This document shows positions 1 through 64,000 of a stretch of 64,000 nucleotides of DNA, in pieces (the first letter of the stretch is position 1; every line of letters starts with the position of its first letter). The notes beneath the pieces are model-generated. The model ran no database searches. It saw nothing but the letters and a program-made list of their open reading frames with translations, and was not told where the DNA came from. This stretch comes from an uncultured Actinomycetota bacterium (lineage in GTDB: Bacteria > Actinomycetota > Actinomycetes > JAFAQI01), in assembly GCA_963770565.1 (NCBI GenBank), contig CAVYQE010000002.1:320001-384000 (forward strand), in the 5' to 3' direction. The position numbers and the translations under genes are program-made.

Positions 1-1170
1 GCCGACCTTGCCGCAGCCGACCTGGTCGGCGCACTGACGGCGGCCGGATTGACCGGCCGCGGCGGAGCGGCCTTCCCGGTCGCGCGGAAGGTCAGCGCCG
101 TACTCGCGCAGGCTCCGCGACCCGCGGTCGTCGTTGCGAACGCGGCCGAGGGGGAACCCGCCGCGTCGAAAGACAAGAGCCTGCTCGCGATGTCGCCACA
201 CCTGGTGCTCGACGGACTCGTGACAGTGGCCCATGCGATCGGTGCGGTGCGCACGATCGTCTATCTCCACGCCAGCCCGCGGCTGGAAGCGCTGCTCCGC
301 CACGCACTCGCCGAACGACGGGCGGCCCGGGTCGACCACCTGTCGATCGAGGTCGTCACGGCGCCCAGTCGCTTCATCGCCGGCGAGGAGTCGGCCGTGG
401 TGACCGCGATCGACGGAGGTCGCGCGATCCCGCGGGTAAAGCCACCGAGGGTGTTCGAGCAAGGAGTCGGGAAGCTGCCGACCCTCGTGCACAACGTCGA
501 GACCCTCGCCCAGGTCGGGCTGATCGCGCGGTACGGCCCGGACTGGTTCCGGGCGGTCGGCACGCCCGAAGAACCCGGCAGCATGCTGTTCAGCGTCGGC
601 GGAGCGGTCCCGCAACCGCGGGTGCTCGAGGGTCCGATCGGCGTCCCGCTCGACCGGGTCCTGGCATCGGTCGGCGGCGCCACCCAACCGCTTCAGGCCA
701 TCCTCGTCGGCGGCTATCACGGCGGCTGGATCGCGGCCTCGGAGATCGGCGCGCTACGACTCTGCAACGCCGAGCTCCGGCCCTTCGGGGTGGCGCTCGG
801 TGCGGGTGTGATCGTCGCGCTCCCCGACGATGTGTGCGGCTTGGTCGAGACCACGCGGGTGCTGCGCTACCTGGCCGGCGAGTCGGCGGGCCAGTGCGGT
901 CCGTGCCTGCACGGGCTGCCTCAACTGGCGGATCAGTTCGCCGCGATCGCCCGACCTCGGCGGTCGCGACGCGCCCGCCGCCAGGTCGAGGACACCGCTG
1001 CCCTGTTGCGCGGTCGTGGCGCGTGTGCCCACCCGGACGGAAGCCTGCGGTTCGCGCTCAGCGCGCTGAGCGCCTTCCGGGCCGAACTCGACGAGCACGC
1101 GCGCGGGCGGTGCACCGCGCGTTCGCGCCGGGCCGTCCTGCCGATTCCGGCGCACGCCACCTCGGACTGA
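1..1170 (+). CDS. NuoF-like NADH-binding flavoprotein (FMN-binding, SLBB, Fe-S domain), 5' end outside window
   Basis: GRGGAAFP, NAAEGEPAASKDK, FIAGEESA, ESAGQCGPC...GACAHP motifs; frame 1 open from base 1. Confidence 0.88.
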   Translation, partial: ADLAAADLVGALTAAGLTGRGGAAFPVARKVSAVLAQAPRPAVVVANAAEGEPAASKDKSLLAMSPHLVLDGLVTVAHAIGAVRTIVYLHASPRLEALLRHALAERRAARVDHLSIEVVTAPSRFIAGEESAVVTAIDGGRAIPRVKPPRVFEQGVGKLPTLVHNVETLAQVGLIARYGPDWFRAVGTPEEPGSMLFSVGGAVPQPRVLEGPIGVPLDRVLASVGGATQPLQAILVGGYHGGWIAASEIGALRLCNAELRPFGVALGAGVIVALPDDVCGLVETTRVLRYLAGESAGQCGPCLHGLPQLADQFAAIARPRRSRRARRQVEDTAALLRGRGACAHPDGSLRFALSALSAFRAELDEHARGRCTARSRRAVLPIPAHATSD

Positions 1171-1192
1171 CGGTGTCCGAAATCGTTGCCGG

Positions 1193-1870
1193 CTATGGGT
1201 TCAGCAGGCGGTAGCCAGCGCCGCGCACGGTGTAGATTAGGGCCTCGACGCCCGGGGTGTTGAGCTTGCGGCGGAGGTACCCGACGTACACGTCGACGAT
1301 GTTGGTGCCCGGGTCCGCGTTGTAGTCCCAGACGCTGTTGAGGATGTGGGTGCGGGTGAAAACCCGGGTCGGTTGCCGCATGAACAGCTCGAGGAGCGCC
1401 CATTCGCGCGGTGCCAGGTCGATTCGGCGACCGCTGCGCCAAGCGACCTTCGACAGCAGGTCGAGGCGCAGGTCGGACACCGCAAGCTCGGTCGAGCTCG
1501 GCTGCTCCGCGGTTCGCTGGCAGGCCCTGATCCGGGCCAGCAGCTCCTCGAACGCGAACGGCTTGACGACGTAGTCGTTGGCGCCGGCGTCCAGCCCGCG
1601 CACCCGGTCGCCGACCTCCGATCGGGCGGTCAGGACGATCACCGGTACGCCGTCGCCGCGGCCGCGTAGCCCGCGGAGCAAGGTCTCGCCGTCGGTGTCG
1701 GGCAGTCCGAGGTCGAGCAGCAGCAGGTCCGGCTTCGCGGCCGTGGCCTTCAGTGCGTGCTCGGCGTCAGCCGCGGTGTGCACGACATCACACGCATAGC
1801 CCTCGCCCCGGAGACCCTTGGCCAGAAACGACGCGATCCGCTCGTCGTCCTCGACCACCAAGATGCGCAT
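1193..1870 (-). CDS. OmpR-family response regulator
   Basis: MRILVVEDD, LLDLGLP, GANDYVVKPF receiver; winged-helix tail TVRGAGY. Confidence 0.95.
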   Translation of the reverse strand: MRILVVEDDERIASFLAKGLRGEGYACDVVHTAADAEHALKATAAKPDLLLLDLGLPDTDGETLLRGLRGRGDGVPVIVLTARSEVGDRVRGLDAGANDYVVKPFAFEELLARIRACQRTAEQPSSTELAVSDLRLDLLSKVAWRSGRRIDLAPREWALLELFMRQPTRVFTRTHILNSVWDYNADPGTNIVDVYVGYLRRKLNTPGVEALIYTVRGAGYRLLNP

Positions 1871-3375
1871 CAGGTCCCGGCCCCGCTCGTGACGATCGTG
1901 GGCGGCAGCACAATCGCAATCCGGGCGCCGCCCAGGGTGGAGTCGGTGACCTCGAGGTGGCCGCCGTGACCTTCGGCCACCGCCTTCACGATCGCCAGCC
2001 CTAGACCGGAGCCCCTGGTGGCCCCGGCATCGGGACGGCTGAAGCGATCCAGCACCACGTGCCGGCGATTGGCCGGGATGCCGGGTCCGCTGTCAGACAC
2101 GACCAGCTCGACCCAGCCGTCGGCGCGCTGCCGCGCCGCCAGCGCGATCTGGTCCCCCGGGCCGGTTGCGTTCACCGCGTTGTCCAGCAGGTTGAGCAGC
2201 GCACCCCGCAGCTTGTCGAGACTTGCGTGCAAGGTCAGGTCGGGTACGTCGCCAAGCTGCCAGTCCCGGTCGGCGAGCACCTGCGCGGTGGCGAACAGAT
2301 CGATCACCATGCTGCGCAGGTCGATCGGCGCCGGCTCGACGAAGTCGGGTTCGAGGGCGCGGCCGAGCATGAGCAGGCGCTCGACCAGGGCGGTCATGTG
2401 GTCGATCTCGTCGACGACCACCGCGATCGTCTCGTGCACGTCCTGCGGGTCGGCGGTGCCGGTACGACCGAGTACCTCGAGGTGACCGCGGGCGACCGTG
2501 AGCGGCGTACGCAGTTGGTGCGACACATCGGCGAGCAGGCTGCGCTGGGTCGCCATCGCAGCCGCCACCCGGTCGGCCATCGAGTCGAAGGTGGCCGCCA
2601 GCTTGCCCACCTCGTCGTCGGTGCCCTGGTCGCCGAGCCGGCGGTCCATCTCCCCCTGACCAAGGCCGGCGGCGGTCTCGGTGATCCGGCCGATCCGGCG
2701 GAGCAGTCCCCGCAAGAGCAGGTAGCCCGCGAAGGCGCCGGCCAGCAACGCGATCAGCGCCTCGATGAGGGCAAGGTGCAACACCCGCGACTCGTTCTCG
2801 CGGACCTGGTCCTGGGCGGCGGCAACGATGAACGTCGCCTGCGCCTGACCGGCGTGCACGGGGACCGCCAGGACCTCGTACGTCGTAGCACCCACCCGCA
2901 TCGACCGCTCGACCGACCGGGCCAGCGGCGAACCGAGCATGGACTCAATCGCCGGCGAGGAAGCGAACGGCGCGGAGTTCGCACTGCCGAGCGCCGACTG
3001 CCCCGGGAAGCCGATCAGGATGACCTGACCGTCGGGAAGCGCGTGGGTGCGGAGGTAGCTGCGACTGAACGACCGAAGCCCGACCTGGGTGCCACGCGCA
3101 TCGGCTGCGCGCTGAAATCCGACCACCTCGGCCGTCAGCAGATGGGTGGTCGTGGAGTGCGACTGGCTGGCGAAGGTCCGGACCAGGCTGAGCACCACAG
3201 CCGACAAGATGATTGCGAGGACGCCGGCCTGCAACAGACCGAGCCGAGCCGCAGTGCCGAGCCGGCGGTTTCGCCGCGGGCGATCAGGGCGTGCGGGCAG
3301 CACCTGGCGGCTGGCCGGCTCGTCGGGGTGCGATCGATCCCCCACTCCCGGCTGGGCTGCCGTCGTGGTGGCCAT
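1870..3375 (-). CDS. HAMP-domain sensor histidine kinase
   Basis: Two TM segments, HAMP, H-box DVSHQLRTPL, NLLDNA, DSGPG, GSGLGLAIV; start ATG 3375 or TTG 3381. Confidence 0.93.
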   Translation of the reverse strand: MATTTAAQPGVGDRSHPDEPASRQVLPARPDRPRRNRRLGTAARLGLLQAGVLAIILSAVVLSLVRTFASQSHSTTTHLLTAEVVGFQRAADARGTQVGLRSFSRSYLRTHALPDGQVILIGFPGQSALGSANSAPFASSPAIESMLGSPLARSVERSMRVGATTYEVLAVPVHAGQAQATFIVAAAQDQVRENESRVLHLALIEALIALLAGAFAGYLLLRGLLRRIGRITETAAGLGQGEMDRRLGDQGTDDEVGKLAATFDSMADRVAAAMATQRSLLADVSHQLRTPLTVARGHLEVLGRTGTADPQDVHETIAVVVDEIDHMTALVERLLMLGRALEPDFVEPAPIDLRSMVIDLFATAQVLADRDWQLGDVPDLTLHASLDKLRGALLNLLDNAVNATGPGDQIALAARQRADGWVELVVSDSGPGIPANRRHVVLDRFSRPDAGATRGSGLGLAIVKAVAEGHGGHLEVTDSTLGGARIAIVLPPTIVTSGAGT

Positions 3376-3377
3376 GG

Positions 3378-3791
3378 TCAATTATCGCCGCCGTGGCCGC
3401 CGCCTCCGTCGTCGTGCCCGTCGTCACTGCCGCCATGCCCGTCGTCACTGCCGCCGTCGCCGCCGCCGTAGTCACCGTGGTGGGTCGGCGTGGCCACGAC
3501 GACCGGCCGGCTCGGCGTGATCACCGTGACGGCCGTCGGCTCGGCAACCGGCGACTCGGTATCGGTCACCGTGACGGTCGGCGCCGGATGGGGATGTCGA
3601 TGGTGCCGAGGGGTCGCCGAGGACGCCGGACCGACCGCCGCCTCAGGGCGGACCGAGATCGCAAGCGGGATCGCCGATCGGTGCGTCCAGTGCGGGGCGG
3701 CGATGGCGACAAAGCCGAGCGTTGCCCCGATCGAGAGCGCAGCCGGGATCGACCACCAAGCTGCGCCGCGATCTCGCAGACCACGGGTCAC
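3378..3791 (-). CDS. Small membrane-anchored protein with Gly/Asp/His-rich tail
   Basis: N-terminal TM helix, Pro/Thr-rich middle, tail GGDGGSDDGHGGSDDGHDDGGGGHGGDN; abuts kinase start. Confidence 0.7.
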   Translation of the reverse strand: MTRGLRDRGAAWWSIPAALSIGATLGFVAIAAPHWTHRSAIPLAISVRPEAAVGPASSATPRHHRHPHPAPTVTVTDTESPVAEPTAVTVITPSRPVVVATPTHHGDYGGGDGGSDDGHGGSDDGHDDGGGGHGGDN

Positions 3792-3804
3792 GATGATCTC
3801 CCCC

Positions 3805-4029
3805 TCACCGATTCGCTGGGCGTTCGGCCGCCGACCGATCGATCAGCAGCGCGCGGCGCGGACAGGCCCGGGCAGCCCGAAGCGCCTTGCGGAGCACGGC
3901 GCCGGTGAGCGGCTCGGAGTCGGCGATCGCGAAGCCCCACGGGTCAAGTGTCACCCGTTCCGGCAAGACATGCGCGCAGATCCCGTGTCCTGCGCATCGC
4001 ACCATGTCCACCCGAATCGAGTCGGTCAT
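3805..4029 (-). CDS. Single-cluster ferredoxin ([3Fe-4S]-type)
   Basis: CAGHGIC...ACP pattern, 74 aa; ATGA overlap with upstream gene. Confidence 0.88.
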   Translation of the reverse strand: MTDSIRVDMVRCAGHGICAHVLPERVTLDPWGFAIADSEPLTGAVLRKALRAARACPRRALLIDRSAAERPANR

Positions 4030-4700
4030 CTGCGGCTGCCGCTGTAGTCGGGGCGGGCCACCATGCTCTCCGGCAGCACGGCGGCTCGCCGCGTGCAGGC
4101 CAGAACCGCCACCAGCAGGCCGCTCACGAGGTAGATCGGCAGGAGCACTCGCTCGTCACTTCCCGCCAGCACGCCGTGCAGCCACACGAGCGCAAACGCC
4201 ACCAGCGCGAGCCGGTGTACGGCGTACCAGGTCCGGCCGCCCACCCATCCGGCCAGCGCCGCAGTGAACCCGACCGCCAGCCCGACGTACAGGCTGATCG
4301 TGCCCAATGCGACGGCGAGCGGCCGGTAGCCGGATCGACCTGGGACGAACGCTCCCGACCACCCGACCCCCGCGAATCGATCGACGGACAGCGCAATCAC
4401 GTGTCCGGCGACGAGCAGCAAGACCATCGTCGCGAGCAACGAGTGGGCCCGGTGCGCACTCGCCGCACTCGGCCGTGGATGGTTGACCCGCCAGGGATGA
4501 CGCAGCCAAAGTCCCACCACGGTGAGCGCGGTCAGGGCGAGGTATGCGCCGACCCCGAACCCTCGGCCCAGGACCCACGGCAACATCCGGGCGGAGACGC
4601 GGCTGATCAGCGCCGCGGTGATCGCGTAGCCGACGGTCGCGGCGGCCGCGACCCACATCAGGTGCAGCGAGGAGTTCCGCTCGATGCTGGAAGTGCTCAC
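4026..4700 (-). CDS. Ferric reductase/MsrQ-like heme-b transmembrane protein
   Basis: Several TM helices with His residues (AHRAH, AGHV, WYAVHR, WLHG); GTG 4700 overlaps ApbE stop. Confidence 0.82.
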   Translation of the reverse strand: MSTSSIERNSSLHLMWVAAAATVGYAITAALISRVSARMLPWVLGRGFGVGAYLALTALTVVGLWLRHPWRVNHPRPSAASAHRAHSLLATMVLLLVAGHVIALSVDRFAGVGWSGAFVPGRSGYRPLAVALGTISLYVGLAVGFTAALAGWVGGRTWYAVHRLALVAFALVWLHGVLAGSDERVLLPIYLVSGLLVAVLACTRRAAVLPESMVARPDYSGSRR

Positions 4701-5674
4701 ATCGCCCGCCACAGAACGAAGGGCTCGACCTCCGGGGTGAACCGGGCTTGCCCGCTCGACTCGACCCAGATCGCCGCGACGCGCCGGCGGCGGGCTTCCT
4801 CGGCAATCCGTTCAGCACCGGCAAGAAACAGCGTCTTGCTCCAGACCTCCGCGACTGCGGCATCGTCGGCGACCACTGTCACGGCGGCCAGCCCGCGGCC
4901 ACCCGGCAGGCCGGTCCCCGGGTCGATCAGGTGGTGGACCCGGGTCGAGCCGATCGCCCACGAGCACACCCTGACCGAAGACGTGGCGACCGCCAGGTCG
5001 GAGAGCGTGAGCACTGCGGCCGGCAGTGCGCCACCGGACGGATCCTCGACGGCGAGCCGCCACGGCCCGCCGTCCGGCGACGACCCGTCGCACCAGCAGT
5101 CACCGCCGGCCTCGATCAGGAAGCCGACCCCGAGGGGCATGAGCCGCCCGGCCGCGGCCCGCACCGCCAGACCCTTACCGATCCCGCCGAGATCGATGGG
5201 CGCCGGACCCAAGCGAACCTGACGGGTGGAGGGCCGAAACTCCGGCTCCCAAGCCGGCAGCTCCGTGCGCGGTTGCAGGACCTCTTCGGCACGGTGACTC
5301 ATGGCGCCGAATCGGCGCGACCGGTCATAGCCGAGGCGCACCAGGTCGTCGTGCACGCGCGGGTCGAAGCGGCCGTCGGTCGCGCGGTAGGCCTCGGCCG
5401 CGGCGGCGAGGGCGTCGAAGCAGACCGGCGTCACCTCGCACCAGGAACCACCCGCCGCGTTCGCCCGCATCAGTGAGCTGTCCGGGTTGAACCGCGTGCA
5501 GTGCCGATCGACGTCGTGGAAGACCTCGAGCGCGTCGGTCATCGCCTCGATCACGTCACCGTCGCGCTCACTGCCCGCCACCGCCTGGATGGTGATCTCG
5601 CTGCCCATTGCGTGGGTGCTTCGCACCACCGTCGAGGTGTCGCAGTAGTCCACCTCGCGGATGTCGTCAGCCAC
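4697..5674 (-). CDS. apbE: FAD:protein FMN transferase (ApbE/Ftp family)
   Basis: AMGS, RFNPDSSL, IDLGGIGKG, EAGGD, AVATSS, HHLIDPGTG motifs; GTG start at 5674. Confidence 0.93.
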   Translation of the reverse strand: MADDIREVDYCDTSTVVRSTHAMGSEITIQAVAGSERDGDVIEAMTDALEVFHDVDRHCTRFNPDSSLMRANAAGGSWCEVTPVCFDALAAAAEAYRATDGRFDPRVHDDLVRLGYDRSRRFGAMSHRAEEVLQPRTELPAWEPEFRPSTRQVRLGPAPIDLGGIGKGLAVRAAAGRLMPLGVGFLIEAGGDCWCDGSSPDGGPWRLAVEDPSGGALPAAVLTLSDLAVATSSVRVCSWAIGSTRVHHLIDPGTGLPGGRGLAAVTVVADDAAVAEVWSKTLFLAGAERIAEEARRRRVAAIWVESSGQARFTPEVEPFVLWRAM

Positions 5675-6107
5675 CGCTTCCGCCGGTCGAGGACTGGGTC
5701 GGCGGTGGTGGCGGGGGCGCAGGTGCCGGTGCGGGCGGCTGGGTCGCCGGCGGCGCCCCGGAGCCCGACGTCGTGCCTCCTCCCGAGCCCTGCGACTGGA
5801 CCGGTGTTCGGTAAGCGAACGAGCCGCTGGTCGCAGCCGCATGCGGGAGGTGCGCCGACCGCCGGGCCACTTGTTTGAGGTCGCGACGGACCCGGGCAAG
5901 TCGCGCCTCGACGGCGAGCATCTCCCGCTCGGCGCGGGCATCCTGCGCGCTGTGCTGCGGCAGGGCCGCGACGGCCGGTACCGGGCGCGCCGGCAAGGTG
6001 GCGGCCGCCCAGGCGAGCGCGCCGGAGGTGACCGCCGAGGTCACGCCGACCACGACGACACTCACGCCGGCTGCCCGCCGAGCGCGGGCCTGGCGACTGT
6101 CAGTCAT
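5667..6107 (-). CDS. Exported TM/coiled-coil/Pro-rich protein ending in STGGSGG (candidate ApbE substrate)
   Basis: Hydrophobic N-terminus, coiled-coil-like middle, APAPAPPPPPP linker, terminal TQSSTGGSGG; overlaps both neighbours. Confidence 0.72.
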   Translation of the reverse strand: MTDSRQARARRAAGVSVVVVGVTSAVTSGALAWAAATLPARPVPAVAALPQHSAQDARAEREMLAVEARLARVRRDLKQVARRSAHLPHAAATSGSFAYRTPVQSQGSGGGTTSGSGAPPATQPPAPAPAPPPPPPTQSSTGGSGG

Positions 6108-6606
6108 CGCCACCGCCGTCGCCACCCCCGCCGTCGTCTCCACCGCCACCATGACCGTCATCTCCCCCGCCACCCTGACCCGACCCGCCGCTGGCGCCGG
6201 TGCTGCCGTGCGTCGACGGAGTCGGCGACGGAGCGACCGAATGGGTCGGGGTGGGCGCGGGGCGAGACGTCGGCGGAGCCGATGGCGCGCTCGCGGGTGG
6301 TGCCGCCTGCCGTGACTCTGCAAGCCGCTGTCGTGCCATCGCCTCGTTCTCGGCGTGTACCCGAGCGGCGAGGTTGTGCCGGGCCTTTCGCAGCGCGTCC
6401 TGCAGCCCCTGGTCCTGGCCGAGCAGGTGATTGAGCTGGCGCTGCAGCTCGGTCGTCTGTACGTCGGCCACCGGCCGCGAGGAAGCGGAGCCAGGTTTGG
6501 CGCTGGTCGCACTGGGGCCCTCGGCCTGCGTGAGCGCGAAGCCACCACCGGCGGTAACCGCACCGATCAGAGCGAGCGACAACAGGTTTCTACGTCGTGC
6601 GTCCAT
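6100..6606 (-). CDS. Exported (Tat-like) coiled-coil/Pro-rich protein with STGAS motif and Gly/Asp tail (candidate ApbE substrate)
   Basis: GGAGG RBS before ATG 6606; ARRRNLL plus hydrophobic stretch; THGSTGASGG followed by GGGGDD repeats. Confidence 0.75.
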   Translation of the reverse strand: MDARRRNLLSLALIGAVTAGGGFALTQAEGPSATSAKPGSASSRPVADVQTTELQRQLNHLLGQDQGLQDALRKARHNLAARVHAENEAMARQRLAESRQAAPPASAPSAPPTSRPAPTPTHSVAPSPTPSTHGSTGASGGSGQGGGGDDGHGGGGDDGGGGDGGGDD

Positions 6607-6671
6607 CAAGGGCCTCCGGCAGATCGGTACCAACGTCGGTTCCAGTCTCGGAATCCGACCTGGCCCACTCG

Positions 6672-6698
6672 ATGAGCAGCGAATGAGACTTCTCTTAG
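6672..6698 (-). promoter_or_regulatory. Putative OmpR-family binding box: three pentamers at 11-bp period
   Basis: Minus strand reads CTAAG-N6-CTCAT-N6-CTCAT, 66-92 bp upstream of an operon that encodes an OmpR-type regulator. Confidence 0.5.
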
Positions 6699-6858
6699 CC
6701 CGCCCCGTTTCAGCACACAACGCTCGTCGCCACCTCCAGGGAATCGGACCCGAGGTCGAAAACGGCGCGACTGGCGAGGCGTCGGGGCGGCGTTGTGTGC
6801 TGGAACTGGAGAGCGGGGCGCGAGGGCTTAGTCGATCGAGAGCGGCCCGGTCACCCGC

Positions 6859-7821
6859 TCAATCTGCACCGGCCGGCCAGTATCGATCGCCCACCGCCAC
6901 GAGGGCGGCCGCACCGATCACACCCGCATTGACCCCGAGGCCTGCCTCGATGATCTGACAGCCGGCCGCGAACGACATCCGCACGTGGTGGGCGAAGGCG
7001 ACCCGGGCCGGGCCGAGCAGCAACTCACCAGCGGCGGACAGCCCGCCGCCGACCGCGACGACGTCGAGCTCGAGCAGGTGCGTGGCCGACCCGATCGCGA
7101 TCCCCAATGCGGTGCCGGCTCGCTCGAAGGCCGCCGCACCCACCGGATCCCCTGCTTGCGCGCCGGCCAGGAGCGCGCGGCCGTCCGCCGGCACACCGCC
7201 CGCCGGTTTCCAGCCCTGGTCGACCGCCCACTGCACGAGGGCGGGCCCCCGGGCGATCGCCTCGAGACAGCCGCGGCCGCCGCAGCCGCACGGTGGGCCG
7301 CCGGGCTCGACCACCACGTGACCGATGTGGCCCGCATTGCCGGTGACCCCCGCGACCACCCGCCCGTCGAGCACGAGGCCGCCACCGACCCCGGTCGAGA
7401 CGACGATCCCGAGCAGGCCGTGCGCGCCGCGGCCGGCCCCGCGCCAGTGCTCCCCGATCGTCATCGCGATGGCGTCGTTGGCCACCCTGACCTCGGTATC
7501 CGGGAACCTGGCGCAGAGCCGGTCGCGCAACGGGAAGTCCCGCCAGGCCGGGAGATTCAACGGCGAGACCACACCGGCCGGCCATTGCATCGGGCCACCA
7601 CAACCGACCCCGACGCCGATCGGTGACCGGCCTGCGCAGACGTCATCGATCAGTGCGAGCAGCGTGTCCCATAGTGCGTCGCCCTGACCGGCCGTGCTCG
7701 GCGCGGTCGGCACCTGCTGCCGGCGGAGCAGGGTGCCCTCAGGACTGACCTGCGCCGCGGCGAGCTTGGTGCCGCCGACGTCAATCGCAAGAAAGAAGTC
7801 AGCGTCTGCCGGCGTCACCAC
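6859..7821 (-). CDS. ROK family sugar kinase (glucokinase-like)
   Basis: AIDVGGTK, NDA, STGVGGG, GHIGH, CGCGGRGCLE. Confidence 0.92.
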   Translation of the reverse strand: MVTPADADFFLAIDVGGTKLAAAQVSPEGTLLRRQQVPTAPSTAGQGDALWDTLLALIDDVCAGRSPIGVGVGCGGPMQWPAGVVSPLNLPAWRDFPLRDRLCARFPDTEVRVANDAIAMTIGEHWRGAGRGAHGLLGIVVSTGVGGGLVLDGRVVAGVTGNAGHIGHVVVEPGGPPCGCGGRGCLEAIARGPALVQWAVDQGWKPAGGVPADGRALLAGAQAGDPVGAAAFERAGTALGIAIGSATHLLELDVVAVGGGLSAAGELLLGPARVAFAHHVRMSFAAGCQIIEAGLGVNAGVIGAAALVAVGDRYWPAGAD

Positions 7822-7839
7822 GGAAGTCTCAAACCGCCA

Positions 7840-9021
7840 TCAGCCGACGCCGGTCGACGCCGCACCGAACGCCAGGATCGACGCGGTGAAGCCGTGGACG
7901 AAGTTGCGCCCACCGACCGGTCCGATTTCGCCGGCCGCGAAGATCCCCGCGACCCCGTGCGCGGCCAGTCCGGACCGCACTGCCTGCGGGTCGTGGTCGG
8001 CGCTGCCGAACAGGTGCGCGCCGCGCCCGTTGCACGAGAACAACAGGGCGCCTTCGACCGGCTCGGCGTCGTCGGCGTCCCGGAACTCCTTCAACCGCTC
8101 CTGCAGATCGACATCGGCCGCGGTCGCGTCGCGGACCTGGAACCGCACGGTCCGACCCACCGGTACGACGTCACCCACCACCAGCCAGCCGTGCCCCTCG
8201 TCGGCCCCGGCCACGCCGCGGATCAGGAAGTCGCCCTGGACGTGCTCTTCGACGTACTCGTCCCGCGCGATGCCGAGCTGCAGCCCTTCAGAGACGAGCG
8301 CCTGCTCGTCGGGCGGCAACATCGCAAGGATGTCCCGCAGCTTCTCGAGCGCCGGCACACCGGCCAGCTCGAGCAGCAGGTTGCCCTCGGCCGCCGTCAC
8401 CGTCATCGCCGGGCCCACCGGCCGGCAACCCTGGCTGACAAAGGCGTGCGCTCCGACCGGTCCACCGAGCACTACGCCGACCGCGCCGCGATCCACCACG
8501 TGATCGTCGACGAGCAGTCGGGTCGACCCGCGGCCAGCCGCGCCGGCCGCCATCCCGCCGACGATCGGAAGGCCGGGCAGCACCGCGTTGCATTGATCGA
8601 CGAAGCCGTCGACCGGGAACGACCACGGATCGGCCAGCAAGATCGCTACCGAATCCTCGTCGTGATGGTCCGGCATCCCGACGACGGTGATGCCGCTGTC
8701 GCCTTTGATTACCTCGAGATCGAACGTTCGCAGGTGCGCGTCCGGGAGCACCGCGCACCACGCGGCAGCCGCCGCGGTCGCCTCGACCCCGCGCCCGTCG
8801 CCGATCACCCCCGGCGCGGTGCACCCGATCGCGGCATTCGCACCGGACATGCCCGCGGCCCGCTGCAGAGCGGCTTCCGCGGCCTCGACCTCGCCGCCGC
8901 AGACGAACACCGCGAGCAGGTCCGGAGCCTCGCCGCCGAGGGCGTCGATCGCCTGCGCGGTGGCCTGCTCGGCCGCGACCAGCAGATCGGCGTCGACCGC
9001 CAGCCCATCACCGAAACGCAC
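7840..9021 (-). CDS. FIST N/C signal-transduction domain protein
   Basis: IGCTAPGVIG, LADPWSF, VGGMA, VSQGCRPVG, FSCNGRG, FAAGEIGP; GTG start at 9021. Confidence 0.9.
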   Translation of the reverse strand: MRFGDGLAVDADLLVAAEQATAQAIDALGGEAPDLLAVFVCGGEVEAAEAALQRAAGMSGANAAIGCTAPGVIGDGRGVEATAAAAAWCAVLPDAHLRTFDLEVIKGDSGITVVGMPDHHDEDSVAILLADPWSFPVDGFVDQCNAVLPGLPIVGGMAAGAAGRGSTRLLVDDHVVDRGAVGVVLGGPVGAHAFVSQGCRPVGPAMTVTAAEGNLLLELAGVPALEKLRDILAMLPPDEQALVSEGLQLGIARDEYVEEHVQGDFLIRGVAGADEGHGWLVVGDVVPVGRTVRFQVRDATAADVDLQERLKEFRDADDAEPVEGALLFSCNGRGAHLFGSADHDPQAVRSGLAAHGVAGIFAAGEIGPVGGRNFVHGFTASILAFGAASTGVG

Positions 9022-9085
9022 CGTCCCAGTCTGCACCTGCTCGGCCGGGATGAACGCCGCCGGACGGCGGACGTAGCGTGAAGTG

Positions 9086-10513
9086 ATGAGCTCCGCCACC
9101 ACGCCTTCCGCACCGTCCACCCTGCGCGCCCTCCGCGACTCCGGCCATGTCGCCAAGACGGTCAAGACCGAACTGCGCGACAACTTGCTCGCCCGGCTGT
9201 CCCGCGGCGAGGAGCGGTTTCCCGGAATCGTCGGCTTCGACGACACCGTTCTCCCCCAGCTCGAGCGCGCCCTGCTGGCCGGCCATGACGTCGTACTGCT
9301 CGGTGAGCGCGGACAGGGCAAGACTCGGCTGATCCGCACCTTGGTGCAGCTGCTCGACGAGTGGACCCCGGTCGTCGCCGGCTGCGAGATCAACGACCAC
9401 CCCTACTACCCGGTCTGCACCCGGTGCCGGCAACTCGCCAGTGAGCGCGGCGACGACCTGCCGGTCGCGTGGAAGCACCGCGACGAGCGGTACGCCGAGA
9501 AGCTCGCCACCCCTGACGTGTCGGTCGGTGATCTGATCGGGGACGTCGACCCGATCAAGGTGGCCGAGGGCCGGGTGCTCGGCGACCCCGAGACGGTGCA
9601 CTACGGCCTGGTGCCGCGCACGAACCGCGGCATCATCGCGATCAACGAGCTGCCCGACCTGGCCGAGCGGATCCAGGTCGCGCTGCTCAACGTGCTCGAG
9701 GAGCGCGACATCCAGGTCCGCGGCTATACCCTGCGGCTCCCGCTCGACGTCCTGCTGCTCGCCACTGCCAACCCCGAGGACTACACCAACCGCGGCCGGA
9801 TCATCACGCCGTTGAAGGACCGCTTCGGCGCCGAGGTGCGCACCCACTACCCGCTCGACCTCGAGGACGAGCTCCACCTGGTCCGGCAGGAGGCGCTGGT
9901 CGACTGGGGCGAGGACGCGGTGTCCGCCGCGCTCCCCGACCACCTGGTCGAGGTGATCGCCCGCTTCACCCGCCATGTCCGGGAGTCTCCGGCCGTCGAC
10001 CAACGCTCCGGAGTGTCGGCTCGATTCGCCGTGGCTGCCGCAGAGACCGTCGCCGCGTCCGCGGTGCGGCGGGCGGCCCTGACCGGCGAGCAGCTCGCGG
10101 TCGCGCGGGTCGCCGACCTGCCGTCAATCGTTCCGGCGGTCCAGGGCAAGGTCGAGTTCGAAGCGTCGGAGGAGGGCCGCGAGGCCGAGGTGCTCGAGCA
10201 CCTGCTCCGCCGATCGGTCGCGGACACCTTCCGGGCCCGGCTCGGCGGAGTCGACCTCGGGCCGCTCGTCGAGATGTTCGCCGACGGCGCGACCGTCGAG
10301 ACCGGCGAGCTGGTGCCGGCCACCGACCTGCTGTCCGGCCTCGGCACGGTGCCCGGTCTCGGCCGGCTGCTGACCGCGGTCGGGATCGACGAAGGCGCGG
10401 AGACCCCCGAGCTGGCCGCGGCCGGGCTCGAGTTCGCCCTCGAAGGCCTGTACCTGCTCCGCCGGCTGTCGAAGGAGACGGTCGCCGACCGCGCCGTCTA
10501 CGGATCGCGGTAG
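9086..10513 (+). CDS. Mg-chelatase-like AAA+ ATPase (Rv0958-like)
   Basis: Walker A GERGQGKT, AINELPDL, TANPEDYTNRGRII. Confidence 0.9.
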   Translation: MSSATTPSAPSTLRALRDSGHVAKTVKTELRDNLLARLSRGEERFPGIVGFDDTVLPQLERALLAGHDVVLLGERGQGKTRLIRTLVQLLDEWTPVVAGCEINDHPYYPVCTRCRQLASERGDDLPVAWKHRDERYAEKLATPDVSVGDLIGDVDPIKVAEGRVLGDPETVHYGLVPRTNRGIIAINELPDLAERIQVALLNVLEERDIQVRGYTLRLPLDVLLLATANPEDYTNRGRIITPLKDRFGAEVRTHYPLDLEDELHLVRQEALVDWGEDAVSAALPDHLVEVIARFTRHVRESPAVDQRSGVSARFAVAAAETVAASAVRRAALTGEQLAVARVADLPSIVPAVQGKVEFEASEEGREAEVLEHLLRRSVADTFRARLGGVDLGPLVEMFADGATVETGELVPATDLLSGLGTVPGLGRLLTAVGIDEGAETPELAAAGLEFALEGLYLLRRLSKETVADRAVYGSR

Positions 10514-10524
10514 GCGCCGACCCG

Positions 10525-12483
10525 ATGACCCGGTCCCGGTACGGCGAATGGCACGGTGGAGACGATCCGCTGGCCGCGCCGTACGACGTCAGCGACGCGA
10601 TCGACGAGCTCGGCGACTCCGTTCTTGACGGCCTGTCGCCCGCTGAGGCGCTCGCCCAGCTCATGCGCCGGGGCCTGTCGGACCGGCGCGGACTCGACGA
10701 CCTGCTCCGGCAGGTCCGCGAGCAGCAGCGCCGGGCCCGCCGGGCCGGCCGGCTGGACGGCACTCTCGAACAGGTCCGCGAGCTACTCGACCGGGCGCTC
10801 GAGGCCGAGCGCGCGGCGTTGTTCCCCGACCCGAGCGACGACGCGCGGCTCGCCGAAGCCGAGCTCGACAACCTCCCCGCCGACACCGCGCGCGCGGTCC
10901 GCGAGCTGACCGAGTATTCGTGGCACTCGCCCGAGGCGCAGGCGGCGTACGACGAGATCCAGGACCTGCTCAGACGCGAGGTGCTCGACAGCCAGTTCCG
11001 CGGGATCAAGCAGGCGCTGCAAGGCGGCGATCCCGAAACGCAGCAACGGGTCAAGGACATGCTTCGGGCGCTGAACGAGATGCTCGACGCCGACGCCCGT
11101 GGCGATGACACCGCGCAGCAGTTCGACGAGTTCATGGCGAACTACGGCGACTTCTTCCCGGACCACCCGCAGTCGCTGGAAGAGCTGATCGACTCGCTCG
11201 CACGTCGCGCCGCCGCTGCCCAACGCCTGATGAACTCGCTGTCACCGGAGCAGCAGTCCGAGCTCGCCGAGCTGATGATGCAGGCGATGCAGGACTCCGG
11301 CCTCGCCGGTGAGATGGCCCGGCTGTCGGACCAGTTGCGCGCGCGCCGGCCGGAGCTCGACTGGCAGGGCCGGCAGCGGATGCGCGGCGACACTCCGCTC
11401 GGCCTCGGCGATGCGACCACCGCGCTGGAGGAGTCCGCCGATCTCGACGAGCTCGAGCAGATGCTGTCGCAGGACTACGCCGGCGCCTCGCTCGACGATG
11501 TCGACCCGGAGCTGCTCGAGCGCGCGCTCGGCCGTAACGCGGTCGACGACCTGGCCGCGCTTCGCCGGATCGAACGCGAGCTGCAACAGCAGGGCTACCT
11601 GCAGCGCAGCGGGGGCGACGTGACCTTGACCCCGCGCGGGATGCGGCGGATCGGCGAGACGGCGCTCGCCCGGATCTTCGCCCGACTGCACGCCGATGGC
11701 CGGGGCGACCACGACACCCGCGACGCCGGTCCGGCCGGCGACCCCACCGGTGCGACCCGCCAGTGGCAGTTCGGCGACGAGCAGCCGTTCGACGTCGTAC
11801 GAACCGTTCGCAACGCGGTCCTGCGGTCCGGCGCCGGGACTCCGGTGAAGATCGGCGTCGACGATTTCGAGGTGGTCGAAACCGAGCGACGGTCAGGTGC
11901 CGCGGTGGCGCTGCTGATCGACCTGTCGTACTCGATGGCGCTGCGCGGCACCTGGGCGGCGGCCAAGTCGACCGCACTCGCGCTGCACACGTTGGTCTCG
12001 ACCAAGTATCCGCAGGACGCGATCGAGATCATCGGCTTCTCGCGCTATGCCCGGGTGCTTCGCCCGGCCGACCTGCCGACCCTGTCGTGGGACATGGTGC
12101 AGGGCACCAACCTCCAGCACGCGTTGATGCTCGCGACCCGTCACTTGTCCAAGCATCCCGAGGCCGAGCCGGTCGTGATGGTCGTCACCGACGGCGAGCC
12201 CACGGCGCACCTGATGCCGGACGGCAACGCATGGTTCGACTGGCCGACCCACCCGGAGACCACGGCGGCGACGATGGCCGAGGTGGAGCGGGTCACCCGG
12301 CGCGGAGCGACGATCAATGTCTTCATGCTCGACGACGAGCCCGGCCTGGTCCGCTTCGTCGAGGCGATGGCGGCCCGGAACGGGGGGCGCGTCTTCACCT
12401 CTGACAGCGACCGGCTCGGCGACTACGTCGTGAGCGACTATCTGCGCGCGCGTCGGGGCCGGCGAGCCGGCCGGTCGGCATAG
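10525..12483 (+). CDS. VWA domain protein (Rv0959-like), partner of AAA+ ATPase
   Basis: MIDAS DLSYSM, GTNLQH, VTDGEPT. Confidence 0.9.
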   Translation: MTRSRYGEWHGGDDPLAAPYDVSDAIDELGDSVLDGLSPAEALAQLMRRGLSDRRGLDDLLRQVREQQRRARRAGRLDGTLEQVRELLDRALEAERAALFPDPSDDARLAEAELDNLPADTARAVRELTEYSWHSPEAQAAYDEIQDLLRREVLDSQFRGIKQALQGGDPETQQRVKDMLRALNEMLDADARGDDTAQQFDEFMANYGDFFPDHPQSLEELIDSLARRAAAAQRLMNSLSPEQQSELAELMMQAMQDSGLAGEMARLSDQLRARRPELDWQGRQRMRGDTPLGLGDATTALEESADLDELEQMLSQDYAGASLDDVDPELLERALGRNAVDDLAALRRIERELQQQGYLQRSGGDVTLTPRGMRRIGETALARIFARLHADGRGDHDTRDAGPAGDPTGATRQWQFGDEQPFDVVRTVRNAVLRSGAGTPVKIGVDDFEVVETERRSGAAVALLIDLSYSMALRGTWAAAKSTALALHTLVSTKYPQDAIEIIGFSRYARVLRPADLPTLSWDMVQGTNLQHALMLATRHLSKHPEAEPVVMVVTDGEPTAHLMPDGNAWFDWPTHPETTAATMAEVERVTRRGATINVFMLDDEPGLVRFVEAMAARNGGRVFTSDSDRLGDYVVSDYLRARRGRRAGRSA

Positions 12484-12544
12484 CCGCAACGCGCCACCGG
12501 TGGCTCGGGCCACGAATGATGCGACGGCAGGGCAAGATCGACGG

Positions 12545-13801
12545 GTGACCTCGCCGGACCGACCGCCGCTGCCGCGCGAGGTCCGGATCCTGGTCGCGGT
12601 CGCCTTCTTCGTCGCGCTCGGCTTCGGAATCGTCGCTCCGGCCCTCCCGGTCTTCGCGCGCGACTTCGGCGTGGGGCGCGCGGCCGCAGCAGCGGTGATC
12701 AGCGCCTTCGCGTTCCTGCGGATCGCGTTCGCGTTGCCCGCGGGCCGGCTGGTCGACCGGCTCGGCGAGCGGCTCGTGCTCGCGATCGGCATCGGCATCG
12801 TGGCCGTGAGCAGCGCGCTCGCCGGCCTTGCGCACAGCTACGCCGAGCTGATCGCGCTGCGCGGGATCGGCGGCGTCGGCTCGGCAATGTTCTCGATCAG
12901 CGCGATGAGCCTGCTGGTCAGGATGGTGCCGGCCGTGCAGCGCGGTCGGGCGCTCGGCTTCTGGCAGGGCGGCTTCCTGCTCGGCGGCATCACCGGCCCA
13001 GTGCTCGGCGGCGTGGTCACGGGGGTGTCGATCCGGCTCCCCTTCTTCCTGTACGCCGGCACCCTTGCGATGGCCGGGACGGTCGCGATCGTTGCGCTGC
13101 GCGCCACTCCGCTGGCCGACCGCGCGGACGCCGCGTCGACCTCGCGGACCTCGCTGGCAACCGCACTTCGCGATCCGGCGTACCGAGCGGCACTGGCCGC
13201 GAACTTCGCCGACTCGTGGGGTGCGGTCGGCGTCCGGTCTGCGCTCATCCCGCTGTTCGTCTCGGACGTCCTTCACAAGCCGGTGATCTGGACCGGCTTC
13301 GGCTTTCTGGTCGTGTCCGCGGTCAACGGCGCAATGCTGCTGCCCGCCGCGCACTACGCGGATCGGGTCGGCCGCAAGCCGGTCCTGCTCACCGGCTGTC
13401 TCGGCAGCGGGATCGGAATCGCGGTGCTCGCGATCTGGCCGGACCTCGGGGGCTACTTCGTCGGGCTGGCGTTACTCGGGTTCGGCTCGGGCCTGCTCGA
13501 CGTCGCACCGGGGGCAGTCGTGGGAGATGTCGTCGAGGGCCGCGGCGGCCCGGTGTTCGCGGCGTACTCGATGTCGTCCGACCTCGGCACGGTCATCGGC
13601 CCGGTAGTCGCCGGCCGGATCGCGGATGCCTCCTACTCCGATGCGTTCGGGGTGACCGCCAGCATCCTGGCCGTGGCCGCCGTGTTCGCCGCCCGGTCAC
13701 CGGAGACGCTGCATCGCGCCACGGCGCGCGCCGCTGCACACGCGGCGGCCGTACCCGGCCCGCACCCGGACGGTGCGACCTCGGCGACCACCACGACTTG
13801 A
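12545..13801 (+). CDS. MFS transporter
   Basis: About 12 TM helices, motif A GRLVDRLGER and ADRVGRK; in-frame TTA codon at 13472. Confidence 0.92.
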   Translation: MTSPDRPPLPREVRILVAVAFFVALGFGIVAPALPVFARDFGVGRAAAAAVISAFAFLRIAFALPAGRLVDRLGERLVLAIGIGIVAVSSALAGLAHSYAELIALRGIGGVGSAMFSISAMSLLVRMVPAVQRGRALGFWQGGFLLGGITGPVLGGVVTGVSIRLPFFLYAGTLAMAGTVAIVALRATPLADRADAASTSRTSLATALRDPAYRAALAANFADSWGAVGVRSALIPLFVSDVLHKPVIWTGFGFLVVSAVNGAMLLPAAHYADRVGRKPVLLTGCLGSGIGIAVLAIWPDLGGYFVGLALLGFGSGLLDVAPGAVVGDVVEGRGGPVFAAYSMSSDLGTVIGPVVAGRIADASYSDAFGVTASILAVAAVFAARSPETLHRATARAAAHAAAVPGPHPDGATSATTTT

Positions 13802-13846
13802 CCGTTTGCCATGACACCGCCTCGCTGAGCCATCAGACTCAACGAG

Positions 13847-16800
13847 ATGATCAACCGCCGATTCGTGCCGGCGCTCGCGGCAGTCGCGCTGGCGGCCGGC
13901 GGCCTGATCGCGGGCCCGGCGTCCAGCGCGCATGCCGACGGTGACGGGTCGCCCGGTGACAGCACGATCTCGGTCAACAACCTGCGGGACGGTTGGGACG
14001 ACAGCGAACCCGAGCTGCTGCCCGCGAACGTCAGCGCCAGCGACTTCGGGCCGCTGTTCACCACCCCGGTCACCGGCCAGGTCTATGCCCAGCCGCTCGT
14101 CGTGAAGCAGTCGGTCGGCTCGACCGGCACGCTGGTCGTCGCCACCGAGGACGACGACGTCTACGGCATGAACCCGGCGAGCGGGGCGATCGAGTGGACC
14201 GACGAACTCGGCACCCCGTGGTCGGCGAGCGTCCTCGACTGCGGCGATCTCTCGCCGGACATCGGGGTCACGTCGACCCCCGTCTACGACCCGTCGTCCA
14301 ACACCCTCTACGTGATGGCCAAGGAGGCCCCGGACGGCGCGGACAGCACCGACCCGGTCTGGCGCCTGCACGCCCTCGACGCGAGCACCGGTGCCGAACG
14401 CACCGGCTGGCCGGTGCCGATCGGCGGCCATCCCGACAACGACCCGACCGAGACCTTCAACTCGGAGACCGAGGCACAACGGCCCGGCCTGCTTCTGCTC
14501 GACGGCATCGTCTATGCGGGGTTCGCCAGCTACTGCGACCACGGGCCGTACAACGGGTACGTCGTCGGAGTCAGCACCTCCACCGCGACCCAGACCGCGA
14601 TGTTCACCACCGAGGTCGGCACCAACGACGGCGAGGGCGGGATCTGGCAGTCGGGCGGCGGGCTGGTCTCGGACGGCCCCGGCCAGATCATCATCACGAC
14701 CGGCAACGGCGACACCTCGCCGGTGCCACCCGGCGACTCCCCGCCGACCTCGCTGGAGGAGGCGGTCGTCCGGCTCACGGTCCAGCCCGACGGGACGCTC
14801 TCGGCGACCGACTGGTTCAGCCCGGACACCAGGGCGGTCCTCGACGAGAACGACACCGACCTCGGCGCCGGCGGCCCGATGGCGATACCCGACGGCTACG
14901 GCAGCACGTCGTACCCGCACCTGCTGGTGCAGGACGGGAAGGATGGCCACGTCTACCTGCTCGACCGCAACAACCTCGGCGGGCTCGGTCAGGGTCCCGG
15001 GGGAACCGACGACGCGCTGGGGATCAGCGGGCCCTACGACGGCATGTGGGGTCACCCGGCGTTCTGGGGCGGCCCGGACGGCGCCTTCGTCTACACGGTC
15101 GAGAACGGCGGGTATCTCCGCGCGCTGGAGCTCACTTCCGATGCCGGCGGCGTGCCGTCGCTGACGTCAGTGGCCACCAGCACGGCCACCTTCGGCTTCA
15201 CGAGCGGGTCGCCAATCGTCACATCGGACGGCGCCGACTCGCCGGCGTTGATCTGGGTGGTCAGCGTGATCGGGTCGTCCGGCCGCTTCCCGGTGCTCAA
15301 CGCCTACAACGCCGCGCCCGACAACGGCGTCCTCAACAAGGTCTACTCGGCACCACTCGATCCGCCCGGAGTCACCGATGGCAACGACGCGCACGGCACG
15401 AAGTTCGCGACCGCGGCCACCTCGGACGGTCGGGTCTACGTCGCGACCCGGGACGGCGACGTCTTCGGCTTCGGCCATCCGTCGGCCGCACCCCTGAACG
15501 CTTCGCCAACTGACTTCGGCAACGTCGCCGTCGGTGACAACGCAATGCTGCCGGTGACCCTGACCGCCACCAGGCCGATCACGATCACCGCAGCGACCGC
15601 CGGTGGGGGGTTCACAGTCGCCCTGCCCGACGACGAGAGCCTTCCGGCCACCCTCACGACCGGCCAGCAGTTCGCCGTCGACGTGACCTTCACCCCGACC
15701 TTCGCGGGCCCGCAGTCGACCACCTTGCAACTGGCGACCAAAGCGGGCAGTACGACGGGTGCCGTCACGTTCGATGTCGACGGCTACGGCACAAGGCCCG
15801 GGCTGACCGTGTCGCCCGGCAGCGTCGACTTCGGCGAGGTACCGGTCGGATCCGTCAACACCGCCGGGCTCAACGTGGTCAACACCTCCGGGACCGAGGA
15901 GTCGTTCACCGTCGACGCATCCGGACTCGCACCGCCGTTCGCGTCCGCGAACCTGCCCGCTCCCGACACCATCCTTCAGGCCGGCGCGTCGATCGCCGTA
16001 CCGCTCAGCTATGCGCCGACCGCACCGTCCGCGGCCGACTCGGGGTCGCTGGTCTTCACCGTCGAGGGGGTCGCGCCGCTGACCGTTCCGCTGACCGGCA
16101 GCGCGATCGTCGGCGCCGCTCACCTGACGCTGAGCCCCGCGACGCTGAACTTCGGACTGGTCGCCCGCGGCCACTCGGTCACTAAGAGCTTCAAGATCCG
16201 CAACACCGGCACCGTCACCCTGACGCTGGAAAAGGCGGCGCCGCCGACCGGGGAGTTCACCGCGGCCAACCCGGTTTCGGAAGGTTCCAAGATCCTGCCG
16301 GACGCGGCGATCGTGCAGTCCGTGACCTTCCGGCCGACCCGGCACGGCGTGAGCACGGCGCAATACCTCATCACCGGCGACGACGGGCAGGGCCACCAGG
16401 CCGAGCAGCTGATCGGCCAGGACGACGAGATCGCCGACTGGTACGACCGGCACGGCGGGACGTCGTCATCCCTCGGCAAGCCCACCGATCGGGAACACGG
16501 CGTGGCCGGCGGATACGTCCGCAACTACCAGCACGGCCGGCTCTACTGGTCGGCGGCGACCGGCGTGCACGAGATCCGCGGCCCGGTGCTGAGCCGTTAC
16601 CTGGCCCTCGGCGGGGCGGCCGGCCCGGCCGGCTTCCCGACCAGCAATGTGACCGTCCTCGCGCACGGCCGGCGGGCCCGCTTCTCCGATGGGTACGCGA
16701 TCTACTGGTCGCGGCCGACCGGCGCCTGGGCGGTCTTCGGTCGGGTCGAGAACAAGTGGCTCGCGCTCGGCGGCCAGCACGGGCGGCTCGGCTACCCGAT

Positions 16801-16903
16801 CGCGAACACCCACCCGATCAAGGACGGCTGGCGCGGCCGGTTCCGGAACGGCACGATCACCTGGACCTCGACGAACGGGTACGTCGTGCACTACCGCGCC
16901 TGA
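13847..16903 (+). CDS. Secreted protein: PQQ-like beta-propeller, three ASH/choice-of-anchor-D Ig-like domains, LGFP-type repeats
   Basis: Signal peptide; YAQPL, GVTSTPV, QRPGLLL, GGIWQSG, DTDLGAGG; DFGNV/VDFGEV/LNFGLV Ig starts; LGKP/AGFP/LGYP repeats. Confidence 0.8.
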   Translation: MINRRFVPALAAVALAAGGLIAGPASSAHADGDGSPGDSTISVNNLRDGWDDSEPELLPANVSASDFGPLFTTPVTGQVYAQPLVVKQSVGSTGTLVVATEDDDVYGMNPASGAIEWTDELGTPWSASVLDCGDLSPDIGVTSTPVYDPSSNTLYVMAKEAPDGADSTDPVWRLHALDASTGAERTGWPVPIGGHPDNDPTETFNSETEAQRPGLLLLDGIVYAGFASYCDHGPYNGYVVGVSTSTATQTAMFTTEVGTNDGEGGIWQSGGGLVSDGPGQIIITTGNGDTSPVPPGDSPPTSLEEAVVRLTVQPDGTLSATDWFSPDTRAVLDENDTDLGAGGPMAIPDGYGSTSYPHLLVQDGKDGHVYLLDRNNLGGLGQGPGGTDDALGISGPYDGMWGHPAFWGGPDGAFVYTVENGGYLRALELTSDAGGVPSLTSVATSTATFGFTSGSPIVTSDGADSPALIWVVSVIGSSGRFPVLNAYNAAPDNGVLNKVYSAPLDPPGVTDGNDAHGTKFATAATSDGRVYVATRDGDVFGFGHPSAAPLNASPTDFGNVAVGDNAMLPVTLTATRPITITAATAGGGFTVALPDDESLPATLTTGQQFAVDVTFTPTFAGPQSTTLQLATKAGSTTGAVTFDVDGYGTRPGLTVSPGSVDFGEVPVGSVNTAGLNVVNTSGTEESFTVDASGLAPPFASANLPAPDTILQAGASIAVPLSYAPTAPSAADSGSLVFTVEGVAPLTVPLTGSAIVGAAHLTLSPATLNFGLVARGHSVTKSFKIRNTGTVTLTLEKAAPPTGEFTAANPVSEGSKILPDAAIVQSVTFRPTRHGVSTAQYLITGDDGQGHQAEQLIGQDDEIADWYDRHGGTSSSLGKPTDREHGVAGGYVRNYQHGRLYWSAATGVHEIRGPVLSRYLALGGAAGPAGFPTSNVTVLAHGRRARFSDGYAIYWSRPTGAWAVFGRVENKWLALGGQHGRLGYPIANTHPIKDGWRGRFRNGTITWTSTNGYVVHYRA

Positions 16904-16935
16904 CCGTCCTGAGGACCACACCTTAGGTTGGATGG

Positions 16936-17607
16936 GTGCGTACTTCACTCGGACTGCTGGCCGCGGCGACTGCCCTGGCCCTGACCGCTTCTCCCTTCGC
17001 AACAGCGACGGCCGGTCCGACCGTGCCCTCGGGGATCGGAGTCACGGGATCAGTGCATCGGTCCGCGCACCCGCAGTTCACTTACCGCTTTCCGGTGAAG
17101 GGCTGTCACGTCTCCTACAGCCACTACCACCACGACTACCCGGCGACCGACATCTTCGCGGCCCGGGGATGCCGGTTCGTCTCGCCCATCAACGGAACGG
17201 TCGACGAGGTCAGCCGGCACGACCACTGGTCGCCGAGCACCAACAAGGGCTCCCAGCGCGGCGGCCTGTTCGTGTCCGTGATCGGCGTCGACGGCGTGCG
17301 CTACTACGGCTCGCACCTCGAGAAGGTCGCGCCCGGCATCAAGCCCGGGGTCACGGTCAAGCGCGGCCAGGTGCTCGGGCGGATCGGCAACAGTGGTGAC
17401 GCCCGTGGAATCGCGACGCAGGTTCATTTCGGGATCTCGTGGACGACCCCGCACCACATCTGGTGGATCCGTCGCGGGGTGATCTATCCGTGGCCGTACC
17501 TCGACGCCTGGCGGGCCGGGCACCTGCACAAGTCACCGGTCGCGGCGATCAGGCGGGCGTTGCACAAGGCCGGCAAGCGGGTACCGCCTTGCACCGCTGA
17601 CTGCTGA
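16936..17607 (+). CDS. Secreted M23-family peptidase
   Basis: Signal peptide; HDYPATD (HxxxD), YYGSHL, GQVLGRIGNSG; HxH motif reads QVH. Confidence 0.85.
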   Translation: MRTSLGLLAAATALALTASPFATATAGPTVPSGIGVTGSVHRSAHPQFTYRFPVKGCHVSYSHYHHDYPATDIFAARGCRFVSPINGTVDEVSRHDHWSPSTNKGSQRGGLFVSVIGVDGVRYYGSHLEKVAPGIKPGVTVKRGQVLGRIGNSGDARGIATQVHFGISWTTPHHIWWIRRGVIYPWPYLDAWRAGHLHKSPVAAIRRALHKAGKRVPPCTADC

Positions 17608-17612
17608 CCAGG

Positions 17613-18437
17613 TCAGGCCGCCACGGAGGCGGTGAAGATCTGGAACGCCAGTGGCGCGGCGATGCGTCCGTCACCGGCGCGTAGCGGATCAAGCCGGTCA
17701 TCGACCGCTTGGCGAGCGGGGTCGATCGACTCCTCCGGCACTCCCAGGAACCTCAGTTGCTCATCGTCGACGATGGCGTCCCGGTCGACGGTCACCACCA
17801 GCTCGTGGGCGGTCCGCTCGATGCCCACCCAGCCCGCGGAGGACAGGATCCCGCACACCCGCTCGGGGTCGCCGAAGGTGAACGGCCCGGTCGGGCTCTT
17901 GCCGGGCGCGGGCGGCTGCGGGGGTGGAACAAAGGGGGCGAGCGCCGGACTGGCGTGCCACGGGTTGCGCTCGACCGGCTGCCAGCAGGCAAACCCGATC
18001 CGGCCGCCGCCCGACAGCTGCCTCCGGATGTTCGCGAACGCGACCGTCGGCTGGTCGAAGAACATCACCCCGAACTGGCTCAAGGCCACGTCGAATGGCG
18101 CCCCAGCAATCGCCGAGAGCTGGACATCCGCGACCACGAAGTCGATGTTTCGGACGTGCTGTTCGAGCGCCCGACGCCGGGCGGACTCGACCAACGGTTG
18201 CGAGATGTCAGCGCCGACCACCGCGCCGGGAGCGACCGCGCGAGCAGCGGCGATCGTCGTGCCGCCGCCGCCACTTCCGATGTCGAGCACCGATTCGCCC
18301 GCAGCCAGCGCGAGCCGATCGAACAGCACGTCGGTGACGGCGTTGGTCATCGGCTCCCGCCGGTGCCAGACCGATACCCAGTACTCGTCGTTCCACCGAC
18401 GGCGCTCGGCGGCGTTCGGCGCTTGGTCCGTGGTCAC
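17613..18437 (-). CDS. Class I SAM-dependent methyltransferase
   Basis: VLDIGSGGG, GADIS, SQFGVMFF; GGAGG RBS before GTG 18437. Confidence 0.9.
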   Translation of the reverse strand: MTTDQAPNAAERRRWNDEYWVSVWHRREPMTNAVTDVLFDRLALAAGESVLDIGSGGGGTTIAAARAVAPGAVVGADISQPLVESARRRALEQHVRNIDFVVADVQLSAIAGAPFDVALSQFGVMFFDQPTVAFANIRRQLSGGGRIGFACWQPVERNPWHASPALAPFVPPPQPPAPGKSPTGPFTFGDPERVCGILSSAGWVGIERTAHELVVTVDRDAIVDDEQLRFLGVPEESIDPARQAVDDRLDPLRAGDGRIAAPLAFQIFTASVAA

Positions 18438-18487
18438 CCTGATGCCTCCTCGAAACCCGGATCCCGTCGGCTGCGGCGGGCGTCGTA

Positions 18488-19321
18488 CTAGTCGATCACC
18501 CGGCGTTGGAAGGTCCGCAGCGAGAGCAGGGTCAAGCCGAGTACGCCGAAGACCAACGCGCAGGAGAACCCCCAGATCGGCATGTGCGGAAGACTCGGGG
18601 TGAGGGCCGCGCGCAGGCCCTCGCTCATGTAGACCAGCGGGTTGATCAGGACCGCCCACTTCAGCCACGGGATCGGGCCGAGCGTCGACCACGGGTAGTA
18701 GATGCAACCAAGAAACGTCAGCGGGAGCAACACGACGCTGAAGATGAGCGGCACCTTGCGCGGCTCGAACGTCGTACCGATGAGCAGCCCGAACGCGCTG
18801 CCGAGCAGCGAGGCGAAGACCAACACGAAGATGAACAACGGCACGTTATGGATCGCGACCGACGGCGCCTCGCCCTTCGCGTGCACCAGCAGCACGACCG
18901 GGAAGACGATCCCCGCCGCGAGCATCGACTGGGTCGCGCCGGAGAAGATCTTGGCCAGACCCACGGTCCACACCGGTGCCGGCGCCAGCACCCGGTCCTC
19001 GATCTCCTTCGAGTACGAGAACTCCTGCACCAGCGGAAGCGCAACCGCTTGGATGCCCTGGAAGTTGATCGCGACCGCGATCAACCCGGGCACCAGGATG
19101 GTCGAGAACGATGGCGCACCGGCAGCGTGGTGCATCGGGCCGATGCCCTGGCCGATCTTGGGAAAGACATACGCAAAGACGAAGGTGAACAGCAGCGGCT
19201 GCATCACCACGCGGACGAGAAACTGCCCGATGTCCTTGCGCAGCACCCAGATGTCGCGGGCATAAAGCGCGGCCAGCACGCGCATCGCGCCGGTCGACCC
19301 GCCGGGTTGGGGGCTACTCAC
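18488..19321 (-). CDS. ABC-2 type exporter permease
   Basis: About six TM helices, INPLVYMSEGLR. Confidence 0.9.
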   Translation of the reverse strand: MSSPQPGGSTGAMRVLAALYARDIWVLRKDIGQFLVRVVMQPLLFTFVFAYVFPKIGQGIGPMHHAAGAPSFSTILVPGLIAVAINFQGIQAVALPLVQEFSYSKEIEDRVLAPAPVWTVGLAKIFSGATQSMLAAGIVFPVVLLVHAKGEAPSVAIHNVPLFIFVLVFASLLGSAFGLLIGTTFEPRKVPLIFSVVLLPLTFLGCIYYPWSTLGPIPWLKWAVLINPLVYMSEGLRAALTPSLPHMPIWGFSCALVFGVLGLTLLSLRTFQRRVID

Positions 19322-20279
19322 GGTAGGCCCGCCCGGTGAGGGTCAGGAACACGATCTCGAGCGTCGGCGGCGTCACGGTCGCATCGCGGAGCGCAAGGTC
19401 ATGGCGAGCCCCGGTGGTCGCAACCTGGCCGACGATGCCGGACGCGTCATGAGTGAAGACCCGCGCCACCGGACCCTCGATCTCGACCCGCGACACTCCG
19501 GCGATTGCCTCGACGTCGGACTTGATCGCGGCCGCATCCAGGTCGAACGTCACGGTCACCAAGCTCTCCGCATCGAGGCCCGCCTTCAGTTCCGCCGGCG
19601 ATCCGAGCGCGAGCAACTTGCCGTTGTCGATGATCGCGATCCGCTGGCACAACGTGTCGGCTTCTTCCATGTAGTGCGTGGTCAGCAGGATCGTCTGGCC
19701 GGCTGCATGCAGGTCTTGCAGGATCTCCCACAGGTTGATCCGGGTCTGCGGGTCGATCCCACTGGTCGGCTCGTCGAGGATGAGCACATCGGGCTCATGC
19801 AGGAGTGCGCGCGCGAACATCAAGCGTTGCGCCATCCCGCCCGAGAGCGTCAGCACCTGCGAGTCGGCGCGATCGGTGAGCTGGAACCGCTCGAGCAGCT
19901 CCCCCGCGCGCCGGCGTGACTCGCGGCCACTCAACCCGAAGTAGCGACCGTGGAAAACCAGGTTGTCCCGCACCGACAGCGCCCGGTCGAGGGTGTTGGT
20001 TTGCGGCACCACACCGATCTGCTGCTTGACCGCCGCCGGGTTCTTGGTGACGTCGATGCCGGCGACCTCGGCCGTCCCGCCGGTCGGCCGGACCCGCGTG
20101 GTCAGCATGCCGATCGTGGTCGACTTGCCTGCACCATTTGGCCCGAGCAACCCGAAGAACTCCCCCGAGGTGATCTCGAGGTCGATTCCGTCGACTGCCA
20201 CGATCGGGCCGTGCGGGCCGTCGTACACCTTGCGAAGGCCGCGCACCCGGATCGGCGCCGTGCCCGCGGCGGCCGCCAT
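19314..20279 (-). CDS. ABC exporter ATP-binding protein (DrrA-like)
   Basis: GPNGAGKST, LSGGM, LDEP, TTHYMEEA; ATG overlaps metB stop. Confidence 0.93.
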   Translation of the reverse strand: MAAAAGTAPIRVRGLRKVYDGPHGPIVAVDGIDLEITSGEFFGLLGPNGAGKSTTIGMLTTRVRPTGGTAEVAGIDVTKNPAAVKQQIGVVPQTNTLDRALSVRDNLVFHGRYFGLSGRESRRRAGELLERFQLTDRADSQVLTLSGGMAQRLMFARALLHEPDVLILDEPTSGIDPQTRINLWEILQDLHAAGQTILLTTHYMEEADTLCQRIAIIDNGKLLALGSPAELKAGLDAESLVTVTFDLDAAAIKSDVEAIAGVSRVEIEGPVARVFTHDASGIVGQVATTGARHDLALRDATVTPPTLEIVFLTLTGRAYRE

Positions 20280-21409
20280 CAACCGAGCGCCTGCCGCAGG
20301 TCGGCGAGCAGGTCGTGCGCGGTCTCGATGCCGACCGACAGGCGGACGAGGTCGCTCGGCACCTCGAGCGCAGACCCCGCGACGCTCGAGTGGGTCATCC
20401 GGCCCGGATGCTCGATCAGCGACTCGACCCCGCCGAGTGACTCGGCGAGGGTGAACACGCGGGTCCTGGCACAGATCTCGAGCGCGTGCGCCTCGCCGCC
20501 GGCCACGCGGAACGACACCATGCCGCCGAACCGGGACATCTGCTTGGCGGCGACCTCGTCGCCGTCCGGGTAGTGCACCTGCGTGACCGCGTCGTGCTCG
20601 CGCAGCATCGCCACCACCCGCTCGGCGTTGTCGCAATGGCGATCCATCCGTACGCCGAGGGTCTTGAGGCCACGCAACACCAGCCAGGCGTCGAACGCGC
20701 CGGCCACGCTCCCTATCGCGTTGTGATGGAACGCGATCCGCTCGGCCAGCTCCTGGTCGGAGACGACGAGAGCGCCGCCGACCACATCGCTGTGGCCGCC
20801 GAGGTATTTCGTCGTCGAGTGCATGACGATGTCCGCGCCGAGCCCGATCGGCCGTTGCAGGTACGGCGACGCAAACGTGTTGTCGACGCCGAGCAGCGCG
20901 CCGGCCTCGTGCGCGATCGCTGCGACCGCACCGATATCGACGATCGCCAGCAACGGGTTGGTCGGTGTCTCACACCAGATCAACTTGGTCTCGTCGCGCA
21001 CCGCTGCGCGCACCGCCGCGAGGTCGGTTTGGTCGACCGCGGTGTAGTGCAGGCCCCAGCGCTCGAGCACCTTGTCGAACAACCGGAAGGTTCCGCCGTA
21101 CGCATCTCCGGGGATGACGACGTGGTCGCCCGGAGCGCACAAGGTCCGGAGCAAGGTGTCCTCGGCGGCCAGCCCGCTGGCGAACGCGAACCCGCGTACG
21201 CCGCCTTCGAGCGCGGCGAGGCAGGTCTCGAGCGCGGTCCGGGTCGGGTTGGCGCTTCGGCTGTATTCGTAGCCGCCGCGCAGCCCGCCGACACCGTCCT
21301 GGGCATAGGTGGAGGTGAGGTAGACCGGGGTGATGACCGCGCCGGTCGTCGGGTCGGGTTCCTGACCGGCGTGGATCGCCAGCGTCTCGAAGCCCGGCTG
21401 CTCACCCAC
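20279..21409 (-). CDS. metB: Cystathionine gamma-synthase/gamma-lyase
   Basis: FETLAIHAGQ, YSRSANPT, ETPTNP, HSTTKYLGGHSD (PLP lysine), AESLGGVESL; adjacent to cbs. Confidence 0.92.
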   Translation of the reverse strand: MGEQPGFETLAIHAGQEPDPTTGAVITPVYLTSTYAQDGVGGLRGGYEYSRSANPTRTALETCLAALEGGVRGFAFASGLAAEDTLLRTLCAPGDHVVIPGDAYGGTFRLFDKVLERWGLHYTAVDQTDLAAVRAAVRDETKLIWCETPTNPLLAIVDIGAVAAIAHEAGALLGVDNTFASPYLQRPIGLGADIVMHSTTKYLGGHSDVVGGALVVSDQELAERIAFHHNAIGSVAGAFDAWLVLRGLKTLGVRMDRHCDNAERVVAMLREHDAVTQVHYPDGDEVAAKQMSRFGGMVSFRVAGGEAHALEICARTRVFTLAESLGGVESLIEHPGRMTHSSVAGSALEVPSDLVRLSVGIETAHDLLADLRQALG

Positions 21410-21454
21410 GCCGGCCAGCCTATTGCCGCGTCCCCGCCGATCCCCCGCCATCGA

Positions 21455-21539
21455 CCAAGCAATGTCACATTGCCCAGCCCTTTCCTGGGGGACTGTCACA
21501 TTGCCCCCACGAAGTGTGGGGCAATGTGACATTGCTTGG
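21455..21539. repeat. 85-bp REP-like palindromic element, copy 1
   Basis: 21-bp terminal inverted repeats CCAAGCAATGTCACATTGCCC; three TGT(C/G)ACA cores at 31-bp period separated by GC hairpins. Confidence 0.85.
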
Positions 21540-21545
21540 AATGGG

Positions 21546-22916
21546 CTAGCCGGCCGCGAGGAAGCCGAGCAGGTCCTGCCGCGTGACGATCCCGACCGGG
21601 CGGCCGTCGTCGAGGACGAGGGCGGCGTCGGCGTGGTGCAACGCGGCCATCGCCGCCTCGACCGGCTCGCCGGCGCCGATCATCGGCAGCGGGTCGGACA
21701 TGTGCCGCTCGAGCGGGTCGGCCAGCCTGGCCCGGCCGCTGAACAACGCATCGAGCAGGTCTCGCTCGACCACCGACCCCATTACCTCGGCTGCCATCAC
21801 CGGCGGCTCGGTCTGCACGACCGGCATCTGCGACACGGCGTACTCCCGCAGGATGTCGATCGCTTCGCGAACTGTCTCGTTCGGATGGACGTGGACGAAC
21901 TCCGGCATCTGCAGGCCCTTGCGGGTCAGCACCTCCGCGACCGTCGCGGTTCGGTCGCCGACCGCGAGGAAGCCGTAGTCGGCCATCCAGTCGTCATTGA
22001 AAATCTTCGACAGGTAGCCGCGGCCGCCGTCCGGCAACAGCACGACGACGATGTCGTCGGCGGTCAGCCGCGACGCAACCTCGAGCGCGGCGACCACCGC
22101 CATGCCGCAGGATCCGCCGACGAGCAGCCCCTCCTCCCGCGCCAGCCGCCGGGTCATGACGAAGGAGTCGGCGTCCGAGACCGCGATGATCTCGTCGCAG
22201 ACCTCGCGGTCGTAGTTGGCCGGCCAGAAGTCCTCGCCGACGCCTTCGACGAGATAAGGCCGGCCGGTCCCGCCCGAATAAACCGAGCCCTCCGGGTCCG
22301 CACCGATCACCTGCACCCGGCCCTCGGACTCCGCCTTCAAGAACCGGCCGGTGCCGCTGATCGTGCCGCCGGTGCCGACGCCGGCCACGAAGTGGGTGAT
22401 CTGCCCGTCGGTCTGCTGCCAGAGCTCAGGCCCGGTGGTCTCGTAGTGCGACCGGGGGTTGGCCGGGTTGGAGTACTGGTCGGGCTTCCAGCCGCCGGGG
22501 CGCTCGCGGGCCAGCCGGTCGGACACGCTGTAGTAGGAATCCGGGTGGTCGGGCGGCACCGCGGTGGGGCACACCACGACCTCTGCGCCGTACGCCTTGA
22601 GCACGTTGATCTTGTCGGCCGACACCTTGTCCGGGCAGACGAAGACGCAGGAATAGCCGCGCTGCTGCGCCACCAGGGCCAGGCCGATCCCGGTGTTGCC
22701 ACTGGTCGGCTCGACGATCGTGCCGCCCGGCTTCAGCGCGCCCGAGCGTTCCGCGTCGTCGATCATCCGCAACGCGATCCGATCCTTGACCGACCCGCCC
22801 GGATTCAGGTATTCGACCTTCGCCAGCACGGTGGCCGCGACCCCTTTGGTCACCGAGCGAAGCCGGACAAGCGGGGTGTGCCCGATCAGGTCAACTACTG
22901 AGTCGTAGACCTCCAC
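21546..22916 (-). CDS. cbs: Cystathionine beta-synthase with C-terminal CBS domains
   Basis: NPGGSVKDR, EPTSGNTG, GVGTGGT, C-terminal CBS pair. Confidence 0.95.
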   Translation of the reverse strand: MEVYDSVVDLIGHTPLVRLRSVTKGVAATVLAKVEYLNPGGSVKDRIALRMIDDAERSGALKPGGTIVEPTSGNTGIGLALVAQQRGYSCVFVCPDKVSADKINVLKAYGAEVVVCPTAVPPDHPDSYYSVSDRLARERPGGWKPDQYSNPANPRSHYETTGPELWQQTDGQITHFVAGVGTGGTISGTGRFLKAESEGRVQVIGADPEGSVYSGGTGRPYLVEGVGEDFWPANYDREVCDEIIAVSDADSFVMTRRLAREEGLLVGGSCGMAVVAALEVASRLTADDIVVVLLPDGGRGYLSKIFNDDWMADYGFLAVGDRTATVAEVLTRKGLQMPEFVHVHPNETVREAIDILREYAVSQMPVVQTEPPVMAAEVMGSVVERDLLDALFSGRARLADPLERHMSDPLPMIGAGEPVEAAMAALHHADAALVLDDGRPVGIVTRQDLLGFLAAG

Positions 22917-22962
22917 GTGGGGGAACGTACCCTGAGAGGCACCGCCACTGTGAGGAGTCACC

Positions 22963-24186
22963 ATGTCCGAGGCCGTCATCGTCGCGACCGCACGCTCCCC
23001 GATCGGTCGGGCGTTCAAGGGCTCGATGGTCGACTTCCGGCCCGACGACCTCGCCGCCACGATCATCCGCACCGCACTGGACAAGGTGCCGCAACTCGAC
23101 CCGCACACCGTCAACGACCTGATCGTCGGATGCGGCCTGCCCGGGGGCGAGCAGGGGTTCAACCTCGGCCGGGTGCTCGCCGTCAAGCTCGGTCTGGACG
23201 ACGTACCGGGTACGACGATCACCCGCTACTGCTCGTCGAGCCTGCAGTCCACCCGGATGGCCTTCCATGCCATCAAGGCCAGTGAAGGAGACGTCTTCAT
23301 CAGCGCGGGGGTCGAGATGGTCAGCCGCTTCATCAAGGGCAGCAGCGACTCGCTGCCGGACACCCAGGACCCGACCTTCGCCGAGGCCCAGGCCCGCTCG
23401 GCCAAGGCCGCCGAGGGCAACTTCCACTGGTCCGACCCGCGCGACTCCGGTGACATCCCCGACGTCTACATCGCGATGGGCCAGACCGCCGAGAACGTCG
23501 CCGAGATCAAGGGCGTCACCCGCGCCGAGCAGGACGAGTTCGGCGTCCGCTCGCAGAACCTGGCCGAGAAGGCGATCGCGAACGGCTTCTGGGAGCGCGA
23601 GATCACCGCAGTCACCTCGCCAGCCGGTGCGGTGGTCGAGAAGGACGACGGACCGCGGCCGGGGGTGACCCTCGAGGGCGTGTCCGGGCTCAAGCCGGTC
23701 TTCCGGCCGGACGGCACGGTCACCGCCGGCAACTGCTGCCCGCTCAACGACGGCGCCGCCGCGGTCATCGTCATGAGCGCCGAGAAGGCCGCCGAGCTGG
23801 GCATCACGCCGCTGGCCCGGATCGTGTCAACCGGCCTGTCCGGGTTGAGCCCCGAGATCATGGGCCTCGGCCCGATCGAGGCCACCCGTCGCGCCCTGGC
23901 CTACGCCGGCAAGACGATCGACGACATCGACCTGATCGAGATCAACGAGGCGTTCGCCGCCCAGGTGATCCCCTCCGCCCGTGGCATCGGGATCGACCCG
24001 TTCGGCGACAAGCTCAACGTCAACGGCGGCGCGATCGCGGTCGGCCACCCGTTCGGGATGACCGGCGCCCGGATCACCACGACGCTGATCAACTCGCTGC
24101 AGACCCACGACAAGACCTTCGGCCTCGAGACGATGTGCGTCGGCGGCGGCCAGGGCATGGCGATGGTGCTGGAGCGGTTGAGCTGA
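22963..24186 (+). CDS. fadA: Acetyl-CoA C-acetyltransferase (thiolase)
   Basis: RYCSSSL, NEAFA, GHPFGMTG, CVGGGQG. Confidence 0.95.
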   Translation: MSEAVIVATARSPIGRAFKGSMVDFRPDDLAATIIRTALDKVPQLDPHTVNDLIVGCGLPGGEQGFNLGRVLAVKLGLDDVPGTTITRYCSSSLQSTRMAFHAIKASEGDVFISAGVEMVSRFIKGSSDSLPDTQDPTFAEAQARSAKAAEGNFHWSDPRDSGDIPDVYIAMGQTAENVAEIKGVTRAEQDEFGVRSQNLAEKAIANGFWEREITAVTSPAGAVVEKDDGPRPGVTLEGVSGLKPVFRPDGTVTAGNCCPLNDGAAAVIVMSAEKAAELGITPLARIVSTGLSGLSPEIMGLGPIEATRRALAYAGKTIDDIDLIEINEAFAAQVIPSARGIGIDPFGDKLNVNGGAIAVGHPFGMTGARITTTLINSLQTHDKTFGLETMCVGGGQGMAMVLERLS

Positions 24187-24209
24187 CCGGCTCGCCCGCT
24201 GCCCGCTAG

Positions 24210-24542
24210 CTAGCGGGTCTGCTCGAGCGCCTCGCGGATCGCCTCGACCACGGCGGTCAGCAGGTCGTCGTCGGGAGTGGCGCTCAGGGCGGCCAGGGCG
24301 TCGCCGCCAACCACCGCCACCGCGTCGGCAAGCGCATGCATCGCGATCGGCGGCACCGGTGGGACCGGGCGCCCCTCGGCCAGCCCGGAGAGCTCGGCGA
24401 GGCGGTCCACGGCGGCCACCGCGGCCTTGCGCCGAGACCGCCAGGCCGGCGGGGACAACGACCGGAGCCGCAGCACCAGCCGGGCCAGCTCCCCACGGGC
24501 CAGCACCAGCCGATGCTCGTAGTCGGGATCCCCACCCCTCAT
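24210..24542 (-). CDS. Hypothetical helical protein
   Basis: GC3-biased ORF filling the gap; start uncertain. Confidence 0.55.
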   Translation of the reverse strand: MRGGDPDYEHRLVLARGELARLVLRLRSLSPPAWRSRRKAAVAAVDRLAELSGLAEGRPVPPVPPIAMHALADAVAVVGGDALAALSATPDDDLLTAVVEAIREALEQTR

Positions 24543-24639
24543 CCGGCGAAGGCTAGCGAGAACTAGGCGCCGAAGGCTTGTCCACGGCCCGCGACTGCGG
24601 GAGACTGTCGGTACCGCTATCGCCAGCCAGGAGGCGCAC

Positions 24640-24867
24640 ATGTCGTTGCCCCAGTCCGAGGACACCCACCAGTCACTTCTGGCGAGAATCCCTCTGACTA
24701 CGGGCCGCGATGTCCCGGCCTGGCTGGGCTGCCTTGACGAAGGCCCCACCCTGCTGCGCTTCGACGAGCGGGTGACGTGGCTGCGCGACGAGCACAGCCT
24801 GCCGCACGGCTATGCCCGGGCGATCGTGCACGAGCACGACCGGCGCCGCGCGGCCAACCGGGCCTAG
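24640..24867 (+). CDS. DUF4287-like small protein
   Basis: AGGAGG RBS; TTGR...W and WLRDEHSLPHGYARAIVH signature. Confidence 0.8.
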   Translation: MSLPQSEDTHQSLLARIPLTTGRDVPAWLGCLDEGPTLLRFDERVTWLRDEHSLPHGYARAIVHEHDRRRAANRA

Positions 24868-24875
24868 CCCCGGCA

Positions 24876-25286
24876 GTGGACCTCGACGTCGCGCGAGGGT
24901 TCCTCCGCGCCAACCATCGCGCCGTACTCGCCACGCTTCGCCGGGACGGCGCGCCTCAGCTGTCGCCGATCACCGCCGGGATCGACGCCGACGGCTACGT
25001 GATCGTGTCCACCCGCGAGACAGCGGCCAAGACCAAGAACGTACGGCGTGACCCGCGGGCCTGGCTCTGCGTACTCACCGACGGGTTCTTCGGCGAGTTC
25101 GTCCAGATCGAGGGCACCGTCACGGTGGTCTCGCTCCCAGAGGCGATGGATGCGCTGGTCGACTACTACCGGTCGATCTCCGGCGAGCACCCCGACTGGG
25201 ACGACTACCGGGCCGCGATGGTGCGCGACCAGCGGGTGGTCCTCAAGATCGAGCTGACCCGAGCCGGACCGGACTTCTCCGGCTGA
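24876..25286 (+). CDS. PPOX-class F420-dependent oxidoreductase
   Basis: LATLRRDGAPQLSP, AKTKNVRRDPR, GEHPDWDDYRAAM. Confidence 0.9.
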   Translation: MDLDVARGFLRANHRAVLATLRRDGAPQLSPITAGIDADGYVIVSTRETAAKTKNVRRDPRAWLCVLTDGFFGEFVQIEGTVTVVSLPEAMDALVDYYRSISGEHPDWDDYRAAMVRDQRVVLKIELTRAGPDFSG

Positions 25287-25288
25287 TC

Positions 25289-25373
25289 CCAAGCAATGTC
25301 ACATTGCCCCGCCCTTTGGCGGGGTGATGTCACAGTGCCCCCGGCTTTGCCGGGGCAATGTGACATTGCTTGG
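25289..25373. repeat. 85-bp REP-like palindromic element, copy 2
   Basis: Same terminal inverted repeats (perfect over 24 bp, 25288-25374) and same 31-bp period as copy 1; lies between convergent genes. Confidence 0.85.
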
Positions 25374-25396
25374 GGTGACCCGGGCGCGGGCCTCGG

Positions 25397-25873
25397 CTAC
25401 GCGTAGATCAGCCGGGTTAGCCAGTCCGCGACAAGTGCCGGCTTCGACTCACCCTCGATCTCGACCGTCATCGTCCGGGTGGTCTGGATGGTGGCCGGGT
25501 CCTTCAGCTCGGCCGCGGCGAGCACGCTCAAGCACCTGATCCGGGAGTCGACCTTGACCGGCGAGATGAAGCGCACCTTTTCGAAGCCGTAGTTCACTCC
25601 CATCACCAGGCCGTCCAGCCGCTCCGGCGGCTGCGGGATCGACGCCGAGAGCTTCACCAGCAGCGACAGGGTGAGGAAGCCGTGCGCGACCGTGACCCCC
25701 CACGGCGAGAGCTCGGCGGCGAGCTTGGGGTCGACGTGGATGAACTGATGGTCCTCGGTGACGTCGGCGAACGCATTGATCCGCTCCTGGGTCACCTCGA
25801 GCCAGTCGCCGGTCCCCTCTGGCTGGCCGATAGCGGCCTTGAACAACTCGTAGGCGTCTTCGGCCTTGGTCAT
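25397..25873 (-). CDS. MaoC-family dehydratase
   Basis: FADVTEDHQFIHVDP, AHGFLTLSL, NYGFEKVRF. Confidence 0.92.
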   Translation of the reverse strand: MTKAEDAYELFKAAIGQPEGTGDWLEVTQERINAFADVTEDHQFIHVDPKLAAELSPWGVTVAHGFLTLSLLVKLSASIPQPPERLDGLVMGVNYGFEKVRFISPVKVDSRIRCLSVLAAAELKDPATIQTTRTMTVEIEGESKPALVADWLTRLIYA

Positions 25874-25921
25874 CTGCGTGTCCTTCCGATGTCGAGGCCC
25901 GGCGGTTGACCGGCGGTTGCG

Positions 25922-26005
25922 TGCCCGGGGTGGGGTTCGAACCCACAAACCCTTGCGGGCCAGGGCTTTTAAGGCCCCTGCGTCAGCCAGTTGCGCCACC
26001 CGGGC
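25922..26005 (-). tRNA. tRNA-Leu (anticodon UAA), bldA-type; CCA not encoded
   Basis: GCCCGGG acceptor stem; GGGGC-CTTAAAA-GCCCT anticodon arm; long variable arm; GGTTCGAACCC T-arm. Confidence 0.96.
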
Positions 26006-26042
26006 GGCACCCGAGACGCTACAAGCAACCGGCCGCGGCCGA

Positions 26043-27356
26043 CTACTGTTCGGCGGCGCTGGCGAACTCGCGCTTGGGCTCCGCGAACGTGCCCAACGAC
26101 ACGATCTCGCGCCGGAAGAACAACGCCAGCGTCCAGTCGGCGACGACCCGAACCTTACGGTTGAGCGTCGGCATCCGGGACACGTGGTAGGTGCGGTGCA
26201 TGAACCAGGCCGGGAACCCTTTGACCTTGATGCCGTAGACCTCCGCCACGCCGCGGTGCAGGCCGAGGCTCGCGACCGAGCCGGCGTAGGCATGGCGGTA
26301 GTCCCGAAGCGGTTTGCCCCGCAACGACGCCACCAGGTTGTCGCCCAGCTGCTTCGCCTGCCGGACCGCGTGTTGCGCAGTCGGCCCGCAGAGTGCATTC
26401 GGGTCGTCCTTGGTGAGATCCGGTACGGCGGCGCTGTCGCCGGCCGACCAGGCGCCCTCGACCCCTTCGACCCGGAGGTCGGGGCGGCACTTCAGTCGCT
26501 TGGCGCTGTCGAGCGGCAGGTCGGTCCGCTCCAACATCGGGTTGGCCCGGACGCCGGCCGTCCACACGATCGTGTCGCTCTCGAGCGTCGAACCATCGGT
26601 GAGCACCACCCGGCCGCCGATCATCGACTCGACCTTGGTGTTGCGGCGTACCTCGATGCCACGCTTCTCGAGCTGACGGACGGTGTATTCGGCCATGTCC
26701 GGGCTGACCTCGGGCAGGATCCGCCCGGTGGCCTCGACCATCACCCAGGTCATGTCCGGCTCGGTCAGGCCGGGATAGAACCGCAGCGCGTCGCGGGCCA
26801 TGTCCTCGAGCTCGGCGATCGCCTCGATGCCGGCGTAGCCGCCACCGATGAAGACGAAGGTCAGGGCCCGTCTGCGCAGCGCCGCGTCCTCCGTCGACAC
26901 GGCGAGGTCGAGGCGGGACAGCACCTGGTTGCGCAGGTAGATCGCCTCCGCGACGGTGTGGAAGCCGATGCCGTTCTCGGCCAGACCGGGAATCGGAAGC
27001 GTCCGCGCGATCGACCCGGGTGCCAGCACAAGCACGTCATAGGACAGGTCCCGGCCGGCCCCCTCGACCGGCTCGAACCGGGCCGTACGCCGTTCGTGAC
27101 TGAGCGAAGCGATCCGGCCATTGAGGATCTCGCAGCGGGTGAGGACCTTGCGCAGCGGCACGACCAGATGGCGCGGCTCCAAGTTGCCCGCGGCCGATTC
27201 CGGGAGGAACGGCTGGTAGGTCATGTACGACTGCGGGTCGACGATCGTGATCGTGGCCTCACCGCGCCGCAGCCGGCGTTGCAGCCGCAGCGCGGTGTAC
27301 ATGCCCACATAGCCGCCCCCGACGATCAGGATGCGTGGCGGCGACGGATTAGTCAT
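26043..27356 (-). CDS. ndh: Type II NADH dehydrogenase-family FAD oxidoreductase
   Basis: IVGGGYVG, YQPFLPE, IGGGYAGIE, WTAGV, AGD, PTAQHA. Confidence 0.92.
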   Translation of the reverse strand: MTNPSPPRILIVGGGYVGMYTALRLQRRLRRGEATITIVDPQSYMTYQPFLPESAAGNLEPRHLVVPLRKVLTRCEILNGRIASLSHERRTARFEPVEGAGRDLSYDVLVLAPGSIARTLPIPGLAENGIGFHTVAEAIYLRNQVLSRLDLAVSTEDAALRRRALTFVFIGGGYAGIEAIAELEDMARDALRFYPGLTEPDMTWVMVEATGRILPEVSPDMAEYTVRQLEKRGIEVRRNTKVESMIGGRVVLTDGSTLESDTIVWTAGVRANPMLERTDLPLDSAKRLKCRPDLRVEGVEGAWSAGDSAAVPDLTKDDPNALCGPTAQHAVRQAKQLGDNLVASLRGKPLRDYRHAYAGSVASLGLHRGVAEVYGIKVKGFPAWFMHRTYHVSRMPTLNRKVRVVADWTLALFFRREIVSLGTFAEPKREFASAAEQ

Positions 27357-27449
27357 GCTCAGTTCATACCCGAACGGTGGATTGCCAATAACGGCGCCCA
27401 GGTGCGTGAAATGGCACAGTAGACAGGTGGATCGTCGACAGGGGTCTCG

Positions 27450-30400
27450 ATGAGCGACGAGCCGGGTCGGATCATCGAGACCGGGCGGCGCACGACCTTC
27501 CGCGATGTCCTCGGGATCCATGAGTTCCGCGCGCTGTATCTCGCCCAGACCCTGAGCGTCGCCGGCGACCAAGTGGCCCGCATTGCAGTCGCGTCGATCG
27601 TGTTCCAGCGCACCCACTCCGCGCTGCTCACCGGCATCAGCTATGCGGTCACCTACCTCCCGTGGCTGATCGGCGGCCCGCTCGGATCGGTGTTCGCCGA
27701 CCGCCATCCGCGCCGGCACGTGATGATCGTCTGCGACACCCTGCGGATCCTGCTGGTGCTGCTGGTCGCGATCCCGGGGATGCCGACCGCACTCCTGCTG
27801 GTGCTGGTCACCATGGTGGCCTTCCTCGAGCCACCGTTCTCAGCGGCTCGGGCCGCCATGGTTCCGGACATCGTTGGCGAGGGCGACGCTTACGTCGCGG
27901 CGGCGACGCTGGGCAACTCGACGAACCAGCTCGCGGTCGTGGTCGGCTTCGCGGTCGGTGGTGCTCTGGTCGCACTCGTCGGCGCCCATGGCGCGCTGGT
28001 GGTCGACGCAGTGACCTTCGCGCTGTCCGCGCTGGTCGCCACCCGGTACGTCAGCCACCGCCCGGCAGCGATGGTCGAGCGCAGCCGCTGGCGCACCGAG
28101 ATCAGCGATGGCGCTCGCGTCGTCTTCCGCGACGCCAAGCTGCGCTGGCTCGTCGTCACGTCCTGGATCGTGGTCGGCACGGTCGTCGTCACCGAGGCGG
28201 TCGCCGTACCGTACGCGCGCTCTAGCGGCCACGGGGCCCTGGCGGCTGGCTTCCTCAGCGCCGCCGCCCCGCTCGGCATCGTCGTGGGCGCGTTGATCAT
28301 GGGCCGGGTCATGCGGCCCGAGACCGCCGAGCGGCTGATGCTGCCCACCGCACTGCTGGCGCCGGCGATTCTTGCCTTGACCGCGCTCAACTTGTCGCTG
28401 CCCGCCACCGGGGCGCTCTGGTGCGTCGCGGGCGCGATGAGCGCGATGACGGTGGTCGCAAACCGGGTCTTCGTGGTCTCGGTCCGGCACGAGCTGCGCG
28501 GCCGGGCGTTCGGAATCGCCGCGGCCGGCATCTCCGGCGCGCAGGGCATCGGCACGCTGATGGCCGGCCTGCTCACCTCGCACGTGGGCGTCACGCACGC
28601 CGTCGCGGACGTCGCACTGCCCGCTTTCGCCCTCATCGTCGTCTTCTCGGTCGGTTCTGCGTCCTTCAGGCAGCGTCAGCTTGGGTCGATATCGGATGTA
28701 TCGCCCCCGGAGGACGAGGACTTTGCCATGCCGGCACTGAAGCGCCGATCCGAGCTACGGGTCTGGACGCTCAACGCCGTGCTCGCAATCGTTGCCTTCG
28801 CAACCGCGCCACTGCTGCGGCACGACCACGCGTACGCCGGCCTGAACCTGCCCGCCTGGTGGGTGCTCTGCCTGTTCGTGCTGGGATTCGCCTTCCCGCT
28901 GCGGTTCGAATACCGCCAGCAGTCCTGGAACATCTACCTCGAGACCGTGCCGTTCGTGCTCGGTCTGCTGTTCCTCCCGCCGCTGATCCTGCTCGCCCTC
29001 CGGACCGGCGCCGTGGTCATCACCTATGCCATCCTCCGGCGGCAACCGGTGATCCGCAGCGCGTTCAACACCACCAGCGCGGCCTGCCACACCCTGGCCG
29101 GGATTTGGATGCTTCGACTGCTGGCACCCGATCACGCCGCTGCTCATCCATCGGTCTGGCCGGCCGTGTTCGCCGCGGTCATCTTCAGCGAGCTGGTATC
29201 CGGTTCCCTGGTCGCCCTGGTGATCTCCACCACGGACACGTCATGGCAGCTCAGGCAGAGCGTCCGGACCGCCATGATCGGCACCGGCGTGGCCACCGCG
29301 ATGGCCTTCCTCGGCCTGGCGATGGCGGCTGCGATCGACTACGACCAGGCGACCGCCTGGGCGATCACGGTCTTCGTGGTGCTCTCGATCGCCGGGCTGC
29401 AGACCTACCAGCGCCTGTCCGAGCGGGCCAACGCACTCGACCGGCTCTACGTGGTGGCCCGCGAGCTGAGCCCGACCGCGACCGGGCCGGCGGACCTGGC
29501 GCCGGCCCTCACCCAGCTACGCCGGATCATCAAGGCCGACTCGCTCGAGCTCGCGGCACCGTCCGGCAACGACGGCGAGTTCGCCACGGTCGTGAGCGTC
29601 TTCGACGACCCGACCAAGGGCGAGGGCACCAGCGTCTCCGAGCGACCGATCGGTGAAGGCTTCGACGCCATGTCGAGCGCCAACGCACCGAGCTCGCACT
29701 GGGCCTGGATCCCGCGACTCGGCCAGCGCCGGGCCACCCACATGCTGTCCACCCCGGTCAAGACCGGCGAACGCGTGCTCGGGCAGCTGACCGTCACGAA
29801 CCGGCCGGGTGAGTCCCAGGCCTTCGAGCGGGCCGACCTGCGGCTGTTGGAAGCGGCCGCCGACCAGATCGCCGCCGCGCTCGAGAAGGGCCGCCTGGTC
29901 GAGAGCCTGCGCCGGGCCGCGACGCTGGACAAGCTGACCGGCCTGGCCAACCTCGAGAGCCTGCGGTCCTTCCTTGACACCACCCTCGACGGCTCGGCCG
30001 GCGGCGTACTCGTCCTGCTCAACATCGACCGCTTCCACGAGGTCAACGACATGCTCGGCCACGACGCCGGCGACAGCGTGCTGGCCGAGGTCGCGCGCCG
30101 GCTCGAGAGCTCGCCCACACACGGCGCCCTCGTCGCGCGAGTCGGCGGCGACCAGTTCGCCCTGGCGATTCCTGGCGCTGCCGGCAGCGAAGTCGCCCGG
30201 CTGGCGGCGATGGCGGTCAAGTCCCGGGTGGACGGCTCGATCCGGTTCGCCGACGTCAGCGCCGACGTGCGGGTCACGATCGGCATCGCGCGCGCGCCCG
30301 ACCACGGCAGCGACGCCGCAACCCTGCTCCGGCGGGCCGAGATGGCGATGACCGCCGCCAAGGGCGGTACGTCGGGCATCGGCGAGTGGGAGCCGGACTA

Positions 30401-31205
30401 CGAGCGCGACGGCAGCCGGCGGCTCCAGTTGCTCGCCGGGCTTCGCACTGCCCTCGGCGACGGCGCGCTACGGGTCGCCTACCAGCCGAAGCTCCGACTG
30501 GGCAGCGGCGAGGTGACCGGCTTCGAGGCGCTCGTGCGGTGGAACCACCCGGAGCTCGGCCCGATCTCGCCGGCCGAGTTCGTCCCGCTCGCCGAAGCGA
30601 CCGGTCTGATCTCGGCACTGACCAGCACGGTGCTGCGGTCGGCGCTGACCACCTGCCGGTCCTGGCACGACGCCGGCAAGCCGGTGGGGATCGCGGTCAA
30701 CATCTCGGCCCGCAGTCTCGACGACTCGGTGCTGGTCGGACAGGTCGCGGCCATGCTGACCGCCAGCGGCCTCGAGCCCCGCTGGCTGACCTTGGAGATC
30801 ACCGAGAGCAGCGTCATGGAAGACCAGTCCCGCAGCGTCGACGTCCTGCGCGAGCTGCGGATGCTCGGCGTCCGGCTCTCGATCGACGACTTCGGCACCG
30901 GCTACTCCTCGCTGCACCAGCTGCGCGGGCTGCCGGTACACGAGGTGAAGATCGACCGAACCTTCGTCGAGACGGTCGACTCGGACGAAGCCGATCGCGC
31001 CGTGGTGCGGGCGGTGGTCGAGCTGTGTGACTCACTCGGCCTGGTCACGGTGGCCGAAGGCGTGGAGAAGGCCGCGCAGGCCTACGCGCTCGAGACCCTC
31101 GGAGTCGCGCAGGTGCAGGGCTACTTCCACGGTCGCCCGATGACCGAGGCGGCGGCGATGGAGTGGCTGCTGCCGCGCCGGGTCGCGTCGTTCGCGACCT
31201 TCTAG
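27450..31205 (+). CDS. MFS transporter fused to membrane sensor-GAF-GGDEF(degenerate)-EAL protein
   Basis: aa 1-~410 MFS (FRALYLAQTLS, FADRHPRR, ELRGRAFG); second TM block; GAF-like FERADLRLL; GGDQF at 30144; EAL at 30525 with EITES, DDFGTGYSS, AEGVE, QGY. Confidence 0.88.
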   Translation: MSDEPGRIIETGRRTTFRDVLGIHEFRALYLAQTLSVAGDQVARIAVASIVFQRTHSALLTGISYAVTYLPWLIGGPLGSVFADRHPRRHVMIVCDTLRILLVLLVAIPGMPTALLLVLVTMVAFLEPPFSAARAAMVPDIVGEGDAYVAAATLGNSTNQLAVVVGFAVGGALVALVGAHGALVVDAVTFALSALVATRYVSHRPAAMVERSRWRTEISDGARVVFRDAKLRWLVVTSWIVVGTVVVTEAVAVPYARSSGHGALAAGFLSAAAPLGIVVGALIMGRVMRPETAERLMLPTALLAPAILALTALNLSLPATGALWCVAGAMSAMTVVANRVFVVSVRHELRGRAFGIAAAGISGAQGIGTLMAGLLTSHVGVTHAVADVALPAFALIVVFSVGSASFRQRQLGSISDVSPPEDEDFAMPALKRRSELRVWTLNAVLAIVAFATAPLLRHDHAYAGLNLPAWWVLCLFVLGFAFPLRFEYRQQSWNIYLETVPFVLGLLFLPPLILLALRTGAVVITYAILRRQPVIRSAFNTTSAACHTLAGIWMLRLLAPDHAAAHPSVWPAVFAAVIFSELVSGSLVALVISTTDTSWQLRQSVRTAMIGTGVATAMAFLGLAMAAAIDYDQATAWAITVFVVLSIAGLQTYQRLSERANALDRLYVVARELSPTATGPADLAPALTQLRRIIKADSLELAAPSGNDGEFATVVSVFDDPTKGEGTSVSERPIGEGFDAMSSANAPSSHWAWIPRLGQRRATHMLSTPVKTGERVLGQLTVTNRPGESQAFERADLRLLEAAADQIAAALEKGRLVESLRRAATLDKLTGLANLESLRSFLDTTLDGSAGGVLVLLNIDRFHEVNDMLGHDAGDSVLAEVARRLESSPTHGALVARVGGDQFALAIPGAAGSEVARLAAMAVKSRVDGSIRFADVSADVRVTIGIARAPDHGSDAATLLRRAEMAMTAAKGGTSGIGEWEPDYERDGSRRLQLLAGLRTALGDGALRVAYQPKLRLGSGEVTGFEALVRWNHPELGPISPAEFVPLAEATGLISALTSTVLRSALTTCRSWHDAGKPVGIAVNISARSLDDSVLVGQVAAMLTASGLEPRWLTLEITESSVMEDQSRSVDVLRELRMLGVRLSIDDFGTGYSSLHQLRGLPVHEVKIDRTFVETVDSDEADRAVVRAVVELCDSLGLVTVAEGVEKAAQAYALETLGVAQVQGYFHGRPMTEAAAMEWLLPRRVASFATF

Positions 31206-31314
31206 ATCTACCAGCGACTTGACTGAGGATGTTGACCGGTCCTGGCCTGCGCGCGGGCTGGTGGCGGCGCACCCAGCTCGACGATCTCGGCGAATCGACC
31301 GGGCCGGAAAATAG

Positions 31315-31360
31315 CGATGGGTTACGACCCGGCGCTGCAGCACCAACTCGTAACCCATCG
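31315..31360 (-). terminator. Long hairpin (terminator or 3' stabiliser) between convergent transcripts
   Basis: Perfect 13-bp inverted repeat CGATGGGTTACGA/TCGTAACCCATCG; inner 7 bp pair fully only on the minus strand through three G-U pairs. Confidence 0.7.
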
Positions 31361-31424
31361 AACCGACCTGTCGTCACAATGGAGGACACGTCGTATCTGG
31401 TTTTAGCTTAGGAGAGCTCTCGGC

Positions 31425-31451
31425 TCAGCCCCAGCCCTGCGCGTTCTGCAC
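31425..31451 (-). CDS. Candidate micropeptide MQNAQGWG (or MTVQNAQGWG from ATG 31457)
   Basis: Minus strand GCGGAGGTGATGACA-GTG CAG AAC GCG CAG GGC TGG GGC TGA; 9-nt SD GGAGGTGAT, GGAGG 8 nt before GTG; all sense codons end in G/C. Confidence 0.55.
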   Translation of the reverse strand: MQNAQGWG

Positions 31452-31719
31452 TGTCATCACCTCCGCCTCACTGGTTCGCTTGTCTTCGCGGTCCAGTGTG
31501 CGCCAGATGGAGCAGTCCCGGTAGGCCAGATGGCGGAATATCTTCGCACCAAATTCGGACATTCGGCTACAGCAGTCCACTAAACGGTCGTTCAATCCGC
31601 GGCAAACGGCTCAAGGTCACTACGCCATCTGCCGAATACCCGTTCGGCCGAGTGGTCTAACCATCGATCGGCCGGATGCAGCAGTCGGCCGACCGACCGA
31701 CCCGAACCCGTGAACTTGC

Positions 31720-32502
31720 CTAGCTGAGGTAACTCACGGCCCGCGCGAACACGGCGTCGAGCATTGGCTCGGTCAGCTTGCCGGTGAAGGTGTTCTGCTG
31801 GCTCGGGTGGTACGAGCCGATCAGCAACAGGTCCCGGTCCGTGCGTACCTGTGCGAGGTGCCCGAACCGCACGCGTGGCGACGGCAGGCCATGTCCGAGC
31901 TCGGCAAGCACCGGCCACAGCGCGTTCCAGGCGAACCCGCCGAGCGCGACGATCGCCTGCAGTGTCGGCGCGAGCAGTGAGAGCTCGCGCACCAGCCACG
32001 GCCGGCAGGTCACCCGCTCGGTCGGCGTCGGCAAGTTCTGCGGCGGCGCGCAGCGGACCACCGCAAGCATCCGTACGTCGAGCAGCTCCTGGCCGTCACC
32101 GGCCGCCACGGAGGTCGGCAGCCGCGCCAGTCCCATTCGGTGCAGGGAAGCGAACAGCCAGTCCCCGCTGCGGTCACCGGTGAACACCCGCCCGGTCCGG
32201 TTGCCACCATGCGCGGCCGGCGCAAGGCCGACCACCGCGATCCGCGCATCGGCCGGCCCCCAGCCGGTGATCGGCCGGCCCCAGTACGCCTCGCCGGAGA
32301 ACGACGCACGCTTGGTCTCGGCAACCTGCTCTCGCCAGGCGACCAGCCGCGGGCAGGCTCGGCAGACCGAAATCACCGCGTCGAGCCCGTCGAGCGACCC
32401 AGCCGCCCCAGCGAGGTCGACAACGTCGGCCGGGGTTTGCGCGACCGGCGTCCGCAGGTCGGCATGATCGCCGGGCCAACCCGATCCCGGCGCGACGACC
32501 AC
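31720..32502 (-). CDS. udgB: Uracil-DNA glycosylase family 5
   Basis: CRACPRL, GLAPAAHGGNRTGRVFTGD, YHPSQQNT. Confidence 0.92.
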   Translation of the reverse strand: MVVAPGSGWPGDHADLRTPVAQTPADVVDLAGAAGSLDGLDAVISVCRACPRLVAWREQVAETKRASFSGEAYWGRPITGWGPADARIAVVGLAPAAHGGNRTGRVFTGDRSGDWLFASLHRMGLARLPTSVAAGDGQELLDVRMLAVVRCAPPQNLPTPTERVTCRPWLVRELSLLAPTLQAIVALGGFAWNALWPVLAELGHGLPSPRVRFGHLAQVRTDRDLLLIGSYHPSQQNTFTGKLTEPMLDAVFARAVSYLS

Positions 32503-32530
32503 CCGGCCATCCCACCATCACGCCAGGTGG

Positions 32531-32932
32531 TTAACGCGCTCGCACCTTGTTGTTACGGGCTTCATGCGTGAGCTCGGCCAGGCCGAGCGCCTCGAGCAAC
32601 GGCGGCACGTACATCCCGAAGCGGCCGCGGTAACCCTTGCGCAGGCCGTACCAGCCACCGACCGGATTGGACTCCGACCGGCCCCAGGCCTCGACCGTTC
32701 CGTCCGCCGCGGGCTTGTTCTCATCGGCCGCGCCGAGGTCGACCCAGTCGCCTTGGGCTTTCAACCAGGCATGCAGGTCCTCGATACACCGCGCCTGGTA
32801 GCTCAGCTTGGTCGAGCCGACCTGGCAGATCAGCGCCGGCGGGTCGGCCGCGTCGTCGCGATACATCGTGTACTGAGAACTTCCTGGGGCTGTCGTCAGC
32901 ACCCAGGGGTCGTCCTTGGTCCCGTCGCCCAC
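32531..32932 (-). CDS. Conserved hypothetical protein (DUF6855-like)
   Basis: GTKDDPW...NPVGGWYGLRKGYRGRFG; family assignment from recall. Confidence 0.65.
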   Translation of the reverse strand: MGDGTKDDPWVLTTAPGSSQYTMYRDDAADPPALICQVGSTKLSYQARCIEDLHAWLKAQGDWVDLGAADENKPAADGTVEAWGRSESNPVGGWYGLRKGYRGRFGMYVPPLLEALGLAELTHEARNNKVRAR

Positions 32933-33009
32933 CCTTGCTCACCCCTTCGGCCGGACTCCGGCAAGGCTCCCATGTCGTTGCCGGGGTGTCGCGGGCGGAT
33001 GATGACGCG

Positions 33010-33720
33010 ATGAGCGACCGCGCCGCCGCGACCGCGGGACCGTGGCCCGCCTTGCTCGACGACCCGGCGCACGGCCCGCTGCCCGCCGCCTTGCTGATCC
33101 TCACGGTCGTCACTGGGCTGGTCGACGCCGTGAGCATCCTCGACCTGGGCCGGGTCTTCGTCGCCAACATGACCGGCAACGTCGTGTTCGTGGGATTCGC
33201 GCTGGCCGGCGCGCCTGGCTTCTCCCTTGCGGCGTCGCTGTCTGCCCTCGGCGGCTTCCTCGTGGGGGCCGCCGCGGCCGGCCGGCTGGTCGCTCAGCTG
33301 AAGGACAACCGGCCGGCCCTGATCCGGGCCGGACTCCTGGCCGAGTTCGCCCTGGCGGTCGTCGCCTTGACGATCTCCGTCGCCGAAGGGCGCCACCTCG
33401 CGGAAATGGCCCGGGATCTGATCGCCGCCGACCTCGCCATTGCGATGGGTTTGCAGAACGCGGTCGTCCGCGAGCTCAAGGTGCCGGACCTGACGACCAC
33501 GGTCCTCACGATGACCCTGACCGGGATTGCGGCCGAGATTCGGACCGCAGGGTCGAGCGTCGCGATCCGGCGGATTCTTGCGGTGCTCTGCATGCTCGGC
33601 GGCGCCGCGCTCGGCGCCGTACTGGTGATCCACGCCGAACCTGCCTGGGCACTTGCGGCAGCGACCGGGCTGATGGCGGCGGCACTGCTGCTGCTCGCCG
33701 TACGACGCGACTGGGCCTGA
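33010..33720 (+). CDS. YoaK/DUF1275 membrane protein
   Basis: TGLVDA, FVANMTGN, MGLQNA, TTVLTMTL. Confidence 0.9.
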   Translation: MSDRAAATAGPWPALLDDPAHGPLPAALLILTVVTGLVDAVSILDLGRVFVANMTGNVVFVGFALAGAPGFSLAASLSALGGFLVGAAAAGRLVAQLKDNRPALIRAGLLAEFALAVVALTISVAEGRHLAEMARDLIAADLAIAMGLQNAVVRELKVPDLTTTVLTMTLTGIAAEIRTAGSSVAIRRILAVLCMLGGAALGAVLVIHAEPAWALAAATGLMAAALLLLAVRRDWA

Positions 33721-33727
33721 GCAGCGG

Positions 33728-34072
33728 TCAGCCGTCGAGCCAGTGCAGGGTCGCGACCAGGCCACCGACCACCTCGACCGGGGCGGTCGGACCAATCGGA
33801 TCGGCGTCCTTGATCCTGATCTCGTAGCTGCCTTCATGCAGCGCGGAGAACACCGCCGCCCACACCGAGCCGCTCTGCAGTACCCGCTCCAGCACGGCCA
33901 CATGGGTGCCCGTCCACGGGTCACCGACCGCGCGGATCTCGATCTCCTCACCGGCCAGCGAGGCGGGCAGGTAGATCACCGCCGCGCCCACCTCGCCGCC
34001 GATGTCGAGGACCACCGTGCCGACGCCACTCGGCTCGGGCCGGGTCTCCACCGCGGCCACCGTCGCCGTCAT
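33728..34072 (-). CDS. Small Ig-like hypothetical protein associated with DUF4331
   Basis: VVLDIGGEVGAAVIY, THVAVLER; ATGA overlap with DUF4331 stop. Confidence 0.72.
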   Translation of the reverse strand: MTATVAAVETRPEPSGVGTVVLDIGGEVGAAVIYLPASLAGEEIEIRAVGDPWTGTHVAVLERVLQSGSVWAAVFSALHEGSYEIRIKDADPIGPTAPVEVVGGLVATLHWLDG

Positions 34073-35583
34073 CCGGTGCTCCCGGTCTGCGTCGCAGACG
34101 GGGTCGCGAAGCCGCTGTACGGCGTACCGAGGTAGGGGAATGCGGACAGGTAGTTCTCCGTGCCCATCGCTGAGTTGTCGGTTCCACTCGAGGTGAGGCC
34201 GAAGCTGACCGCACCGGCCGCGCCATCAGCGGTGTAGGCCCCGTCCACCAGGGGGATCGTCGCGCCGGCGATCGCGCGCAGCTCGATCGTCGCCACGTCG
34301 TCGAACACCCGACGGCCGTTCGGGAAGCCGGCCGGGTCGCCGCCGAGATAACCGAGGTTGTTGGCGCTGCCGGGATCGGTCGGCGGCTGCGCGACGTTGA
34401 GCCGCAGCTGATCGGCCAACGCAGTGCCGCCGACGTTGGTCGGCGGCGCACCGAGACCGGAGGTCACACTGTTCGGGATGCCGGACAGCAGGATCGCGAC
34501 CAGGTCGGGCCGCGCCGCGTTCGACTTGCTCGTCCCGTGGTGCGCCGCGTTGTAGGCCGCCAGGTTCGGGAAGACACCGGGGTAGAGCGACGGCAGCAGC
34601 TCGGCGAGCAACGGGTTGGCGAAGTACTTGAAGAACTCCGAGCCGTCGGAGGTGGGGGCAAGGTGGTTCCAGTAGTCCTTGTCCTCGATCGCGATGATCA
34701 CCTCGTTGACCAGCGGGTTACCCAGGCGCGAGACCTGGACGTGCGGGCCGGCTTCGACGTTCTCGCCGCGCCTGGCATCGTTGACGGTCACCTTGCGGCG
34801 GCTCGCGGTGGTCCAGATCCCGATCACCGCGTTCGACGCCGTCGTCGATGTCGGCGTCTTGCCGCCCGACACCAGCTCCTTGATCGGGACCTGCAACGCC
34901 AGCGAGTGGACATTGACGTTCGCGGTCGAGTTGACGCCGGGCATGTTTGCCAGCGCACTGCCGACGTGGGCATGTGCGAACGGCCGCAGGTCACCGAGGT
35001 CGAAGACGGCGCCGAGGTCGACGTAGAAGCCTTCCGCCCGCTGGCCGGCAAACACCGTTCCATGGTGGCCGTGTGCGTTGAACTTCTGGATCGCCGACGT
35101 GCCGCTGCTGGGCAGGTACGACGCGGCGTAGTCGGGCGTCGAAAGCGGTCCGACGTTGCACGGTGGGACGAGCAGGTCCGTGCCGAGCACCTTGAACGTC
35201 GCCGGGCCGTTCTTCGGGTAGTCGACGCGGGTCAGCGTGAAGGTCTGCTGACGGTTCCAGTTCGTGCCCGCAGTCCCGGGCGCCGACAGCGTGATCGGCC
35301 CGTCGTTGTAGAGGAATGACGACGGGATGTTGTTCACCGTCTTGAACTGGAAGTGATACGCCAGGTTGACCTTGCCGTCGCCGTCGTTGTCGACATTGAT
35401 GGCGTAGAGCACGTCGTCGGCGAACTCGTAGAAGTTCGGCCCGCCGTCGGGCCGCTGCGACGGAATGTAGTTGGCGATCAGGGTGACCGTCGACGGCTTG
35501 TCCGGGCTGACGAACGCGTACAGGTCGGTGCTGTCGGCGGTCGGGTCCTTCGAGATCTGCGGAGCTTCACGGTGCGACGACAT
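34069..35583 (-). CDS. DUF4331 family protein, no signal peptide
   Basis: MSSHREAP, DSTDLYAF, QVSRLGNPLVNE, GFPNGRR, FPYLGTP. Confidence 0.9.
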   Translation of the reverse strand: MSSHREAPQISKDPTADSTDLYAFVSPDKPSTVTLIANYIPSQRPDGGPNFYEFADDVLYAINVDNDGDGKVNLAYHFQFKTVNNIPSSFLYNDGPITLSAPGTAGTNWNRQQTFTLTRVDYPKNGPATFKVLGTDLLVPPCNVGPLSTPDYAASYLPSSGTSAIQKFNAHGHHGTVFAGQRAEGFYVDLGAVFDLGDLRPFAHAHVGSALANMPGVNSTANVNVHSLALQVPIKELVSGGKTPTSTTASNAVIGIWTTASRRKVTVNDARRGENVEAGPHVQVSRLGNPLVNEVIIAIEDKDYWNHLAPTSDGSEFFKYFANPLLAELLPSLYPGVFPNLAAYNAAHHGTSKSNAARPDLVAILLSGIPNSVTSGLGAPPTNVGGTALADQLRLNVAQPPTDPGSANNLGYLGGDPAGFPNGRRVFDDVATIELRAIAGATIPLVDGAYTADGAAGAVSFGLTSSGTDNSAMGTENYLSAFPYLGTPYSGFATPSATQTGSTG

Positions 35584-35642
35584 TGCTCACCTCGGGCAGT
35601 TGTGCGGGTGGAATCCGCGGGGCAGGGAGATACGACGGTTGA

Positions 35643-35945
35643 TCACTTGGCAGCGTTGAAGAGTCGGGCAGCGAGACCCTTGTCGAGAATGCTGATCTCG
35701 CGGGTTCCGGAGTAGAGGCTCATCTCGCCGGTCTGAAGGTTCTTGACCTGCGCGACAAGTGGCTCGGCAAGCGTCGTTCCCGCGCCGATCTCGGACTCGG
35801 CGGCGGGCGCCTCGGTCTCCGCAGTAGTGACGACCGCGGGTAGCGCCGGCATGGCGCTCACGACGCCCGCCGCCACCACGGTCAGCGAGCCTCTGGTCAG
35901 GAAGAATCGGCGACTGAGCCCTGAGCGCTCCTTCGGCTCGGTCAC
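35643..35945 (-). CDS. Small Tat-signal protein
   Basis: SRRFFL twin-arginine motif plus hydrophobic helix; start uncertain (GTG 35945 or ATG 35987). Confidence 0.72.
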   Translation of the reverse strand: MTEPKERSGLSRRFFLTRGSLTVVAAGVVSAMPALPAVVTTAETEAPAAESEIGAGTTLAEPLVAQVKNLQTGEMSLYSGTREISILDKGLAARLFNAAK

Positions 35946-35989
35946 GGCACTGTCCGGGCCGGCGGTACGACGCGCTATCCCGCGCATGA

Positions 35990-37159
35990 TCAGGACACCG
36001 CGAGGATGTCGAGACTCGACATCGTCGAGTCAGCCGCGTACGCCGTACCGCCGCTCGCCGCGATACCAACCGGAGCGCCGGACAGGTTGTGGGTCGTGCG
36101 GTGGGCACACCCGCTGTGTTTCGCCGCGTTGCACGACGTCGCGTTGAACACGACCACCGCATCGCCGGCACCGGCCGCAACCGTGACCCGGCCGCTCGCA
36201 GTCAACGCGAGGCCATCGGCGCCGCTGAAGCCGGCGAGCCGGTGCGGAGTCTTGCTGCAGGTCGTTCGCTTGACGCTGTTGCAGGTCGCGGTGTTGAGGA
36301 CCGACACCGCGTTCATGCCGCTGTCGGCGACGTACAGGGTGTGCTCGGCGGTGTCGACCAGGAGCGCCTCCGGTGCGGTGCCGGCTCCGAGCCGGACAGC
36401 GTGCGGGTGCGCGGTGCAGCTTGCGCGGAGCTTCGAGCACACGGTGCGGTTGAGAGTCGAGACCGAGTTGCCGGAGACGTTCGCGACATACACGGTGTCT
36501 GCGGCAGCATCCACGGCGATCGCGACCGGCGCACCGCCCACCCATACTCTCCGGGTCTTCTTGCAGCCGCTCGTCTTCGTCGCGTTGCAGGCCGCGCCAC
36601 TGAAGATCAGCACGTGCTGGTCGCCGCTGTCCGCGACGAAGACCGCGTCGCTGTGGTGGGAGGTGTCCACGGCGACGGCGCTCGGCGCGATGAGACCGAG
36701 GCCGATGCCCTTCGGCGTTGCGGCGCAGCCGGCCTTGTGCACGGCGCTACAGGTTGCGGTGTTGATCATCTCGACGCCGCCGCTGTCGGCGTCGGCGACA
36801 TACACGGTGTGGTTCTTGGGGTCGAAGGCGAGCGCGGCAGGAGCTGCACCGTCCGGGAGATGGACGGCGGCAACGGCACCCGGGCAGTTCGTGCTCGCGA
36901 CCGGCATGCAGTGTGCGGTGTCGACCACCGCGATCTCGCTCGCCACCCCATCGGTCACCGCGACGTAGGCGGTGTGGGCCTGGTGGTCGATCACGACGGC
37001 GGTCGGCGGAAGCCCGACGCTCACCGGGTTGGCGCCCGGGTTCGCCCCGGCTACTCCAGCGCTCGACAGGGCCAGGACCGCGGCGCTGGGAAGGACGACC
37101 GCGGTCAGCGCGAACCGATGACGACGGCGGTGACGGGACGATCTGGTGACGCTGGGCAT
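35990..37159 (-). CDS. Secreted YncE/YVTN-like beta-propeller with Cys-pair loops
   Basis: GGAGG RBS, signal peptide, repeated P-x-A-x-A-V-D...T-V-Y-V-A-D blades, six C-x6/7-C pairs. Confidence 0.82.
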   Translation of the reverse strand: MPSVTRSSRHRRRHRFALTAVVLPSAAVLALSSAGVAGANPGANPVSVGLPPTAVVIDHQAHTAYVAVTDGVASEIAVVDTAHCMPVASTNCPGAVAAVHLPDGAAPAALAFDPKNHTVYVADADSGGVEMINTATCSAVHKAGCAATPKGIGLGLIAPSAVAVDTSHHSDAVFVADSGDQHVLIFSGAACNATKTSGCKKTRRVWVGGAPVAIAVDAAADTVYVANVSGNSVSTLNRTVCSKLRASCTAHPHAVRLGAGTAPEALLVDTAEHTLYVADSGMNAVSVLNTATCNSVKRTTCSKTPHRLAGFSGADGLALTASGRVTVAAGAGDAVVVFNATSCNAAKHSGCAHRTTHNLSGAPVGIAASGGTAYAADSTMSSLDILAVS

Positions 37160-37264
37160 CGCAGCCTCCGGCCGACAGTGGGCTACCGGTACTTCAGACA
37201 CACCGGTGATTCGTGCCGGGCGGAGGTTTGGATCGAGGGCGGGAGCAAAAAGATGTCGAGCCGG

Positions 37265-38727
37265 CTAGTCGGGCCGGCCGGCCGATCCCTGGGCCGTACT
37301 GAAGGCGATCCCGTCGAGAATGTCGTGCTCGCTCGCAACGACGCTGTCGAAACCACCGCGACTCAGCACGGTGTCGAGGACCAAGGCGCCACCACCGATT
37401 ACGTCGACCCGGCCCGGATGCATGATCGGCATCGCGGCGCGCTCGGCTCGTGATGCCGAGAGCAATTGCGCGGTGACCTCGGTGACCTGTTCCGCGCCGA
37501 TCCGCGCATGGTGGATCTGGGTCGCGTCGTACTCCGCCAGGCCGAGCGCGATGCCGACCACGGTGGTCACCGAGCCGGCTAGACCGACCAGGGTCCGCGC
37601 CGCCTCGAACGGCACGGTCATCATGACGTCGTCGATTGCCCGGTTGATGTCGAGGCGGGCAGCCGCGACCTGCTCGGCGCTCGGCGGATCGTCGCGCAGG
37701 TGGCGTTCGGTCATCCGCACGCACCCGATGTCGACCGAGCGAGCCGCGTGCGGCCCGGTGTCGTCGCCGAGCACGAACTCCGTCGAGCCACCGCCGATGT
37801 CGACCACGAGGTACGGCGGCTCGACCGGTGAACCGCGTCGAAGCTCGCGGGTCGCGCCGTCGAAGGACAGCGCAGCCTCCTCGTCGCCCGACACGACCTC
37901 GGGCGCCACGCCGAGGCGATCGATGACACCGGTCACGAAGACGTCGCGGTTGGCCGCGTCGCGGGTTGCACTGGTCGCGACCATTCGCACCCGCTCGACC
38001 TCGTGCGACGCGATCACCGCCGCATAGTGGTCGAGCACTCCGAAGGTCCGGGCGAGGGCGGCATCCGAGAGCTGCCCGGTTCGGTCGACGCCTTCGCCGA
38101 GCCGCACGATCTCCATCCGGCGCACGACATCGACCAGGGTCGGGCCGTCGACGTCGGCGACCAGGAGCCGCAGCGAGTTCGTGCCGCAGTCAAGCGCGGC
38201 GACCCTGGTCATGACGCCGACGGCGGCATCCGGCCCGGGCGACGCGACGCACGGACCACTGGCCGACCAGTTCGGGAGCAGCGCGAGTGCCTCATCACCC
38301 AGCGGGTTGACGCCCGGGCCGACCGCGAGGGAGTGCGCGACCAGCACGTGCAGGCACTTCACCCGCCGCGGCATGCCGCCGGCGCTCACCGTCGTACCGA
38401 GATCGGTGATGGCATTGCGACGAGCCAGGTAGTCCTCGTGCGCATCGTGGTAGCACGCTGCCAGGGACTCATCGGCCGCCAGCCGATCCGTCATCTCTCG
38501 CATCAGGCCGCTGGCTTCAAGTCGGCCGACCGCAGATCGTGCGATCGGGCAGGTCAAGTAGTAGAGCGTCGGGAACGGGGTGCCGTCCGCGAGCCGCGGC
38601 GAGGTTTCCACCACGTCCGGCCGCCCGCAGTCACAACGATGGGCGACGCGGCGGGTAGCTCGCGGTGGCCGGCCGAGCTGCGCGGCAACGATCTCGAGAT
38701 CGGCACCCGAGATGTCCGGGTTGCCGC

Positions 38728-38731
<4 letters not shown>
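37265..38731 (-). CDS. ppx: DUF501 read in-frame with Ppx/GppA exopolyphosphatase (Ppx part 37265-38212)
   Basis: QLGRPPR, PFPTLYYLTCP, GGMPRRVKCLH, then MTRVAALDCGTNS, ATSATRDA, DIGGGSTE, HDILDG. Confidence 0.85.
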
Positions 38732-41434
<2,703 letters not shown>

Positions 41435-41523
41435 GACCTGGCCCTCGACACCGCAGACTCCCTAGACACGTGGCATTGTTGAGCGCTCAGCATGCCATCG
41501 TCCAGGCTGGGGTCGCAGCCAAA

Positions 41524-42546
41524 TCAGGGAAGATCACCCGATTCCACCCGATCTCGGAAGGCGCGAGCTCGCGCTCTGAGTACGGCCTCCGGATCGATGT
41601 CGACGGCCCGCATGACCTGCACCGCTGTCCACAACAGGTCCCCTGCGGTCTCGGTCGACGGCGAGTGCTCGAAACGTTCCACAGCAACCAGCAGGGAAGC
41701 CTGGCTCCCCACGCCAACACCGAGTTCGATTCCGGCTGCCTTGCGCTGCAGCGTTGCCGCCAACGTCAGCGCCGGTGCGGTCAGCGGCACGCTCGACAGT
41801 GCGGAGGCGCCGCCCCGCTCGGCCGCCTTGATCGTCTCCCAGTTGGCGCTCACCGCCTCGGCCCCGTCGACGTCGGTGTCGGCGAACACATGCGGGTGCC
41901 TACGGACCAGCTTGTCCACCAGCCCGCCCGCGACGTCGTCGATCGACCAGCGCTCGCTCGGCGTCAGCTCCTCGGCCAGCCGGGCGTGAAAGGCGACCTG
42001 GAGCAGCACGTCGCCGAGCTCGTCCCGAAGCGCGGCCGAATCGTCGTCCTCGATCGCCTGGAACGCCTCGTACGCCTCTTCCAGCAGGTACGGCGCGAGG
42101 CTGCGGTGGTCCTGCTGGGCATCCCACGGGCAGCCGCCGGGCGAGCGCAACCGATCCATCGTCGCCACCACATCGAGCAACCTGGCACCGGGGAGGTCCC
42201 AGCTGCCGTCGATCCGCTCGATGACGAGCTCGGGCCGAATCGCGGTCAGGCCGAGGACGGCGGCGGCGATGTCGCCGGTCGGCGGGTGGTCGGTGTCAGG
42301 GCCGATCAGAAAGGTCGAGGTGCCGGTCTCGTCGGCCGCGGTCATCAGTTCCTGGGCGGCGGGCCCGGGCGACCCCGGCTGCGCGAGCGCACGCACCTCG
42401 AGCCCGCCGGCCGTGACGGCGGCCCCCAGCGGTGCCGCGGGATCGACTGCGTACACCGGCCCGGACTGCAGTGCCTGCCAGGCCGTGGGGCTCAGCAGAC
42501 CGACGGCGACCCGCGGGCTGGTTGCGAGCAGGACCAGCCGAGTCAC
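41524..42546 (-). CDS. mazG: MazG-family nucleotide pyrophosphohydrolase
   Basis: LRSPGGCPWD, YLLEEAYE, ELGDVLLQ, KLVRRHPHVF. Confidence 0.92.
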   Translation of the reverse strand: MTRLVLLATSPRVAVGLLSPTAWQALQSGPVYAVDPAAPLGAAVTAGGLEVRALAQPGSPGPAAQELMTAADETGTSTFLIGPDTDHPPTGDIAAAVLGLTAIRPELVIERIDGSWDLPGARLLDVVATMDRLRSPGGCPWDAQQDHRSLAPYLLEEAYEAFQAIEDDDSAALRDELGDVLLQVAFHARLAEELTPSERWSIDDVAGGLVDKLVRRHPHVFADTDVDGAEAVSANWETIKAAERGGASALSSVPLTAPALTLAATLQRKAAGIELGVGVGSQASLLVAVERFEHSPSTETAGDLLWTAVQVMRAVDIDPEAVLRARARAFRDRVESGDLP

Positions 42547-43530
42547 CCGGTCGAGCTGGCCGTGGGGCTGGAGGAGCTCACCGAGCTGGTTGCCGCGACG
42601 ACCGCGTCGTTGGTGTTGTCCCAACGTCCGTAGCGCGGGCTGACGTGGACGCCGAGCTTGGTGGCCTCGGCGGAGATCGCCTTGGTCACCAGCGTGCTCG
42701 CCTGGCTGGAGAACAGCGCCGCCTTCAGCTGGGCGGTGACCTGCGACAGCGGCGTGGTCTTCCGCGAGATCATGTGGATCACCACGTATTCGGTGGTGCT
42801 GTGCGCGATCGCGAACGTGCCCGGGGTGACCGGTGCGGTCGAGCTGCCCAGCGCCTTCTGCAGCTGGCTCCGGCCGACGAACCCGACCAGGCCGCCGTTG
42901 GCCTTCGTGGTCGTGTCGATCGAGTACTTCTTGGCGAGCGCGCCAAACGTCGCCGGCTTCTTGCGCACCTTGGACAGGATCTCGTTCGCGAGCGCCTTGG
43001 TCTTCACCGAGATCTGCGCGATCTGCACCTGGTCGTACTGGTCGATGTCCTTCAGGTACTCCGCCTGCAGCTGAGCCGGCGTCGCGGTCATGGTCGCGAT
43101 GATCGCGGTGCTGAGCTTCTGCTCGAGCGCCGCGTAGCGGATGAATCCGGGCAGCTGGCTGGCGCTGACCCCGCCGGCCGCGGCCTGCTGCTGGAGCGCC
43201 GCGTAGCTGCCGGTCTGCTGGACGAAGGCGGCGGTCTGCGAGGTGATGTCCTGCTTGGTCACGGTCAGGTGCCGGTCGGCCGCGACCGCGTTGAGCAGGT
43301 CGACGTTGATCAGGTGGCCGAGCAGCTGCCGGGTGAAGGTGGCCCGGTTGAAGCCCTGTTGCGCGGCGAGCTTGCCGCCCGCAAGCGAGGCGTTGACCTG
43401 CGACTGAAGGGCGCCGGTCGTGATCCGCTGGCTGCCCACGACGGCGGCCGCGCCGGGGCTCGTGCTGCAGGCGGACAACACCGGGACACCGAGCACACCG
43501 ACCAGAGCCAGCGCCGCCAATCGCAAAGGT

Positions 43531-43538
<8 letters not shown>
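42543..43538 (-). CDS. SurA-N/PpiC (PrsA-like) foldase lipoprotein
   Basis: Lipobox [21 protein letters not shown]...[15 protein letters not shown]. Confidence 0.85.
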
Positions 43539-47086
<3,548 letters not shown>

Positions 47087-47200
47087 CAGTCTCCGAGCGC
47101 GCACCACTGAAAGGCCCGATCGGCGTTCGCCGGGGCCGATTCCCACGCTACTCGGCGGGGCGGACACACCCGACCGGTGCCGTTCGTCAGGGCGGCGAGC

Positions 47201-50167
47201 TCACCCCAGCGCGGGCGCGAGAGCGATCGCCCACTGCGCCGCTGCCGTGCTCCTTCGTTTCGACCACGCCGACCCGAGCACGCAGGTCCCGGCGCAGGGC
47301 TTGCCGGTGTCGGCGAGCAGGATCCCGACCGCCGGACGTCGGGCGCTGTGGATGCCGACGCGGCGCTTGAGGCCCTTCGGCGTGACCCACGAGGCTGGTC
47401 TCGACCCGACGGTCGACCACAGGCCGACCACCCAGGTGCCCGTCGTCAGTCGGTGCAAGCTCGGTGCACGATGGCGCCTCGACGCCAACCCGGTCGACAC
47501 TGCGGACATCTCGATCGGATGCACCGAAGTGTTGCGGTAGCCGGCCAGGACCAGGCTCGAGTGGACCCGCTGCGCGTAGCGGACGGTCACCACGCGGCCG
47601 GCATCGGATGCGGTGGCCACCCGCTCGTAGACGACCGTGGTGAGCGCGTGTTGCTTCGTCTCACGGATCATCGTCCAGCCGCTCGGGCGGATCACTTTCT
47701 TGTTCGATGCGAACGAGTCGAACATCAGCAAGGCCTCGCCCGGCTTAATGGTCACGGGCACCTTGATCCGCGCCTTGGTGCCGGTCGACGTGACCTTCGA
47801 GGCGCCGACGAAGGCGACCTTCTCGATCGGCCGCGCGATCTCGATCGTCTGGCTCGTGGTCGCGCTCGCCCCGGCCGTGACCTCTACGGTCAACGTCGCC
47901 TTGTGAGTGCCATCGGTGGTGTAGGTATGGGTGGTCGAGGAGAAGGGTGAAAGCGCTTGCGCGGTGCCGTCGCCGAAGTCCCACCCGTAGCGGACCACTC
48001 CGCCGTCGGGGTCCAGATACGGCATCGCGTCGAACGAGCACGTCGCGATCCCATTGCAGGTGGCGGTGAACTCCGCGGTCGGCGTTGCCACCGGCGCATC
48101 CGACTGTGCCAGCAGGAGCAGCCCTCGGCTTGCCCAGTCCGTCGCCGCATCGACCAACGTCGGGACGCCTGCGGGCTTCAGGCCCGACCAAGGAACCGCC
48201 CAGAGCTCCCCATTCGCGCGGCTCGCGTAGTACAACTTTCCGCTGGCGAGGAACGCACCGGCAACATCGGACCAGTTGTTGGTGCCTGAGACGGTGAACT
48301 CGTCGGCGCCGACGATGCCCGACTCGGGCTCGAACCAGCGCCAATGCATGGCGCTCTTGCCGGCGAGTGTGTAGAAGAGACGACCGTCCCTGAAGAACAT
48401 GGACGTGACAGACGGGATCTCAGCCGCGAACGTGGACGGCTGTCCTTGGTAGGTCTGACCGGACCCGGTCTGCACATCGTCCCAGAGCGGATCGTCGTAT
48501 GGATCGAGCTGGACCTCGTCACCGAAGGTACTGCCGTCGAAGCTGCGCTCGTACAGACTCCCGTCCGGCTTGCCGTAGATCACTTCGCCGTCAACGGTGA
48601 ACGCGCCGTCGACGGAGCCCAATGGCAGGCCGCTCGACACCGGCTCCTCGGCCCCGAGGGTGACACCGTTGAACTCCCGGTAGATCAACCGATCCGGATC
48701 TGCGGTGTACGTCGAGGCAGTTCCGGCCAGATAGACCCGGCCGGGCAGTGGCGCAGTCGACGCGTCCGGCACGGCCACCCCGCCGGCGAGCGGGAAGAAG
48801 GCTACGCGTTCGCGAAGATAGGTCCGATTACCGATGTAGTCGGTGTCGCTGCCGATCCAGAGTCCCGCAGGTGTGGCGAGCAGCGCGAAGCACCCGGCAC
48901 CGCGCGGCTCACGCCCTGGGTTCCAGCTCAGCGGCAGCCCGTTGCTCGGGCTCAACGCCGCGATACCGGGGCGAGGCACCGCGCCAGGGCCCGCCTGGTT
49001 CTGGCCGAGGGAGTTGTTCAGCCAGCGCTCATGCCCACCGACGTAGATCGCCGTGCCGGTCAGGGCGACCGTCCAGAGCGAGTCCTCGCCGGTGTAGTCG
49101 ATCCAGGTCGGCCGGACGTTCGCGCCGCTGGCGTTCGTCTCGTAGCGCGCGGCCGCGTCGCACGACGACTTCGTCCCGTCACGATTGGTGCCGATCCCAC
49201 CAGTCGCGGTCACGACGAAGTACCCGCCGTCCGGTGAGAACTGCACGTCGCGGACGTAGCTGTCGAACGAGTGCGCGAGGCAGGGGCTCGTATAAGCGAG
49301 GGTCGCCCAGCTCGCATCGACGGTTGCGGAGGGCGTGCCGAGGTTGAGCATCGCGATCTGGTCGCGGCTGAAGCCGGCGACCTCGGTGAAGTCGCCGATG
49401 ACCACCAGGTGGGTGCCGGCTGGGTTCACGTCGATCGCTTTGACGCCGACTCGCCCGGTCGCACACTTGCTCGTGTCGGGATCGCACTGAGAGCCGTAGT
49501 TGTGGTGCCCGGTGAACGAGAAGTTCACGTAGGACGTTGCATGTCCGGTCGCCGGGTCAAGCGCCACCAGCCCGCCGTGCCGATCAGCCCCGGCCTTGGT
49601 GAAGGTCCCGGCGACGAAGAGGTGGCCGCCGGCGAGCACGAGCCGGCTGACCGAACCGTTGAGGGCCGACGGATGCCAGGTCGGGACCAGCTGCCCGGTC
49701 CTCGTGCTGACCAGCGCGACCGCCATCGGCCGGCCGTCGACGGTCGTGAACTTCCCGCCGAGATAGACCTCGTCGGGTGCCGGCCCGGCGATGGCCGTGT
49801 CGACCTCGCCGTTGACGCTCGGGAGGTAGCCGGTCGTGTCCAGATCCCCGGTCGTCGCGTCGAACGCCAGGGTGTTTGCGAGCGGGTAGGTAGTGCTGAG
49901 ATCCCCGGCGGGACTCACCGAGGTGAAGGTCCCGCCGAGGATGATCTCGTCGCCTACCTGCGCAATTGCGTTTACTCTGCCGTCGTTGACGTCCGGCGTC
50001 TGTGGTGCCGGCACCGGGCTGACCAGGGTCGCCTGGCTCGCTTGCACCGCCGCCGCGGGTAGCGCCGAGAGGGCGGCGGAGCCCACCGCCGCAACCACCG
50101 CGAGACCGGCGATGAACGGCAGGTGAACGGTGAATGCGCGGGAACGCGGTACGAGGCTCCCGCGCAT
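47201..50167 (-). CDS. Large secreted protein: beta-propeller, PKD, C-terminal beta domain
   Basis: Signal peptide, GGTFT/GGKFT/AGTFT blades, YVGGHERW, WNPGR, WDFGDG PKD. Confidence 0.85.
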   Translation of the reverse strand: MRGSLVPRSRAFTVHLPFIAGLAVVAAVGSAALSALPAAAVQASQATLVSPVPAPQTPDVNDGRVNAIAQVGDEIILGGTFTSVSPAGDLSTTYPLANTLAFDATTGDLDTTGYLPSVNGEVDTAIAGPAPDEVYLGGKFTTVDGRPMAVALVSTRTGQLVPTWHPSALNGSVSRLVLAGGHLFVAGTFTKAGADRHGGLVALDPATGHATSYVNFSFTGHHNYGSQCDPDTSKCATGRVGVKAIDVNPAGTHLVVIGDFTEVAGFSRDQIAMLNLGTPSATVDASWATLAYTSPCLAHSFDSYVRDVQFSPDGGYFVVTATGGIGTNRDGTKSSCDAAARYETNASGANVRPTWIDYTGEDSLWTVALTGTAIYVGGHERWLNNSLGQNQAGPGAVPRPGIAALSPSNGLPLSWNPGREPRGAGCFALLATPAGLWIGSDTDYIGNRTYLRERVAFFPLAGGVAVPDASTAPLPGRVYLAGTASTYTADPDRLIYREFNGVTLGAEEPVSSGLPLGSVDGAFTVDGEVIYGKPDGSLYERSFDGSTFGDEVQLDPYDDPLWDDVQTGSGQTYQGQPSTFAAEIPSVTSMFFRDGRLFYTLAGKSAMHWRWFEPESGIVGADEFTVSGTNNWSDVAGAFLASGKLYYASRANGELWAVPWSGLKPAGVPTLVDAATDWASRGLLLLAQSDAPVATPTAEFTATCNGIATCSFDAMPYLDPDGGVVRYGWDFGDGTAQALSPFSSTTHTYTTDGTHKATLTVEVTAGASATTSQTIEIARPIEKVAFVGASKVTSTGTKARIKVPVTIKPGEALLMFDSFASNKKVIRPSGWTMIRETKQHALTTVVYERVATASDAGRVVTVRYAQRVHSSLVLAGYRNTSVHPIEMSAVSTGLASRRHRAPSLHRLTTGTWVVGLWSTVGSRPASWVTPKGLKRRVGIHSARRPAVGILLADTGKPCAGTCVLGSAWSKRRSTAAAQWAIALAPALG

Positions 50168-50215
50168 CACCACTCCCTAGATGCAGTCCCCCTGCCGGCG
50201 GCTACTTAGTCCCGA

Positions 50216-53200
50216 TCAGGACGAGGGTGCGAGCGCGACGGTCCACTGAACCGCCGAGCCGCTCGACACGTTCGTCATCGCCGTCTGACCAGGGTACTGC
50301 CGCTCACTGCTCCATTCGAGTCACCGATCGCCGCGCTGATCGCCCCGTTGCCGGAGCCGTAGACCGGCAGCCCCCGCTTGGTCACAGCACCTGGCAGCGT
50401 CCACGCAGTGGTGGTCGAGGACTTGTCGGTCCAGTACGACACCACCCAGCTTCCGCTCGCCAGCCCCGACACCGCGGGCGCGGCGTGCGAGAAACCGGTC
50501 GACGTCGCTGACGCGCTGGTCTCGATCGGCGAGGCCGCCGTGTTCGAGTAGTCAGCGATTGTGATACTCGCCTTGACCGAGCCGGACAGTGTCACCGATG
50601 GGCTCGACCCGAGGTCCCCCGCCGTCGCCGTCTTCTCGTACACGATGGTCGAGAGGTTGCTCGCCGACTGGCTCGCGGCCTTGATCCAGCCGGTCGGTGT
50701 CGTCGCCGTGATGGTCGTCGATGCGTAGGACACGAACATCAACAACGTGTCGCCCGCCGCGGCGGCGCCCGGCACCAGCACCGTGGGAGCGGACGTGGTG
50801 CCGTCGGCGGCGTTCGTGCCGCCGAACCCGATGTTCTGCACCGGGCCGGAGACCGTTACCGCATGCGTCACCGAGGTCGTCGCGTTGTTGTTGTCCGTGA
50901 CCGTCAGCGTCACGTTGTACGTCCCCGGCACGGCGTACTGGTACGACGTCGTCGGCGACCCACTTGCGGCCTGGGAGTTCCCGTCCCCGAAGTCCCACGC
51001 CCACGTGCTGACGGTTCCGTCCGGGTCATACGAGCCGGAGCCGTCGAGCGAGCAGGTGAGGGTCGTGTCGCAGCTGGACGTGAACGCCGCGACCGGCGGC
51101 GCGTTGGTCGTGCCCAGCGGCGCGAGGATGATCGTCCACTCCACGCCCTTGCCGCTCGTACCCGGGCTCGACTTGGCCAGGAGGCCGCCGTACGGACCAC
51201 TGTTGACCGTGGATCCGGAATGGGCGAGAAGCGACGTCACATAGGCGTTGCCCGTGTCGAACGACGTCGCATCCGCTGTGACCGAACCCGGCGGGGCCCA
51301 GGCCGTCGTGGTCGAGGACTTGTCCGCCCAGAAGGACACCGCAAGGCTTCCGTCATTGACCACGGAGGTCGTCGGCGTCGTGTGAGACGCCGTGCTGGAG
51401 TCGGTCGCCTTGGCGAAGGCCTCGATGGTGTGCGAGTCCGCACCCGTGTAGTCGGCCAGCGTCACGGAGTTCTTCGTCTTGCCGCTGAACGTCACCGTCC
51501 ACGTCGAGCCGATGTCGCTCGGTGTCGCGGTCCGGTAGTAGACGTCCGACTCGAGCGGGCTGTTCGCGTCCTTCGCGAGCAGAGTCCAGCCGGTCGGTAC
51601 GGATGCGCTGACCGTCGAGCTGGTCGGCCAGGTGACGAACATCAGCAGCGCGTCACCCCTCGCCGTACCGGATGGCACGCCGACCACCGTGGTCGAGTTG
51701 CTGCCGCACGTCCCGGTGCCCGGGCCGCACGCCGTCGTTGCACTGACGAAGGTCGGAACCGGCGCCGTCTCGCCAGCCGTGACGTTCTCGGTCTGGGTGT
51801 CCGTCGCCCCGTCGTTGTCCGTGACGGTCAGGGTCACCGTGTACTTGCCCGGGTTCGGGAAGGTGTGCGAGAACGGCGTGCCATCGGTGTGGTGCTCCGA
51901 CGAACCGTCGCCGAAGTCCCAGGCGTAGTCGGTGATGTTGCCATCCGGGTCGATCGATGCGGTCGCGTCGAAGGTGCACGCGTTGCTCGTCGATGAGCAC
52001 GACGGAGTGAAAGCCGCAACCGGTGGCTTGTTCGGGTTGGTCGCATCCGCGAGCATGAAGATCCCGCGACTCGCCCAGTCCTGCGACGCGTCCGCCACGC
52101 TCGAGGAGCCGGTCGCCTGCGTGCCGTTCCAGCCGATCGAGTACAGCTCGCCGGTTCCACGGTCGGCGAAGTAGAGCGTGCTGCCCGACAGGAACGCGCC
52201 GGCTGTATCGGACCAGTTGTTGCCGTCGTTCACGCTGAACTCGTCCGATCCGACGATGCCGTCGTCCGGCTCGAACCAGCGCCAGAACATCGTCGGGTTA
52301 CCGGCCAGCGTGTAGTAGATCCGCCCGCTGGTGAAGAACATCGAGGTCACGGACGGGATCTCGGCCCCGAAGGTCGACTCTGCGCCGAGGTAGTTCTGAC
52401 CGGAGCCCGTGCTGATGTTCTCCCAGTATGGGTCCGCCCAGGGGTCGAGCAAGACCTCGGAACCGAACGTCGAACCGTTGAACGTGCGCTCGTAGAGGTT
52501 GCCGTCCGTCTTGCCGTAGACGAGCTCGCCGTTGACCGTGAACGCGCCGCGGATCGAGCCCCACGAGATGCCGGTCGACAGGTTCTGCTCGGAGCCCGCA
52601 GTGGTGCCGTCGAAGTGCCGGTAGCTGAACCGGTCAACGTTGGTGCTCGGCAGGATCGGGGTCGCCCCGTCCTGATCCACCTCGAGGCCGTTGACGACGG
52701 CGTTGTCGGCCGGGCCGTTGGTGTACGCCACCGTGACCATGCCACTGGCCGGCGCCGTGACGTTGAACGACTTCATCTCGCCGACCAGGTTTCCGACGTC
52801 GTTCACGATGTCGTAGTTGGACAGCACGGGATTGCCGTCGATCGCCACGTTGAAGATCCGCTGACCTGGGCTGGCCGTACAACCGCAGTTGTTGGCCATG
52901 AACAGGTTGACGGTCACAGGTGTGCCCGACGCCACCGGGAAGCTGTAGGTCTGCGGCGCCCAGCGTTCGGTCGAGAAGATGTCCGCGGGCACGTACGACG
53001 GAACCGTCGAGCCGACCGTGCCGCCCCATGGCTGGCCCCAGTTGGCCACGTTGCCACCGGAACGCAGCGGGCCGCCGGTGCCGACGGTGTCGGAGTCGTC
53101 CTCGAGCCAGTTCGCAGGCTGGCCGTCGGTCGCGTCGATCTCGCCGCCACCCGCGTGGACCCGGTAGATCGGAACCGGGTTGGTGAAGTTGGTCGGGCCG

Positions 53201-55094
53201 GACTGCTTGACGATCTCGATGCCGTCGATGAGCGGGTTCTCCACGACGTGGGAGAACTCGATCGTGACCTCGCCGTCGCTGGTGAGCGTCTATGTCCTTC
53301 ATGGTCCCGGTCTGGTCGCCGGCAGTCGCAACGATGTCGAAGTTGTTAAGGAACGACTGGCCGTCGACGTGACGTTGAAGACCCGCTGGCCGACTGGCTC
53401 GTACAGCTATAGCGGTTGGCGAAGTACAGCCGTACGTCGACCACGTCGCCGGCGGGAACCGGGAAGGTCCAGTCGCAGGTCTGCCGTTGACGCCGACATT
53501 GTTGCCCGGGTCCCAGCGCTCGGTGTCGAAGATCGCAGGCGGCGTGAGGCCGGCACGGTGCCGTCGACGTTGGTGATCGGGGACCAGCCGCGGCGTTGCT
53601 GCCCGAGTTGCGGTACGGCGACGGGTCGGAAGTGTCGCCCTGCCAGTCGGGGCCACCGTCCATCGACGGAATCGTCGGGCCACCGGCGTCGACGCGGTAG
53701 AGCACATTCGTGCTACCCGGCGTCGGGTAGTGCACCGGCCGTGTAGACCCGGCCCGGCAGGGTCGGCGTCGCGTCTGACGGCAGCGTCGCGCCACCGGCG
53801 AAGGGGAAGAAGGCGATCTTCTGGCGCAGGTATGCGTAGTTGCCGATGTAGTCGGTGTCGCTGCCGACCCAGATTCCGGCGGGGTGGCTAGACAGTCGGC
53901 GCCGTGGCCGCGCGGGTTCCGGCCCGGGTTCCAGGCGAGCGGCACGCCGTTGGCCGGGTCAGCGCTGCGAGACCCGGACGGGGCACCGCGCCCGCGCCGC
54001 GTGTCGACGCCGTACGGGTTGTTCAGCCAGCGCTGGTGGCCACCGACGTAGACCGCGTCCGGTGACGGCGACCGAGTACAGCGAGTCGTGGCCGGTGAAG
54101 TCGATCCAGGTCGGCGCACGTCCGCGCCCTGGCCAGGGGTTTCGAAGCGGCTGCGGCGTCACAGGACGAGGTCCCGTCGTGTTCGGCCATACCGCCCGTC
54201 GCCGCGACCACGAAGTACGAGCCGTCCGGGGACCACCGGACATCGCGCACGTACGAGTCGAACGCCGAGCTGAAGCAGCGGCGGTGTAGGCGTTGGTCTT
54301 CCAGTTCGGGTCGACGGTCGCCGAAGTGGAGCCGAGGATGATGTTGGCGATCTGGTCACGCGGCAGCGAGGTGCCGCCGGCGGGCCGACACCGGTGAAGT
54401 TGCCGACGATGATCATCTGGGTGCCGGCTGGGTCGATATCCATCGCTTGACCCCGACGCGGCGACGCGCATGACGTTGAGTCGGGACGCACGCGTCCCTA
54501 GTTGTGGTGTCCGGTGAGGAAAGACCGACGTAGTGGTGAGCGCGCCGGTGCTCGGGTTGATCGACGAGACCGTCGTCGGAGCCGTGAAGTGCCGGCCACA
54601 AACAGCCGGCTGTTGGCCAGGGCCAGTCGCATGATTGCGTTCAGTGACGGGCTGAAGGTGGTGACGCGCGCGCCGGTGCTGGGGTTGAGGCGAGCGCGAC
54701 GCGCTCCTCACCCCGGACGTGAAGGCCGCCGACGTGACGCCGTTGGCGGCCGGCCCCGAGATCGCGTCGACCTCACCGTTGACCACGGGCGGGAACGCGT
54801 GGCGAGCGCCCCCGTCGAGGCGTTGAACGCGAAGAGGTAATTGAGGCTGTAGACCGTGCCCGGAGTCGCGTGCGGGCTCACCGAAGTGAACGAGCCACCA
54901 GCGAGCATCTGGCCGCCGACCTGGGCGATCGCCATGACGGCGCCGTTGTTGACGTCCGGCGTAGTGGTGGCGGGGACGGCATTGACGACAGTTGACTGTG
55001 CCGCCTGAACCGCTTGGGCGGGAGCCGCGAGCCCTACTATTCCGCCGAACGCCAACGCGAACACACACAAGGATGCGACGCGACTTCTGATCAT
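50216..55094 (-). CDS. Giant secreted paralogue: propeller, two malectin-like domains, two PKD, two C-terminal beta domains; multiple frameshifts
   Basis: MIRSRVASL...AQA signal; YRVDAGG/YRVHAGG..IF.TERW..FNV malectin-like motifs; two WDFGDG; C-terminus [11 protein letters not shown] recovered after shift near 50293. Confidence 0.75.
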
Positions 55095-55380
55095 CTCGCT
55101 GCCTTTCCAACCCACGGTACCCGCCCTCGACCGCACCCACGCGCGATCAGCCCCCCATTGCGACCGGGCGTTGATCGATGCGCGGATGCAGCCGTCCCCG
55201 AACGTCCGGTTAGGCGGATGCGCATACGATGTCACCTCGTTCGCCGTGGGCCAGCGACTCACCACCAACGCGCGGCTGCGTCAGCGGTGGACCGACGATA
55301 ACAACGGACCAGACAGCGCGAGGTGGGTTTCCAGAACTCGGAGGTGAATCACCCGATTGGACGATCAAGTCCGGGCGTGA

Positions 55381-57634
55381 TCACGAGGCGGCGGCGTCGC
55401 CATCCGTGACCGACGGGTCCTTGGCCGAGCTGACGAAGGCGGTTCGCGGGGTCGGGCTGCCCGGAGTTGTTGTAGGCGACCTCGAAGTCACCTTGCGGGC
55501 CGGTGCTGTCGTACACCGAGAGCAGCTTGAGGTTCGGATACTCGTTGCTGTCGAGGTCTGCCTTGATACCGGTGAAGTAGGTGTCATGAACTGATGCCAC
55601 GGTCGCATTTGTACCGAATTCGCCGATCCCCCACGGCTTCGACAGGTAGTCGTGGGTCGAGTCCGACTCCGAGGTGAGCAGGTTGTAGAAGTGCGACGTC
55701 GAGGCGGTGAAGGTCGAGGAGTTGCCGTAGGAGTAGGACTCGAAGAGCACCCAGTCCACCAGGCTGTTTCCGGGCCAGAAGATCGTCGACCATGCAGTCC
55801 CAGGTCGGGTAGTTCATGTAGTTCATCACCCACACCACATTGGTCACACCGAGCGCGTTGAAGCGCGCCTCGACGTTGGCCCACATGGCGCGGTAGTCGG
55901 CCGGTGTGCCGGCGCTGCCCTTGTAGATCGGCTTCGAGCAGCCGCTGGCCCCGCCGCTGACGTCGTTCTCCGGCTCATGGAACAGCGTGAGGAAGATCTT
56001 CGTCGAGCCCAACGACTTGATGCTGTTGGCCATCGCATCGATTTGAGCGTTGACGGTGGCGTTGCCGCCGTTCGCGTCTGCCCAGACATTGGCGGGCTTC
56101 CAGTTCAGTTGAAGAAGCGCTCCCGGCGTCTTCGCCAGCTCGATGTCGGACGGCGAAAGGACCTGCCCCGGCCGGCGATAGTCGTGATCCAGCACGAGAT
56201 GAACGCCTGTCCCGCTCCGGCATCGTTGTACTCGCTCATGATGTCGCCGCCGCCCCAGCGGTTGAAGATGCCGCCGAACAGCACGCCGCAACTTGGGACC
56301 AGCATCGAGGACAACGTGCAGGTCTTACCGCTCTGCGTAGGCGTGGGCGCCGGAGTCGGGGTGGGGGTGGGGGTCGCCGTCGGGCTGGGCGTCGGGGTTG
56401 GCGTCGGCGTCGGGGTCGGCGGGTCGGGGTCGGCGTCGGGCGTCGGGCGTCGGGGTTGGCGTCGGCGTCGGCGTCGGCGTCGGGGTTGGCGTCGGCGTCG
56501 GGGTCGGAGCGTCGGGGTTGGCGTCGGGCGTCGGGGTCGGCGTCGGCGTCGGCGTCGGGCTCGGGGACGTCGGGGTCGGCGTCGGGGTCGGAGTCGACGG
56601 AGTGGGAGTCGGTGATGGGGGACGTGGAGGTGGGGGTCGGCGTGGGCGTCGGGGAATCCGAAGGAGTCGGCGACCCGGGCGGCGACGGTGTCGGGCTCGG
56701 CGAGGTCGGGGTCGGGGTCGGGCTCGGCGAGGTCGGGGTCGTGTCGGGGTCGGCGTCGGGCTCGGCGAGGTCGGGTGGTCGGCGTGGGGATCCAAGGAGT
56801 CGGCGACCCGGTCGGCGACGGTGTCGGGCTCGGCGAGGTGGGGTCGGAGTCGGGCTCGGCGAGGTCGGTGTCGGTGGTCGGGGTCGGCAACGGACCGCCG
56901 CCCGTTCCGACAACCACCGGGTATACGTATGAAACAGTCAGAACTGGTGCGTGAGCGTCCTCGCGTGACTGAAATCGGACAACCCGGTTGCGGGTTTGCG
57001 CACTCAGCGCGAAACCGTACAAACCGTTACCGGTAATACCGTGGGAAAGAGTGAATCGTACGTTTTTGTCCCCCGGCCGCGCATATCCCGCGGCGAGCTG
57101 GGGGCCCATCCGAGGGGCGCGCCGCTCGACGAGCGTGCGCTGGTTCCAGGACCGTGGATTCACCCTGTGCAACACCAACCGGGTGCTGGGGAGGCGGTGG
57201 CGATCTCGGGTGAAGGAGACCGTCACGCGAGTGACGGACGCGGTGCTGGGCAGGCCTCGCACCCTGAACTTGACGAACGCGACCTTGCGGTGGTGCCGCA
57301 TGTCGGTCGCCAACAGCCGGTGCACGTGTCCGTGCCGCGCGTTCGGGGCCGCGGCGGAGGTGTAACTGTCCGATATATCCCTGGTAATCCTGTTCTGGTG
57401 CACCATGCGAATAATCCGCCGATGGTGCTCGGCCCGATGCGCGACGCTGGCCGAGACCTTGTGCGCCGAGTGTGGGGCCGACAGCACCTTTGCCATCGCG
57501 AACGGGGATCCAACGGTGAACACAGCGAGGCAGGAGATGAGCGCAAGCACACCGAGGTTCAGCCGCCGAGCCGCGCCGTGGTTGCCCCGCGCCTTTGGCA
57601 CTCGTTGCTTCGCGTGCCGGCCCCTGCTGGCCAT
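55381..57634 (-). CDS. Secreted protein: DNRLRE/CBM96-like domain, Pro/Thr linker, GH26-like domain; frameshifted
   Basis: DSYTSAAAP..AFVKF..FQSRE..PVLTV; PT repeats; QLNWKP, FHEPEN, WGIGEFG found in different frames. Confidence 0.72.
56340..56890 (-). repeat. Low-complexity Pro-Thr/Pro-Ser coding repeat
   Basis: Tandem CCGAC(G/C) hexamers and repeated CCGACCTCGCCGAGCCCGAC units. Confidence 0.9.
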
Positions 57635-57864
57635 CGTTACCCTCACTGCTCGGCTCTGCACTACCTGTAGTGACTAGTTCGACCGCACATTCGGGTGGCT
57701 TAAGGCTCACCCGCTTGCTGTCTGTCGGATCACCCATACGGCGCAGACGGCTACGCCCGAACAGCCCTAATTGCCCGTTAAGCTCGACAATTGGCCGCCA
57801 ACGGACGAAGCGCCGGTTACTCTGATCCGAACTGCGGGGACGACGGAGTGAGGCGCTCGACACC

Positions 57865-59619
57865 ATGAACGACATAGCTGCCCCGGTGGTCGCGCATGAC
57901 CTCAGTCACTACCTGCGGCCCCTGCGCAGGCACCGCGCGCTGATCGCGCTGTTGGTCGTGCTCGGCACCCTGGCGGGCGTGGCCGGCGCTCGCTTGGTTC
58001 GTCCGACCTACACCGCGACCGCCCGGGTCCAGGTCACGGCCAATCTGACCGACCAGGTCGCCACCCAGACCGGCGCGCGGACCAACGGCATCATCAATAT
58101 GGACACGCAGAGCCAGCTCGTCACCACGCTCCCGGTCGCGGACATCGCGCAACGGTTGATGAAGACCTCGACCGCGCCGGGCGTGCTCGTTGGGCGCGTC
58201 ACAGTGACCGTTCCCCCGAACACCACGATTCTGAGAATCGCGTTCGCGGCGCACTCGGCTCAGGTCGCGACCGCCGGCGCGAACGCGTTCGCGCAGGGCT
58301 ATCTCGAGGACCGCTCGAACATCGCGAAGGCGTACCAGGCCACCCAGGTCAACGCGGTGAACGCTCAGCTCAACGCGGAGCGGCAGGCCGTCGTACAGGA
58401 AGCGGCAACGGCGAACTCCACCCCACCGAACTCCGCCGCCCACCACCAGGCCGAGCTGAAAAAGAGCCAGGCGCTGACCGTCAGCCTCGCCCTCAGCACC
58501 ACTCTGGGTACGCTCCGCGGCGCGTCCTTGGAGGCCGGCACCCTCGCGTCCCCGGCAACTGGCGGCGGCGCCGCGCCGGATCGACTGCGCTACATCGTGA
58601 TTCTGGCGGGCATCGTTCTCGGCCTTCTGGGCGGCGTGACGGCAGCCACGGCGCGCGAGGCCAGCGACCGATCAGTGCGGTCCGCGGACGACCTCGGCCG
58701 GGTCGGTCTCCCGGTCATCGCGGAAATGCCGACCACCCGCGGTGGCTTGCTTCGCCGCAGGTCTACGGCACTCACCGAGCGATCGAGAGTCCGGGCCGAA
58801 CAGCGGGTTGCCGCGGCAATCGGCGCAGCCCTCGGCGCCCAAGGTGGTCCGGTGTACGTCGCACAACTGTCCCCGGCGTTGGCGGACGAAGGATTCGCCA
58901 GCCGCCTCGCCGACGAACTCGGCCGCTTCGGCAGCAGCACCGAGATCGTGACGCTCGGCGAGAGCTACGCACCCGTGGAAGAGACCGCCTCGAGCGTCTC
59001 GATGCTCGACGATCCGCGCCGGCTCGCCGCCGCGCCCGACGACGAACCCGCCGCTCTCACCCGGGTCATCGGACGCGCGAACCCGCAGCGCGACAGCAGC
59101 GTCGGAAACCAGCTCGCCGCCGCGCGGTCCGGGCAGCTGGGGACGATGCGGCCCCGCCAGGCCGGCGCCCCCCTTGACGACGTGTCCGCGCTCATGCACG
59201 AGGTCCAGGCCGCGCTGACCCGCTCCCGCTACGTGATTCTGGTCGGCCGCGATAGTGCCTTCGGCTCGGAGCCCTACATACTCGCGTCGATGAGCCTGGC
59301 AACGGTGGTCGTCGTCGAACCCGGTGTCACCACCCGCGCACAGCTCGCCGACGTGGTGGAGCAGGTTGAGGTCACCTCGAGCAGGGTCGTGGGCGCCTTC
59401 ATCTGGCGGCGCACGATGAAGCGACGCCGTTCGAGTTCGGTGGGTGCAGCGGCTTCGGCGTCTCCGGTCGGGCCTGTCGTTCGATCGAACTTCGTCCCGG
59501 TGCCGTCGTGGAACGAGTCCGCTGACCGATTGGGCGGAGGCACTGTGTCCGCCGCGACCGCCGCGCCCGAGCAGGTCGCCCCGGCGTCGTCTGCTGGCCA
59601 GCCGCATCAAGCCCACTAG
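57865..59619 (+). CDS. Wzz/Wzc-like polysaccharide co-polymerase with degenerate kinase-like C-terminus
   Basis: DLSHYLRPLRRH, PTYTATARV, coiled coil, second TM, DRSVRSADDL..GLPV; no Walker A. Confidence 0.8.
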   Translation: MNDIAAPVVAHDLSHYLRPLRRHRALIALLVVLGTLAGVAGARLVRPTYTATARVQVTANLTDQVATQTGARTNGIINMDTQSQLVTTLPVADIAQRLMKTSTAPGVLVGRVTVTVPPNTTILRIAFAAHSAQVATAGANAFAQGYLEDRSNIAKAYQATQVNAVNAQLNAERQAVVQEAATANSTPPNSAAHHQAELKKSQALTVSLALSTTLGTLRGASLEAGTLASPATGGGAAPDRLRYIVILAGIVLGLLGGVTAATAREASDRSVRSADDLGRVGLPVIAEMPTTRGGLLRRRSTALTERSRVRAEQRVAAAIGAALGAQGGPVYVAQLSPALADEGFASRLADELGRFGSSTEIVTLGESYAPVEETASSVSMLDDPRRLAAAPDDEPAALTRVIGRANPQRDSSVGNQLAAARSGQLGTMRPRQAGAPLDDVSALMHEVQAALTRSRYVILVGRDSAFGSEPYILASMSLATVVVVEPGVTTRAQLADVVEQVEVTSSRVVGAFIWRRTMKRRRSSSVGAAASASPVGPVVRSNFVPVPSWNESADRLGGGTVSAATAAPEQVAPASSAGQPHQAH

Positions 59620-59639
59620 GTAACGGCAGCGAACGACCG

Positions 59640-61018
59640 ATGGCTTCGCGACTGCGCCTGCAGGCCGGTTGGCCGCTGTGGGCCCTGCTTTGCTTCTACC
59701 CGCTGTGGTGGGTCATCGGCGCCGGAGAGTTCACCTTCGTATTGTTCGCGATTCCGATGGCCTGGCAGCTTCGCCGGTGGCGACCGCTCCTCCTCCCCCC
59801 GGTTTCGGCCTGTGGATGCTCTTCTTGATCTGGACCGTGCTGAGCCTGGTGATGCTCCCCTTCGGGGCCCCGCACACGGTTCCTGGATCGCAGTCGGGCC
59901 GGGCCTTTGGGGTGATGTTCCGCTTCTTCGAACTCGGCGCCGTGACGATCATCGCGTTGTATGTGCTCAACCTCCCGACCAGTCAGGTTCCGCAGCGCAA
60001 GATCATGCGCTGGATGTGCGTCCTGTTCTTCGCGACCGTGGCCGGTGGCTATCTCGCGCTCGCAGCACCGTCGTTCTCCTTCACGTCTCCGGTTGAAGCA
60101 GTCCTGCCGCACGGGATCATCTCGAACACCTACGTACAGTCGCTCGTCCATCCTGCCGCCGCACAGGTGCAGACCGTGCTTGGCTACTCCGCGCCGCGGC
60201 CGGCGGCTCCCTGGGGCTACACCAACACCTGGGGCAACCTGCTGTCCATCCTGTTGGTGTGGTTCTGCGTGTACATGTGGCGCCCGGCATCGGGTTGGCG
60301 TCGGCTTGCCCTCGGTGTCACGCTCGCGGTCGCACTAGTGCCGATCGTCTACTCCCTCAACCGCGGTATGTGGTTCGGGCTTCTCATCTCGGTCGCGTAT
60401 CTGGTCTGGCGGCTGGCCGCTCAAGGCGACACGCGTGCCTTGATCAGCGCGCTGCTCCTTCTTCCGGTCGCGGTGTTGGCCTTCCTGTTGACACCGTTGC
60501 ATGGCGTCATCACCCAGCGCGAGAGCCACGGCGGAAGCAATGAGGTGCGGGCATTCGCGGACGCCGCCGCCTGGCACGGTGCTCTGGAGTCCCCGATCCT
60601 GGGCTGGGGCGGGCCCCGAAAGACGATCGGGAGCGGCCAATCGATCGCCATCGGACCCACCGCCAACTGCCTCAACTGCGGCAACGTAGGCATCGGTAGC
60701 ACGGGGGAGTTCTGGCAGGTCGCGTTCAGCAACGGGCTCATCGGAGTTGGTCCGGGCTGGAGTCTCTTCCTCGCTGCGTTCTTGGCCCTGCGAAGAGATC
60801 GAAGTCCAACCGCGGTTCAGGCCGCGCGTCTGATCATCATCCTGGTGTTGTTCTACAGCTACTTCTACAACAACCTGCCTTCCGCCGCCGGCATCACCCT
60901 GATCTCCATTTCCTTGGCCTGGCGCAGCATCGCCGTTCCGCAGGCGGTCGTTGTGCGACCGAAGCCTCAGCCCGCTCCGCGCGAGCTCAGCCCCTTGGTT
61001 GCCGGCGGCCTTCGGTGA
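59640..61018 (+). CDS. Wzy/O-antigen-ligase-like membrane protein; frameshift in C-run near 59797
   Basis: YPLWW, RPAAPWGYTNTWG, SLNRGMW, SPILGWG; many TM. Confidence 0.8.
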
Positions 61019-62214
61019 GATCGCCGGATTCGGGGGACCGGCTGACCTATGCCCGCTCTGTTCTGGCCGGCCTGTATCCGGATTGCGACATCGCGTCGTC
61101 ACCGGCCGGCGGAGGGCAGCACTCGGAGAGATCGTTCGCGATCATCCCTTCGCCGTCTCGACCTCGGCTGCTCGTGCCCGCTGGCTCGCCCGCGACCGCA
61201 AGGGCCGCGCTTCGCGCCTACGGCGGCCGGCTCAACGCTCGGGCGAGACTCGGATATCGGTGCCTCGTCGCGGCCGCCGGACTGCCCGGGTCTGCGTTGC
61301 TCAGACCCGACATCGCCGTGATCGCGCCCGGAGATACCTACTCGTCGGGGATCGATGGCCACCTCACCCGGGTCCTTGGTCAGCCCGTGACGGCGGCGAT
61401 CCACCTGACTCCTGCTCGGGCCAACCGCAAGGCCATCGTTCAAGCCCTGACCGTCCGAGGTCGCTACCCGATCGGGTTTGCCAAGGTCGCGCAATCCGAC
61501 CTCAGCGTGGGGTTGATCGCGAATGAAGCGCGCGCGCTGAGGCAGCTCGCCGGCGCGGACTCCCGGCTGCTCATCACGCCCACGGTGATCGACAACTCGG
61601 ACTTCGCCGGCCGCGGATCTCTCGTGTTGAGCCCACTTCCGACCTGGTCCCGCGGTCGCCTGCCCAGCGCCAGCGACCTTGCCCAGGCGAGCGCTGAGCT
61701 TGTTGCAACCGCGACCGTTGAGACCACTCCGCTCGCCGCGTCGAGCTTCTGGATGGGGCTCCGTGAAGGCGCAGAAGGTGTTGCCGACGCCGATCGCCGC
61801 GATCCACTTCGCGCCGCGCTCGACGCCGTCACGGACTGCGCAGGCAACATCGACGTCACCTTCGGTGCAAGCCACGGCGACTGGTCGCCGTGGAACATGT
61901 GGCGGACGGAGGCCGGCCTGCTGGTCTGGGATTGGGAACGCTTTCGCACAGATGCGCCGGTCGGATCGGACCTCACTCACTATCGGCTGCAGGAGCTTCT
62001 GATCATTCGCCGGATGGCGCCATTGGCCGCCGCGCGGGCCGTCGTGGCTGAGGCGGCATCTCCATCCGTCGCGGCGTTGCATTTGCTGGCACTTGCGGTG
62101 CGCTACGACGTTGACGATCAGGCCGGCGCGGGGTCGAGGCTGCACCCCACGCGGACCTGGCTTCTGCCCGCTGCATTGGACACGATTCGGGCAAAGCGGG
62201 GGGTGCGCCAGTGA
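61015..62214 (+). CDS. APH/choline-kinase-like phosphotransferase
   Basis: FAKV, NEARAL, HGDWSPWN, WDWE; GTGA overlaps on both sides. Confidence 0.8.
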   Translation: MRSPDSGDRLTYARSVLAGLYPDCDIASSPAGGGQHSERSFAIIPSPSRPRLLVPAGSPATARAALRAYGGRLNARARLGYRCLVAAAGLPGSALLRPDIAVIAPGDTYSSGIDGHLTRVLGQPVTAAIHLTPARANRKAIVQALTVRGRYPIGFAKVAQSDLSVGLIANEARALRQLAGADSRLLITPTVIDNSDFAGRGSLVLSPLPTWSRGRLPSASDLAQASAELVATATVETTPLAASSFWMGLREGAEGVADADRRDPLRAALDAVTDCAGNIDVTFGASHGDWSPWNMWRTEAGLLVWDWERFRTDAPVGSDLTHYRLQELLIIRRMAPLAAARAVVAEAASPSVAALHLLALAVRYDVDDQAGAGSRLHPTRTWLLPAALDTIRAKRGVRQ

Positions 62215-63090
62215 GCCCGAACCGACAGTCGGCGTTGCCCGTACCGTTGAAACGCTATGCGCAAACCGTTGTCGTGCATGGTTACGGCCGCGCAACCAGT
62301 CGATTTCGGGCCCTGCCGAACGTGTTGATCGTTGGCGGACAGCGGTGCGGAACCACGTCGATGTACCGGGCCCTGACGCAGCATCCCGGTGCTTTCAAAC
62401 CCGTGATGCACAAAGGAGTGCACTACTTCGATATGAACTACGCGCAGGGGTTGGGCTGGTATCGCGCGCACTTCCCGTCGCGGGTCGCCGTGTCAGCCGC
62501 TGCGCGCCGGCTCGGAGTCGATCCCATCGTCTACGAGTCGAGTCCGTACTACGGCTTCCATCCGCTTGCGGCCGATCGATTCAGTGCGGATCTGGCCGAT
62601 GTTCGCGTCATCATGCTGATTCGCGACCCGGTCGAGCGGGCGTAACTCGGCCCATGCGCACGAACTCGCGCGCGGGTACGAGACCGAGCCTTTCGAACGG
62701 GCGCTCGAGCTCGAGCCCTTGCGCACCGCAGGCGAAGAAGAGGCGCTGCGCGCCGACCCGACGTATGAGAGCCAGGCCCACCAGCACCAGGCGTATGTGG
62801 CACGCGGGCAGTACATCGACGCACTGCGCCGGCTGGAGAAGATCCTCGGTCGTTCGCGAATTCACGTCGTCGACAGCCATCGGTTCTTCTCCGATCCCGA
62901 GCCGACCTTCGCGGCGACGCTCGAGTTCCTCGGCCTCCCTCCGTCCGCCGACATCGACTTCGAGCGACACAACGCCAGGCCACGCTCGCCGATGGCGGAC
63001 CATGTTCGGGCCCGCCTTGAAGCTCACTTCGCGCCCTACGATGCCGAACTCGGCGAATGGCTCGGGTGGCAGCCGAGCTGGCGAGAGTAG
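62211..63090 (+). CDS. PAPS-dependent sulfotransferase; +1 frameshift near 62644
   Basis: IVGGQRCGTTSM (5'-PSB), KGVHYFD, ESSPYY, IRDPVERA(YS) (3'-PB), YVARGQY. Confidence 0.88.
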
Positions 63091-64000
63091 TGCGGCGGGC
63101 GCGGCGACCCGTCGCCCGGTTCCTGATCGTCGGTGGCCTTCTCGGCCCGTTGGTCGGCTGCAGTGGCCACTCCGCCGGTCGCAGCACCGCATCGTGCACC
63201 GTGACTCCGAAGCCCCGGGTATCGTGGGCGCCCGCACGCCCTCCAGCCGTTCCTACCAACGGTGCCTACCTCGGCGCCTTCGCGCTGGCCGGTCCGGCGA
63301 CCCAGGACGGTTACGTGAAGTCCTTCAATGCTCTCGCGGCGCAGGCATGCAGACCGCTGGCCTTTGCACACGTCTACTTCCCCTGGGAGACACCTTTTCC
63401 CACCAGTTCGGCCACCCAGTTCGCCGAGCGCGGCGAAGATCTCCTCGTCTCCTGGACGGGGACGGACACCCGAACCATGGCGAGCGGGGCGGTTGACGGC
63501 ACGATCAAGGCCGAAGCCGAGGAGATCGCCTCACTGCGCGCTCCGGTCTTTCTCGAGTTCCGGTGGGAAATGGACCGCCCCAATCTCGCCAGGGTCGTGC
63601 ATTCACCGCAGGACTACATCGCTGCCTGGGACCGGGTCAGACAGGTCTTCGCTTCCGTTGGCGTATCGAACGTGACCTGGATCTGGTGCCCCACCGCGGC
63701 GGGGTTCGCGGACGGGCGCGCACTGGCCTATTACCCAGGGGCCAACGAAGTCGACTGGGTGTGCACGGACGCCTACCCAAGTCCAGTCTTCGGTCCTCAG
63801 CCTTACCAGCCACTGGGCCGACTGATCCGGCCCTTTCTCAATTGGGCGCAGCAGCAGCAAAAGCCGGTGATGATCGGCGAGTTCGGAGTGCCGCGCAGCT
63901 ACCCACCAGATGAGCGTGCGCGATGGCTGGAGCAGGCTCAGACCACCTTGACCGCGGGTCGCCAGATCAAAGCAGTCGCATACTTCGACTACGACCCCGC
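63090..64000 (+). CDS. GH26-like glycoside hydrolase lipoprotein, runs off window
   Basis: GTG start, lipobox LVGC, GAYLGA, LVSW, FRWEMD, WIWCP, YYPG..VDW, KPVMIGEFG. Confidence 0.82.
   Translation, partial: MRRARRPVARFLIVGGLLGPLVGCSGHSAGRSTASCTVTPKPRVSWAPARPPAVPTNGAYLGAFALAGPATQDGYVKSFNALAAQACRPLAFAHVYFPWETPFPTSSATQFAERGEDLLVSWTGTDTRTMASGAVDGTIKAEAEEIASLRAPVFLEFRWEMDRPNLARVVHSPQDYIAAWDRVRQVFASVGVSNVTWIWCPTAAGFADGRALAYYPGANEVDWVCTDAYPSPVFGPQPYQPLGRLIRPFLNWAQQQQKPVMIGEFGVPRSYPPDERARWLEQAQTTLTAGRQIKAVAYFDYDP

What the first reader, a model, noticed from the sequence alone, without database searches (positions are those of the whole stretch)
27450..31562. Candidate peptide-signalling module: MFS-sensor-c-di-GMP phosphodiesterase fusion facing a hidden Trp micropeptide gene
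Seen: one 1251-aa ORF carries a complete MFS transporter, a second multi-TM block, GAF, GGDEF and EAL domains. About 220 bp downstream on the opposite strand is an unannotated ORF, MQNAQGWG, with a near-ideal Shine-Dalgarno and its own hairpin. Established: EAL domains hydrolyse c-di-GMP, and MASE-type TM blocks act as input domains. Inference: a self-contained circuit in which a tiny leaderless peptide is moved by the MFS part and sensed by the TM/GAF part to set c-di-GMP, i.e. quorum-like signalling without a histidine kinase or RRNPP receptor. I know of no characterised system with this layout.
Basis: partly seen in the sequence, partly recalled or inferred. Interest (0 to 1): 0.9.

Follow-up and report, generated by a model that had tools for sequence, protein, structure and literature searches.

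The report
Trp micropeptide, MFS pump, c-di-GMP sensor
A tiny gene for an eight-residue tryptophan peptide sits next to a membrane pump fused to a c-di-GMP enzyme, and the same three parts recur together in many actinobacteria, which points to a peptide signalling module that I did not find described in print.

Summary
ORF 27450-31205 (+) encodes MFS, a second membrane block, GAF, degenerate GGDEF (GGDQF) and intact EAL. 220 bp downstream, on the opposite strand, lies GGAGG-N8-GTG MQNAQGWG-stop (31425-31451) followed by a strong hairpin.

The micro-ORF is not chance. The strict pattern occurs 4 times in the 4.4-Mb genome. An ORF with the same layout was found in 31 of the 38 genomes of the order. 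Length changes keep the frame, and Trp is always last or nearly last.

It keeps company with the pump after rearrangements. Outside the order the three parts recur in at least six arrangements, including cultured Kribbella (MQNNDW) and tandem arrays of up to 8 copies. In 80 loci chosen by pump homology, 50 carry such an ORF beside the pump, at 0.238 per kb against 0.018 per kb in the distal flanks. The membrane block of the c-di-GMP enzymes is one homologous, MASE9-like domain.

Best reading: an unprocessed peptide, exported by the pump and sensed by that domain, tunes c-di-GMP. The module is well supported. Export, sensing and translation are inferred. Six literature searches found no description.

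The parts
27450..31205 (+). Gene for the 1251-aa fusion protein: MFS, MASE9-like TM block, GAF, GGDQF and EAL
   Evidence: ORF. Pfam and NCBIfam domains. More than 100 full-length clusters at 48-88% identity. 14-sequence alignment A2.
27450..28709 (+). MFS transporter domain (aa 1-420), DHA3/EntS-like
   Evidence: PF07690 at 1.2e-21 and PF05977 at 2.7e-14. TIGR00900 H+ antiporter at 3.1e-46, EntS at 1.4e-22 and Tap efflux at 9.8e-16, all below their curated cut-offs. Occurs as a stand-alone gene in G009, G045, G049, G011, G020 and Kribbella.
28725..29444 (+). Second membrane block (aa 426-665): the candidate sensor domain, distantly MASE9-like
   Evidence: No Pfam hit above threshold. AlphaFold model is helical, mean pLDDT 77.6. 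hhalign against the N-terminal domain of Kribbella-type cyclases gives probability 94.7%, E 6.3e-8 over 168 columns. Atlas nearest clusters are MASE9, score 0.96. Pfam MASE9 is sub-threshold in 2 of 17 and 1 of 19 members.
29445..29894 (+). GAF domain region (aa 666-815)
   Evidence: Pfam GAF, GAF_2 and GAF_3. Foldseek hits to solved GAF domains.
29919..30362 (+). Degenerate GGDEF domain (signature GGDQF)
   Evidence: PF00990 at 4.7e-29. G899, D901, Q902 and F903 are invariant in 14 orthologues.
30441..31139 (+). EAL c-di-GMP phosphodiesterase domain; the motifs recalled as catalytic are intact
   Evidence: PF00563 at 7.6e-70. E1026-A-L, N1084, E1116-ITES, D1146-DFGTGYSS, K1167, E1203 and Q1223 are invariant.
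31306..31359 (.). Hairpin (31316-31359) with a U tract on the minus strand (31306-31315). Likely terminator of the micro-ORF transcript, and probably of the convergent big gene too.
   Evidence: Sequence. Fold. An equivalent strong hairpin follows the micro-ORF in the related loci.
31425..31451 (-). Micro-ORF GTG-CAG-AAC-GCG-CAG-GGC-TGG-GGC-TGA, encoding MQNAQGWG
   Evidence: Same-layout ORFs in 31 of 38 genomes of the order.
31460..31464 (-). Shine-Dalgarno GGAGG, 8 nt before the GTG
   Evidence: The SD-to-start spacing is 8 nt in 20 of 29 related loci and 5-9 nt in all.
31493..31563 (-). Conserved promoter- or operator-like DNA upstream of the micro-ORF. It holds a -10-like CACACT (31495-31500), two CCAGATGG boxes 23 bp apart (31503-31510 and 31526-31533) and AATGTCCGAATTT (31551-31563).
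   Evidence: Alignments A1 and A3. No consensus RNA structure, -0.39 kcal/mol. A 10-11-nt indel sits between the boxes among genera. Model R1 finds one strong copy per genome in 20 of 36 family genomes. The sigma-70 consensus scan found nothing, so the function is inferred.

Best explanation
The locus is one instance of a three-part module that recurs across several actinobacterial families. The parts are: (1) a directly translated, leaderless peptide of 5-9 residues whose last or second-to-last residue is Trp (here MQNAQGWG); (2) a dedicated DHA3/EntS-like MFS pump; (3) a c-di-GMP enzyme whose input is a MASE9-like multi-helix membrane domain. In the window's family, parts 2 and 3 are fused into one protein whose only live catalytic output is EAL hydrolysis.

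Proposed working: the peptide is made in the cytoplasm from its own regulated promoter. The MFS exports it. It is then read, at or within the membrane, by the MASE9-like domain, with GAF relaying the signal. This changes c-di-GMP breakdown here, or c-di-GMP synthesis in Kribbella-type modules. The result would be an autocrine or quorum-like peptide input into c-di-GMP.

Shown: the sequence features, conservation as an ORF, linkage of the three parts, and homology of the sensor domain. Inferred: translation, export, the direction of transport, binding, and the sign of the effect.

My odds: the micro-ORF is a real peptide gene, about 0.9. The three parts form one functional module, about 0.85. 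The full export-and-sense mechanism, about 0.45.
For: 1. It behaves as an ORF.
- In 29 genomes of the order the ORF keeps an SD, a start, Trp and a stop. Lengths are 6, 7, 8, 9, 15, 17 and 18 codons, so all length changes keep the frame. Two further genomes of genus g8 carry it.
- Of the 7 remaining genomes, 6 have no sequence at the site and one, G014, lacks it.
- In about 10 Kribbella species ATG CAG AAC AAC GAC TGG is invariant, while the SD-to-start spacer and the flanks vary. The stop codon switches among TAA, TAG and TGA.
- Arrays of 2-8 copies occur, each copy with its own SD.

2. It is not chance.
- 4 strict hits in the whole genome.
- In 80 loci chosen by MFS homology, there are 77 pattern ORFs in 323 kb next to the MFS (0.238 per kb), 11 in 621 kb of distal flank (0.018 per kb), and 0.0079 per kb genome-wide.

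3. It is linked to the MFS.
- G009, G045 and G049 kept only the MFS, and the 8-residue ORF is still there.
- In genus g8 the same element (MCNAATWS, MCHGATWS) lies divergent from a stand-alone MFS among different neighbours. That MFS's best match in the window's genome is this MFS domain, 210 bits against 56 for the next.

4. It is linked to c-di-GMP enzymes.
- 63 of 80 loci have a GGDEF or EAL gene within 6 kb.
- 22 of 23 loci with an EAL-bearing neighbour have the ORF. So do 22 of 40 with a GGDEF-only neighbour.
- Fused, split, convergent, divergent and same-strand layouts all occur.

5. The membrane input domain is the same in the fused PDEs and the separate Kribbella cyclases (hhalign 94.7%, E 6.3e-8). 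The paper that defined MASE9 proposes ligand binding within the membrane and names no ligand (10.1101/2021.11.05.467447, passages read).

6. No tailoring enzyme is shared among the neighbours scanned. This fits an unmodified peptide.

7. Precedents.
- Microcin C: a 7-codon gene. The title and abstract for PMC4231749 and PMC6495379 in the search listing give the heptapeptide precursor. That the operon also holds an MFS exporter, MccC, is my recall.
- A transporter module fused to a GGDEF output, acting as a receptor: Sd-Amt1, PMC11152129 (abstract in listing; passages read).
Against: - There are no expression, translation or peptide data. No RNA run holds the stretch.
- The peptide persists without the linked sensor-PDE in 7 g6 and 2 g8 genomes. 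In 4 g6 genomes it persists without the MFS, and there it has become 15-18 residues long and hydrophobic. A UDG tree places those 4 genomes in one clade, so this is a single event.
- 30 of 80 MFS-homologue loci show no pattern ORF. These include all 7 Actinomycetospora loci, even with a relaxed SD.
- 17 of 40 GGDEF-only neighbours lack it.
- The search pattern was defined after the first examples were seen, and related genomes are not independent.
- The direction of MFS transport is inferred only from sub-threshold similarity to exporters.
- W has a single codon and the other codons are the preferred ones. Synonymous-site evidence is therefore thin.
Confidence: 0.45

Rival explanations
1. The peptide is cargo with another job. 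It is exported by the MFS as a public good, such as a metal-binding peptide, an antibiotic-like compound or a nutrient-scavenging peptide. The c-di-GMP enzyme does not bind it. Instead it reads the pump's transport state or another membrane cue, which is why it is fused or adjacent to the pump (a transceptor).
For: - The MFS and the sensor are fused in several families and split in others, which suggests the two membrane parts work together.
- MFS plus peptide exist without the enzyme in g6 and g8.
- The peptides are rich in Gly, Asn and His.
- Tandem arrays suggest bulk production.
- Sd-Amt1 shows that a transporter module can itself be the receptor (PMC11152129).
Against: - The sensor domain is conserved together with the peptide even where it is a separate protein and the output differs between cyclase and PDE.
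- 22 of 23 EAL-bearing neighbours have the ORF.
- No biosynthetic enzyme is conserved nearby.
Confidence: 0.22
2. The peptide acts from inside the cell as a small modulator. It binds the MFS or the MASE9-like domain from the cytoplasmic or membrane side, and export is not part of its function. The pump would then be its target or its sink.
For: - The peptide has no signal sequence.
- In the clade that lost the MFS, the peptide gained a hydrophobic, membrane-seeking stretch.
- Phage-encoded peptides that bind the cyclase YfiN are a precedent for peptide control of a c-di-GMP enzyme (PMC8085984, abstract in the search listing only).
Against: - Peptides of 5-9 polar residues are unusually short for a stable intracellular ligand (my judgement).
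- Dedicated exporter-like MFS genes and multi-copy arrays fit secretion better.
Confidence: 0.15
3. The ORF is a cis-acting element, either a uORF-type attenuator or part of a small RNA. Its peptide product is irrelevant. A Trp codon near the stop would sense Trp-tRNA or stall ribosomes to control the adjacent terminator.
For: - A hairpin follows the ORF.
- Trp is the one invariant codon.
- In 2 of 80 loci the ORF lies just upstream of the MFS on the same strand. In G121 it lies about 70 nt upstream of the GGDEF-EAL gene.
Against: - Position and strand vary: after the enzyme gene on the opposite strand in 15 loci, between MFS and GGDEF on the opposite strand in 23 and on the same strand in 5, upstream of the MFS in 4, and after the MFS in 3 loci without a GGDEF neighbour.
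- In the window nothing lies downstream on its strand except the terminator and the 3' end of a convergent gene.
- The distance from the stop to the hairpin varies from about 15 to 66 nt.
- Arrays of up to 8 copies, each with its own SD.
- No Rfam family matches, and there is no conserved RNA structure upstream.
Confidence: 0.06
4. The association is conserved gene order without function. The micro-ORF is an accident kept between a UDG gene and the MFS-EAL gene.
For: Within the order the ORF always lies just downstream of a single-copy UDG-family gene.
Against: - It was not found after UDG in 6 class-level outgroups (one of them, G040, is an unpublished genome).
- It is found without UDG in g8, Kribbella and other families.
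- It is enriched 13-fold over distal flanks.
Confidence: 0.03

Closest known systems
Microcin C system (mccA heptapeptide gene with the MccC MFS exporter)
   Same: A gene of about 7 codons is translated directly from its own SD, followed by a hairpin. The title and abstract for PMC4231749 and PMC6495379 in the search listing give the heptapeptide precursor and the termination after mccA. That the operon also holds an MFS exporter, MccC, is my recall. Several peptides here begin M-R-x-G like MRTGNAN; that MccA sequence is recalled.
   Different: Microcin C precursors end in Asn and need the adenylating enzyme MccB. Here Trp is the conserved residue, 1 of 47 distinct peptides ends in Asn, and no ThiF-like gene was seen among the neighbours scanned. 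The third partner here is a c-di-GMP enzyme.
ComQXPA quorum sensing of Bacillus (Trp-prenylated ComX pheromone sensed by the multi-TM kinase ComP). All of this is recalled, not from a call.
   Same: A short pheromone with an essential Trp near its C-terminus, read by a receptor with many membrane helices. The peptide sequence diverges fast between close relatives: four different peptides among five genomes of genus g1.
   Different: ComX is cut from a precursor of about 55 residues and prenylated by the adjacent ComQ. Here there is no leader. The genome's 3 polyprenyl synthetase genes lie on other contigs. The receptor output is c-di-GMP turnover, not a histidine kinase.
Biarylitides (5-codon bytA gene next to a P450)
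   Same: A minimal, directly translated peptide gene in actinobacteria (10.1101/2020.07.21.214643 and PMC12002111, abstracts in the search listing).
   Different: Biarylitides need an adjacent cytochrome P450 and an M-x-Y-x-H core; the core motif is recalled. No P450 was seen among the neighbours scanned, and the motif differs.
Transporter-derived c-di-GMP receptors, for example Sd-Amt1 (Amt-HAMP-GGDEF)
   Same: A transporter module is fused to a c-di-GMP enzyme and serves signal input (PMC11152129, passages read).
   Different: The transporter is Amt rather than MFS, the ligand is ammonium, and there is no genetically encoded ligand.
MASE9-containing c-di-GMP enzymes
   Same: An integral-membrane sensor domain in front of GGDEF-EAL or HD-GYP outputs, with ligand binding proposed to occur within the membrane (10.1101/2021.11.05.467447). 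Atlas score 0.96.
   Different: The Pfam MASE9 model is matched only below threshold. That paper names no ligand or partner genes for MASE9.

Membership tests
Major facilitator superfamily, MFS_1/MFS_3 (DHA3/EntS-like) | Match to PF07690 or PF05977 above the gathering score, over a domain of about 400 residues with many membrane helices | tested here: met
   PF07690 at 77.5 bits (cut-off 33.4) and PF05977 at 53 bits (cut-off 27), covering aa 24-394. Hydropathy peaks.
Named exporters EntS, Tap and TIGR00900 | Score above NCBIfam's curated cut-off | tested here: not met
   TIGR00900 scores 158 against 319.6. EntS scores 80 against 324. Tap scores 58 against 625. This is similarity only, so the substrate and the direction of transport are not established.
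EAL c-di-GMP phosphodiesterase | PF00563 match plus the catalytic and metal-binding motifs (EAL, N, EXXE, DDFGTGYSS, K, E, Q). The motif list is recalled. | tested here: met
   235 bits. All listed residues are present and invariant in 14 orthologues. Activity was not assayed.
Active diguanylate cyclase (GGDEF) | GG[DE]EF active-site signature | tested here: not met
   The signature is GGDQF, with Q902 invariant in 14 orthologues. The Kribbella partner P0122 has GGEEF.
MASE9 (PF20972) | Match to the Pfam model above threshold | tested here: inconclusive
   No hit for the window's block at E up to 10. 2 of 17 relatives reach a best E of 0.028, and 1 of 19 Kribbella-type domains reaches E 0.57. 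Atlas feature score is 0.96 to clusters in which 18-32% of members carry MASE9.
Microcin C-like peptide-nucleotide systems | Heptapeptide ending in Asn, plus an adjacent MccB (ThiF-like) adenylyltransferase | tested here: not met
   1 of 47 distinct peptides ends in N. No such enzyme was seen among the neighbours scanned by Pfam. Neighbours were scanned in 7 loci only.
ComQXPA-type pheromone system | An adjacent ComQ-like polyprenyl transferase, a precursor with a leader, and a histidine-kinase receptor | tested here: not met
   The PF00348 genes of the genome are on contigs C1 and C11, not C2. The ORF is 8 codons long. The receptor candidate has GGDEF/EAL outputs. One g8 locus has a polyprenyl synthetase 1.2 kb from the MFS; I judged this coincidental.
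RRNPP peptide signalling | A cytoplasmic TPR receptor and an Opp-type importer linked to the peptide gene | not tested
   No TPR regulator appeared among the neighbours scanned, but I made no dedicated search.
Known RNA families (Rfam 15) | Covariance-model match | tested here: not met
   0 matches at E up to 1 in window 26000-34000.

The most novel reading that the evidence does not exclude
Several actinobacterial families may possess a peptide-pheromone system that I did not find described. The signal would be an unprocessed, directly translated 5-9-residue Trp peptide, among the shortest bacterial genes. It would be secreted by a dedicated MFS pump and bound within the membrane by a MASE9-like domain that directly switches c-di-GMP synthesis or hydrolysis. 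This would give the first ligand for a MASE-type domain. It would also be the first peptide quorum signal wired straight into c-di-GMP, without a kinase or an RRNPP receptor. The fast-diverging peptide middle residues would define pherotypes.
Probability: 0.35. Interest if true: 0.92.

Novelty: new variant of a known kind. Interest (0 to 1): 0.85.

Why it matters
- Peptide signalling in actinobacteria is poorly known; this is my own assessment, the title and abstract of PMC4748050 in the search listing say only that quorum sensing is under-explored in the phylum.
- The ligands of most membrane sensor domains of c-di-GMP enzymes are unknown. The paper that defined MASE9 names none.
- This module offers a genetically encoded candidate ligand, its likely pump and its likely receptor side by side.
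- It occurs in cultured, non-pathogenic Kribbella strains, so the idea can be tested directly with a synthetic hexapeptide.
- Genes of 6-9 codons are missed by annotation, yet they can be found by their conserved context.

Tried and rejected
- Rfam scan of 26000-34000: nothing.
- Sigma-70 and terminator consensus scans of 31150-31760: nothing. The hairpin is outside that scan's rules.
- RNA consensus fold of the conserved upstream region: no structure. I therefore dropped a riboswitch or sRNA reading of that block.
- Metagenome scan: the tool chose generic EAL motifs, so L061-L140 are ordinary GGDEF-EAL proteins and not orthologues.
- The look-up of sequencing runs: no RNA holder listed, only soil DNA contigs. 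I did not use read laying, because DNA contigs cannot show expression.
- Complex prediction of the Kribbella MFS (A7) with the MASE9-like domain (A6): 'no answer', score 0.00. This is no evidence either way.
- Foldseek against PDB for the TM2-GAF model matched only the GAF part. I did not run the wider structural search.
- An 8-residue peptide is below the 30-residue limit of the complex tool, so peptide docking was not attempted.
- Relaxed SD and start scan of 24 negative loci: only L257 gained ORFs (MRTDWG, MSIDWD). Actinomycetospora stayed negative.
- A ComQ-like prenyl transferase link was rejected.
- A second candidate in the own genome (C8:196173, VKTCRAW), lying between two GGDEF-EAL genes, was judged random. 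No MFS or TM2 homologue is nearby.
- Supplementary files of papers were not opened. Figure S5 of the MASE9 preprint, which shows domain architectures, could bear on whether MFS-MASE9 fusions were already noted.
- Not in print, as far as I searched: searches found no description of an MFS, micro-ORF and GGDEF/EAL module, nor any of five peptide strings. Subscription journals are not covered.

Full report
**1. What is in the window**

ORF 27450-31205 (+) encodes 1251 residues. Pfam finds an MFS transporter (aa 24-394), GAF (724-812), GGDEF (824-971) and EAL (998-1230). NCBIfam places the MFS nearest to H+-antiporter and EntS/Tap-type exporters, though below their cut-offs.

Between MFS and GAF lies a hydrophobic block, aa ~430-660, with no Pfam family. 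In 14 orthologues the GGDEF signature is invariably GGDQF, while every EAL motif I recall as catalytic is invariant. The protein is therefore best read as a phosphodiesterase with a degenerate cyclase domain.

220 bp past its stop, on the other strand, the sequence reads GGAGG, 8 nt, then GTG CAG AAC GCG CAG GGC TGG GGC TGA (31451-31425). About 66 nt further on comes a 12+7-bp hairpin with a U tract.

**2. The micro-ORF is conserved as an ORF**

I searched 40 relatives for the big protein and read the DNA after it. Nearly every orthologous locus has an SD-led ORF of the same build, for example MQKGHGWG, MAKGHTWS, MQYGNAGWG, MTGHDW and MTQIVRWG. One locus has four tandem copies of MRNGHIWA.

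The order holds only 38 species genomes. I found the ORF in 29 of them at the syntenic site, and in 2 more (genus g8) elsewhere. Of the other 7, six have a contig end at the site or lack the marker gene. One, G014, truly lacks it.

Start, Trp and stop are always kept. All length differences are whole codons. The SD-to-start spacing is 8 nt in 20 of 29 loci.

The strict pattern occurs 4 times in the whole 4.4-Mb genome. The element is single-copy by nhmmer and by a covariance model.

**3. The upstream region**

Upstream of the ORF is a conserved block of about 90 nt with two CCWWWWGG-like boxes 23 bp apart and an AATGTCCGAATTT box. It has no consensus RNA fold. Genera differ by a 10-11-nt indel, one helical turn, between the boxes. 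I read it as regulated promoter DNA. This is an inference, because the sigma-70 scan found nothing.

**4. Which neighbour does the ORF belong to?**

Within the order the gene order is:

NDH-2 <- -> MFS-sensor-PDE -> <- micro-ORF <- UDG

Synteny alone could therefore explain the link. Natural variants help to separate the possibilities.

| Lineage | What was kept | Micro-ORF |
|---|---|---|
| g6: G009, G045, G049 | MFS only | 8 residues, kept |
| g6 sister clade: G019, G044, G048, G051 | no MFS, no PDE | 15-18 residues, hydrophobic, still ending GWG or GWEG |
| G014 | GGDEF-EAL piece only | lost |
| g8: G011, G020 | stand-alone MFS, different neighbours | same boxes plus MCNAATWS or MCHGATWS, divergent from the MFS |

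A UDG tree places the g6 sister clade as one clade (99/95 support), so the loss of the MFS and the lengthening of the peptide count as one event. An example of the lengthened form is MQALISVVAIVLHTIGWG.

The g8 MFS has as its best match in the window's genome this MFS domain, 210 bits against 56 for the next hit. Downstream of UDG in six class-level outgroups there is no such ORF (one outgroup, G040, is flagged unpublished).

The ORF therefore follows the pump, not UDG.

**5. The triad beyond the order**

I searched MFS homologues in 400 genomes of the class and widened ten loci. Seven of the ten held the ORF; L187, L189 and L190 did not. With only 1.5-kb flanks, 2 of 18 outside-order loci had shown it. 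The ten loci were picked with knowledge of earlier hits, so this is a biased sample. The layouts found were:

- a second MFS-GAF-GGDEF-EAL fusion with a convergent MRGTTWH (G107);
- MFS facing two copies, MRGADWA and MRGADWC, followed by an X-GGDEF gene (G054);
- MPHNKIWT upstream of the MFS, with a divergent GGDEF-EAL gene (G052);
- MRGKGWC between a divergent MFS and a GGDEF-EAL gene (G121);
- MFS facing an X-GGDEF gene, with M[RS]STQWG divergent from it (G093, G143 and a second G052 locus).

An unbiased sample came from a scan of named genomes with an MFS-only alignment (80 loci, +/-6 kb).

- 63 of 80 loci have a GGDEF or EAL gene within 6 kb.
- 52 have at least one pattern ORF, and 50 have one next to the module.
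- The density is 0.238 per kb next to the module, 0.018 per kb in the distal flanks of the same loci, and 0.0079 per kb in the window's genome.
- 22 of 23 loci with an EAL-bearing neighbour have the ORF. So do 22 of 40 with a GGDEF-only neighbour, and 5 of 17 with none.

Cultured Kribbella species carry MFS -> <- MQNNDW (or MANNDW, MRNNDWH, MRNTDWH, MRNNNDWG) followed by -> X-GGEEF. The ORF letters are invariant across about 10 species, while the spacer and flanks drift and the stop codon switches type.

Arrays reach 8 copies (MRGAKWTR, a Kineosporiaceae MAG) and 6 copies (MSNGWG).

Among 47 distinct peptides, Trp is followed by one residue in 41, none in 5 and two in 1. Position 2 is mostly R or Q, and G, N, H and T dominate before the Trp.

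Misses: 30 of 80 loci have no such ORF, including all 7 Actinomycetospora loci.

**6. The sensor domain**

The AlphaFold model of aa 426-815 is confident (pLDDT 77.6) and helical up to the GAF fold. Foldseek matched only the GAF part.

A profile of this block aligns with a profile of the 254-residue N-terminal domain of the Kribbella-type cyclases at 94.7% probability, E 6.3e-8, over 168 columns. The same membrane domain therefore accompanies the peptide and pump whether the output is a PDE or a cyclase.

The protein atlas places it next to MASE9 clusters at score 0.96. The Pfam MASE9 model matches only below threshold.

MASE9 was defined as a promiscuous membrane sensor with a proposed intramembrane ligand site, and no ligand was named (10.1101/2021.11.05.467447, passages read).

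**7. Mechanism**

Several observations argue for a trans-acting peptide rather than a cis element:

- the variety of positions and strands;
- multi-copy arrays, each copy with its own SD;
- frame-keeping length changes;
- the absence of any downstream gene on the ORF's strand in the window.

No tailoring enzyme is shared among the neighbours scanned. An unmodified peptide is therefore the simplest assumption.

The exporter-like MFS, which is fused or adjacent to the sensor, suggests export followed by sensing at the membrane. This last step is inference. The peptide's survival without the linked enzyme, and once without the pump, shows the circuit is not strictly closed. Other sensors or roles are possible.

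**8. Comparison and novelty**

The closest known systems are microcin C, ComX/ComP, biarylitides and the Amt-GGDEF receptor. What each shares with this locus is set out under Closest known systems. Each fails at least one defining feature here; see the membership table.

Six literature searches found no description of this module or of five of the peptide strings. Subscription journals and supplements were not covered.

I rate it a new variant of peptide signalling, with high interest, resting on comparative evidence only.

Noticed in passing
L019 (G026) 1477-5351: In family f2 the MFS part and the sensor-PDE part lie in different reading frames (a 457-aa MFS frame against a 1266-aa open frame). 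There they seem to be two adjacent genes, or the assembly has a frameshift. The fusion may have arisen within family f1.
   Followed up: partly
L036, L039, L141-L145, within 30 nt after the UDG stop: Genus g6 loci carry a conserved TTATCCACA-like motif right after the UDG stop codon. From memory, it resembles a DnaA box. Meaning unknown.
   Followed up: no
window 31503-31533; L153 2380-2500; L211 7330-7350: Operator-like boxes lie upstream of the micro-ORFs. Family f1 has two CCWWWWGG boxes 23 bp apart. Genus g8 has them as the inverted pair CCGAATGG / CCATTCGG. Several f1 genera have a TGTCACA palindrome (CTTGTCACAAG) and Kribbella has CTCTGTCACAGAG. The regulator is unknown.
   Followed up: partly
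L002 (G001) 5236-6290: In one species of the same genus an extra gene has been inserted between the PDE gene and the micro-ORF, on the micro-ORF's strand. The micro-ORF (MQSGQGWG) and its boxes are kept about 1 kb away.
   Followed up: partly
L153 (G020) 3786-5930: Next to the g8 module lie a small RTX-repeat protein (185 aa) and a polyprenyl synthetase (331 aa). The latter recalls ComQ, but no such gene is linked in the window's genome.
   Followed up: partly
L211 4766-5890 and window 26043-27335: A flavoprotein gene lies divergent from the MFS in two distant groups: an FAD_binding_3 monooxygenase in Kribbella, and type II NADH dehydrogenase in the window's family. They belong to different families, so this may be coincidence.
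   Followed up: no
L203 and L206: Two records labelled Oscillatoriaceae cyanobacterium and Candidatus Melainabacteria carry loci that match this actinobacterial module at 42-53% identity. L203 has the same NDH-2 and UDG neighbours. They are probably mis-binned contigs.
   Followed up: no
window 32896-35583: Beyond UDG lie ORFs without Pfam matches (351 and 167 aa) and a DUF4331 protein (504 aa, E 7e-126). They are not part of the module.
   Followed up: no
G000:C8:191771-199333: The window's genome has a cluster of three GGDEF/EAL genes on another contig, with one chance-level Trp micro-ORF (VKTCRAW) between them. No MFS or MASE9-like homologue is nearby.
   Followed up: partly

What the first reader, a model, noticed from the sequence alone, without database searches (positions are those of the whole stretch)
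31425..31464. 8-codon ORF MQNAQGWG with a 9-nt Shine-Dalgarno
The minus strand reads GGAGGTGAT (complement of the 16S 3' end), then GACA, GTG and seven sense codons all ending in G/C, then TGA. A strong RBS at correct spacing in an intergenic region, with no long ORF behind it, argues for a translated micropeptide. It is below the ORF-track cutoff. The terminal G-W-G could be a receptor-binding or modification site (inference).
Basis: partly seen in the sequence, partly recalled or inferred. Interest (0 to 1): 0.8.

Follow-up and report, generated by a model that had tools for sequence, protein, structure and literature searches.

The report
Conserved eight-codon tryptophan peptide gene
This is a real, conserved gene of only eight codons for a tryptophan-containing mini-peptide that, across soil actinobacteria, sits beside membrane enzymes of the c-di-GMP signalling system, which hints at an unrecognised peptide signal.

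Summary
On the minus strand, GGAGGTGAT (31464-31456) is a perfect 9-nt complement of this genome's 16S 3' end. After GACA come GTG (31451) and MQNAQGWG, ending in TGA (31425). In one genome such a pattern is not rare, so the evidence is comparative.

- The ORF is kept in 27 of 36 genomes of the family. It always has a strong SD, 6-9 codons (15-18 in four genomes), an invariant Trp 0-2 codons before the stop, all three stop codons, and ATG or GTG starts.
- Similar ORFs (MRGNAWH, MRNGHIWA, MRGDQWT and others) occur in other families and in metagenome contigs where the DNA is no longer alignable. They often form tandem arrays of 2-6 copies.
- Within arrays, 19 variable sites are synonymous and 4 change the peptide. 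Spacers are only 51-91% identical.
- The constant neighbour is a membrane c-di-GMP enzyme. Here it is a convergent MFS-TM-GAF-GGDQF-EAL phosphodiesterase. Elsewhere it is an MFS transporter plus a divergent 5-6-TM GGEEF cyclase.
- No Rfam, Pfam or literature match was found.

Best reading (about 0.55): a translated micropeptide that works with the adjacent transporter or sensor. The main rival is a cis-acting translation sensor. No expression data were available.

The parts
31456..31464 (-). Shine-Dalgarno GGAGGTGAT. The 7-nt core GGAGGTG is followed by exactly 6 nt before the start codon in most relatives.
   Evidence: It complements the 16S 3' end. The core and its spacing are tabulated for 35 loci.
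31425..31451 (-). Micro-gene: GTG start, 8 sense codons (MQNAQGWG), TGA stop.
   Evidence: It is kept as a 6-9 codon ORF in all 21 model matches in the family and, in altered form, in other families.
31431..31433 (-). TGG, the invariant Trp codon, next to last here.
   Evidence: Trp lies 0-2 codons before the stop in every row. The one related ORF without Trp is at L240.
31308..31360 (-). 46-nt hairpin (31360-31315) plus a CTATTTT tail. It is terminator-like and probably serves both convergent genes.
   Evidence: 93% of cells paired, 11 of 19 pairs with changes on both sides, and 0 of 500 shuffles reach the covariation score. The G-U pairs fit the minus strand. The simple terminator scan did not call it.
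31610..31635 (-). Conserved upstream block TCGGCAG-N14/15-CTTGAG, role unknown.
   Evidence: It also lies about 35 nt before the first SD in L134. The genome-wide motif search was uninformative.
31553..31562 (-). Conserved block ATGTCCGAAT, followed by a run of 7-10 T in many genera. Role unknown; it may be the 3' arm of the upstream gene's terminator.
   Evidence: The pairing partner is not consistent between genera.
31502..31533 (-). Two direct repeats (CCATCTGGC here, TACTCCAAAnGGCC in other genera) 23 nt apart. They could be an operator or RNA motif; this is inference.
   Evidence: The repeat pair is unique in the genome.
31495..31500 (-). CACACT, a candidate -10 hexamer (CAnnnT, with A and T conserved). 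Inference only.
   Evidence: Invariant and near-invariant columns. It is not kept in genus g6. The promoter scan found nothing.
27450..31205 (+). Partner gene, convergent with the micro-gene: MFS (about 12 TM), about 6 more TM, GAF, degenerate GGDEF (GGDQF), and an intact EAL (EAL, DDFGTG). It is a predicted membrane c-di-GMP phosphodiesterase.
   Evidence: Pfam, NCBIfam, motifs and hydropathy. Co-occurrence with the micro-gene is shown.

Best explanation
The 8-codon ORF is a genuine protein-coding micro-gene. It belongs to an undescribed family of 6-9 codon ORFs in Actinomycetes with the pattern Met, then Gln or Arg, then 3-5 mostly small or polar residues, then an invariant Trp, then 0-2 residues. 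Each copy has its own strong ribosome-binding site, and copies are often repeated in tandem. The peptide itself is the selected product.

It works together with the membrane c-di-GMP enzyme that always sits next to it. Here that enzyme is an MFS-fused EAL phosphodiesterase. In other lineages it is a separate MFS_3-type transporter plus a 5-6-TM GGEEF diguanylate cyclase. The most likely role for the peptide is as the ligand: a signal sensed by the membrane domain and/or a substrate of the MFS part.

In this window the peptide is made from a short, heavily translated transcript that ends at a conserved hairpin abutting the partner gene.

Shown: the ORF, its conservation, selection on the amino-acid sequence, and the gene association. 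Inferred: translation, that the peptide acts in trans, and what it binds.
For: (1) The ORF is conserved while its surroundings change.
- It is present in 5 of 5 genomes of the genus and in 21 of 21 covariance-model matches in 36 family genomes, covering 11 of 13 genera.
- Six more were read in genus g6, giving 27 of 36 family genomes.
- The SD core GGAGGTG is followed by exactly 6 nt before the start codon in 25 of 35 loci; the other ten have an SD variant, a different spacer, or both.

(2) There are clear coding signatures.
- Starts are ATG or GTG, and stops are TGA, TAG or TAA.
- Length changes come only in whole codons (6, 7, 8, 9, 15, 17, 18).
- A 27-nt in-frame insertion separates G048 from G009.
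- Conserved Gly, His and Arg positions use synonymous codons.

(3) Related peptides occur where the DNA is not alignable.
- The RNA model finds nothing in L133 and L134.
- Yet they carry MRGTTWH in 2 copies and MRNGHIWA in 4 copies at the same position.

(4) Tandem arrays show selection on the peptide.
- Variable sites in sense codons are 19 synonymous against 4 in amino-acid-changing codons, all 4 in one divergent copy.
- Spacers in the same arrays are 51-91% identical (sequences).

(5) The association holds in searches that did not select on the ORF.
- Of 81 UDG loci, only 2 have the EAL gene next door, and these are the 2 with the element.
- Among 80 metagenome loci chosen with the MFS+linker protein, 6 of 6 fused or split MFS-GGDEF-EAL loci with at least 229 nt of 3' flank have it (5 distinct).
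- In the same set, 17 of 17 loci with MFS plus a TM-GGDEF gene have it.
- About 45 MFS loci without a c-di-GMP gene gave only one off-pattern hit.
- Among 30 loci chosen with the cyclase N-domain, 16 of the 29 with upstream flank have it.

(6) Orientation to the enzyme gene differs between types: convergent with the fused phosphodiesterase, divergent from the cyclases. Adjacency is kept while geometry is not, which argues for a trans-acting product.

(7) Duplicated [array + cyclase] units on one contig carry different peptides: MRGEQWT and MRTTMWT, MRDNNWT and MRTTTWA, MRGDQWT and MRTTGWT. The cyclase N-domains next to MRG[DE]QWT arrays are the most alike, at 69-76% against 43-54% for the others. 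This is the pattern of cognate pairs, although common descent could also produce it.

(8) MFS and the enzyme are fused in some lineages and are adjacent separate genes in others.
Against: - There is no direct evidence of transcription, translation or peptide. No RNA run holds the stretch.
- G014 has the convergent EAL gene but no micro-ORF; the two stop codons overlap.
- Twelve of 29 cyclase loci have no Trp micro-ORF within 650 nt upstream.
- Four g6 genomes have lost the MFS/EAL gene yet keep a longer, hydrophobic version of the ORF.
- One related ORF (L240, MRARET) has no Trp.
- No export signal or processing enzyme is evident, and a free 7-8-mer would be short-lived in the cytoplasm (general knowledge).
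- In many MFS loci the last ORF stops 0-60 nt from, or overlaps, the MFS stop codon. The spacers are C-rich and G-poor. Both features also suit a cis mechanism.
- A regulatory nascent peptide would show amino-acid-level selection too.
Confidence: 0.55

Rival explanations
1. Cis-acting translation sensor. Ribosome traffic on the micro-ORF or ORFs decides whether transcription stops (at the hairpin here, or by Rho on C-rich spacers elsewhere) or runs antisense into the convergent MFS/phosphodiesterase gene. This would set the partner's expression. The peptide would matter only as a nascent chain.
For: - The ORF is always convergent with the MFS or MFS-fusion gene. The last stop lies 0-60 nt from, or overlaps, the partner's stop in MFS-only loci, leaving no room for a terminator.
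- Array spacers have a C/G ratio of 1.2-2.8 in most arrays.
- In this family the hairpin abuts the partner's stop and is more conserved than a plain terminator needs to be.
- There is a precedent. Ribosome binding to the 7-codon mccA ORF controls an intrinsic terminator and stabilises the RNA (PMC4231749, abstract read).
- Eight-codon-scale uORFs that sense ribosome-targeting drugs exist (10.1101/682021, search listing only).
Against: - In cyclase-only loci, including Nonomuraea gerenzanensis, no MFS gene lies downstream and the ORF is divergent from the enzyme gene. One cis geometry therefore cannot explain all cases.
- Non-Trp residues are also under selection.
- Paralogous units carry distinct peptides.
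- No conserved alternative pairing was found between the ORF and the hairpin.
- In G002 only 13 nt separate the stop from the hairpin.
Confidence: 0.22
2. Tryptophan sensor. The single Trp codon near the stop, multiplied in arrays, reports charged tRNA-Trp or free Trp, as in trpL or tnaC leaders (recalled), and so controls a neighbouring gene.
For: Trp is the only residue besides Met that is invariant in the 35 loci, and it always lies 0-2 codons from the stop. N-terminal sequence and length vary as in leader peptides. Arrays would multiply the number of Trp codons.
Against: - There is one Trp codon per ORF rather than a run.
- No trp or tna genes lie in any flank examined.
- There is no co-directional downstream gene in most loci.
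- No alternative hairpins were found.
- Arg2, Gly and Thr positions are conserved with synonymous variation.
- L240 lacks Trp.
Confidence: 0.08
3. Minimal RiPP precursor of the microcin C or biarylitide type. The peptide would be modified by an enzyme and exported by the MFS protein as a natural product.
For: Genes of 5-7 codons are known to encode such precursors (PMC13417212 and 10.1101/2020.07.21.214643, search listings only; PMC4231749 abstract). An MFS-type protein is adjacent here.
Against: - No P450, MccB-like adenylyltransferase, radical-SAM or other conserved modifying enzyme lies in the flanks. Neighbours are UDG, NDH-2, Ppx/GppA, BaxI, CBS, and GGDEF or EAL proteins.
- The C-terminal residue is variable, not Asn.
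- There is no Tyr/His biaryl motif.
Confidence: 0.08
4. Not a gene. The ORF would be a chance feature of a conserved non-coding RNA or DNA element.
For: Within the genus the conserved codons (CAG, GGC, TGG) are identical at the nucleotide level. The single-genome pattern is common.
Against: The frame, start, Trp and stop are kept across lineages whose DNA no longer aligns. Synonymous sites outnumber non-synonymous ones 19 to 4. Insertions are in frame.
Confidence: 0.02

Closest known systems
mccA, the 7-codon microcin C precursor gene of E. coli plasmids (PMC4231749, abstract read)
   Same: Both are ultra-short ORFs with their own SD, followed by an intrinsic terminator, giving a short ribosome-bound transcript. 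In both an MFS-type protein is encoded nearby (the MFS identity of MccC is recalled).
   Different: There is no MccB-like enzyme here and no conserved C-terminal Asn. The neighbour is a c-di-GMP enzyme. The ORF is convergent with the MFS gene rather than upstream in an operon. Tandem arrays are common.
bytA, the 5-codon biarylitide precursor (PMC13417212, 10.1101/2020.07.21.214643; search listings only)
   Same: Both are actinobacterial genes far below annotation cut-offs that encode the whole peptide directly, with an aromatic residue as the key position.
   Different: Biarylitides are defined by an adjacent cytochrome P450 and a Tyr/His-type cross-link motif. Neither is present here.
ComX pheromone of Bacillus (PMC13731918, PMC5331326, PMC4008528; search listings only)
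   Same: Both are short peptides whose only constant feature is a Trp near the C-terminus. Both show variable specificity groups and are encoded next to a polytopic membrane receptor gene.
   Different: ComX is cut from a longer pre-peptide and prenylated by the adjacent ComQ, and its receptor is a histidine kinase. Here the peptide is translated at final size, no prenyltransferase is adjacent, and the neighbour makes or degrades c-di-GMP.
Leader peptides of attenuators and drug-sensing uORFs (trpL, tnaC recalled; toiL, 10.1101/682021, search listing only)
   Same: Both are very short ORFs with strong SDs, key codons near the stop, and a terminator downstream.
   Different: Here there is no regulated co-directional gene, no run of regulatory codons, and no alternative hairpins. 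The peptide sequence beyond the key codon is selected. Multi-copy arrays occur.

Membership tests
Any Rfam RNA family | Covariance-model match at the gathering score | tested here: not met
   The whole window at gathering threshold gives only a tRNA. In 31100-31800 at E<=10 there are only chance-level hits well below gathering scores.
trpL-type transcription attenuator | Two or more regulatory (Trp) codons in the leader ORF | tested here: not met
   Almost all ORFs have one Trp codon. Two ORFs have two (MQKGWQWG, MNGGWGWP).
trpL-type transcription attenuator | Mutually exclusive antiterminator and terminator hairpins overlapping the ORF end | tested here: not met
   RNAalifold on 5 and on 19 sequences predicts only the terminal hairpin with support. 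The spacer from stop to hairpin ranges from 13 to about 64 nt.
trpL-type transcription attenuator | Co-directional downstream biosynthetic or catabolic operon | tested here: not met
   The next gene is convergent. Only the four g6 genomes that lost it have a co-directional NDH-2 gene.
Microcin C-type cluster | Adjacent MccB-like adenylyltransferase and a C-terminal Asn on the peptide | tested here: not met
   Pfam on the flanks shows none. The C-terminal residues are G, S, E, A, H, T, W, K, N or D.
Microcin C-type cluster | Tiny ORF followed by an intrinsic terminator, with an MFS protein encoded nearby | tested here: met
   The hairpin shows covariation and the neighbour has an MFS domain. 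This is a resemblance in architecture only.
Biarylitide RiPP | 5-residue MxYxH-type precursor next to a cytochrome P450 | tested here: not met
   No such motif is present. The neighbours are a UDG and an MFS-EAL protein, and no P450 was found in the other flanks scanned.
ComQXPA-type Trp pheromone system | Pre-peptide with a leader, plus an adjacent ComQ prenyltransferase and a ComP histidine kinase | tested here: not met
   The ORF is already at final size. No polyprenyl-synthase-like or kinase gene was found in the flanks scanned.
ComQXPA-type Trp pheromone system | Trp modified and required for receptor activation | not testable with these tools
   This needs mass spectrometry and bioassay.
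Proposed new family: Trp micro-ORF beside a membrane c-di-GMP enzyme | SD + Met + 4-7 residues + Trp + 0-2 residues + stop, within about 600 nt of a TM-GGDEF or MFS-...-EAL gene | tested here: met
   Window; relatives.

The most novel reading that the evidence does not exclude
The 6-9-residue Trp peptides are translated at final size and are cognate extracellular signals. They would be exported by the MFS_3-type transporter and read by the 5-6-TM domain of the neighbouring diguanylate cyclase or phosphodiesterase. This would be a peptide-to-c-di-GMP cell-cell signalling system with diversifying peptide/receptor pairs, and these would be the smallest pheromone genes known. In the window's lineage the exporter and the receptor-enzyme are fused into one protein.
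Probability: 0.3. Interest if true: 0.95.

Novelty: categorically new. Interest (0 to 1): 0.85.

Why it matters
Genes of 6-9 codons are invisible to annotation pipelines. This one defines a family found in several actinomycete families and in many soil metagenome contigs, so it is not a curiosity of one genome.

It is tied to c-di-GMP enzymes whose input signals are almost all unknown. For Streptomyces, the passages read in PMC6205966 say that the signals perceived by these N-terminal domains remain unknown. A ribosomally made ligand would give a directly testable input for a membrane cyclase or phosphodiesterase, and a candidate peptide signal in a group where peptide signalling is little known.

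If the cis model is right instead, the finding is a new way to couple ribosome traffic to expression of a convergent gene.

Either way, experiments are feasible. The ORF can be mutated or recoded, the peptide is trivial to synthesise, and a cultured carrier exists (Nonomuraea gerenzanensis).

Tried and rejected
**Searches and scans that found nothing useful**
- Rfam gave nothing for the region.
- The simple promoter and terminator scan found 0 sites in 31150-31800. The promoter remains unidentified.
- A strict pattern search in five family genomes without a model hit found none; three of them are 53-68% complete.
- Literature searches found no description of such ORFs or of MFS-GGDEF-EAL proteins with a small peptide. 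Supplementary files were not consulted.

**Readings considered and dropped**
- The 56-aa ORF sharing the stop is rejected, because it has in-frame stops in G001, G002 and G004.
- An in-frame ATG at 31457 overlaps the SD and is absent in the other genomes.
- No supported RNA structure was found upstream of the ORF.
- The idea that GTGTCCGAAT plus the T-run is the 3' arm of a terminator for the UDG gene folds in some genomes but with inconsistent partners. It is left open.
- Block A (TCGGCAG-N14/15-CTTGAG) was tried as a promoter or regulon motif. It has 6 genome hits with no pattern. Its reverse complement resembles a sigma-28/WhiG promoter (consensus recalled), but this is unverified and was dropped.
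- A SigK-like -10 (CCGAAT, recalled) was dropped because no matching -35 is present.

**Weak or failed analyses**
- A second, broader covariance model could not be built, so R1 was used throughout. R1 therefore misses diverged loci such as g6, L133 and L134.
- A profile comparison of the cyclase N-domain with the TM region of this family's phosphodiesterase gave E 0.0026 and probability 11.6%, which is inconclusive.
- The AlphaFold model of the cyclase N-domain was mediocre (mean pLDDT 64.8, 7 sequences). Foldseek against the PDB gave no match at E<=0.001. One row (an ECF S-component, E 0.53, TMt 0.63) is not interpretable.

**Not available or not run**
- No RNA holder was listed for the stretch, and nothing was laid from the three metatranscriptome runs.
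- Complex prediction was not run, because the peptide is far below the 30-residue minimum.

Full report
**1. The observation**

The minus strand reads GGAGGTGAT-GACA-GTG CAG AAC GCG CAG GGC TGG GGC TGA at 31464-31425. The genome's own 16S rRNA ends GGATCACCTCCTTTCT, so the SD is a perfect 9-nt complement.

The ORF lies in a 514-nt gap between two convergent genes:
- a UDG-superfamily gene (31720-32502, minus strand);
- a 1251-aa gene (27450-31205, plus strand) for a membrane protein made of MFS, further TM helices, GAF, a degenerate GGDEF (GGDQF) and an intact EAL domain.

Taken alone the pattern is unremarkable. Six short ORFs follow a GGAGGTGA octamer in this 4.4-Mb, 68% G+C genome, and a looser pattern matches 48 times. 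A 56-aa TTG ORF shares the stop but is broken in three of four sister genomes.

**2. Conservation within the family**

The gap is alignable in the four other genomes of the genus. All five keep an 8-codon ORF: MQNAQGWG (twice), MQSGQGWG, MQASNGWS and MQEGAGWE. Starts are GTG or ATG and stops are TGA, TAG or TAA.

I built a covariance model from these five, with only the terminal hairpin as structure (R1). It matched 21 of 36 genomes of the family, in 11 of 13 genera. Every match holds an SD followed by a 6-9 codon ORF with Trp as the last, next-to-last or third-last residue.

In genus g6 the model mostly fails, so I read the locus downstream of the UDG gene directly.
- Two genomes have MQTGHSWE and MQATVAWG next to an MFS-only remnant of the partner gene.
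- Four genomes have lost that gene and carry 15-18 codon versions with a hydrophobic middle. These keep the same SD and the same ...GW(G/E) end, for example MQALISVVAIVLHTIGWG. One differs from a short relative by a 27-nt in-frame insertion.

The census for the family is as follows.
- 27 of 36 genomes have the ORF.
- One (G014) lacks it, because the UDG and EAL stop codons overlap.
- Eight are undetermined. In four the contig ends inside the UDG gene, one has only 108 nt of flank, and three gave no UDG match and are 53-68% complete.

The downstream 46-nt hairpin is supported by covariation: 93% of cells are paired, 11 of 19 pairs change on both sides, and 0 of 500 shuffles reach the score. Its G-U pairs fit the ORF strand. 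Further upstream lie conserved blocks of unknown role.

**3. Which neighbour matters**

Within the family, the UDG gene (upstream, same strand) and the EAL gene (convergent) each flank the element in 20 of 21 loci. The two misses are contig ends.

Outside the family I looked at 80 further UDG loci from named Actinomycetes. The best hits were Mycobacteriales MAGs, followed by Frankia, Nonomuraea, Nocardioides and others. Together with L037 that makes 81 loci. Only 2 of the 81 have the EAL gene next door, and those are exactly the 2 with the element. The ORF therefore travels with the c-di-GMP gene, not with UDG.

A protein search of 401 genomes of the class found MFS-linked orthologues only in this family and in three genomes of other families. 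All three have the micro-ORF, convergent at the 3' end:
- G058 has MNGGWGWP with a weak SD.
- G107 has MRGTTWH in two copies.
- G026 has MRNGHIWA in four copies with an 84-nt period.

R1 finds nothing in the last two. Fifteen GAF-GGDEF-EAL homologues without MFS have none.

**4. A test that did not select on the ORF**

I scanned metagenome contigs with an alignment of only the N-terminal 760 residues, the MFS and linker part (A6). This returned 80 loci.

- Fused or split MFS-GGDEF-EAL genes with at least 229 nt of 3' flank carry the ORF in 6 of 6 cases, 5 of them distinct: MQSSHGWS, MQQGGQWG, MRGNAWH (at least 4 copies), MRGGNWS and MRGSTWG.
- Unexpectedly, many MFS-only loci carry it too. In these the gene order is MFS, then a micro-ORF array on the opposite strand, then a divergent gene for a 4-6-TM protein with an intact GGEEF domain.
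- All 17 loci with MFS plus such a cyclase have Trp micro-ORFs: 16 by pattern and L208 by reading.
- About 45 MFS loci without a c-di-GMP gene gave one off-pattern hit.
- Arrays reach six copies (L239, MRGDQWT).
- Some contigs hold two [array + cyclase] units with different peptides.

**5. A second such test**

I searched with the cyclase N-domain alignment (A7).
- Nonomuraea gerenzanensis has a TM-GGDEF gene with a divergent single ORF, MVRGVTWT, or MRGVTWT if read from the GTG. No MFS gene lies within 4 kb.
- In 401 genomes of the class, 62 have the domain. Thirty loci were returned, one of which has no upstream flank.
- Of the 29 with upstream flank, 16 have clear Trp micro-ORFs on the opposite strand 200-600 nt upstream. 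One is ambiguous. Twelve have none even without an SD requirement.

One positive locus (L250), the locus without upstream flank (L255), and one locus in the set (L138) come from genomes flagged unpublished.

**6. Coding evidence**

- Starts, stops and length changes behave as in a coding sequence.
- Conserved Arg, Gly, His and Thr positions use several synonymous codons.
- Within arrays, 19 variable sites are synonymous and 4 lie in amino-acid-changing codons, all in one divergent copy. The spacers between the same copies are only 51-91% identical.

This shows selection on the amino-acid sequence, whether it acts as a free peptide or as a nascent chain.

**7. Mechanism**

The ORF keeps its adjacency to a membrane c-di-GMP enzyme while its orientation changes between subfamilies. 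It is convergent with the fusion protein and divergent from the cyclases. Its sequence is selected at the peptide level, it is amplified in arrays, and it diversifies together with duplicated enzyme genes.

I therefore favour a trans-acting peptide that is the ligand or substrate of the adjacent sensor and transporter (confidence about 0.55). That it is a translated, selected micro-gene I hold at about 0.9.

The expression architecture in the window is a strong SD, a tiny ORF and a conserved hairpin. It resembles mccA, where ribosome binding controls termination and stabilises the RNA (PMC4231749, abstract).

The main rival is a cis-acting translation sensor. It is favoured by the strictly convergent, often overlapping arrangement with MFS genes and by the C-rich spacers. 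A Trp sensor, a RiPP precursor and a chance ORF are less likely, for the reasons given under rivals.

**8. Comparison with known systems**

No defining feature of attenuator leaders, microcin C clusters, biarylitides or ComQXPA systems is met beyond general resemblance (see the membership tests). Searches of the held literature found no description. The table of S. venezuelae c-di-GMP proteins, seen in passages of PMC6205966, lists no 5-6-TM GGDEF protein. I therefore treat this as a new family and a new kind of gene association.

**9. Limits**

- There are no expression data.
- The promoter is not identified.
- Homology between the cyclase TM domain and the TM region of this window's phosphodiesterase is unproven.
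- The fold of that domain is unassigned.
- The association is not universal (G014; 12 of 29 cyclase loci).
- Counts among related genomes are not independent events.

Noticed in passing
window 27450-31205 (+): The partner protein's GGDEF motif reads GGDQF, which is degenerate, while EAL and DDFGTG are intact. About six extra TM helices (residues ~430-655) lie between the MFS and GAF domains. The protein is probably a phosphodiesterase only.
   Followed up: partly
L152-L155 (G051, G048, G019, G044), downstream of the UDG gene: In four genomes of genus g6 that lost the MFS/EAL gene, the micro-ORF is 15-18 codons long with a hydrophobic core. It now sits, followed by a hairpin, upstream of a co-directional NDH-2 gene.
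   Followed up: partly
L033 and L150-L155, about 90-110 nt upstream of the micro-ORF: Genus g6 keeps T(T)ATCCACA just after the UDG stop, at the position of the ATGTCCGAAT block of other genera. It matches the DnaA-box consensus as I recall it. Its meaning is unknown.
   Followed up: no
L156, L157, L158, L161 (G046, G047, G042, G006): Four MAG contigs end inside the 3' part of the UDG gene, just before where the element should lie. This may be an assembly break at a repeat, for example a micro-ORF array.
   Followed up: no
G000 contig C1, about 1521968-1522061 (-), outside the window: Four head-to-tail 31-nt repeats each read GGGGGTGA..GTG ACA CTG CCC TGG GGT TTG TGG GGG TGA (VTLPWGLWG). The period is not a multiple of three, and the nature of the repeats is unknown.
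   Followed up: no
L240, about 2525-2560 (-): A micro-ORF in the same position (GGAGGTGAACGCA ATG ... TGA, MRARET) has no Trp. It is the only Trp-less relative seen.
   Followed up: no
L132 (G058) and L134 (G026); L176 and L181: The MFS part and the GAF-GGDEF-EAL part are in different frames (L132, L134) or are separate adjacent ORFs (L176, L181). The fusion seen in the window is therefore split in other lineages.
   Followed up: partly
window 38-134 (+) and 25921-26005 (-): tRNA-Gly(TCC) and tRNA-Leu(TAA) genes. Neighbouring genes include CBS-domain cystathionine beta-synthase-like, thiolase, NDH-2, DUF4331 and Ppx/GppA.
   Followed up: no
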